A DNA stretch of 59,842 nt, the filler included, from Sphacelaria rigidula (Eukaryota), in assembly GCA_964200075.2 (NCBI GenBank). It is 4 parts of 4 records of this genome, joined end to end, with 100 filler letters (N's around TTAATTAATTAA, not from the genome) between each part and the next. Parts side by side here need not be neighbours in the genome. Positions count along the whole stretch, not along the records: positions 14,990 to 29,876 come from CAXNAA020002005.1; 3 more parts are not named here. One strand, written 5' to 3'. This document shows positions 1 through 59,842 of the stretch, one piece after another (the first letter of the stretch is position 1; each line of letters opens with the position of its first letter). Under the pieces are notes generated by a model that saw nothing but the letters and a program-made list of their open reading frames with translations, did not search any database and was not told where the DNA came from. Position numbers and translations under genes: made by a program.

Positions 1-65
1 AAAAGCTCCAAAAAGACATTTTTCTGGGTTTTAATTTTTGTCTATTATAGGAAGCGGCCTAAGGT
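1..65. mobile_element. Terminal arm of a MITE, same family as 42978-43466
   Basis: aagctccaaaaagaca..tgtctattataggaagcggcct aligns with aagctccaaaaaggca..tgtctgttacaaggagcggcct at 43403-43460. Confidence 0.7.
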
Positions 66-3000
66 GAACAATTCGTGGGCCAAAAATCTGTTTGCCATAA
101 CATCCGGCCACTAATATTAACACGGAAAATTAATCATCTTCATCTTGTTATCCGCACAAATTCTTCAAAATATATGGCTGCATTCCTTGACATACTGTAC
201 AGGTAGCTATTGGTATAACTATACCGACACATTTGGATTCTGCGATTATAGCCGAATTTTTGGTCTCCTAGATGAAAAAACAGTTGTGGTCGGGGATTTT
301 AGGTTATCCAGCTTAGTGTGGTGTGTAGTACTTTTCAAGAGCTACCAGGTGAGGAGTGTAAGATTTCGAAGAATTGGCGGTGTGGATACGAAGATTTCAA
401 TTTTCCGGGTTATCATCCTCAATGAAAAGCTCCACCCTTAAAAATCGGCTATTCAAAGAAGGTAGGGGTCAGGTAGGCTGTGACACATAATGGACAGGTT
501 CAAGACGGATGGATTTTGGCCTTGCAAGTGTAGACGTGTGGGGCATGAACCGAGGAACGGAATCACACATAATAAATATGTTGCTGTACTGTAACAATAC
601 AATTGTTTTGTACTACACTCGCTACACTACTACTGCTGTTGTATCTGGTACGCTGGGTACGCTAACAGTGGCAAGGCCACTTCTACGGAATTTTGCCGAT
701 TTTTGATCGTTTCAGGTAATTAAATAAGAAACTACCCTAATGGTCATTTTCCTTGCTGTGTAGGCGGAGGTTTTTGGGCTGTTGGCAATAGAAAAAGGGA
801 GACACGACCCTGAGCCATCGGGAGGGTGAGCGCGTCAGCTTACACCGGTCAGGTAATGAGGGACTTTGTTGGCTGTAGAAGTCTTTCTCTTTGCCCCCCT
901 CATATGCGGTGTATATATTATGATTTTCGTCGACTTCGTTCCCATTGCTATCGATCACCAGTGAGTCGTCTCTCCGGTCATGGGCGGACAACATAGACAG
1001 CACTTTGGTACTTCATTACAGTGGGACGACAACTGTTAGTTCGGTAGTACAGGGCAAAACATCACAGTAGCCCTACAGTACCGTTGTATGGTGAAGCAGA
1101 AAAGACATGCGATTGCGACAAGACAGGACAGTGGAGGTACTTCTCCCGACACTTCCCCGTCTCACGCCTATTCAACCCACGCATGATCCGCTGTCGTGAC
1201 TGCGGTATCATTGTCCTGGGGGCAGACGAACCCTGGCAGCGTGCCTCGGTCGTGTTCGCATCTCAGCAAATTTGTGCAATCTTGACACCTAGAAAACAAC
1301 TCCGCTTGTTACAGCCAGGTACCTGTTTTTACTGGCCAAAATGTTCGCAAGACGGGGTTGGTGGTCAGTTCTGCTAATGGCTGCTGTGGGAGGCATCCTG
1401 TGTCTTAATCGCTCTATTCGCTTCCAGCCGTTACCCCGGTCTCCTTGTTGTAAAGGATTCAACCTCGCTAGCAATGCATTTAACAAAGCGCGCGACCCAT
1501 GTTCTCACGGAGCCTCACGAAGCCGTAATGTGAGCATGGGAAACATTCCTGCCGCCCCCCAGAATTTGCCCCCTGTAGTTTGCAGCAGCTCTTTATACGA
1601 CATCGTGGCGCATCTTTTCATGCGCTTCTGTCTCGTGTGTTGGCGTGTCGGCCCCACTTCACTGCCGGCTGCTTTCTCATAGCTGCTGCTTGTACGCGGG
1701 TGGGTGCTTCGATCTCCGGTCATCACTACTTCACGACACTTGCACCGGAACCGCGGTGTGCTCGTATCGGAGGCAATGATGGACGGTGGTGAGTGGTACG
1801 GCAAATTTCGATCTTCGGCTTTCATAATCCTGGGCTAACAAACTCAATCAATGTGTGGGGTGCAGTTTGGTGACTGGTGTTGGGTGGGACTGGAACCCTG
1901 GATACCCACGTGAATCTCCTTTTCTTTTCCTGGGCGTATGTATGTTTTTCATTGCGGTGAGACGAACAAGGCCTTCGCTCTGTCGTTGGACCTATTCAAT
2001 GCAGATGAATAACGTGGGTGCAATTCTCTACGGGCGTTACTGAATCCCGAATCCCGCTGAGCATGCATGGGATTGACTGCCTGAGCTTTCGGGCGCGAGT
2101 ACTTCCTACATGCGACTGACCACCTTGACTGCGAATCCAAGTTTGAAGTCACACTGTGCTGTGTGTGCTCCACAGCCAGTCTCTACACGAGCCTCTTGTT
2201 ACAGCACTGTCATTACAGCACTGATACTGGCTGTAATGCTCAACCTTTGCTCCAACGCCCCACAGCACCATGCGTACACCAAAGGTTGTCACGCTATTAT
2301 TTTCAATACAACACTGAAATTGTCCGATCCAAGATTGTGCACGCACTCAACATTTGTTCCTTCCACGCCTGACTTTCCTTCTGGCAGCCTCGAAGTTGCC
2401 ACCCGGGGCACGGAAGAAGCAGAAGAAACGCGGTAAGAAGAAGGGCGGTGGCAACTCTCAAGGACAGGCAACAAAAGGTGCGAGCGGTATTACAAATACT
2501 ACGTGCCGGGCATAAGGTAACACATTGGTGCTCAGCCCCGTCCAAGTCCAGGGGCATCCTTCTCGTTCCGTTGAAGAAAATACGCTGTCTCTCGTCGCGT
2601 GCTATTATTCAAGGATCTCCCACAACCACGTCTAGTACAAATTTTAGTTCCTTCCTCATGCTCGAGCGTTCAGCTTTAGATCGACCGGCAGACCCGCCCA
2701 CTGTCCAGAGACCGGTTTCTGAAACCCAACAAAGCCTTGATATATTTTTCTTAACCTCCTTGGACCACGGAAAATGTATGGAAGGAGTACAGTAACTACT
2801 CTGAGCAAGAAGGAGGAGCACTATGTTACGTCAAGAGCAGTGCTACCCACAGAGGAATAACCAGCGTCGAAGATCGCCCGGTAAAATTGTTCCGAAAACC
2901 CGTCTGGCGCCCAAGGGTTCAACCGTTCGAGTACCAAACACGTCATCCGAATGCGGACATGTTGCTATCGCACCGTTTTGAACACTTATTTTTGTACACG

Positions 3001-4563
3001 GTTCTCCCGCAATAGAGAGTATGATGTCTTCGTGGTCGAAGGGCTGATGAGAAATGACGATCTACGGTACGCAGTACAAACGGTCATCGACTCCCGGCTG
3101 AAGGCCACGCATCAATTCCGAAATAACGTTTGACAAAAAAATTCATGTCGCTTCTCCTTATCCCCAAACCTTCAAATCGCCCGGCTGTGTCATTTGTTGA
3201 ACGGGCATCATCCTTACTTTAAAATGACGGTGATTCAGATGACCCAACCCACCCTGACGATGAAAGGGTAAGGCGCCCATAGATGAACAACTGTCTCGGG
3301 CACCCGTTTACCGAGTGAAGATGAAGCCGATTCAACATATTTTCACACCAGAGCACTTCGGGGAAACCACTCCGGCGCGAGTCCGCCTTCGGAAAGAATA
3401 TCTTTGGCTGAGAGTACAATCCCGCATAGAGTGGGAGAGGGGGGGGGAAGTTTTACTGAGGCGGACACTGTACTAGTCGGCTCTTTCATGGTTTTCAGCG
3501 AGGCACAAATAGATACCCCGCGCCACCGTGGGGATGGAGAAATAGATGTCGCCCACGTCTAATATCGTATTTGCCCGATGCATGGTGCTGGGTACCAGCA
3601 GAGCCGAGTGGAATATAACATGAAAGCTGAGCTCCTATCAACGCTTAGGCATAGCAGATTGGGTGAGTAAAACTGGATAATATTTCATGGTTTTTGAACG
3701 AGCATGGCGGTCGTCTCGAGTTTTTGGAGGCGGTATTTTCCGTAGGCCTCGATGGACCTCAGTAGGACATGGGCAGTTTGCAAAACTTGTCATGAATTAT
3801 TTGTTGGGGCAACAGGCATGCGGTAGCCTTGTATCATTGATTGGGGGACGCGTGCCCCCGTTTCCCCTCCTTCGTGCATAATTTTGCGGTGTATGAGGAA
3901 ACTTCCGCACGCGCATGACTAAGTGTACTGCAGGCACGATCATGTTGACTGTTTAGTTCTGTGACGATGAATGTGCTGCTGGTCGTCGCTTGTGCATGAA
4001 GAATTATACTACGCGTATGCCGACTTCCCATCCCCGCCCCGAAAAGCCAAAAAAATCGATGTTGAACTCTCGAACCAGTCTCTGAAACGGATCAAGTTGA
4101 ATTTGTGAGAGCGTTAGCCGCTGGTTTATATGTGTTCATTTGTTCCTGTGTTTCTATCGGGTCATCTTTGGTTCGGTCTTCGATAGAAGGTGAAGCTAAC
4201 GTACTCGTGGCTCTCTCCGAGGTGGTACGAGTACACCACATTCAGATCATCCAACCACCTGGTCGTTGCAGCTCCAGCATGACCGAAGCATTACAACAAG
4301 CCCAATTGTTCAACCTAGCGAAAATCGTACAATTCTACAGCCTTCGGTTGTTCATATTTGCCATAGTCAAAGCTTTGGTTTCAGACACATGAGACACTAC
4401 CGCTGTTGCATCCGATAAGGTCATCCCGAACCTGGATTGACTTGTTTGGTAAGCCACACCTTCGGCAAGCCGCGACATCTGCTGTGATTTGATATCTATT
4501 TCCAGTATACCATTGCTACTCGTACAACGGTATGCAAAACATTTATGGCTTGAGGTGAAAGCC

Positions 4564-13355
<8,792 letters not shown>

Positions 13356-14814
13356 GTGACGAGTCTTTTTGCATCGGCGGTCTGTAGGCTGATATCCTCC
13401 GAGAATAATTTCAGCAATGACAGTAGGCATGCATCACGGAACTTGTCTCCGCAAGAATTGGGAATTCTGACGAACATTTGGGATACCCATTCGTATCAGC
13501 GACACAAACATTTCATTTTGCATTTTTTGCATTTTTGCACGTTTCCCCCCTCCCTCACTGTTTTCCATCCAACATACTCATATATCACCCATTTTCGTAA
13601 AGTTAGTGTATATTTTATGTTCTCACTTGGAGATTCACAATGGAAATATGTTGAAATTTCTTCAAATACAATCTTTGCCTTCAAAATCAAGATGTTGTGG
13701 GGTATTTGGCAATATATTTAATTTCCTTGGTTGTAAAGTTGTCCAGGCTCTCTCGGAAGGCAAGGGGAAAATGAGCCTGTAAGGACTGATTCATTTGTTT
13801 TGTGTATGAGAACGTGTTCTTGATATTTCACGTGAAGCATATAAAACCAACAAAAGAAGTAAGGAGCGCTACTGAACATCACAAATTTGCCGTATTGAGT
13901 TGCTTTCAAGATTGTGCCCGTGAAGTACGTCATTTGACACAAAGCAGATCTTGAAGCTTCTCGTATATATACAAACCGTATGTACAAGCAACGTGACGAG
14001 GATGTCTCCCATCGCTACTTATAGGATCGAGATGAAATATCGGACGTTACTTCATTGTTGAAAATGCGAGTCCCTGTAATATGTTTTTGTTGAGGAAATA
14101 GCAAAACAAGGCATTTCCGTGACCCTCCCAAATCATGTTTGCACCAAGAGTTTCGTCGAAAAAGCTGCAATCTTTTTCTTCAAGATTGAGGAAATTGAAC
14201 GCGTAAGGTCACAAGGTCCTTATTCGAATCACCAGGTCGACGCAAGGTGCTCGGTCTGCCGAGGTGTGGAGGAATAGCTGAGAACAGAGATCGATGATTT
14301 GTTTGGATGCCAGCAGCATAGTAGTTTTCTTGTGCCTTGGACCACGATTCCATCGCCTGACATGCTTGTTGAGCGTGCTGTACCGCGTCAACAGCAGAAC
14401 ATACGACTATTCCAAGTAAAGAGGAGATGGATTATGATCAAGCATGACACTTGGCTTTGTTCGGTTTTGTAGACCTTGTTGTTCGTTCATTCTCAGCGCG
14501 AGCCAGGCTCTCTGCTGATCGACAGTTGTTTGTACTCTTTGCTAATGCCGTGCGATGTGTAACTTTTGAGTGGCCAAAACACTGCGAAACGTCTTTTTGT
14601 TGTTGTCCCGAGATTACTTCTGGGCGTATTTTGAAGCCCTTAGCCCGCCCCCCCCAAATACGGATTCATATATCTGTTCGTTGGAAAACCCCCGAAGACG
14701 ACCATTATTTGATGTATGTGGTCTGATACGTGGGGCGCCGGACTACCGAAGGTTGAAAAGAAGAAATAACAACGTGCCTCAGAAGTTGAGTGATTTCCGC
14801 AACTTTACGCCCTC

Positions 14815-14852
<38 letters not shown>

Positions 14853-14889
14853 CCATCACATTAGCTTGATCTCTCGAACCCGTGGTCAC
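14815..14889 (-). mobile_element. Retroposon 3' end with (ATA)n microsatellite tail, cut by the contig end
   Basis: Minus strand reads gtgaccacggg..aatgtgatggat followed by about 12 ATA repeats; shares the gaccacgg core with the other retroposon tails. Confidence 0.55.
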
Positions 14890-14989
14890 NNNNNNNNNNN
14901 NNNNNNNNNNNNNNNNNNNNNNNNNNNNNNNNNTTAATTAATTAANNNNNNNNNNNNNNNNNNNNNNNNNNNNNNNNNNNNNNNNNNNN
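14890..14989. other. Artificial contig linker (N44-TTAATTAATTAA-N44)
   Basis: Exactly 100 nt; the central 12-mer gives stop codons in all six frames. Confidence 0.98.
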
Positions 14990-15170
14990 TGGAGAGTATT
15001 CAGACCTCAGAGGTCACTGGAGCATCAGATGCCCTCCAGAGGATTCGTTTATACCCATTCCAGAGGGATGAAACACCTCTAGAGGGCATTTGAGCCTCCA
15101 GAGGGTCATTTACCCTCCAGAGAATGAAAATCACGATAGAGGATTTCCAAACAGGAGCCGAATGGTCGCG
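14990..15170 (+). repeat. Dispersed repeat rich in ctccagag; second copy at ~43488-43675
   Basis: agacctcaga(g/a)gtcactggagcatcagatgccctccagagg..atgaaaatc..agccgaatggtcgcg is shared by both copies. Confidence 0.8.
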
Positions 15171-15537
15171 TGTGAAGGTCTAGAACGTCCATATTTGAGG
15201 TTGCTGGCACCTCAGGGGCCACCCGTGTGCGCTCGCCGGCCTGGCCCCACCTAAGTTCAAGAATGAAGTTCGAAATATACTCTACATGAAAAGGGACTGG
15301 AAAGAGAGCCCGCGAGTGGTGTATGAGATAGCACATAATTTGGCGGAAAAATGAAAGATTGTGGAAGAAGTTGACGAACACCGCCGCCAGCAACCGCAAC
15401 TTAGGCAAAAGGGCGACTCATACGGTTCGAAAAAACTGACATCGCAGGCCGGTGCAGTGGCTGCGACGGGGTAGTGGCGGTTCTAGCTCGAAAAAGCGTC
15501 ACAGACCTGGTCCCAGCTACGCAGGTTGCTTTGAGGA

Positions 15538-16438
15538 TGGCGACAAGGATCACTAAAATAAGAATTGTAACAAACAGAGCACACCTGCGGCCACGGTGAG
15601 TGCGTCAGGTGGGCGAGTAAAGTTGCCGCCGCCGCCGCAGCAGCAGCAGCAGCAGCAGCAGCTGTAACAGGTCCATGGTCAGCGGGGGGGCAGTAAATGT
15701 CCTGCTCCCACACGGGCTGTTTCCCCAGGTGATGGAACGTAAGGGGTGCTAACAGTGCGGATAGCATGGTGCCGCCCCAGCCTACTGCTCCAGCTCCTGC
15801 AGCCTAACCCTCACTGCCGGCGGGACCGGCTCAAGAGCGGACGTCGCAGACAGTGCCGGTATGGCGGGGTCTGCACACCACTGAGGTTGCAGATTTACAG
15901 GCTGAGGGTGTGGGAGTTGACAGCAAACAGCGATGCTGCCGGGCGGACTTTTCTGTTCCCGGTTCCGCAGCCAAGAACGTTTGCCCTGTCACTGCGGTTT
16001 TGGATTCGGGGGCTGGCATCACTATCTTGTCTGTATATAGTGGCAGCCCAGTTGCAGGCAGTGTTCCCTGATGTGCCCGTTGTCACGAGCATGGCTCGTG
16101 CACACCCGGTGAAACTAGCCGATGCAATGTACGCAGTACGCAGTCGAGGACTTGTCCAGTGCGCACTGCTCTGCACACATATTGGACCCGTGTCATAATA
16201 CGGTTATGCCAGATGCCGATGATGTGGTGATCATCAGGAGCGGTACGCTGGAGGCCATGGGCATTGACGTGTAGAGTGGGCTGGATGCATGCGCACACTC
16301 GAGACACACGGTGGTGAGAGGTGTTGATACGCCTGAATCCCGAGAATGTAGGCGTGTGGGCACTGGGATTGAGGCGTTACAGGATCGAGGTATACAAGAG
16401 GAGCCTGTGGATCCCTCCATTCAGCGATTAATGTCTCA
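15538..16438 (+). pseudogene. Internally deleted Gypsy gag-protease relic
   Basis: MATR start like the gag at 25163 and 29583, a poly-Q tract (15638-15662), aspartic protease motif CPVTAVLDSGAG, then degenerate matches to the VMPGTDDVII and CRRV..EALQ segments of the 27091..28200 frame; frameshifts and stops present. Confidence 0.85.
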
Positions 16439-16722
16439 AGACTCCGGGCAACGTTGTTACCTTTATTCGGTACATGACTACAGTGGAGAAAATGCATAGC
16501 AGGCGTTTATAGGCTGCTTGATGGATAACGGGTCTGAGAGGATGATCGGCGGACTCTGTGATGTATGATGTATGCAATACGAGGTGAGCCGATCACTCTG
16601 GTTTTAACAATACTGCTATTTGTATGTACACTGTTTGAGTCTTGAAGTCTCTGGAGCCCGTGACAGGGAGGAAGCCTCTGTAACAGCACTGTCATCTTGT
16701 TCTGATTTCAAACAAGTCTATA
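16439..16722 (+). repeat. LTR type A, copy 1 (first 3 nt missing)
   Basis: Colinear with 16821-17104; starts agactccgggcaac, ends gtctata; followed by ATAAACGTTTAT. Confidence 0.85.
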
Positions 16723-16820
16723 ATAAACGTTTATTCAGGAAACTTGTCGTTCTGGATTGGGATTGTGACCGCAGCCCATAGTCTCTAAAGCGGGGGACGC
16801 TCACGTTGAAAAACAGGGGG

Positions 16821-17104
16821 TGTAGACTCCGGGCAACAATGTTACCGTGGTTGGTTACATGACTGCAGCGGATAAAATGCATAGCAGGCATTCAAAGGCT
16901 GCTTGAAGAATAACGGGTCTGGGAGTATGATCAGTGGACTCCGTGATGTATGTTGTTTGCATACAAGGTGCAAGATCACTTCAGGTTTTAACGAAGACTG
17001 CTGTTTGTATAACTGCTTGAGTCTTGAAGCCTCTGGAGCCTGTGACAGGGAGGAAGCCTCTGGATCAGCACTGTGACGTTATTCTGATTTTAAACAAGCC
17101 TACA
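16821..17104 (+). repeat. LTR type A, copy 2 (284 bp, TGTAG..CTACA)
   Basis: Inverted termini tgtag/ctaca; preceded by the purine tract gaaaaacaggggg; followed by ATAAACGTTTAT. Confidence 0.9.
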
Positions 17105-17902
17105 ATAAACGTTTATTCAGGAAACGTGTTATTTCTGGATCAGGGTTTTGAAGCCGCACCCCATAGTCACGTTGAAAAACAGGGGGCAGGAAGCGGCTGA
17201 GAGAGAGGCGCTGGTCATATAACCCGAGGCAACTGAAGGAAGACGACTTTCGGAAGAATGACAGCGCGCAGGGGGATGACAGGAGTAGAGCCGAGAAGAT
17301 CCTGAGGTAGTGCTAGCGTGCGCTTTGCTATCGGTTGATCCAGCTGGGACAAAAACGCGGCGCAAAAACTACATTAGACGGGAGAATTGCGAGAATAATG
17401 GCTCAAGGTTGGCCAGCCGCGTGCAAGAAGAAGAGTTCACGGACTTCAAATACATGGCGAGACCTGTGTGAGGAAGAGGCGCTGTGACCATTGTTGTTTG
17501 GTGGCCAAGCGCAACCCTAAACGTCCCGTACTACAGCCGCAGGTTCTCGAGCGAGAAATCAGACGACCTTTTACAGAAATACTCCTTGTATGCTTGAAAC
17601 TGCAGGGAGGTGTTATTCGCAAGGAGCTTGCCGTGCTCATGGTGAATCTATCTGCGCCAGTGACATGGCGGGAGATCGTTCAGATGATTCGCAGGGCTGT
17701 CTACTTGAAGGACAGGTGGATGCCGGGTTGGCAGAATTGCCACCGGAGCAGCGCGTAGCTGTGGACACGCCTTGCATGATCGAAACAACAGGGACGTGTG
17801 ACCCGCGTGAAGCGGATACGCAGAGCGAGCTGCAAGCTCGTGATGCTGTTAGCGATCACAATTCTGACGGCGACGACGAGCGTCGCGTGGTGTTGGGTGG
17901 TC

Positions 17903-18163
17903 TGTAGACTTCTGTCACCCAAGATCAGATTACCATGTGGACTCCTCCCATTACGGGCACATGGACTTCAGCAGCTTTAGTTATTCATGAATTAACCCTC
18001 AGCATAGTACAGGAGAACAGGACCATAGCCTCTCTCCACCAGAGTAGCAAAACTAGGCCTGCTCGTCATGGAGGTTACCCATCAACAGAGTCCGGCAATC
18101 AGACCCGCAACTCCACTTACAAATGTCCCAAACCTTAGGTAACAATGATGGCTAGAGTCTACA
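17903..18163 (-). repeat. LTR type C, intact (261 bp)
   Basis: Perfect 8-bp inverted termini; homologous to 24414-24710 plus 26573-26656 and more distantly to LTR A. Confidence 0.9.
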
Positions 18164-19359
18164 GCACCCCCAGAGCTCTCTACTACCAACAAGTAGTTAC
18201 ATCAGAGCTTGACAAACTCAGAAATCATTGGTGCTTGATAGTCGTTTTCCGCAAAGAATAGCAATATCTCCCGCTGCTTTCGACAACAGCTCCATACAAG
18301 CTTGCCCCACTTCCGAACAACTCGCAAGAGATCCTAAGAAAATGTCGCCCATCATGAACATGCAATCACGCTACTTGCACCACTTCGAGTTACAAAGCGA
18401 TAGGTAGCGCCGAATTCTCAAATCTTCGCCCAAAACAAGTCTCTTGACTTGTGAACCTGCCTGCTTCCATCGGCCCAGCTACATGTAGCACCCCCACAGT
18501 GCCGCTGAGCATGCACCAAACGGTATACTCGCACCGTCAAACCAATACGATAAATCCTTTGCCCCCACAGATGCTTGAGCATCAGCGAAAGCTCGTGCTT
18601 CAGTCGTTTTTTCAGAGGAAACGAGAGGCGAAACGGTAACAGCCATACAGTCCCGCACAGCAACACCTCCCGATCGCATCACATCCTCCTCAAGCATCCG
18701 ACCGTGCAGCGGCATAGACACCTCGATCAACGCCGCCAAGCACGACAAACCTGTCCCTGTAAATAGCAGTGCATACGATCACTCCAAAATACGCAACGCT
18801 CGACGTCGCTGTAGGAATTATGACCGTTAATAATATCACAAGCCGGAAGCTCGCTCTGCCTACCCGCTTCACGCGGGTCACACCCCCCTGCTGCTTCCAG
18901 CATGCACGGCATGTCCACAGCGCCACGCTGCTCCGGCGGCAACTCCGCCAATGGTGCATCCAGCTCTCCTTCAAGTAGACACCCCTGCGAATCACCTCTG
19001 CGAATCATCTGAACCATCTCCCGCCATTTCGTCGGCACACACAGATTTGCCATGAGCATGGCGAGTCCAAAACTCGCTTTGCTCGTCCGCATGACGCGAA
19101 TAACACCCCCTGCAGCTTCGAGCATGCAAGGCGTGTCTTCAGCAACACGCTGGTCATCGAACTCAAGTCTATCGCGTGGATCTAAAGCCGTCTACTTGGA
19201 ATACACCTCCCCTTGAAGCAGAGATTCCTGCGGAGCTGTACTTGCTCCCGCCGTGTTTTAGGAGCATTGCACCTATGACAGCCTCGGCTCACACATCGCC
19301 GACAGCCTCGGGGCACTGCATTTTTGTTGGGTGCGCTATTTGGCTCTTCAGGGGCTGCT

Positions 19360-19610
19360 GCAGCCGCAGCGCGCCGGCCAGCCGCTGAGGACAGTTCCTT
19401 TGTGGTGGGACAAGATTTGTGAGGCTTTTTCGATCCAGAACCGCCACTACCCGCTGCGGCGGCCGCAGCCGCGGCGCGCCGGCCAGCCGCTGAGGACAGT
19501 TTCTGTGTGGTGGGACAAGGTTTGTGAGGCTTTTTCGAGTTCGAAGCGCTACTACCCGGTGCAGCGGCCGCAGCCCCGGCCCGCCGGCCAGCCGCTGACG
19601 ACAGTTTCTA
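19360..19610 (-). repeat. 105-bp tandem repeat (about 2.4 units) at the gag position of a degenerate element
   Basis: ccggccagccgctga recurs at 19374, 19479 and 19584. Confidence 0.9.
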
Positions 19611-20179
19611 TGTGCTTGGCACAATCAGGTGCTTGATCCTGAGCCTCGACATTTCAAATTTTTAAAAAATGTAAAAAACATTCTGCTGCCGCCCAAGCAC
19701 AGAAACTGCAGCTCTGCCCGTACACCAAGACGAGCGTTGTCACCACACTATGGCGACCACAGCATCTCTTTCCACGCAGCTCTCACCACGTTTTGAAGTC
19801 CTCCGTAGACTCCTCTTCTTGAACGCGGCTGGCCAACCTTGAACTAGCCCCCTTGCAATTCTCCCGGCTGAGGTAGGAATTACGCCGTGTTTTTTGGCAG
19901 GCCTCCGGGTAACCCAGCTGGTGATCAATCGATTCCAAACCGCACCCTCGCACTACCTCAGAGCCTTCTCGGCTCTACTCCTGCCATCCTCCTGTGCGCT
20001 GCCATCCTTCCAAAAGGCTCCTTCCCTTCAGTTGTCTTCGCTTATATAACCAGCGCCTCTCTTTCCGCCGCTTCCTTCCCCCCTGTTTTTCAACGTGAGC
20101 GTCCCCCGTTTTACAGACTGTGGGGTGCGGCTTCGAAAATCCTTTCCGAAAACGACAAGTTTCCTGAATGAACGCTTGA

Positions 20180-20462
20180 TGTGAACCTGGCTGCAATCAC
20201 GACAAGGTCACAGTGCTGCTCCAGAGGCTTCCTCCCAGACACGGGCTCCAGAGACTTCAAGACTTCAAGCAGTTGTACAAACGGCAGTCTTCGTTAAGCA
20301 GAAGTAACCTTGCACCTCGTGTGCAAACATCATACATCACGGAGTCCATCGATCATACTCTCAGACCCGTTATCCATCAATCAGACTATAAACGCCTGCT
20401 ATGCATTCTTTCCACTGCAGTCATGTTCCGAATCAAGGTAGCGATGTTGCCCGGAGTCTACA
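20180..20462 (-). repeat. LTR type A, copy 3; 5' LTR of a nested minus-strand element whose body runs to ~18450
   Basis: Reverse complement starts tgtagactccgggcaac and ends ..ttcaca; it is followed by the same leader as 17105-17490. Confidence 0.88.
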
Positions 20463-22439
20463 GACTCTTCATCGGAACGAAACCGGAATTGTCAGCGAAC
20501 GTCGCATTCCAGAGCATTCGTGACTCATCGTCCCTCTTATCCGAGACAAGGTACGTTTCAACATACAAAACGCACTTTTTGTACGTTCAACACCGGCGCA
20601 ACGGAGTGCAACAGCCGAATGATACATCATCCTCACGCTGAAAGGAAGAAAGCACCCAACACGTCTTAAACGCGCCTGGCCTCTTGCTTCTGCAACACTG
20701 TCGAAAACGTATGCAAGCGTATGCCTCCCCGCCGCCAAAGCTTCAACGCTTCAACTTGCCATCGTTTTATCTAGACAATCAAAGGAAAGCTATGACTCAA
20801 ACCGCTATTCAAGTCATGCATACTATTCCAACGACGGCGAACGGACCTCGACCTCCGCCATCATTGATCACCACTGGTGACCCGTTTTCGAACTCTTGTT
20901 TTCGAGGAAATCCCAGACATTTCTACATCTCCTTTGGATCTTGGACCGTCATATCCCATCTCTGTATCTGCCAAAATATAGAAATAATGATTTCCTCGAC
21001 ACTCTTGCAGGCCACCTACACCAGCTCTTCGAACAAATGGATGCATCATCCACATGCTCCTTCTGACATGAACAAAAAACCAACCACGTGCTCGTTCAAA
21101 CACGTGACAATCCATACATAAACGTGCCACGGTCAAAGATCATTGATGCATGCGCACATAATGTCTTAATCTTCAACCACCGGAAGCACTCGCGTCATAC
21201 CTACTCACGTACGACGAGCCTACGCGTTTCGTATATTTCAGCTCATTTTCGCGCTAACAGCAAGCATCACGGTCTCCTACAGTCAGTACGACCCTATGCA
21301 TTTCGTGGTTTATTGCTCATTTTCACGCTAACGGAAGCAATTCATGTATCGTGCAGTCAATACGTGCAAACCGCACAAATATTATTTGACCGTGTTCCTG
21401 CGCGAACAAGGTTATACGAGGTTCTATTGATTTAGCATACAGCAGTATATTGAAAACTGCCCCACCCTAGGTCGTCACCAGATACCATTCACATCAGTAC
21501 CACTCGAGCAAAACTTCGTAGATGCCTGCCAAAATTCCACTCAAGATATGAAAATCCGCACATACATGCCAATATTTCACTCAGCATATGCAATGCCGCC
21601 TTCCTCGTAGAAAACACCATGCATCGTCCGTACCGACCAGATCAGCACAAAACACACATGCTAAATATCCACGTGAACGCCAGAGTTTTACCCTGCACAC
21701 GCGATACAATCATACTCGCTCAACGAACATGTTTCACGCGCAAACATGACCACAAACCACACAATAACAAACTGCGATCATTCTTAAAACGATTTGCGAA
21801 TACCAGTCATGATGTGTTTGCTCATTCTCACCAAGCACTCAATCACCTCAGCACTTGCTCCTCAACATCAGCACCGTACGCGGCGCTCACCACAGCAGCA
21901 AATACCTTACGCAATGTCTTATTTGTAGTTCTCCAGTCCGCTCCTGAGAAGCAGCAGGACTTGAACCACGACCTCGTGGACAGCGTAGAGCATCCTTTCC
22001 TCTCGGACACTCGCTTCTCGCACCTTCAATCTAGCTACACCTTGCACCCCCATGGTGTAGCTCAACACGCCTCTAAAAGGTATATTCGCACCGCCAAACC
22101 AATGCGACAAATCCTCCGCCCCAACAGATGCTTGCGCATTCACGAACGTTAGTTCTTCAGTCGCTTTTCTAGAGAAAACAAGAGGCAAAACGGGAACATC
22201 CATACAGTCCCTCACAGCAACACCTCCCGATCGTATCACGCCATCCTCCTCCGGTACCTGACCGTACAGCAGCAAGGACACCGCAGTCAACGCCGCCAAA
22301 TACGACAAACCTGTCCATGCATAGAGCAGTGCACACGACCACCCCAACACCACGCGACGCTCGTCGTCGCCGTCGGAATCGTGATCGCTAACAGCATCAC
22401 GAGCTTGCAGCTCGCTCTGTGTACCTGCTTCACGCGGGT

Positions 22440-22930
22440 CACACGCCCCTGTTTTTTCGATCATGCAAGGCGTGTCCACAGCTACGCGCTGGCCCGGCGG
22501 CAATTCCGCCAACCCAGCATCCACCTGTCCTTCAAGCAGACACCCCTACGAATCATGAAAACGATCTCCCGCCATGTCACTGGCGCAGATAGAGTCACCA
22601 TGAGTACGGCAAGCTCCTTGCTCACCCTACTCGCTCGCCATACGCAAATAACACCCCCCTGCAGTTTCAAGCAAGCAAGGAGTATCTCCAGCTACGCGCT
22701 GGTCCGGCGGCAATTCTGCCAACCCGGCATCCATCCACCTATCCTCCAAGCACACACCCCTGCGAATCACCTGGACGATCTCCCGCCCTGTCACTGGCGC
22801 AGATAGAGTCACCATGAGCACGGCAGGCTCCTTGCTCACTCTGCTTGCTCGCAATACGCGAAAAACACCCCCCTGCATTTTCAAGCATGCAAGGAGTATC
22901 TCCAGCTACGCGCTGGTCCGGCGGCAACGA
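22440..22930 (-). repeat. ~210-bp tandem repeat (about 70 codons, PPDQRVAGDTPCMLE..DAGLAEL), about 2.5 units
   Basis: cagctacgcgctgg recurs at 22479, 22689 and 22903; related units at ~17585-17830 (+) and ~18850-19155 (-). Confidence 0.85.
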
Positions 22931-23169
22931 GCAACTGGGGCCTCCGCCCACCAGTACTTGCTCATTGGCCCATGTAGGCCTCGCCCTCTCAACATTCAAC
23001 ATTGCCAACAGCAGCAGCAGCATCACCTATACTCGATAAAGCCACCACATCCTGCTCAACGCACTCCTGGACTGCAACGGCGGCAGCTGAGCTGCCTGCA
23101 GTCTGCTCGAGCTGCGTGACATATTCACCCTCTCCAGCAGCAGTACCAGCAGCATCCAAACCAATGCTT

Positions 23170-23590
23170 ACCGTGGTACTGTCGGCGGGCGCGCTCTCAT
23201 ACCTACCCCTTTTGACAGACACGTGCTGCGTCTCCTTCCCGCTCGGCACAGTGGGAACAGCTGCCCTGTATCGTGGTTTAAGACGCGCCCTACGGACTGC
23301 ACATTCAGCGGGTGCACTATCGCGCCTATCCTCTCGGGCAGACACATGCTTCTCGGCTTTAACAGTGCAAGCATCTGCCCTTTATCGTTGTTTCAAACGC
23401 GCAGCACCTACTGCACGTTCAGCGGGAGCGCCGTCGTGCCTGTCCCCTCGGGCAGACACATGTTTCTCTGCTGACACAGGGCAAGCAGCTGCCCTGTATC
23501 GTTGTTTCAAACGCGCAGCATCTACTGCACGTTCGGCGGGTGCGCTGTCGTGCCTGCCCCCTCGGGCAGACACATGTTTCTCGGCTGTTA
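23170..23590 (-). repeat. 114-bp tandem repeat (38 codons, KHVSARGGRHDSAPAERAVDAARLKQRYRAAACPVSAE), about 4 units
   Basis: cagacac unit anchors at 23566, 23452, 23338 and 23215. Confidence 0.9.
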
Positions 23591-23915
23591 CAATGCAATG
23601 CGCCCCACCGGACGGCGCATGCTTGCGCAACGCGAAAAGCAACTGCTCGTCCTCAACATCATAATCGTCTTTCAAGAACGTGTCACACAGGCATTTCGCG
23701 ATATGTTTCGGCATGAGCTCAGAAACTGCTGCCACCTTGAAGAGGTTTGTCGACCGCGCGTTCACCTGATCTACATCTCGCAAATATTGCTTGTATTTGC
23801 GTAAAACATCGGTCGATTTCTCGCTCGAAGCCTTGCGGCCGTAGTACGGCATCTCCAGCGCCAGTACAAGAACAACACGACCATCGACGATAAGATATTC
23901 CTGAGCCTCATCCAT
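23382..23915 (-). pseudogene. Gag N-terminal domain fused in frame to 38-aa repeats
   Basis: LEMPYYGRKASSEKSTDVLRKYKQY..VSELMPKHIAKCL..LRKHA aligns with LKAPEYGRHCSENASRRFYQKY..TELVPRHIRACL..LGRHA of the 28207..29583 gag. Confidence 0.75.
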
Positions 23916-24444
23916 TTCAGTCAGCACTCCGGACCGCCTTTTTGAAAAACGAAGTTGCCTCCCACTCACAGGAACAACACTCTCTCCTCACACCAAGACG
24001 CGCTGAACCAACTTACAACAAAAATGGTCACAGCGCCTCTTCCCCGCGTAGGTCTCACCACGTGTTTGAAGTCCTTAGATTCCTCTTCTTGAACGCGGCT
24101 AGCCAACCTCGAATTAGCCCTCTCGCAATTCTCCCGTCTTCGAGTAATAAGTGCGCCGCGCTTTTTGGAACGCTCACGGGCTTGCCAGCTGTCGATGTAC
24201 CCCCCGCACCTCACGCAAGAGCGATACCACAACCCGCCCTAGCACTGCCTCAGAACCTCCTCGGCTCTACTTCTTACACTCTTCGCGACGTTAACACGCC
24301 TTGAGCTGGTCTTGTTTGCTGCTAACTGATCAGGCCTGCAAATTTCCCTATCATAAAGTGTCAGCTGCTTTTCAGCGGATCTACCGCCATCAGTGGACTT
24401 AATGAACGTTCATTGTAGACTTCTGTCACTCAAGATCAGATTGC

Positions 24445-24580
24445 CAATCCTGGCTCCCCTGTCAATCTGCTCGAAAACACATGGGAAACTCCCGGCTCCC
24501 TCTCAACCTGTTCGAAAACATATGGGGAATCCTGGATCCCTGTCAACCTGCTCGAAAACATATGGGAAATCCTGGCTCCT
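24445..24580. repeat. ~41-bp minisatellite (about 3 units) expanded inside the 5' LTR C
   Basis: tcctggctcccctgtcaacctgctcgaaaacatatgggaaa-like unit; absent from the sister LTR at 17903-18163. Confidence 0.85.
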
Positions 24581-24710
24581 ACCATCACGGGCACATGGAC
24601 TTCAGCAGCTTTAGTTATTCATATATCAAGCCTCACCAATGTGCAGGAAAACAGGAACACAGCCTCTCTCCATCAGAGTAGCAAAACCGGGCCTACTCGT
24701 CGTGGAGGTC

Positions 24711-26572
24711 TGTAGAGTAGTCCACCTACAGTACACGTACGAGCAGGTTGATGATGATATTCAAGTGGAATAATCTGCTATAGGCGTTTTCTATTGGTTG
24801 ACGGACTTGCGGGTCTGATCGGCAGACTATATGGATTTGAACATCACATGCTTCACGCATGTGATTACTTCCGACAACGAAGGCTTTGTGTTTATGAATA
24901 ACAACTGTCTTGAAGTCTCCAGGCCCTAGTGAGGGAGGAAGCCCTTGGAGCAATCTTGTGACCTTGTTCTGAGTCCAGGAGGGCTCTATAATATACGTTT
25001 ATTAAGAGGAACCCGCTGGTTTCTGGAAGAGGTTTTTCAGCTGTGGACAGCTGCGGAGAAATTATATCAGACTTTGTACACACGAGTGTGCACCCTGTAA
25101 AGTGAGGGAGCTCGCTGACAAAGGAGAGACGGCTAGATTCGCTGGAACTGTTGCGTGCAGGTATGGCAACGCGCAAGAAAGTGGGTGATGGCGATGCAGG
25201 CGAAGAGGTGAAGTTGAAGTGTACTGAGTTTATGCCTGCAGGATCGCTGAAAGCCCCAGAGTACGGACGGCATTGTAGCGAAAATGCGTCCCGACGTTTT
25301 TATCAGAAATACGTCGAGTATAAAGAGGCGGTCAAAATGAACAACAAAGGACGTAGTATGCAGGCCGTCTTACTGACTTTTACTGAACTGGTGCCGAAGC
25401 ACATCCGTGCGTGTTTGTCACGCACGATTTTTGACGGATCCGTGCTTGACGAAGACGATCTCAAGGAGGCACTAGGCCGACACGCGAAATGTTGGGATGA
25501 TGAAGAGATTGATCCTTCAGTTGCTGCTGTTGGTCTGCGGAAAGCGTTGGCGGCCCGCAACGAGCAAACTGCAATGGGAAGAGTAGAAGGGCAGTGGGGG
25601 TGTCCTGGAGTAATGTTTCGCGGAGAATGTTAGCGCTGAGCGTGCGTTCCGCGATGATGCAGATTTCAAACCAGGACCTGCTCAAATCATAACTCGGGAA
25701 ATGTTGAATGGACTGACCCCCCCCGAATTCAAAACTGAAGTTCTCAACATGTTGAACATGAAGGGGGCGTGGAAGAAGGACCCTGGGCTTGTGTTCAACA
25801 CGGCTCGGGAAGCAGGGGAGGAGGGAAGACGGTGGAAGCGGCGGATAAGCAGCACCATCAGCAGCCGCAGCTGAAACAAGGAAGTGGCAGCGGGATCTCC
25901 GGAAGCAAGCGCCAACCGAATGGTGGGAAAACGGCGAGCAGTGGAAATGGGATTGCCAGTTTCGGGAAAACCCGCAAACCAGGCCCGAACTATGCAGGAT
26001 GTTTCATATGTGGAGACAAGGGTCATTTCCGGAAGGATTGCAAGCAGCAAGGCCAGGCTGGTGCTCCACAACATACTACAGGTGGGCAGACGAAGGCTGG
26101 CGACAAGCAGACACAACAACAGCAGCTATCGCAGGGCCCTGGACAGGTGCCTCGCGGAGGGGGCACGAGTCCCGTCCCTACGAGGGCTGTCTTTTCAGCC
26201 GATGGACAAAGTGCTCCCAGCGGGGGGGCGACGTTGCCACCAGAACCGGTCGTTTGTACTGGTTGCGTGCAACAGACCATCTCATCGCATTCTTTCTCGG
26301 GTTCGAACTCTGCGGCGGTGCCAGCATGGAGATCGCTCAAAGCGGGTGAGGTGTCAGGTTTTCAATCTGAGGCTCTACAAGTAGATCACAAGGAAACGTG
26401 GTGTGTTGCCGACTTATCTGTCCCGAGTGCAGGGGCAAAGGGTGTTTGTCCGGTCACGGCTATTTTAGACTCGGTATCTGGACTTACGACCATGTCAGCT
26501 GGTGTAGCGGCGAAATTGCAAGCCATGGTTCCATAAGTCCAAGTGGTGAGATCAATGGTTGATGAACAGCTG
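24711..26572 (+). mobile_element. 3'-truncated Gypsy element B1: LTR B (24711-24990) and frameshifted gag (ATG 25163) with CCHC knuckle and protease
   Basis: LTR TGTAGAG..CTCTATA; CFICGDKGHFRKDC zinc knuckle; AILDSVSG protease motif; TAA at 26534-26536; inserted into LTR C. Confidence 0.9.
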
Positions 26573-27439
26573 ACCATCACAGAGTCCGGCAAGCAGACCT
26601 GCAACTCCACCTACAAATCTCCCCACCTTAGGTAACAATGATGGCTAGAGTGTACAGGTCGTGTGCATCGCTGTATGCATAGACAGCTTTGGCATATTTG
26701 GCGGCGATGGCGGAGGTGTCTCCACCATTGCGCCGTTGGATGTTTGGGGAGGATAGCGTACCAACATCAGGAGGTGTCGCTGTTCGGGACTGTGTAGCTG
26801 TTCCCATTTCGCCTCTCGTTTCCTTTGTAAAACTGACTGAAGCACAGGTGTTCAGTACCACCCAAGTATCTGTGAAGGCAGATAGCTTGCTTGATGCATT
26901 GGTTCGGCGGTGAGAATATACCACTTGAAGGCGAGCTGAACGGCTCCACGAGGGTGGGAGCTGTAGCTGGACCCATGGCGCGAGGAGCGAGTGTTCGAGT
27001 GGAAACGCTGCTCTACGCTGTGCATGGGGTTGTGGTTCGAGTGCTGCTGTTTCTCAGGAGCGGACTGGAGAACTACAAAGAAGACATTGGCTAAGGTAAT
27101 TGCTGCTGTGGTGAGCGCCGCGTACGGTGCTGATGTTGAGGAGCAAGTGCTGAGGTGATTGAGTGCTTGTTGAGAATGAGCAAACACATCATGACTGGTA
27201 TTCGCAAATCGTTTCGAGAGTGGTTGCAGCTTATTATTGTGTGGTTTGTGGTCATGTTTGCGCAAGAAACTTGTTCGTTGAGCGAGTATGATCGTATCGC
27301 GTGTGCAGGGTAAAACTGTGGCGTACACGTGGATATTTGGCATGTGTGTTTTATGCTGATCTGGTCGGTACGGACGATGCATGGTGTTTGCTGCGAGGGA
27401 GGCGGCATTGCATGTGCTGAGTAAAATGATGGCATGCAT

Positions 27440-29787
27440 TCATCCGACGAAATCGCTCCTCCGCCTTGTATGCATTCATCCAGCGGAAACAGAACTTCTC
27501 GGGCGTTGCAATCGCTGCTCCCGCCCACCAATGTTGCGATGCAGCGTGCCAACCACGCCATCTTGACCGGAAAGTACGCCCTCGGCCGAGCCTTTGCCTC
27601 CTCAGCAGCGGGTTTGAATTTCATCTTCAGGGGCTCGACGCGATCAGGCAGATAACCATGCAGCACTCGCCTAAAAATGCTCCCTCTGTTCCGTACAGGC
27701 TCACGAATTCGACCCACGTCGCTACCCGATATGCCGTTACCCGCGGCGGCTTGTACTGCCTCCTCCGGCGCAACATCAAGCTCAGCAAGCTCCTGTTCCG
27801 GGGATATGCTCATCGCCGGACTTTTCGACAACAACCGGTCGACTGAGGGATAATCCGGCTCCGCCCAACCTCCTGGTTGCTGTAAAGCGTCAACCGCGGT
27901 CCTGACACGCCGACAGTCCGTAAAATCAGGCGCGTTCACACCTCGCACCGAAGTGTTTCTTCCACGTGCACAGGCACCTAAGCTATTGCACACGTCAATG
28001 CCCAGCACCTCCAGCGTAGGGCTCCCCATGATGATCACATCATCGGTACCCGGCATGACCGCATATGAACATGGGTCCAGCACAACCGGTCCCCAGCTGG
28101 TGTGTAAAGCGATGCGGACAGGGCAAGTTTTCTGCTTCACGCGCTCAACATCGCCATTCGCCAATTTCACCAACTGTTCACCAGTCATCGATCTCACCAC
28201 TTGGACTTATGGAACCATGGCTTGCAATTTCGCCGCTACACCAGCTGACATGGTCGTAAGTCCAGATACCGAGTCTAAAATAGCCGTGACCGGACAAACA
28301 CCCTTTGCCCCTGCACTCGGGACAGACAAGTCGGCAAGACACCACCTTTCTTTGCGATTCACTTGCAGACCCTCAGATTGAAAACCTGACACCTCACCCG
28401 CTTTGAGCGATCTCCATGCTGGCACCGCCGCAGAGTTCGAACCCGGGAACGAGTGCGATGAGATGGTTCGCTGCACGCCACCAACAGAAACGACCGGTTC
28501 TGGTGACAACGTCGCCCCCCCGCTGGGAGCACTTTGTCCATCGGCTGAAAAGACAGCCCTCATAGGGGCGGGACTCGTACCCCCTCCGCGAGGCACCTGT
28601 CCAGGGCCCTGCGATAGCTGCTGTTGTTGCTGCTGCGTGTCGTCGGCCTTCGACTGCCCACCTGTAGTATGTTGTGGAGCAGTAGCTTGGCTTTGCTGCT
28701 TACAATTCTTCACGAAGGGGCCCTTGTCTCCACATGAGAAACAACCGGCACAGCTTGGGCCTGGTTTGCGGGTTTTTCCGGAACTGGTAGTCCCATTTCC
28801 ACTGCTCGCCGTTTTACCAGCATTTGGTTGGCGCTTGCTCCCGGAAGTCCCGTTGCCACTCCTTTGTTTCAGCTGCAGCTGTTGACGGCTCTGCTTATCC
28901 GCCGCTTCCACCGTCTTCCATGCCTCCCCTGCTTCCCGAGCCGTGTTCAACACAAGCCCAGGGTCCTCCTCCCACCCCCCTTTCATGTTCAACATGTTGA
29001 GAACTTCAGTTTTGAATTCGGGGGGGGGGGTCAGTACATTCAACATTTCCCGAGTTATGATTTGAGCAGGTCCTGGTTTGAAACCTGCATTATCGCGGAA
29101 CGCACGCTCAGCGCTAGTATTCTCCGCAAAACATTCCTCCAGGACACCCCACTGCCCTTCTACTCTCCCCATCGCAGTTTGCTCGTTGCGGGCCGCCAAC
29201 GTTTTCCGCAGACCAACAGCAGCAACTGAAGGATCAATCTCTTCATCCTCCCAACATTTCGCGTGTCGGCCTAGTGCCTCCTTGACATCATCTTCGTCAA
29301 GCACGGATCCGTCGAAAATCGCGCGTGACAAACACGCACGGATGTGCCTCGGCACCAGTTCAGTAACAGTCGATAAGACGGCCTGTATGCTACGTACTTT
29401 GTTGTTCATTTTGACCGCCTCGTCGTACTCGATGTATTTCTGATAAAAACGTCGGGACGCATTTTCGCTACAATGCCGTCCGTACTCTGGGGCTTTCAGC
29501 GATGCTGCAGGCATAAGCTCAGTAAACTTAAACTTCACCTCTTCGCCTGCATCGCCACCATCCACTTTCTTGCGCGTTGCCATAGCTGTACGCAACAGTT
29601 CCAGCCAACCTAGCCGTCTCTCCGTTGCCAGCAAGCTCCCTAACGTTACAGTGTGCAGACTACTCTGTTCAAATTTTGATATAATTTCTCCGCAGCTGTC
29701 CACAGCTGGAAAACCTCTTCCAAAACCAGCGGGTTCCTTTTCATAAACGTATATTATAGAGCCCTCCTGGACTCAGAACAAAGTCAG
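27440..29787 (-). mobile_element. Gypsy element B2: LTR B remnant (29755-29787), gag-protease ORF (29583 to 28207), pol continuing past a TAA and lost near the start of RT
   Basis: Closely similar to B1; knuckle CFSCGDKGPFVKNC (His replaced by Pro); AILDSVSG; downstream frame VKLANG..CPVRIALHTSWGPV..VEPLKMKFKP..KARPRAYFPVK; no RT YxDD motif or integrase core seen. Confidence 0.9.
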
Positions 29788-29876
29788 ATACTTTCTACGA
29801 TAGCCCCCCCCCAGAAAAGTGCATGGTTTTGGGGGGCAAAATCTTCACGTAAATCGAAATGGGGAAAGCCGAGCAC

Positions 29877-29976
29877 NNNNNNNNNNNNNNNNNNNNNNNN
29901 NNNNNNNNNNNNNNNNNNNNTTAATTAATTAANNNNNNNNNNNNNNNNNNNNNNNNNNNNNNNNNNNNNNNNNNNN
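29877..29976. other. Artificial contig linker (N44-TTAATTAATTAA-N44)
   Basis: Identical to the linker at 14890. Confidence 0.98.
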
Positions 29977-30104
29977 GCTTTCTATCGCTTTGCCACAGGG
30001 ACAGTTCTGTCCATCTACTTCCTCCTCCTTTCGACGACTGGTATAAATCTTTCTCCTTTCTGGCAGGTCCAGGTTCCCCACCAGAAATCGCAGTTTCATA
30101 TTTG

Positions 30105-33100
30105 GACGCACATACGACGCATACGACGCGCTTCGAATTACTCTACGTTAAAGGGAGGGAGGGGCGTACTCATTTGTTGCTTGCCGTAGCCGTTTAACCA
30201 TTGACCACGCATCCATTTCGAGACGCTGCACCGTTTTTACTCCTAATACAGACACCTTCGACATCCCGGCGATCATTACGTTTCTTCCTTACCTTACACA
30301 AAAACCTTTTACACATCTTTTCCCCGTCCTATTTCGCCGTCTCTGGCCACCATATATCTCCTAGTACAACCATCGTTTTCTCCCTACTGTCTAATGCATC
30401 GAACGATTCCATGCCACCTTCGTTCACGCCCCGCATTTCCCCCTCTGGCACGACCCGCTGCTCCTTGTCTAGTTTACATTCTGCCACTATATGACCTATT
30501 GCTTTCTATCGCTTTGCCACAGGGACAGTTCTGTCCATCTACTTCCTCCTCCTTTCGACGACTGGTATAAATCTTTCTCCTTTCTGGCAGGTCCAGGTTC
30601 CCCACCAGAAATCGCAGTTTCATATTTTTGGCAGCGTCCATCGGGCCATGCAAATATGCTTTTACCCCTATCCCCTCTCTCACCACCCCGCATATATCCA
30701 GGTGTTTTTCTTCGTCTACTTTGCGTCTCAACGCTCCTTTTCCTCTTATTTCGATCATATCTCTCACTTTTGCCTTGTACCCCGCGTCTTTATCTATGGA
30801 CAATATTTCGTCTTGGTTTCCTCCTATCTCCTCCCATATTTTCTCGGTTTCTTCGTCCCACCTCACTCCAGCCTTCCCTTTCGCACGTTTCTTCCATACA
30901 GCCCTATCAACTACAGCTGGCAATCTCTTCCTCTGTATGTTCCTTACGCTATATTGCGATCGCAATTTCCTCATATCTCTGTTTTGAGTGAGTACATTCC
31001 CAACTCTGCTCTCGATGCTGTATTACTCGTCGTTTTCGAGCATCCAATTATTGTTCTTAGCCGTTGCCATCTGTACTGCTTCCAACTTCTCCACCAACTT
31101 CACGTTCCCATCTCATACGTCTCCTGCATATCTCAGCTTTGGTACGATCACGTTCATCGGGATACATCACTTGACTCTAGTGTCTAGGCGCCGGTCTCTG
31201 AGGATCACGTGAATTCTTCCTATCTCTACCTTACCCTTTTCTATTACTTTCTTCATGTGTGAATCCCTACAACAGTTTGTTGAGATCTCGACGTCAAGGT
31301 ATGTATGCTGGTTTACGATCGGCAGCTCCTCTTCTCCCAACTTCCACTTGAACTGTCCGGGATTTTTCTTGTCTTCGTTACAGACGAATACCACGCAATT
31401 GTAAACGTTCGCTGTCACTCTCGATTCCTAGTGTATCCTCCCGCCTTGTCTATTTGTGTCTGTAATCCTTGTAGTGCGTGAGAGGACCGCTTGCTTAGAG
31501 GACCGCAGCGGAATTTGAACATCCCTATGGTTAGGGTTAGGGGTGGTGTTGGGCTTAGTGTTGGGGTTAGGGCCAAGGGCGTGATCCCCGCGGGGACTGG
31601 CTCGATTGATTTAGAAAAATGTCGATTCTAAGGTGTTTCGAACTACCATGCAGTGTTCTAAGCACGCGGTCTCCTCACGCAGTACAATCCTTTCGCTGTT
31701 TCAGAAGCCCCCACAAAATCATCCGCAAACGTCAATCCTGATACCATATCTTCACCCACCTTGACCCCTTGATTTGCTGCTTTTATTGCTATTATCAAGT
31801 CGTTAATAAAGACCTTGAACATAGTGGGTGATAACGTACATCCTTGTGCAACTCCTTGTAAAAGCTCAAAATATTTCGATATTTCCCCGTCTAGCATCAT
31901 GACACTTTTGGCACATTCTGTCATTTTCTCTACCATTCTCCACATCTTTCCTCTGATCTCAGCTTCCCACAACTTCTTCCACAACTCATTTCTCCATACT
32001 GTGTCATGAACCTTTTGCACGTCCAGAAAGAAACAGTACGTTGTCAGCCCGGTGTCTTTCCTACCCTGAATAATCTTACTTAGCGTGTACACACATGGTT
32101 TACCCAACTACCGTTTGGTCTAAATCCTGCTTGTCCCTTCCTGATTTTCTATTCCTTTTCTACTATCGTTCCTACTCTATCGTTCAGAATCTTACAGGAT
32201 GTTTACCCTACCGTGCTCAGTAGCGTTATCCCTCTATAGTTTCCTGGGCCAGCCTTGCCTCGTTTTTTGAAAATATTGACGACTACTCTTTCTCTCCATC
32301 TCTTGAGTGTTGACTCCTTTTCCCAGATCCAGTTATACAGCATAACTATCATGGTAATCTCTCCCCCCCCCGTACTCGAGAAATTTCATTCATTATTCCG
32401 TCTGCCCCTACCGCCTTCCTGTTCTTGAGTTTAGCTACGCACTCCTTTACTTCATCTCTGGTTTTATTTCTCTGCAATTCTTTCGAGCCTCTATCCTCCC
32501 GTTTCGATGTCTCTACATTTGCCTCTGCCCACGCATTGATTTCTTCTTCGAATTCCATGTCGAACTCCGTGGTTGTTTCTGGTGTTCTTAGTTTACGGTA
32601 GTGCTCTACTAGCACTTCTCTCTTTCCCTTGGAAGTACTGGCCATTTTGCCGTGCCGTGCCCGGAGCGTAGCCATCCCCTTGTCTATCTTTCGTGCCTCG
32701 TTTCTCGTTATCCCTGTTATCCCTGCCCACACTTGCTTCATTCCGCCAACGAAGTCTACATTTGTCTTATTCACTACACCTCCCCAAGCTTCCTTCTTTT
32801 TCTGCTGTACCATCTTTTTTACTTCCTTCCGAGCTTCAGCATACTCCTTTTATCCTACTGTAGTTTTGCTCGACATCCATCTCGCGTGGGCCTCTCTCCT
32901 TCCTCTGACAGTCTCTTTCCCTTCCCCATCCCACCGTTTTACTGCTCTGTTGCATGCGATCAGTTTCCTCCCTACGATTTTACTCGCTGTGTTCTTGCCC
33001 ATCTTCTCCCATCCTTCTTTGAGCTTCGCTCCTGCCCGATTTCTTTTCATTTCGGTATCCACTGAGCCTACGCGTTCCAACCGCTCGGAAAATATCACTG

Positions 33101-34500
33101 CATTTTTTGACATCTTTTCTTGGACCTAATGCCGTTTTTCTTTCGTATCTAGTTCATCGATTCTCCAATTGTAAAGCTTCCTACCCCGCCTATTTCTTTT
33201 AGCTCTAGTCTGTTGCCTTTCTGTCTATATTAGGCAATGATCTGTGGTTCCCACATCCTACGCGCATACATATATTTCCATTTCTTCACTATTTCCATGC
33301 TCTACCACTACATAGTCAAAAACGGAGTGTTCTCTCTTTCTTCCTTTGCATTCCCTCGTCCATGTCCATTGTGCCTCTGGCTTTCGTGGTCGTCAATCGT
33401 TCATCGCCTTCATCTCGTTATGCTCAAGGAACTTGAGCATTTCTACCCCATTCGTGTTCTTCTCATCTTCCCCGTACTGCCCAATCATATCATCCGGTTG
33501 ACCCACTTCTCCTACCCTTGCATTGAAATCTCCCACTAGCATTGCTTCTCCTTGCCTTTTGTACTTATGTACATCTGCTGCTATCTCTCCAAACCTCCGT
33601 GTAAATCGTTCACCCTGCTCTTCGATTCTGGGGGCATGTAGATGTTACCTATGAAGAAGTCCCTCGTTCCCCGGTCTCATGTTATCCTCATCCATATGAT
33701 CTCGTCGAATTTCGTGTCGTCGATCACTTCTATGATGTCACATAGATATTCCTTGACCAAGAATCCTACTCCCCCCGCTCCCCTGCTCTTGGGCTTCTGT
33801 CCCTTCCGCTTCTTCCCTATCCATACGTACTCTTCAAGTTTGTATCCTATTTCTGTCCCCTCTGTCTCCCATGACTCTTGGATTCCTACTATATCTAGGT
33901 CGTGTTTACTCACTGTTGCGCTATCTTTTCTAGTTTGCGCTTGTCTGTGACGAATCCACACACATTCCACGATCCTATTTTTGAACTTTCTTTCCGAATG
34001 ATTATCTGCTCTCGTGTTGTCTACTGTTCTCTCTCCGTCGCTTTCACTTTTACTTTCCCTCGCTTGGTTGTTTTCCCGTTTCTGCTTTCGTCTTTGTTTA
34101 TTTGCTTCGGGCCGCTATATCCCCTCCCCTTCCCCTTCCGGACACTTACCTGTTCCTGCCTCTCTTCCCCTCCGTATACCCGTGCACTACGTTCTAGGTT
34201 TATTGTTCCATTAGCTACGCATACTCTCCACCCTAGTCCTCTAACCCATGTCGACACCTTGCTTGTCTCTATGCTTTCCCACTCCTTGCTTGCGCTATGT
34301 TTTAGCGTGACTCGGAAGTGTTTTCCCTCCCTTTTTACACACCCTCTTGCCAAACAGTATAGTCCAACTCCATTGCATTTCCGTTCGAACTCTATTCTCG
34401 TCATATCGCTACGAACTCCGAATAAGAGCACTACTAGTAATTGATGCGTCTACTCTTTACTTCTCCATCCACCCTTCCTTACCGTCTCTCTCTCTCTCAA
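30105..34500 (-). mobile_element. Decayed LINE (non-LTR retrotransposon): ORF1 remnant and ORF2 with APE endonuclease, reverse transcriptase and C-terminal Cys/His motif
   Basis: APE motifs DIVGIQESW, GGVGFLVKE, IGNIYMPP, LVGDFNARVG; RT motifs FFLDVQKVHDTVWR, GVAQGCTLSPTMFKVFINDL, FADD; C-terminal CPCG..HIVAEC; many frameshifts; ORF1-like frame 34021-34431. Confidence 0.93.
31471..31685. mobile_element. 215-bp MITE with ~29-bp TIRs, 7-bp TSD and internal TTAGGG-like repeats
   Basis: gtagtgcgtgagaggaccgcttgcttaga / tctaagcacgcggtctcctcacgcagtac; AATCCTT on both sides; removing it restores the LINE frame ETAKGLQTQID. Confidence 0.9.
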
Positions 34501-36863
34501 TCTCTTTCGAGATAATCTCCAGCTTGTTCATTTCAATTTTATTGGTGGAATGTAGACAGCGCACTAGGACATCCCAATCCTAGTACTCGTTGGGCGGTCT
34601 GGTGTCTTTCAGTTTGTTTGCTTGCTCACTGACACTAAAGGACGCCTCCAATACGTGCTCGTAGCCTGACGCCAAGTTCAACACCTTTGACACACGTAAC
34701 CCACGACTGTGCCAGTCGATCTTCATGGTAAACCACCCAGGCGTCTAACGATCGTATTCTTCATCTTCTTGCCCCTCTGCTGTACTGGCTACTTCCCTCC
34801 AGGGAGGTTATTTTCACTGTATAAGGTTTAAGGACGGCCTGCATAACACAAGGTCTCGCTCACATCGGGACATCCCGTACATCACTTTTCGTGTACGGCT
34901 CAGCATGGGTCGCTACTCCACTGATGCTTCCGAGTAGACCTTCGCTGCCGAAAACTTTGCCAACTATTCCCCCACACTTTGTGGTAGCTTCTATCAATAG
35001 AGGAGGGGGGGGGGTACCTCGGGCCGTTTCCTACGTAATTCTACTTGCAATAATCGATGAAAGCAGCAACGGTTGTTCGAATGCGCTTGCTTCCGATGAA
35101 TAACGCTCATTCATACTGCTCGACACCGCCTTTACCCAAAGACAAGCGCACCGCCAGTGTGTGAAGTCGTCTGAAACACCTCGGAGCCCCTTTTCTCGCG
35201 GAATGATTGGCTGCGCGACCAATTTCGGGTGTCCGAACGGACGCCAAAATCGTTCCGATATTGGTTTTTCACCTAGGACGCCAAGATTTCGGTGATCGCA
35301 ATCGAAATTTTTATGGCATGTATCGGTTGTCAATAGCTATCGGTAGGTGAAGGAATGAATCATTCACGAACTCGTTGTCGTAGAAGGTTTCCGACACCTG
35401 AAATTGTAAGGTTTTGGAGGGTGGGCGGTAATGACGGAGAGGTTAGCCTAGCGGGTGACGATATCACAAGAGCGCCAAACGATTAGATTCTTGCATCATT
35501 GTGCAAGCGCAACGCGGGGTGTCATTCTGAAAAATAAACGCTCATCTGGGATTTCCACCTGAAAAGTGGACATCCATCCGGGAGATCCTCCTGGAATCTC
35601 AGTTCGCCCTTCAGCTGTATTTTTCCAGCCAATGAAACTGGTATACTGTTACCAGGCGTGCCGAGTGCGTGTTCCGTGTCTTCCATTTGTTGAAACACCT
35701 GACTATCAACCATCCTACTTCCTATCTACCTTTCGTTTATGACTCTGGGACATGGACATCCATTCGGGATGTCCATCTGGAACCTTACATCTATCTGGTA
35801 TATCTCATCTATCCAGGACAGATAAGATATGTTCCATTGTCACACTACACAGCACTCTACCGGGGCACCCCCCCCCATGCAGTGTATTCATGCCTTAGCA
35901 GTAGTGCACTCGACACTGCGCATAATCAGCGCACGCTCATCCACATGCGTTGTTATCAGAGCACATGTCCTTCACGGGCTAGACTTAGGCTGCATTAGAC
36001 TTTCAGTTGGTGGGGCTTTGGGACCGGTTGGGTTATGAGCGGAAACCTCCGCCCAGGAACAATAACCGACGGAACAAACGGATCCACTGTCTGGCACAAT
36101 AGCGCAGTATTCACCTGGAATATGGATACCCATCTAGAACATTCACGTGGGATATTCACCTGAGATGTCCCCGTCAACGTGGGGTATCCCTATTGAATGT
36201 CAGATCTACGTGATGAGTTCATTTGAGATATGCCAGAATCAGATGGAAATCTGGGGTGGATATCCCAAATGGATGTAATGAATACCCATTTTACGGAGAT
36301 TAGTTGTATCACACATGAATATCCATGCCCCAGACCTATATGGATATTGTATCCGAGATGACCATCCCAGATTAATATATATAACCCAGATAGATCTAAA
36401 ATCCTTCATGGACACCCATGTTCATAAGACTAATATCCCAGATGGTGGTTGCATGATAATGAAGGGCTCCCCCAATTGGTCTTCGCCGTAGAGATTTTCT
36501 AGATAAGCGTCCACGTCCGTCCGGGGCATCCCAGATCCGGATGGCTACATCCCAGCTTTTTCCCACTTTCTAGATTGATATTCCAGATGGGCGGTATTCC
36601 AGGTGGACGTCCCAGAGGTATACCGGATGGATTGTAGAATATCCCAAACCAACATGCACAACGGGCGTCCCAACTTGACACTCCAGATGAAAATCCACAC
36701 CACCCTGATTGAAGTTTCAGGCGAATGTTTCCTCGATCGATATCCCAGGTGAAGATTTGTATCCCAGACGCAGGGCCCCACCTCTTCGATGGGCATCCCT
36801 ATCCCTTTGGAGGCTACTGTATGAAGTACGTAGTCCAAGATGGATTTCATCTAGGACATCCCA

Positions 36864-38935
36864 CGTGTGTGTGTTGTGTGTTGTTATATCATCTATTGTG
36901 GACGCCAGTCTACAACTTTCGGTATATGCGGGCGCACCTTACGGGGTCACACAGGAGGAAGGCCAATACGGAAGTGTTTTTTTCATTTGTTCTAGTCTTT
37001 TTTTTATCTTCCTTCTGCGGTACGTTGCTTGTTTTTTTATCGCGAGAGGGGTCCAGTAGTCCTTTTCCCTCGTCGGTCGTGAAGTCAAACTTTGTGTACC
37101 CACGACATAGTCACTCTCCACTGTTGGGTATGGTGTAAGAAAAAATCCCAGATCATGTGACGGCACCGAGATTCGAACCACATTCTGGACAGTGGACATA
37201 ATACTAGTCCACTGCTTCAGCAAAAGACACGGGGAAAATCTGTCGATATATATTATCGTCCACCATAGATGGTGAAACACATCTATTGATATGTATTGCA
37301 AGGGACAGTAGATGTTGCAATAGTTGATCGATAGCCTGTGGGAGTTACAAAAGATAGATATCACTCGACATCGATGGGTTTTGTGTACCGCAATATATTA
37401 TGACTTGTATACATCGATAGCCATTGCCGTTATCAATAGGTGTGGTGAGCCATCCGTCGATAGTTATTGCCGTCATCAAAAGATTAAGTGAGCCATCTAT
37501 CAATACCAATTGCCGCCATCAGTAGATTTGGTGAGCCATCTTTCGGTAGCCTCTGCCGCCAACAATGCATTTTTTGGTATCTACCAATATGGGCATTGCC
37601 GTGAACAATAGATTGCTCCCGGGAGCGGCCTTTCGGCAGACAGTGACGCCAACGATAGGTTTTGAAAAATAGATAGCTCACTGCAGTGGTCTCATGACAT
37701 CAACGGCGAAACCCCTTACACATGAACACGCAACGACCTGAGGCGATAGCTGGCGGTAGCTTCTGTGGAATAAGGCGGAAACATACATGGAAAAATGTGC
37801 ATACATAGCGCTAGTGATCGACGCTATTCAGCTACTTTTGTGGTCAGCAGTAGATACTGGTGGCCGCGATTCAACTTGCATTGTGACTAGCGGTAGACAT
37901 TGGTGGCCGCGATTCAGATTCTATTACGACCCCAAATGGACATTCGTGGGCGCAGTTGATATCCCACTGTGATCAACAATATGTGTTGTTGATCGCGTGG
38001 TAGATCCTATTGTGATTGGCAATAAAAATCGGTGGCCACAATTCAGAGCATATTGAAAAATATAAAATGTATCGATAGACAACTTGGCCCCTCCATTGTC
38101 ACGACGATGGTACATTCTGTCCCTTGTCCCGAATGTATTGTCGCCTACAATAGCTATCGATAGACTTTGATGCCAGTCGATTATGACGGACAATGAACAT
38201 TGACAGTCAAATTTTCGGGGCTATGGCAGCGCCAATGTTCTATTACATAGTCTATTATCCAGGGTACACATACTAACAACAAGAGTTTTAAACTTTTGCC
38301 CACACATGTTGCGGATTCCTATAAAATACGAGCCTTCCAAAATGATAGAAACGTGATGTCATACATTCACAAGTGGTATCATTATATTATACCCACTGCA
38401 TGTCCACCTGCGGCTTCTCTATCGTACCTAAACGGAGTATAAACTGCTCTTTGCGTAGTATGTTATGATGTAGGTGTGGCGATAGACGACAAAGAAAATC
38501 TATCGGTAGGCATTGTATACCACAGTAGGTTCTGGTATGTATCTATCGATATTTGTTGCCGCCATGCATAGATTTAAATGCAATCTATCAATAGCCATCG
38601 TCTTCATCAATAGATTTGGCTCGGGGTCTATCAACAGCCGTTGCCGTCATCAATAGATTTCGAAAACTATCGATCGATACATTTGGTCGGCCTCAATAGA
38701 TTTCGGTGTAGGGCCACGAGTGTGGGAAACTGGTCTGTCGATAGACATTGCCAACGACAGCAGGAAGATGAACTTGCCGATCGATGACCATTGCGGACGA
38801 CGATATTGACATCTACTACAGCAGATTATATTGCTATCGCAAAAGATACCGTCTATTGTCCAGGGTGTGACTCGAACACACGACCCAACCGTCACAAGGT
38901 TTTGAGGTGACCAACTGAGCCACCAGAGCAACCGA
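36864..38935 (-). mobile_element. tRNA-derived SINE (36864-37178 plus 38870-38935) interrupted by a DNA element
   Basis: Pol III A box TGGCTCAGTTGG (38911-38922, minus strand), B box GTTCGAATC (37170-37178, minus strand), (CA)n-like tail at 36864-36882. Confidence 0.8.
37179..38869. mobile_element. Non-autonomous CAC..GTG DNA transposon (CMC/CACTA-like) with ~40-bp subterminal repeats
   Basis: Termini cacattctggacagtggac / gtctattgtccagggtgtg; AC on both flanks; repeated gccattgccgtcatcaatagatttgg units; inverted sister copy at 43721-44790. Confidence 0.75.
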
Positions 38936-39184
38936 CCAGGTCCAGATGAATATATCCCCGTCGGATTTTCATGCTCCAGATTAATATATCAGAAGAACGC
39001 CTCAGGTAGACGTCTCAGATTGGTGTTCCGGAACCCGTCTGAGGTATCCCAGAGGAACACCCAAAATCGACGCCCAAAACGGTCGTTTCAGATGGATATC
39101 CTACATGGACGTCCCGGACGGATATTCCGGTAAAACCCTACGGTAACCTAGGTAAACCTTCCTCGACGAGTTCAGTGTCCGCGA

Positions 39185-39480
39185 TTGAGAAACCAGGTAC
39201 TTCGGCACATCTCGTAAGCAGCTTCCAGGTTGACTTCTTCTCATCCAGCCCAATCCACTTAACTTCGACGACGTACTCCTCAACACCAGCCGCCAAGCCC
39301 ACTACCTCGATGTTTCCATGTCAGACTTACCCCCTCGTGTCTAGGAGTGTTGGATACTTCCTTCAGCTGACCGTCAAATACAATAAAGAATCGACCTATG
39401 AGCGCATTCTCGCGATATATACTTCCTGTGATGATGTCTTTATCACTGTCCATACGCCCTACAATGTTTTGACACTACCC
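39185..39480 (-). pseudogene. Gypsy (chromovirus-type) integrase C-terminus/chromodomain fragment
   Basis: Minus strand reads YIARMRS..DS, then EVVGLAAGVEEYVVEVKWIGLDEKKSTW, a chromodomain-like Y-V-KW-G..TW pattern. Confidence 0.7.
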
Positions 39481-41194
39481 TTCATGGCCGAGTCTGCTTA
39501 CCCATGAGTTTCGGTGTGCGGGGTGTCTGACCCGTGCTAAAAGCACGGCGTCTCCTACCGCGAAGTCGGGTAATACCCCTGTAGTACGAACATTTTGTAC
39601 CCTTTCTGATTCTTACGCACGAGCTCGAAAACCTCGTTGTGCCATTTTTCTTGTACTTGTATCGAACGTGCGACCATTTCTCACTCGTGGATTGGTTCAA
39701 GGCTGTCTACCTTCATTCATCATTCCGAGGCACTACGGCGCGGGAAACACCGAAAACAGTTTCAACTAATGCCGAGACAGCCCCCCTCACAAACAGTGAG
39801 TGCACCGGAGACCGTCAGTACAAACCGGCTGCGATCCCAATTTTGGGCTCGTTTCCAGCAATTTCGCCCACATGAGAGACGTGTAACAGTCCGAAATCAG
39901 TTATAACGTCCAAATGAGTCGCGTCGTGAAGTGCGAAACCAGCTCTAACGGCATTTATAATCTTTGCTTCCGTGTTCTTTTTTGGCCAATTCGGAGGAGG
40001 GGCTATCTCGGCAGCAGTCTTTCCGACCGAATATCAGGTGGTGCTTCTAATACCGCTTGAACCACGGGCACAGTCCCCTTCCGGTCCCGCAACAAAATTT
40101 GCGGGACATTAAGCGTTGATCTGGATGCTGCGAAAAAGCGCTCAATTTCGGCTCGGTCAGACGTAAGAAGAACAACGCCGAAGTTTTGCCAAACATGTGT
40201 GGAGCTGGTATAGAGCGGTTGGTATGGAAACTAAGCGAAATGTATCCGTTCATGTTCGGAATAGAATGAAAATTTGTCGCTGGAAACGCTTCACAGGTTG
40301 AAAAATGAGGAATTTCATTCGACGAAAACTCTCTGTTCCCGTAAATGTTCAGTGGGGCTCGCGAAAACCGTGCATATTTTCTTACATCTGGCGGAAGCCC
40401 GGAAAATGGCACGTTGTGAACTCGAGAGAGCCGTTTTGATTTTACGAAGCATTAAATAAGGTTGGAATATGTGAGGCTTTCGCACTTGTGCAATTGTGAG
40501 CATCGAAACGCTGCAGGCAATCAGTGCGCTAACGAATTGTCCGGACGTTTCTCAGCTACTGCAGACTACGCTGCTTGAAATTTAACTTAACACCGTTACT
40601 CAGGCAAGACCTTGCTGTAAGCACTTGATGGCGTGGGTTATAAATGAAACTGCCAGTTATTGATAATAGAACGCCCTTGTTCATGGCGAAACCAAATCTC
40701 GCCTTGGCTTGCGATGGCCTCCTGGGAGTCGTTTTATAAAAATAAAAACACACACCCCTCTGAGCACGCGACCATCTGTACATGAGATGAGCTCATATAT
40801 TACAGCCAGCTCCGGTGTGGGTCACGCCAGCAACAACCAAGTCATCCGCAGAGGTATTATTCCTGCACTCCGCATGCCACGAAGGTCTCTACGAGGTTTT
40901 GATCCCTCTACATCCCCCCAAGTGGTATGTGTAAGATTCGTGTCCTTGTGCCAAACGTCGGGCAAAATCAACGGCGATAAGGACCATACCTCCTCGACGT
41001 GTGATTGAATGTTGGTGCAGCCGTCCTTGCTCGCGCGTGTGTGAGAAAACAACAGAGGCGACGGGAACTTTGCTAGGAATTAGAAATATGGTTTCAAATA
41101 TTTACGTATGTTCATGTCTGGCGCACCACAAGTTACGGTTGAGCTGAGAAATAACGAAGTAGCAAATATCGTAGTGGTCGAAGAGTTAGAACAT

Positions 41195-41300
41195 CTGATT
41201 GGTTGATGGATTGATTGCTTGGTTGGCGCACTACAGCTGCCCCCGGATCTAGCCGTGGTCACATGACAGACGTACCCAAGACAAAACAAAACTGAAACAC
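41195..41300 (-). mobile_element. Retroposon 3' end with (CAAT)n-like tail, same family as 12590-12710
   Basis: Reverse complement gggtacgtctgtcatgtgaccacggctagatcc..gtgcgcc..caatcaatcc. Confidence 0.65.
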
Positions 41301-41548
41301 TCGCTGAAGAAAAAAAAGGAACAGAAAAAAGTCGAACAGAACGACATAGTAGACTAAGACGTCAAAAATAAGTTGAATAAAAGTTCAAGAAAAAGAAACA
41401 CAAAACGAAATGGTTGGTCTGAGGCAACGTTTCATATACGAAAAAATAAAACTTGTTGAAAAGGGCATTTTTTTGCCCTTCTCCGTCGTTTCTCCCCTAC
41501 GAAGAGAGGGCTAGGCGGATGGTGACACCTTGGAATGACTTGCTCATC

Positions 41549-42080
41549 TGTCGTGAAATAATGGAGAGGCCAAGAGCAATAGTTGAAGCAATGTAAGGGT
41601 CGTATGCAGAAAGTCAGGATATTGTCAGAATATAGAGAATCTAGGTATGTACAGTCACATGAAGAGTCTACAATATGAGAGTTTGAACGTGCAGTTCCAG
41701 GATACGAATAATCTATGGATAGAATTCATAGATTGGGATAGGCCTTCGCTATTACTCCCCACAGCTTCCCACCTCAACAGCTTTGTCAACTTATTATTAG
41801 TTTTCTGTGTTGAGAAGCGACCAAGCGTTTATCTTCTGTGTTGGCTGAGTGAAACGCCTGTGAAAACCATCGAACGGTCGTTCTTTTATCGCATATCGAG
41901 AGTAATTTGACAGTTAGTGTGTACCCTTTGCGGAGTTTATACTGTTACCAATACGGTGGAGTCTACTTCTCTTGTCACTTGACATAAGTCGAGCGAACTC
42001 CTGTCCTCGGAACACTTGAACACGTATCTCAGCATATCTCTTGAAGAGGCAGCCAATTTTCCCCCAACAGGTTATGGGCC
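41549..42080 (+). mobile_element. Copia-type LTR (41549-42069) with half-tRNAiMet primer-binding site GGTTATGGGCC (42070-42080)
   Basis: TGTCG..CAACA termini; GGTTATGGGCC directly after CA is the anticodon-arm tRNAiMet PBS known from Drosophila copia; the LTR truncates a MITE arm at ~41462-41548. Confidence 0.7.
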
Positions 42081-42977
42081 TCGTGGTATAAGGGTTTGAG
42101 CATCAGTACGTGACTGCAGTGCCGTAGTCAGCATCAGCGACAAGGACGCCCCATCAGGGACCTCAGCTGCAGCAAGAAAGGAGCGCGCGGGAGTCTCCAC
42201 TGTTTTTAGCCCATTTTCTAGGATCCACTGTTTTTAGCTTATGATTGTGGTGTAAAATATGTGTGAACACACACATCTATACATACAGATCCTAAAACGC
42301 CATAGTCCCGAGCCTGCCATGTCAATACCAAAGCATTTTTTCGCTTGAACATGCGAAAAATTCTGACTGTACGTTGATGACGATATGACGATCACAACAA
42401 TAAGCACGGTTTGTTTGGTGCTGTACTGAACTGTACAATACCGTGCTGGACAGTAACACATCGTGCTTATATGCGTGCGGTGCAAAATACTACACAGTTA
42501 GCGCGGCATATGCGCTACGTATGGCTGAACAAAGTGGATGCCTGTAACTTTGGGTGCATGGGGGTCTTATATATCGTTAGCTACTTCAGTATACATCACG
42601 ACGCCCGCTCTCGCAGGATGCGCACAACTGTAGCCAGCAGGACGTGAAAGGGAAGCGGGCAAAGTACAGTTCAGACAGCGCAGGACTATATATATATTAT
42701 GCATGTTTTCTGCTTACCGTGCGACGTGAAAAGGACTTGAACAGTGTGCGCAGCTTTGTCTGCCTGCAATGTCCATCAATGTGTATGCAATAAGCCGCCG
42801 GTTATTCCCCGCACCCTACCCCGCGTGGTTCCGGCGCCGCGCGATTCGGCGATGATGTAGGAAGATGCTCGAGTGTAAACTTCCACCAACAAGACATACA
42901 TCAAACCCAACTACGGCATTGTGCAGCTATCCCTCCTCTGGAGAAATGATGCTAATGTTCGCTCTGCTGTTCATATT

Positions 42978-43466
42978 TCCCTCTGAGGCCGCTCCTTATC
43001 ACAGACAAGATCAAACATGTGGCAAAATGCCTTTTTGGAGCTTCTACGTCGTTTTACGCCCTACAAGAGTGCTATGCGGAGTTTGACACCTTGAAATGAC
43101 TTGCTCTACTAGCTGAGGCGATTCCACGATAGCTTCCCGTTTCCCGGTGGCCGCAGCTTTTGTTTTGGCTAAACATATTTTTTTGTCCGAAGACGGTCAA
43201 GTCCAGAGAAAAGTGGCAGTTTTTTCTAGATTTGGCCGTTCTTGACTCTTCTTACACAAAAAATCTTGTTTGGCTAAAATATAGACTATCTGTGGCCAGC
43301 GGAGACCACAAGGATGCCCTGGAACCACCTCAACGAGTAGAGCAAGTTTTTATAAGGTGTCAAACACTGCCTAGCTCTGTTTTAGGGCGTCAAACGACGT
43401 AGAAGCTCCAAAAAGGCAGTTGTCCAGATTCATATTTGTGTCTGTTACAAGGAGCGGCCTGAGGGA
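42978..43466. mobile_element. ~490-bp MITE/foldback element with ~150-bp imperfect inverted arms
   Basis: 42978-43125 is the reverse complement of 43320-43466; partial copies at 1-65 and ~41462-41548. Confidence 0.85.
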
Positions 43467-43720
43467 CGTTCACGAAAACCTCAGAAGTCTGGAGGGATTT
43501 AGACCTCAGAAGTCACTGGAGCATCAGATGCCCTCCAGAGGCTTCGTTTCATGACCGGAACTGAGTATGGAATATCCTCTAGGGTTTTTTTTTTATCCTC
43601 CGGAGGGTCACTTTACCCTCGAGAAGATGAAAATCGCAATGGAGGATTTGAAAGGGGGTAGCCGAATGGTCGCGACTTGTTTCCAAACAATTAACTGTTC
43701 AGAATCGTGTGCAACTAGTT

Positions 43721-44790
43721 CACACCCTGGGCGATAGACGGCATCTATAGCAATAGCAGTGGAATCTTCCGCAGTAGGTGCCAATATTGTCGTCCATAAT
43801 TGCTATCGATCGACAAGTTTCGCTTTCTGTTGTCGGCAATGTCTATCGGTAGACCCCTTTCCCACACTATTACCCGGGCGGCTGTCTATTGTGACTCTAC
43901 CAGTAAAACTATTGCCGCCGACCGAATACATCGATCGATATCTTTCCCAAACTATTGATGACGGCAATGGTCATCGATAGACTGTGTACCAAATATGCTG
44001 ATGACGGCGATGACTATTGATAGATTGTGTACCAAATCTATTGATGACGGTGATGGCTATTGACAGAGTGCGTACAAGATCTATTGAAGGCGGCAATGAA
44101 TATCGAAAGATACATACCAGAATATATTTTGGTATACAATGCCTACCGATATTCTCTGTCGTCTACTGCCACACCTACACTGCAACATACCATCTATAGC
44201 ATATTATACTCTGTTAAAGCACGGTAGAGAAGCCGCAGGTAAACATGTCGTGGGTATATGACAAAACCACCTGTGAAAATACGGTGTCACGATTCTGCAA
44301 ATTTGGAACGGTTGTATGATGTAGGAATCCGCAATACGTATGAAAAAAAATTACGAGTTTCGTAGCTGGTGTGATGTTGGTCCTCAGGATTTGTCCCTCT
44401 GATGGCCATGACCGCTCGTAGAACATTTTTGCGTCGGGTGAAATGTGCTTATACCTTGGACAATAGACTATGTAATAAAACATTGCGGCTGCAATAGCCT
44501 CGAAAACTTGACTGTCAATGTTTATTGTCAGTCATCATCGACTGACATCACTGTCTATCGATAGCTATTGTCGGCGACAACAGATTCTTGACAAGGGATA
44601 GGATGTATCATTGCCGTGGCAATGGAGTGGCCACGTTCACCATAAAAAAAGAGTATTTTTTGCAATAGGCTCTGAATTGCGACCACCAATGTCTATTGCT
44701 AATCGCAGTAGGATTTGCAACGCGGCCATCATTAGATGTTCTTGGTCACAATAGGATCTAAATGGCGCCCGCCAATATCTATTATTGGAG
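43721..44790 (-). mobile_element. Second, inverted and partial copy of the CAC-ended element at 37179-38869
   Basis: Begins cacaccctgggcgatagacgg; colinear reverse match to ~37860-38869. Confidence 0.8.
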
Positions 44791-44861
44791 CAATGCTACG
44801 GTAGGGGTGCACTTTTTTCGCGAAATTTTGTCTGGTTCAGGGGCTCCTAACGATTCTAGAC

Positions 44862-44961
44862 NNNNNNNNNNNNNNNNNNNNNNNNNNNNNNNNNNNNNNN
44901 NNNNNTTAATTAATTAANNNNNNNNNNNNNNNNNNNNNNNNNNNNNNNNNNNNNNNNNNNN
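44862..44961. other. Artificial contig linker (N44-TTAATTAATTAA-N44)
   Basis: Identical to the linker at 14890. Confidence 0.98.
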
Positions 44962-45023
44962 AGACGACCAACTAGACTACTGACCAGTCAGCGCTGACTG
45001 GTCAGTAGTCTAGTTGGTTGTCT
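44962..45023. repeat. 62-bp palindrome with one mismatch at the start of contig 4
   Basis: Two 31-nt arms centred on AGC|GCT with no loop. Confidence 0.95.
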
Positions 45024-47426
45024 CTTGAACCGCCACAAACTCCATTTTCCCGCCATTTCCCCCGTAATATTTTTGTGTGAATGTCGGACAGTAAAAATAT
45101 GCAGCATTCTAATTTCTACAGAGGAATATTTTGCAGGGCATTACAAGATGTTTCAGGTTGAGCGTCCGAAAATTATATTTCATCAACGAATACCTTTCGC
45201 AGCGTATATCCGATAATAGCGGCATACATGATATCATACTGACTGCCGTGGACAAAGAAATATTGTGACGTGAGCGGATTTTCGGTCAAGGCCGCGAGGC
45301 GGGTGGCGCTAGGGGCGAAACCACTTACAGTATTGTATAGATCAATCAACGGCCTCCAAATTGTTCTGAAATTCAATATTCGAATATCCACATGCTTTAA
45401 ATCGAAGTAACTGTCATCATCTAGGAAATCTAGCGGAAGGAACAGGCCTAGAAGACGGTTACCATGGAACCAAATTATACCCCAAGCCGTGTTATTTCGG
45501 TGATGTTGGGTTTGGCGTCGGGTTTCAACTTATGATATGTACCAGAAACCCAGAAAGCCTCCGGACCATTGCCCTTATATATGTCGTAGAAGAACTCAAA
45601 TCGCACTCAAACTGGGCAGCTCGGTGGGTATTGGTGGCCCAAGTGGAGACTTTCCCCCCTAGAATACTTTCAAGTTTCTCCGCCGCTCTTTACCGGCTTC
45701 CGGGGGTCTCGACGCCTGGACCCCCGGAATCCGATACAGAACCTCAAGACAAAAAATAAAATATGTGCTCGTCCAGGGATTGTTCAAGGAACATTCGTAC
45801 GAAGTTTGATTACGAAACTCGATTAACTGATGCAAGGGAGTCGTGTTCACGTTGAAAAGGGCGTTCATTACTAAATCAAGTAGTCAGGAGTTGTACCTTT
45901 CAAGCTCACTTTATTGCACTCATCCGCAAAACCTTACGCCGGGGTTCGGAGTAAGACTCTGAATATTTCGACACATACATGTAGTCTGGGTCATGAAATG
46001 TTTTCAGGACGGGTGTTCTGTTTTTGTTGTTTCGCCGGTTACCGAGGGTCCCAGAACGGCATGTGATCCCCCCAAATCCCCCCAAACCCTGGGACCCCCG
46101 TTAATCTGCGAAGAAAAGGAAGTCGTCCTTTTAAAGTTCCGAAATGACCTAATCAAGTACATGTGTAAAGAATTTCAGAATCTAGCTCCAACAGTCGGCA
46201 TGCGGTTTTGCGGATAATAAGTCCATTTTGGGCGTTGACACTGAACCCGCCTGTACTGACAGTCCCGCCAGTTTCTAGAGGATGACATTAGTATGGACGA
46301 GGTGAGATCCAAAACCAAGGCGTTGCACACTATCTGCGTCACACGCACGTGCTTTTCCCGCGTTCATGGTTCTGAAAAGGTTCAAAAATGGTTACGTGAG
46401 AGTTGTGCCCGGCTCGGAGATTGCCACTCAAGATTTTCATTCCGTCCGATTCAACGATTGCCATGTACGAGTTATACCCGGTCCAGGGATGGTCATGGGA
46501 GGTTTGCGCTTTTTTTTGTCAACAGGTGAAGAGATTGCCATGTGGACCTGTTGTGCCTGGTCCAGGGAGGTCATATGAAATATCGTTTCACACAGCCGAC
46601 GGTGTGTACTTCGTGTGATCGTGCGTGGTTCCGCACCGATCGCATTGGCCATTTTCGATATGGAAATATTGAAAGATCGGCGTGATATCCATAAAACCAA
46701 CCTTTCACTTCCCATAAGAACAACTCTTATTTGTGATCTATTTTGTCCGACCACACCTTTCATGAACAGTGCCTGCTGGTTTCACCATGAGTAACACCGA
46801 CCTGTATAGAAAAAACTATCGTTGGTACACTTGGAGTTTTGACGCTATAATATCGGAACAAAAATCGAAGGCCACACGCGTAACCCATTGTGGCTTAGCG
46901 CCAAGAACGTTGGGTTTTTCAAGTTGGAATTTGGAGCGCTTCCCCGTTCAAATGTCGCGAGCGCACCGTGACCACACGTCTTGTGTTTTTTACCGTAGGG
47001 TTACTTTCAGTGGGAACAAGTGTGCAAGTCGTGCCATGCGTTTTGTGACTTGCCCCTTTCATCTCGCTGCGCGGACTTTCTTGTTTACCCCCTGCCCACG
47101 CGTACACGGCGATTCATCTTCGATCGGGAGCGCTTGGTGGCGATGCGTGGCTGGCAACTGGGCATGCCGCCGTGATGAGCTTGTTTCATGCCGGATGGAC
47201 AAACTCATGTGAGCGGTGATCGGTAGTTGCGCATTCTCAAGGTATGCTTGCCATTGATCGATTGATTCGAGTATCCCACATCAAACGGTGCGATACGAAT
47301 CAAGCGGTAGTCACAAGATACACGAAGCCGAGGTAGATGAAGGGAAACCCACCCAAACGGAACTTCGACAAGAAGGGAATCAAGAAGGACACGTCAAACA
47401 GAACAAAGTGAAAAGAGGGGAGGAAA

Positions 47427-47632
47427 CAAGGGCAGGTCGAGTACAGTATATACTCAATCGTGGGGTATTTTGAAAGTCGTACTTGGGGTTCTCAAATTAG
47501 GGTGAAGTGTTGGGAGTCGTACCCAAACGTAACTGGAAAGCGATCCCTGAAACCCCATCCCCAATTTGTGTACTTCAAGCACGACTTTCAAAATACCCCG
47601 CGATTGAAAATTTTCTACCCGACCTGCCCTTG
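47427..47632. mobile_element. 206-bp MITE with ~65-bp bipartite inverted arms (CAAGGG..CCCTTG)
   Basis: caagggcaggtcgagta / tacccgacctgcccttg and caatcgtggggtattttgaaagtcgtacttg / caagcacgactttcaaaataccccgcgattg; flanks GGAGGAAA and TAAGGAAA suggest a degenerate 8-bp TSD. Confidence 0.8.
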
Positions 47633-50600
47633 TAAGGAAACATGAAAGGAAAGAGGGTAGGAAATAGAGTAGGAAAGAAAAAGAGGAGATGTGGGCATGA
47701 AGGACGACACGCGAGGATCTAGCAGTGCTGGTTCCGGAGGGAAAGTACACAAACAATACCGACGTCCCTGTTGCATGGCTTCAGGAAAGGAGACTGTATT
47801 AGAAAGGAACACGCGGAAACACAAATGTCTTTTTCAAATGTGGGAAGAAGAACGAGAAGGGACACACAGAGGAACGAGAGAAGATAGGAGTAGAGAGGAA
47901 AGAAAGCAGAGACCAAGGAAAGGAACAACGAAAATAATCGCGGACGCAAAGCACGGCATGAACAGACGACATCGCTAGGGAACATTGCTAGCCTTGTAAG
48001 CCAAAAAAAGGGGTCAACAACCGACAGGACACAACAGCGGTATCACTTTCCGCGTGACCCTCTCCCTCCCCTCGTCCCCAGTTTTCTTTTTCAACGATTG
48101 GCGTTGCTTAGCAACGACGCTGCAAAACACGCCACTCACTCCGTAAGCTAGGCAAACCCGCTTGCCGTCTGCTTTCTCGCTTGCGTTTTTCGCGGTAACA
48201 GTGATGGTGGTCGAGTTAGCGCATGATGTCCTTCGGAAAATGTGTTTTTCCCTCTCGGACGAGGGCCTTCGCGCACCAAAGCTGACGCTTGCAGATGGTC
48301 GTCTCGATACGTTTGGGTTTGTGTACCTCGAGCACAGCTCTGCACTAAAGACTCTTGTTCCCACCGCAATTCCTCCCGCGCAAGCCAACTGCTCTATGCT
48401 ACCCTCTGCGCGATTTGTCGGGACGTATCGAGACGTACTACTATGCAAGTGGTGGCGTGGGAGATAGATGCCTTCCGTATGTTGATATTTCACGCGTGAC
48501 CAACCACACCGAGCTCGTCCTCAAGGCGAACGTGTTCTTTCTTGTGGAAATGGCGCAGCCCCCAAACATACGAGAGTGGGCATCGGTTTTGAATGTTTGC
48601 AGTCGGGTGGCACAGAAGTACCATCAAGTTGTTCCTGCTGACTGCCAGGCTTGAGCAACCTCGGCGCGCGCGTCCCGGGCACACACCCTTACTCCGCGTC
48701 GGTTTTATTTTCGATTACGCATTCTCCGAAGCAGATGCGCTGCGGATTGCCATGGTATGCTTCCCAAAGAAGGAACGAAAACGGCGGGAAAGGGCGTGTC
48801 GAATACTCAAGACAGCTGCCGCAATCCAAATCACGCAAGTTTGGCCGTGGCTTATCATGATGTGGACGATGGCGAGTCCTGTCCTTGGTGCGTATCACAG
48901 GTTGGCAATAGTAGTGAAAGAAGTGTAGTGCCCGGAGTTTGGGATCACCAGCCTCCCCGCAAGGTATGACAAGTCGAAATCGAACACCCTACCCATATGT
49001 CCAACGGCAGCCTTGGGTGTCTCACGAACTAAACACTAGATGGTTCGATCAGCCCCTTTGCGCGTAGTTGAGGTTCTCCACCCTGCACGATATTACCTCA
49101 CTCGACCACCAGTATGGTTACCGCAAATAAACTCAAGCGAAAAATAACGGCAAAACGGTTGCCCAGCTTACGCAGTGAGTAGCGTGTTGTACAGCATGGT
49201 TGCCAACCGACGCAAACCCATAAAAGCGGGGAGGGGGTCACCCGGAAACCGCCACCACTGCCTTATCCTCTCGGTTGTTGGCATGTTTCTTTGGCATGCA
49301 ACGCTAGCGAAATTCCTCAACGCTGTCTTCTGTTCATGCTGTGCTTCGCAGCTAGGCTTCTTCTCTTTCTTCCTTTCCTCAGTTTCTGCTTTCTTTTCTC
49401 TCTTCCCCTGTCGTCTTCCATTTGGTACCCTTTTATTCCCATCTAGTTTCTTCTCCCTAAACGCCGTGTTCGTGCTTGTGCCTTGTGCTCGCAGAGCTAG
49501 CGAGTGAGAGTTCCTACCGAGAATGCGCGCTTCCCAGATACAAGAGTTCAGTCGCGGTCTGCTCCCGCCGCAATGCTTTTTGCGCGACCTCCTTACCTGA
49601 AGACCTGGCAGGGGTCTATCGGAGCCCATTTGCGACCGATACTATATCTTAGCCTGGCGTATTTTCTTGCCTTTTCCTTTATGCTCTCTACTTTTTCTTC
49701 GTCATTTCCCCCTTCTTCGCGAATTTCCTCTCAGTAGTGTGTCGATTTATTTACCTTGTGCACATCTATCTCGTGACCACCCCTGCGTTCATTTCAGATG
49801 AGCCTGTATACGACAATCGATCAACTGAATCAATGGTGGCGTTTCGCGAGGCTATACTTCATTGGCCGCTTGGCGTCATCATTGCCGTGAGACCGGGTGC
49901 TGGCTCATGCAATTCTGTTCTGAGAAATCAGGAGTGTGCAAGCGCAATCTCAATAACCACCCCGAGGTGCTGCCCCAGCTAGTTTCTGCAGGTTCTATTT
50001 TTCTATACCAGGTCGTCCGGCTGCACCCTTGTGACACAACGCTAGCGTGATGTCTAGCGTAGCAGCGACTGGTGTGGTTCTTACTGGTTGTCGCTCACGT
50101 GCTTTACATTTTGGCATCATGTTCTCGTTCGGAAAATCAGTCGCTTCGGAAGAAATTGATAGATGCCCTAAACCGCTCCGCTTTACTACCATTTCAATAA
50201 GGGAAACTTCGCAACTCAGTCGATCTCCTCATTTTTCAAAGTCATTACCTCGATCTAATTTTCACACAATGAAATAAAACCGCTCGTTACCATGTGAAAT
50301 ATCAGAAACATTAGAAACATCATTGCAAAGTAACATGCTCGTGTGATTCGCGATCATCTTCCCAAGCAGCTCAGAACTGTGTATATCCTTACTAGGACTT
50401 CAGCAACAGGTTTTATCACGACTCAGATTTAGAGTACGCCCCCTCCTCCCCCCGACGGTTTGAACCAAAATACAAATTAAGGGTGTCGTGTCAACTTACA
50501 TGACATGTGATGACCCTAGTGGAAGGTTATGGTCGCACCGTCAACCCGCCGGAACGTGCTTCTTCACGATTGAAGCGATGGGAACCATCCCGAGTGAGTA

Positions 50601-51014
50601 CCAGTTCACAGCAGTAGGGTTCATTTGCCCTCTCAAAGAAGCAGAGACTGTTCAAATCCACACCAGCCTATTCAGCTCCACAGAAATATGCCCACCTGCA
50701 TGGAAGTATAGCCTACTTGAGTTTTTTTAGCACACGAGGGGCGTCATCCGGTAGTGTAGCTCGTGGCTATCTCTAAAAGTGGCGATACCAGAAAGTGAAG
50801 CAATTCATTGAAGGGTATAATTCATACGCAAGATAATCAGTACTTCGAGCCGAACAACCTTAGCAGGATGCAGGTCACCTCTGATGACCCTTGTTGAACA
50901 CATCATGGCTCTTCGCACTTGGTGATTGGGAGCTTGGTCTGGCGAAACCCGGCGTACTCCATCCCGGCTTTGTCGGGATGCGAGATCAATGGTCCTATGA
51001 CTACGGGATGCAAC

Positions 51015-51152
51015 ACCAAGAGTACACCCTCCTCCCTCGCCCATAGTCTGGTGCAAAGCGGGCATCCCTGTAGATCATTTCCGTCTGTATAGATCATTTT
51101 CAATACCAAGAGTACACCCTCCTCCCTCGCCCATAGTCTGGTGCAAAGCGGG
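51015..51152. repeat. Exact 48-bp direct duplication with 90-bp period
   Basis: accaagagtacaccctcctccctcgcccatagtctggtgcaaagcggg at 51015 and 51105. Confidence 0.9.
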
Positions 51153-54100
51153 GATCTCTAGATAATTTCCATTTTGATTTGAATGCGTAACTTGAACGTT
51201 GGACCTTCAAAGTGAACGCTCAACCTGAAGTTCGTACATTTTTTGTTTGAAATCAAAGCTCAGATGAAGAATTTTATTGCGCGTCTAACTCTCATCTTGG
51301 GACACAACATTCAACTCTAACCCTTGCGTCTAAGGTAAGCGCTCGAGTGAACCTTCAATTTTTGTATTACACGTTTAGGTGTACCTTCGACTTTTCCGTG
51401 GAAGTTTTCAAACTAGAAGTCAACGGTTCATCCGAGGGTTGAGGCTGAAGGTGAAATATTCACCTGAATATGTGACCTTTAGATTCAACGCCCTACTAAA
51501 TCGAAGGTGCACTTGAGCCGTCAATTCTAAGCTCGAGGGTTTATCCGAACGTTTACTCCTTTGATCGCCACCTTCGTCTCGGAAGAGCTTCGCCGGCTGA
51601 TAATCCAGCGGTATCCAGGGGTTGCTAGCCGTGGGGGTCGCGTTCGACGGGGAAGCGGTGCGGATTCGCAAATCACCCGAGGAGCTTCCGGGGTCAACTA
51701 TGTTCGTGAAGGGGACATTTGATCTTTGAAGAAGGAAACATTTCCAGTGAAGATTGACTGGTTCAAAGGTCAAATGTTCACTTCATGAACCAAGCATGCG
51801 CGTTTCCGGGAAAGGATAAACACGTCAAATCTCGCTCGGGGTCAGAAACAAAAGAAGAGGTTTTCTGACACATCAAAAGCAGCAAAATGGTTAGCCACGC
51901 TCCCTTGTAGCTTGCCTAAGATTGCATACTGGCGGCGAAGGCATTCTTTATCATTCGTGGGTACAATCGTTGAAAATTAATGAGATGCTTCCTGGATCAA
52001 TCTCTGACACACGTGCCCTCTCCAGTGTTGTCAAGAGAGCTGCACCGACCACACCATAGCACTGGGCACACACGCCTAGGAACAACGTGGGTTGTGTGAC
52101 ATTGGCAGTGATGATTCACGATGCGGCGTAATCTAGCCGCTGGGGAATAAGCAAACGATGTTCATACAGACAGCCCAACACTACACAGTACAGCACGGTG
52201 CAGTGCAGTTTGATATGGTACAAGCTTGGAAAAAGGCATGGCCGCACTGTCCCGAAAGTACCAAGACGGGAGAAACATGGCCAGAGATGATATACGGGTG
52301 TGTTTTCGTATCCTGGTGTTAATACTAGTAGTTGAAGTTCATAAAAGCCATCCTTAACTACTCATTACCGTCCGAACGGACGGTGTTTAATGAGTCAGCT
52401 GAGGGCTTCAAAACTCTGTCTTGTTCCGAGCAATAGGCAGAAATGAAGCTCTAGGTTCGAGGAAAATATGGAAGTGTGCCTGGGTTCGGGTACACGGTGG
52501 CTGGCCAGTGGTGCCAACTGCCTAAGGAATCAAGTCGAGGTGTGCGAGTAACGGAGGTACAACTGCGATGTGGCTATCAGGCTGGTCCGAGCATCTCGAT
52601 GATCCGTTTGGAGCAAGCTGATGGCGCAAGCTTAGGCCCTTGGTGATGGTGGCGGAAAGGGGAAACGTAAGTCTAGCACGAGGGGTTCCATCCCTCAGAA
52701 GAAGGCTTTACCTGCAGCGCAGACCACAGCTAGATTCATCACGGTCCAGCGTGCGCCCGTTTCGACAGCCGTTGATCTACTTCACGGTGGTGATCTTACG
52801 TGTTCTGGTGGTTCTTCGTTTGCACCGTCATCTCCCTTCGTGCATTTCTCGGAGCAAGTTTATACGGGGATCACGAACAACAGTGGGTCTTTCGATCCGG
52901 GGAGTAGAGAACTGGGATATCGGGCGCTAGGTGCCGTGCACCGGGTGCAGGAGGGAATATAGGTTTTCCGCAGGCTGAGGTGAGACGAATCGAGGTCATC
53001 GATGACCAGCTGAGAAAAATTAGGGAACGTAGCGCGCGCTAAGCCGGATCGCTGCGCCTGCCCCCGCTGTTACCGACCGTTGTACTTATTTGCTGAGTTG
53101 CGCACCGCGGAGCCGCGCCGACTCCTCCGCAACGATAGCACTATCAGCGGTTGCAAGGGTAACGTCGATGTGTATACCGCGCCGCCTCGAGGCCGTCCGG
53201 CGATTGTGTGGTAGAGTATATCTGCTGAAGAAATCTACAGGGCAGGGATCGGGGCGGGGAACGGTTCCAGAGGCGTCGCCGAGGAGCCACACCATTTCAT
53301 CCACAACAGAACTGTCAACGATGGCCAGATTGTAGGTAATGCTGGTGACGCGGCCCCAATTCGGAGTCATACACTGGTCGTGTGGTCAAGAATACCTACT
53401 GAGGGCGTCGAGTGGGCAGGTTTCGGGATTTGGGCCGATTCCGAACGTGTCACCACAAGTGTCGCCGATTGAGGCGATGGAGTGTCCACGAACCCGGGGC
53501 ATCGGGACCCTGGATTGGACTGCCGCTTGCATATACCGGTGCGTGGGACCGCGACCCCCCCCCCCAGACTTCCGCCCTCACCGGCGGCCTGGGTTGGCAG
53601 CCTGGAGTGGAGCAGGAGCATGGGTCAGGGTATGAGGGGGATTCTTAGCGGCAGTCGTAGGGGTATCGAGACTCAGTTGGTGACATGGCCCGAAGTCGAA
53701 CGCGATCGCAGCTTGAATGCACCATAGCCTGCAGTGGGGACATGCTTCCCTCATGCGTAAAGGGTGGCTTCTAGCCGGTAAACCGCCGGCGCAGTTGCTT
53801 ATGCGAGGGAAGTTTCGGGCAGAGCTCAGCGCGTTATTGCATGATCCGCCAAAGGCTGCCTCTGCGTTCAGCGCGATGTTGGTCATCCCAGTCATCGTCA
53901 TCATGCGGCGTGGCGCTACCGGCTCCACAGCGAGCGGAAAATAGTACTTACCGAATAGCTTGGGGCGGCTGCGGGAGGCATTCGTCCCTTTGCCTCGGGA
54001 CTGGGGTAGCGTCGCCCAATGCATAGAAGACGGTGTGCGCTGGATGAAGAACGGCGCTACAGAGGTTCGTAACGATTGCTACCGAATTTCGATCGTACAC

Positions 54101-57100
54101 GCCAACTTGCCCGTCATGACGTCGCCCGCGGTCACCGACAAGATGGCAAATAACTGAAGTCAGCCCTCGGTGAATGGCGAGACGCCCTGGTGCGACCTGC
54201 CACCCAATTTTCCTGTTGCCTTTCCAGTCTGTCCCCGTCTTCCCGCAGCTGCGGTCGTTGATCGAGATTCGAAGATCAGCAATGAGGATGGCGCGGGTGA
54301 GGCATGCTGATACGTCGCAAGAGGCTGGGGACAGGCAGCATCGGGGAAACGCCGGTGGCGGCAGTCGCTGCTCGTCAGTCGGAGACGATCCCAGGGATGA
54401 AGGGGCAGGCGGGGCGGGCCCTCGGTGCCTGAGTGATCCCGGCTAAATCAATTTTGTGCTTGCTGAACACGAGAATAGACGGTAAGGTGATATACGCTTG
54501 ATACATCCACGATGCCCAAGCAACCCAAGTCGACGGCGGCGCCGGGTGCTGTCGGTGGGAATATTGGTGGCGTTGCGGGTGGGGCCGGCGGACCGAGGTC
54601 GACCGGCGCGGTGGTCCCTGTTTTGGCTGATCAAGGTAGAGGTAGATCCTCTTCGGTCCTGCTGGTTGCGATACCGCGTGTGAGAAGTGGAGAATATGCC
54701 ACCAGTGATGACCGTGACCGTGGCGATGGTGGCGTGGAGTCGACCGTTCGTGGCGGAACGGCGACGCCTAGTGACTGGTTAAGAGGGGGAGGTGATGGTG
54801 GGAGCACGCGTGAGGTAATGGTGGGAGCACGCGAGTGCCCGGAGAGAAGTGGGTTGCGGGAGCTTGAGCGCGGATTCTGGGGCGGCATAAAGCGATGTGC
54901 GATTGTGACATGCTGGTGCCCGGTTCCATCGCTCACCATGGTGCTGGTGCATGGGGAATGATGAAAAATTCCATTGTGGAAATGTGGTGTAGAAATACTT
55001 GTTGGAGCAGTTGCACGACCTGGCGGGAACGGCGGGTGTTGCGCAGCTGTGTCATATTGCGGTTGAGGGCTCCGCCGTGTTGCGAGCACGTGGCGATGCA
55101 TACGAGTGTTGACGTGCCAATCATTTTTTTGCAGACAGCACCCTGTGAGACCGAAGGGATTCTGTAAGAAGTGTTGATGCGCATGATGTGCTTCCAGTAG
55201 AAGTTTGGCCCTTGGCGCGCATAGTTTTGAACAGAATCGGTACCAAGGAGTTTTCCTGCCAAGTGTTGGTGGGTCCGGCGCGCAGTTTGGTCATGTACTT
55301 GATGCTCCCTCTATTGCTGACCTATGATGTTTGGGCTGCGAAGCAGTGCCGTCTATTGTTGGTTGGCTGCTGCCTTGGAACATTCGCCCAATAACACGTC
55401 ATACTGCATGCATGCTGTTACGGACATCGACCGCCGTACGGCTGAATCTACTGCAGGCCAGCAGGCGCGGGTGTGTTGCCGCTGTCCCTATGGATTGCAG
55501 CTCAGTCCCGGGAACCGGCGGCGGGGTTTTTGAGTAGTTTTTCGTGTGTATTTACGTCGATGGCAGTATCTTCGTGGACGTGATTATTTGCTTCGGTGGC
55601 AGGCGGTGCTGCGTACCTCGAGGTCCCTAGTTCCTGATTATTTCATCTTTGGGCGCGCGGGGAGTGGGTTATCCGCCCTTGTTCTATGCGCGCAAAACGT
55701 TGGCTTGGGACACGCGATTAGAAGTGGTGAATTGGGTGACTGATCCCGATGTCCTTCCTCCTTCGCTTTGAGGTTCGAAGGTGGGGGACTTGCAAAGGCG
55801 GTTGTTGAAAAGGCCGTGGGGGCACAAGTGAACCTCGGAAAGGAAGAATTCGTCGTTGACTGGTTCTCTGCTGCACAGCTCACTGTTTTGCGCTCGGGAA
55901 GCTTTTTGTTATCTGCATGCTGGCATCGACCGGGTTCATCGTCCCTCCTCGTCCTGTGGTGCAACAGAGGATGATATTCAGTGGCGAGTGGCAGCGATGT
56001 CGCTGGCGGTGGTGTTGAGCTCGAAACTTCACGGTGGCATGGACGTGCGGCATTCGCTGTTTTAATATTGATTGCGTCGAGCAGCCTTCTCATCCCCGGT
56101 GTAGCGATCGGTCTGGCGCTCACTGCGGTGGGCGCGGCGATTAGGGGCTGCAATTTGCACCCGGATGCGTGGCGGTGATATGGCTTGAATCGTGAGGAAG
56201 TAATCCATGTTAAAGGCGACATAGCGCGCGCTCGAAAGATGGTATGCTGATCAGTGTTCTGGAGTTATTGGGTGTGCTCATACCGGCGTGGCTTTCGTTT
56301 ACTTCGTGTGGGGAGCGACCGTAGCCATATGCTAAGAGTACCCTGTCACGGGATAAGAGCCGTTTCCGCGCGCCCGTGGTCTAACGGTACAATTTACACC
56401 ATTATAATATGTCGAAAGATAGAGTTTGATTCCCGGTAAAAGCATTTTTTCCCCCCGAAAAAGTACACGATTTACGTCGTTGAACACGCAAGAACGTGGG
56501 ATGAAAAAATAGCTTATTTGACAAGGGTCGACTTGATGCGGGAGTGCTGATCCAATCTATGACACCAAGTTGTTAGATGTGCACGGAGGGAGAGATGGGT
56601 GCTCCCTTCAGACCGCGGGCACGTAACGAGGAAAGGGAGGGGTTGGAAGTGTGACGCAAACAAACGTCCATCGTGACGTGGAATATTTTGTGCAGCGAGG
56701 GCAAGGAGCCGGCACTTTGATGCGTATGCTTAGTGTTTCCAAAATGGCATCGAGCTAGGGTCTTTGAGGCGAAGAATGTGCCGGACGTTTTGGATTATCT
56801 TACAAATGGGAATTTACGATGGTCGGCGGAACTTATTTAGTCTCACGGGGCCTTCCGCCACCCGGATATTCAACGGCGTCTGCAAGTCTTCGAAAGGGAG
56901 GAAAGACGTCTCTGTTCATAGATTTTGACCTCGGGTTCGTGGGAAATGAGATCATGTCTTTGTCTCCGAGAGCCTAGGAGCGATATTTCGGGCCGTGGTT
57001 TCCGTTTCGGTGGGATGTCGGTCTTGCGTTGTTTTCGGGTAATGAAGACGATACGTGACGCAAAGTTTGGCTGGTGATTGAGTACATCGAGTTGGCATGC

Positions 57101-57478
57101 GCAAATAATGGAATACGGTCAAATTCAGTAACCAGTTGTTTGGCGGCGGTGGCATGTCTTCATCGGACAGCGAAAGGCGTGGAGTGAGATATGCGACATT
57201 CGTTGATAGTAAAAAATGAGTTAGCCAGGAAGGCGTAGCCACACAGTAGCTGGGATGCCACAACGGCATCAGCCGCCGGTGGAGTTGCTGGCGCTTTGGA
57301 CGGGGATTGGTTGTAGCCTGAGTGGCTATGGTTGTGTGCTTCAGTAGTTCTTTATGAGATCTTGCGAGACGTGTGTGGACAGAGTGAATTCTGTTCACCC
57401 GGTGCACCCGGTGTGATGTTTACGTAGAAGTGATGCGGCGCTTTATAGGAAACGGACGCCGCTGCTCTGACACGATTG

Positions 57479-58993
57479 CACACCCTGGACAATACAATAT
57501 GTAACATATATTGCCCATTCAGTATGTCGACGCGTTGGGTGGTCAATATATATTGGGCGAGAAATATGATGGCACGAGAGAGGGTTAATATATTGTACCA
57601 TCAATATGTCAAGTCTCGCGACATGCAATATATAACGAGCGAACAATATATCACGACACGCGCCACCTCAATATATATATATATATTGGCCGAGTAATAT
57701 GTTGGTGCGGTAAAGCACCAATATATATATATATATATATATCGAGTAGTATATTGGCTGCCACACGAAGTCAATATATCTTGACGATTCAATATACTCA
57801 ACACCCGAAGCGCCAATATATATTGCCGCCCCAATATCTCGTGCGTCAACGCGTCCAATATATATTGCGCGGACAATACACGAGGGAACGGACCGTCACA
57901 ATACATACTGGTGGAGCAATATATATATATATATATGTATTCGTATATATATATATATTGATTTTCAACACGTAGATTGGAAAGTGTATTGGAATTAGTA
58001 TGGTGGGGAGTTTTACGTTCGCGGGCGCCATTGAAAGACGTATCACCACATGCAAAAAACGCTCAGTGTATTCCTCCGCGAGTGTGTCAATATATATTGG
58101 CTGCACAGTAGCTGGCGATGATCGTGCGCAATATATTTTGAAAAAACAATATTTGTGCATGTTTGCGTTCAACATATATTATGGTAACAGTATGTTACGC
58201 ATCGCTTCGACTCAATATATATTGACTCTTCAATACATACACAGCAGGCATGCGCAATATATATTGAATGTTTTGTTCCCGGAGCAAATGCATGCCCAAT
58301 ATATATTGTCATGCATTACTTCACGATCATGACACAAGAAATATATGTTGTTGCTTGAATGTTTCCGAGGACATCTCAACACAAAAAATATGGAAAGGAC
58401 AATATTAACGCCGCCTCCAACACAAAGTATTGGTATCATGTTGGAACATATTGTATTGTCCAGGGTATTATAAGGAACACAGCCCCGGTGACCACAGGGG
58501 TACCAAAAGGCGCATATCGACCCGCGTCTTAAGTCGTCATGATGTTTAGCTACGATATATAACATACTGTGAAGGGGACGGGCGGCCCCGCACCGGTGGC
58601 CAGATAGGTATCAGATGGCATGTATACCGGGTCGCCTCTTCTGTCACCATATTTTCTGGCCGATGTATATATATATATATATGTATATATCAAACACATT
58701 CGACAACTCTCGGGAGCAATGCACGCAAACTTCTGCGGCTCCCTGTGAAGCTTTTCTCAATCTGCACGGGCTCTGGCATCCATCGCGTCTGGATCTTTCT
58801 CAAAGCGTAGACCATACTTATATATATTGGGCGGGCAATATGTATGCAGTCCTACGACATCATCATATATATTGGGTGCGCGATACGTGTGCAGTCCAAG
58901 GGTACCGAAATATATTTCGCCGGCAATATATCGCAAAATTCCAATATGATCGACTAATTTGTATTGAAAACATACTGTATTGTCCAGGGCGTG
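57479..58993. mobile_element. Non-autonomous CAC..GTG element packed with CAATATATATTG palindromic words
   Basis: Termini cacaccctggacaatac / gtattgtccagggcgtg; an internal end-like copy at ~58450-58467; many caatatatattg variants and (TA)n expansions. Confidence 0.75.
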
Positions 58994-59842
58994 CAGGATT
59001 GCGGTACAACAGATCGGGTGAGGGCAGGCTTTCGGGCGCCTTAAGGGTATCAGTCCTGGGTAGGGGTGATGGCCGCGCGGGTCCTCTTTGGACCTCTTTT
59101 GGTGTTTTGATAAGGGGCCAGGATTGTGGCGGGAATAGTCGAGCTGATGTCAGCTGCCACCTCGTTCCCGATCGATACCCTGCTCATAACTGCAGAGTGT
59201 CGGACGATGGTTGATTGGTGTGGATCCGGTACGATGCCGTGCTACGTGGCGGCAAGTGATGGCGTGGCGTAGCCTGAGTCCCCCTGAAGAGTTTACGTTG
59301 CAATCTGTATGGATTGATGGCGTCACCCATTCGTCCGAAGCAGGAGTGCTATCAGAGGTGTTGCGATAAGAGGAAAGGGAGATAGATCTAACGCCTACAA
59401 GACGTACATCTACGCAAACGACGCGAATTCCAGACAGGTTCCGCAAGTCTCCACCGATACGCGTATAACAGAAGCTGTGGTTAGCAGCCAGTCAAGACGC
59501 GGTGTGGAGAGGCAGGTAGTGAATGCATTTCAGGTGGTCATGGGGTCGAAATACATGCTATTGGGAGATATGAAAACGTACAACTGATTTAATACTGGAA
59601 AAAACGGTAGTAAAAGGGTCATGCTGAATACATGGATGAGCACGTTCCTCGTCCGCTACGCAGTCGTTTGGGCTGTGCGATGGCTTGAGCGATGGCTAGG
59701 GGCCGGGCAAGCGTGTCAAAGGTGCTTGTGTGTAGATACGAGGCTCATGGGACTAATGCAAAGAGGATTTAACAGCCGATTTTCGAAAATGGGGTTGAAA
59801 AAAAAATGAGGTTCAACTCAAAAGCCGTGCTTTCCCTGACCT

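What the first reader, a model, noticed from the sequence alone, without database searches (positions are those of the whole stretch)
16722..16735. Gypsy family with a self-complementary palindrome in place of a tRNA primer-binding site
Seen: wherever an LTR of this family is followed by its own leader, the next bases are a palindrome rather than a TGG-type PBS. The copies read AATAAAC|GTTTATT (16722, 17104), AATGAAC|GTTCATT (24401-24414), AATATAC|GTTTATT (24990, one mismatch; similar at 29743-29754) and a decayed ATCAAGCGTTCATT (20167-20180). Types A and C differ by a compensatory pair (A-T to G-C), so symmetry rather than a fixed tRNA complement appears to be conserved. Established: most LTR elements prime from a tRNA, and Tf1-group chromoviruses self-prime by pairing the transcript 5' end with the PBS. 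Inference: this lineage may prime without tRNA by hairpin or RNA-dimer pairing, or use the palindrome as a dimerisation signal. I do not know of a described case, but cannot rule one out.
Basis: partly seen in the sequence, partly recalled or inferred. Interest (0 to 1): 0.72.

Follow-up and report, generated by a model that had tools for sequence, protein, structure and literature searches.

The report
Palindrome at retrotransposon primer site
In a nest of old LTR retrotransposons, the spot just after the 5' LTR where a tRNA primer normally binds holds a conserved 14-base palindrome instead, much like a case already published for fungal GalEa elements whose mechanism is still unknown.

Summary

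I could fix the LTR boundary. One element, B (17903-26656, minus strand), is flanked by a 4-bp duplication, GGTC. An uninterrupted copy of its target lies at about 22343. The LTRs read TGTAG...CTACA, and the palindrome starts with the last A of the 5' LTR. The first TGG is 24-32 nt downstream in the B, C and A2 leaders. The 3' LTR of B is followed by target DNA, not by the palindrome.

Between subfamilies the 14-mer is 11-13 of 14 identical, while the flanks are 35-61% identical. It is therefore a conserved island at the place where the minus-strand primer must anneal.

Evidence that the symmetry itself is selected is thin. There is one compensatory pair, and 150 of 500 shuffles do as well. 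"Gypsy" is not shown: only gag-CCHC and a weak protease signal were found, and no RT.

A published precedent exists. Fungal GalEa Copia elements carry a palindrome that includes the final A of the 5' LTR (PMC5445492).

My best reading is a tRNA-free primer site that works by self-complementary pairing of element RNAs. This is a new variant of a known but unexplained kind.

The parts
16432..16722 (+). LTR copy A1 (TGTC...CTATA). Its start abuts a gag-PR remnant at 15232-16463.
   Evidence: Alignment with A2 and A3.
16722..16735 (+). Palindrome AATAAACGTTTATT after LTR A1. Its first A is the last base of the LTR.
16808..16820 (+). Purine tract GAAAAACAGGGGG in the A1 leader, joined directly to the start of LTR A2. 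The same tract lies in the A2 leader at 17174-17186.
   Evidence: The A3 leader has it too.
16821..17104 (+). LTR copy A2 (TGTAG...CTACA), the 5' LTR of an A-type element. Its internal part runs 17118-17902 and resumes at 26661.
17104..17117 (+). Palindrome AATAAACGTTTATT after LTR A2.
17899..17902 (.). Target-site duplication GGTC, left copy, of element B.
17903..18163 (-). 3' LTR of element B. In element orientation it ends GTCTACA and is followed by target DNA, not by the palindrome.
18164..18180 (-). Polypurine-like tract of element B. On the minus strand it reads GAGAGCTCTGGGGGTGC, directly before the 3' LTR.
   Evidence: read directly.
20167..20180 (-). Decayed site ATCAAGCGTTCATT after LTR copy A3 (20180-20462, minus strand).
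24401..24414 (-). Palindrome AATGAACGTTCATT after the 5' LTR of element B. Base 24414 is the last LTR base.
24414..24710 (-). 5' LTR of element B, 3' part. The LTR continues at 26573-26656 and is split by the C1 fragment.
   Evidence: The joint 24710 to 26573 is seen in contigs of DNA runs X1 (2 contigs) and X4 (1 contig).
24711..24990 (+). LTR of the C1 fragment (TGTAGAG...CTCTATA).
24990..25003 (+). Near-palindrome AATATACGTTTATT (6 of 7 pairs) after LTR C1. The gag ATG is at 25163.
26657..26660 (.). Target-site duplication GGTC, right copy, of element B.
29742..29755 (-). Near-palindrome AATATACGTTTATG (5 of 7 pairs) after the LTR remnant of C2.
27526..29583 (-). C2 gag-CCHC-protease coding region, 72% identical to P0003 over 688 aa.

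Best explanation
The 14-nt palindrome is the minus-strand primer site of this LTR-element lineage (subfamilies A, B and C). It takes the place of a tRNA-type PBS.

In the canonical LTR replication scheme (established knowledge), the end of U5 is set by where the primer's 3' end anneals. The primer must therefore pair with the bases that abut the LTR end, and those bases are the palindrome.

A mature tRNA 3' end cannot be the primer, because there is no TGG next to the LTR. The sequence is its own complement. The simplest primer is therefore another copy of the same sequence: the palindromes of two element RNAs pair, and a cut just 3' of the palindrome in one RNA gives a 3'-OH that is extended through U5-R of the other. 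This would be tRNA-free self-priming in trans, coupled to RNA dimerisation.

Shown: the position, the LTR boundary, the absence of TGG, and the conserved island. Inferred: that self-pairing is what matters, and every step of the priming chemistry.
For: - LTR ends are fixed by the TSD GGTC and an empty-site copy. The 5' LTR of B is followed by ATGAACGTTCATT, while its 3' LTR is followed by target DNA.
- The palindrome starts with the last LTR base in 6 of 6 junctions.
- The first TGG is 24-32 nt downstream in the B, C and A2 leaders (read directly).
- Between subfamilies the 14-mer is 11-13 of 14 identical. Flanks are 18-25 of 40-41 upstream and 15-25 of 40-43 downstream (A1 and A2 versus B and C1, and B versus C1).
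- A and B differ at exactly two positions, which are symmetric partners, changed A-T to G-C.
- Predicted homodimer energy is -11.9 kcal/mol for A and -16.5 for B.
- The central CG is kept in 6 of 6 copies.
- Rfam finds nothing in the segment at E up to 1.
- Precedent: fungal GalEa elements lack a PBS and carry a palindrome that includes the final A of the 5' LTR. The two common forms quoted in the paper differ at two symmetric positions of the 10-nt palindrome (my reading; the paper's own numbering names nucleotides 3 and/or 6 for the rarer derivatives) (PMC5445492, section 10 and discussion passages).
Against: - Covariation is not significant: 1 pair with a change on both sides, in 1 of 6 sequences, and 150 of 500 shuffles reach it.
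- Family C, which has the most intact gag, has an uncompensated T-T mismatch in both copies. Its dimer energies are only -5.3 and -5.7 kcal/mol.
- A3 has lost the symmetry (-4.9 kcal/mol).
- All copies here are old. The two LTRs of B are 87-94% alike. No young copy was examined.
- There are only 6 junctions, all from one 15-kb stretch. No further DNA copies could be fetched.
- No cut site, primer or transcript end was observed.
- A palindromic site would also let strong-stop DNA ends fold back on themselves. The model does not address this.
Confidence: 0.42

Rival explanations
1. The site pairs with a host small RNA, for instance a 5' tRNA fragment ending in the anticodon loop. On this reading the palindromic look is incidental. 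Read as the complement of such a fragment, the A site gives ...ACG-UU-UAU-3' and the B site ...ACG-UU-CAU-3'. That is a pyrimidine-U followed by an Ile-type or Met-type anticodon.
For: Half-tRNA primers are described for about 2% of plant elements, and they are precisely 1/2tRNA-Met and 1/2tRNA-Ile (PMC6317226, passages). The right half, CGTT[T/C]AT, is the best kept part of the site. The anticodon reading of A and B is my own reading of the window sequence.
Against: - A tRNA gives no reason for a 7+7 perfect palindrome, nor for A and B to differ at symmetric partner positions.
- The C form would put A at the invariant U33 position.
- Beyond the supposed anticodon stem, the A form lacks the D-loop GG (my reading against general tRNA knowledge, recalled).
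- The described half-tRNA primers are cut in the anticodon stem, not after the anticodon.
- The only tRNA in the window (His) has at most 5 nt of complement.
- The organism's tRNA set was not available.
Confidence: 0.18
2. Tf1-type self-priming in cis. The first bases of the element's own transcript, inside the 5' LTR, fold back onto the site and are cut to make the primer.
For: In A1, AGGCGTTTAT at LTR position 70 pairs with +1 to +10 right next to the LTR end (8 Watson-Crick and 2 G-U pairs). 30 of 1000 shuffled LTRs do as well. The core AGGCGTTT is also present in A3 and C1. Self-priming is predicted for 12% of plant elements.
Against: In register next to the LTR end, A2, A3, B and C1 are at chance: 308, 205, 867 and 941 of 1000 shuffles respectively. 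The motif is mutated in A2 and absent from the 3' LTR of B. Any sequence resembling one half of a palindrome pairs with the other half, so the A1 match may be a by-product. The transcript start is unknown.
Confidence: 0.1
3. The palindrome is kept for another reason, such as a dimerisation or packaging signal or a binding site for a dimeric DNA-binding protein (ACGT core). It only happens to abut the LTR.
For: Palindromes serve RNA dimerisation in retroviruses and probably in Ty1 (PMC4974528, passages). The ACGT core is invariant. That ACGT cores are typical of some dimeric factors is recalled, not tested.
Against: Some primer must still anneal at the LTR end, and no other candidate site is there. 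Known dimerisation palindromes sit in hairpin loops in addition to a PBS (discussion of PMC5445492). No consistent hairpin encloses the site.
Confidence: 0.15

Closest known systems
Conserved Hairpin Site (CHSeq1/CHSeq2) of fungal GalEa Ty1/Copia retrotransposons (Donnart et al. 2017, PMC5445492)
   Same: No tRNA-type PBS. A conserved palindrome lies right after the 5' LTR and is palindromic only when the final A of the LTR is counted. Variants differ at symmetric positions. LTRs begin TGT and end CA and are of similar size. The mechanism is unknown.
   Different: Here the palindrome is 14 nt, not 10, and has a different sequence. No second inverse-complementary box was found 12-41 nt downstream. 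The TSD is 4 bp, not 5. The host is an alga-associated organism, not a fungus. The coding part shows gag-CCHC and protease, with no integrase signature seen after the protease, so it is probably not a Copia.
Tf1/sushi-type self-priming (Ty3/Gypsy chromoviruses; also predicted for the plant Tcn1 and TAR lineages)
   Same: No tRNA primer. The element's own RNA would supply the primer, with a cut by the element's enzyme (inferred here).
   Different: Tf1 needs the transcript 5' end to be complementary to the site. Here that is seen in 1 of 5 junctions tested. The Tf1 site is not palindromic (stated in PMC5445492).
Skipper elements of dictyostelids (polypyrimidine stretch in place of TGG; PMC5006619)
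   Same: An LTR element without a TGG site and without a complement in the left LTR. An unconventional priming mode is proposed.
   Different: The Skipper site is a polypyrimidine run, not a palindrome.
Bivalve TRIM elements with inverted repeats or palindromes in the inner domain (PMC6934838)
   Same: No clear PBS. Inverted repeats or palindromes lie near the 5' repeat, and the authors compare them with the GalEa site.
   Different: Those are miniature non-coding elements with 9-10-bp inverted repeats 25 bp apart, not an unspaced palindrome abutting the LTR.

Membership tests
LTR retrotransposon (general) | Direct long terminal repeats ending TG...CA, flanked by a short target-site duplication | tested here: met
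   Element B has LTRs at 17903-18163 and 24414-24710 plus 26573-26656, with termini TGTAGAC...GTCTACA (the right LTR reads GTGTACA on the + strand). The TSD is GGTC. An empty-site copy lies at about 22343.
LTR retrotransposon (general) | Polypurine tract before the 3' LTR | tested here: met
   For B, the minus strand of 18164-18180 reads GAGAGCTCTGGGGGTGC directly before the 3' LTR. At the A1/A2 junction, GAAAAACAGGGGG lies directly before the LTR start.
LTR retrotransposon (general) | tRNA-type PBS (TGG...) next to the 5' LTR | tested here: not met
   No TGG lies next to the LTR end in A, B or C; the first is 24-32 nt downstream in the B, C and A2 leaders.
Ty3/Gypsy | Reverse transcriptase and RNase H followed by integrase (order PR-RT-RH-IN) | tested here: inconclusive
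   No RVT, RNase H or integrase Pfam hit was found in the 42 ORFs of 100 aa or more in this segment, nor in 15 of the 150 listed relatives of P0003. The stretch after the protease looks to me like an RT N-terminus, but this is unsupported by any model (at E up to 1).
Ty3/Gypsy | Gag with a CCHC knuckle and a retropepsin | tested here: inconclusive
   zf-CCHC passes its cut-off (23.1 and 22.6 bits against 20.8). The protease models fall below theirs (20.3 against 28.2; 18.9 against 24.3). The Atlas's nearest clusters are retropepsins at 0.93, which is a lead only. These features do not separate Gypsy from other LTR superfamilies.
GalEa-type Conserved Hairpin Site | Palindrome right after the 5' LTR that includes the final A of the LTR | tested here: met
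   6 of 6 junctions; 3 are perfect.
GalEa-type Conserved Hairpin Site | CHSeq1 consensus CTGATCAGT or CTAATTAGT | tested here: not met
   The sequences here are ATAAACGTTTATT, ATGAACGTTCATT and ATATACGTTTATT.
GalEa-type Conserved Hairpin Site | Second box (CHSeq2), inverse complementary, 12-41 bp downstream | tested here: not met
   I took the best duplex of the palindrome with the next 71 nt. Equal or better duplexes arose in 6-86% of 300 shuffles per copy: A1 0.52, A2 0.12, A3 0.06, B 0.86, C1 0.84, C2 0.72.
GalEa-type Conserved Hairpin Site | Copia GalEa polyprotein; 5-bp TSD | tested here: not met
   The TSD is 4 bp. The polyprotein clade could not be tested because no RT or integrase was found.
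Tf1/sushi self-priming | Site complementary to the first ~11 nt of the transcript, inside the 5' LTR | tested here: inconclusive
   A1 has a 10-nt run (30 of 1000 shuffles as good). A2, A3, B and C1 are at chance. The transcript start is not known.
Half-tRNA primed elements | Site complementary to a tRNA 5' half | not testable with these tools
   No genome is held. There is one tRNA in the window (His), with at most 5 nt of complement.

The most novel reading that the evidence does not exclude
A palindromic primer site lets two co-packaged element RNAs pair with, and prime, each other. This would be dimer-coupled, tRNA-free initiation of reverse transcription. Its presence both here and in fungal GalEa elements would make it a further general priming mode of LTR elements, beside tRNA (whole or half) priming and Tf1-type cis self-priming.
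Probability: 0.25. Interest if true: 0.8.

Novelty: new variant of a known kind. Interest (0 to 1): 0.55.

Why it matters
How LTR elements without a tRNA site start reverse transcription is an open question. The GalEa authors state that no described model fits their palindrome.

A second, unrelated-looking lineage in a different kind of host shows the same geometry: a palindrome that begins with the last A of the LTR, with variants that differ at symmetric positions. This argues that the geometry is functional rather than a quirk of one clade. It also gives a second system in which to test the idea.

In practice, tools that require a tRNA-complementary PBS will miss such elements or file them as lacking a PBS. 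Read depth suggests these families are very abundant in this genome.

Tried and rejected
- **Poly(A) signal inside the LTR.** I first thought AATAAA might be a poly(A) signal and that the true LTR end lay about 85 nt further on, because the A1/A2 repeat unit is 385 bp. I rejected this. The TSD and empty site of element B put the LTR end at CTACA, and the 3' LTR of B lacks the palindrome.
- **A displaced PBS.** TGG-containing stretches lie 24-32 nt downstream. I rejected them because they are not conserved between subfamilies, and a primer placed there would lengthen the LTR.
- **A common hairpin around the site.** RNAalifold gives -0.44 kcal/mol and no stem at the palindrome. Single folds place it at a hairpin tip in C1 and partly in A2, but not in A1, A3, B or C2.
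- **More copies from outside.**
  - No genome is held.
  - The metagenome pattern scan gave 16 loci, none with BLAST similarity to the window.
  - Viral contigs gave no relative.
  - Genome contigs gave 0 matches.
- **Earlier notes of this scan.** Nothing was found.
- **Leader peptides of protein relatives.** I looked at 8 proteins with N-terminal extensions. None reaches the palindrome.
- **Sequencing runs.**
  - No RNA holder is listed. Four runs are only guessed to be RNA.
  - The laid contigs are short unitigs.
  - None of the 40 best-supported letter differences shown lies in a palindrome, and 615 more were not shown. Nothing can therefore be said on expression or on variation at the site.
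I did not repeat it.
- **ORFs of 45-99 aa.** I listed 151 of them but did not scan them.
- **Rfam.** 0 matches at E up to 1 in the segment.

Full report
**What the window is.** The 59,842 bases are four stretches of about 14.9 kb joined by spacers of N44-TTAATTAATTAA-N44 (N runs at 14890-14989, 29877-29976 and 44862-44961). The finding lies in the second stretch, 14990-29876. No genome is held for it. Public runs that hold parts of it are labelled with a coded organism and 'algae metagenome'. BLAST of the LTRs and leaders against the whole window finds copies only in this second stretch.

**The observation.** All six 14-mers are present.
- AATAAACGTTTATT at 16722 and 17104.
- AATGAACGTTCATT at 24401.
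- AATATACGTTTATT at 24990.
- The reverse complement of 29742-29755, AATATACGTTTATG.
- The reverse complement of 20167-20180, ATCAAGCGTTCATT.

With up to 2 mismatches there are 5 matches against 0.15 expected. These are family copies, so the count says nothing about independent origin. A perfect 14-nt palindrome is also not rare. The window has 31, of which 23 are (AT)n runs and 8 are not, while block shuffles give a mean of 3.4. The case therefore rests on position and conservation.

**Where the LTR ends.** My first suspicion was that AATAAA was a poly(A) signal inside a longer LTR. The nesting of the elements settles this.
- At 17903 a repeat starts with TGTAGAC inside the internal region of an A-type element. 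The same repeat ends with GTGTACA at 26656.
- Both ends are flanked by GGTC (17899-17902 and 26657-26660).
- A second copy of the interrupted sequence, on the minus strand around 22343, runs straight through a single GGTC.

So 17903-26656 is one inserted element, B, with a 4-bp target duplication. Its gag-like start lies on the minus strand, so B is a minus-strand element. Its 3' LTR is 17903-18163. Its 5' LTR is 24414-24710 plus 26573-26656, split by a 1,862-bp fragment of another element, C1. Contigs of two DNA runs join 24710 directly to 26573.

In element orientation both LTRs of B end AGAAGTCTACA. The 5' LTR is followed by ATGAACGTTCATTAAG. The 3' LTR is followed by target DNA. The palindrome is therefore outside the LTR except for its first base, which is the LTR's final A.

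The other junctions have the same geometry:
- A1: ...CTATA|ATAAACG
- A2: ...CTACA|ATAAACG
- A3: ...TCACA|TCAAGCG
- C1 and C2: ...CTATA|ATATACG

The first TGG is 24-32 nt further on in the B, C and A2 leaders, in stretches that are not conserved between subfamilies.

**What this position means.** In the canonical replication scheme of LTR elements (established knowledge), the outer end of U5 is set by where the 3' end of the minus-strand primer anneals. A primer placed further downstream would make the LTR longer. Whatever primes these elements must therefore pair with the bases abutting CTACA, which are the palindrome.

**Is the site constrained?** Between subfamilies the 14-mer is 11-13 of 14 identical. 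The 40 bases before it are 18-25 of 40-41 identical and the 43 after it are 15-25 of 40-43 (A1 and A2 versus B and C1, and B versus C1). A1 and A2 are identical over the 14-mer while their flanks are 32 of 40 and 29 of 41. The site is a conserved island, as a primer site should be.

**Is the symmetry itself constrained?** Here the evidence is thin.
- Counting the seven pairs over six copies gives 36 of 42 cells paired.
- One pair has a change on both sides (A-U to G-C, in B only).
- 150 of 500 shuffles reach the same values.
- A and B differ at exactly two positions, which are partners. I estimate this at a few per cent by chance, but it is one event noticed after the fact.
- Family C has the most intact gag: a 521-codon open frame that is 72% identical to its only close database relative, P0003. 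It carries an uncompensated T-T mismatch in both copies.
- A3 has lost four pairs.
- Predicted homodimer energies are -11.9 kcal/mol (A), -16.5 (B), -5.3 and -5.7 (C1, C2) and -4.9 (A3).

All copies here are old; the two LTRs of B are 87-94% alike.

**Rival primers.**
1. *A mature tRNA 3' end.* This is excluded because there is no TGG.
2. *A tRNA fragment.*
   - Read as the complement of a 5' fragment ending at the anticodon, the A and B sites give UU-UAU and UU-CAU. This recalls the half-tRNA-Ile and half-tRNA-Met primers reported for some plant Copia lineages (PMC6317226, passages).
   - Against it: those primers are cut in the anticodon stem, the C form would break the invariant U33, and a tRNA gives no reason for a perfect 7+7 palindrome.
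   - The organism's tRNAs were not available. The one tRNA in the window (His) has at most 5 nt of complement.
3. *Tf1-type cis self-priming.*
   - In A1 the LTR holds AGGCGTTTAT at position 70, which pairs with +1 to +10. 30 of 1000 shuffled LTRs do as well.
   - In A2, A3, B and C1 the best in-register runs are at chance: 308, 205, 867 and 941 of 1000.
4. *A GalEa-like second box downstream.* None was found. No common hairpin is predicted, and Rfam finds nothing.

**What kind of element.** The C copies and P0003 encode a gag with a CCHC knuckle that passes the Pfam cut-off. They also have a retropepsin-like stretch with a D-S-G motif, which scores below the cut-offs. The Atlas's nearest clusters are retropepsins, which is a lead only. 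No RT, RNase H or integrase model matches any of the following:
- the 42 ORFs of 100 aa or more in this stretch, part of the 149 scanned window-wide;
- P0002 and P0003;
- 15 of the 150 listed relatives, chosen for length or for covering the region after the protease. There are 620 relatives at E up to 0.001.

'Gypsy' is therefore not shown. The copies may be non-autonomous or truncated. The A and B internal regions share only a weak gag N-terminus with C: 37% over 82 aa.

**Comparison with what is known.** Four literature searches turned up a close precedent. Donnart et al. 2017 (PMC5445492; I read section 10 and passages of the discussion) report that fungal GalEa Copia elements have no PBS.
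- An inverse-complementary second box follows 12-41 bp downstream.
- The authors state that no described model fits.

The two common forms differ at two symmetric positions of the 10-nt palindrome (my reading of the quoted sequences). This is the same pattern as A versus B here.

A paper on bivalve TRIMs notes similar inverted repeats (PMC6934838, passages). Skipper elements show another non-TGG site (PMC5006619, passage).

The present case shares the geometry of the GalEa site. It differs in sequence, in length (14 against 10 nt), in lacking the second box, in TSD length (4 against 5 bp) and in host, and probably in element superfamily. I did not open the GalEa supplementary files, which may hold closer variants.

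**Verdict.**
The palindrome does occupy the primer site, and a tRNA 3' end cannot be the primer. That symmetry is selected, and how priming works, remain inferences from six old copies.
- My preferred mechanism is pairing of the palindromes of two element RNAs, with a cut 3' of the palindrome giving the primer. I put this at about 0.4.
- The kind of feature is already in print for fungi, so I rate this a new variant of a known but unexplained kind, of moderate interest.

Noticed in passing
14890-14989, 29877-29976, 44862-44961: The window is a composite. Four stretches of about 14.9 kb are joined by N44-TTAATTAATTAA-N44 spacers, so features must not be read across these joints.
   Followed up: yes
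16432-17186: The arrangement is LTR (A1), 98 nt of leader ending in GAAAAACAGGGGG, then LTR (A2) with its own leader that carries the same tract. It looks like a tandem with a shared LTR whose first unit lost everything between the leader tract and the 3' polypurine tract. Contigs of two DNA runs join 16753 to 17143, a form with one unit only.
   Followed up: partly
44962-45023: A 62-nt unspaced inverted repeat (31-nt arms, one mismatch) lies at the very start of the fourth stretch, centred on AGTCAGCGCTGACT.
   Followed up: no
21454-22803 (+) and 26855-27439 (-): The A/B-type internal region has its long open frames (232, 217 and 195 aa) on the strand opposite to the element's LTR-gag direction. 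None has a Pfam hit.
   Followed up: no
24446-24579; 23247-23598; 19353-19562; 22518-22927: There are tandem duplications inside element B: units of roughly 40-80 bp inside its 5' LTR (absent from the 3' LTR), three 114-bp units, two 105-bp units, and a 214-bp duplication in the internal region.
   Followed up: no
31661-32107 (-): This is the only reverse-transcriptase hit of the window (RVT_1, 50.2 bits). It lies in the third stretch and has no LTR of families A, B or C nearby.
   Followed up: no
38856-38930 (-): A tRNA-His (GTG) call by ARAGORN, the only tRNA in the window.
   Followed up: partly
17764-18445 and 24243-24583: Summed contig depth over the B LTR and the adjoining sequence is in the range 110,000-190,000 in run X1, against about 65-120 for contigs that match the window exactly. 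These repeats are very abundant in the source genome.
   Followed up: no
6186-6506 and 13197-13718 (+): Two ORFs have protein-kinase domain matches below the Pfam cut-off. They are probably exons of a kinase gene in the first stretch.
   Followed up: no
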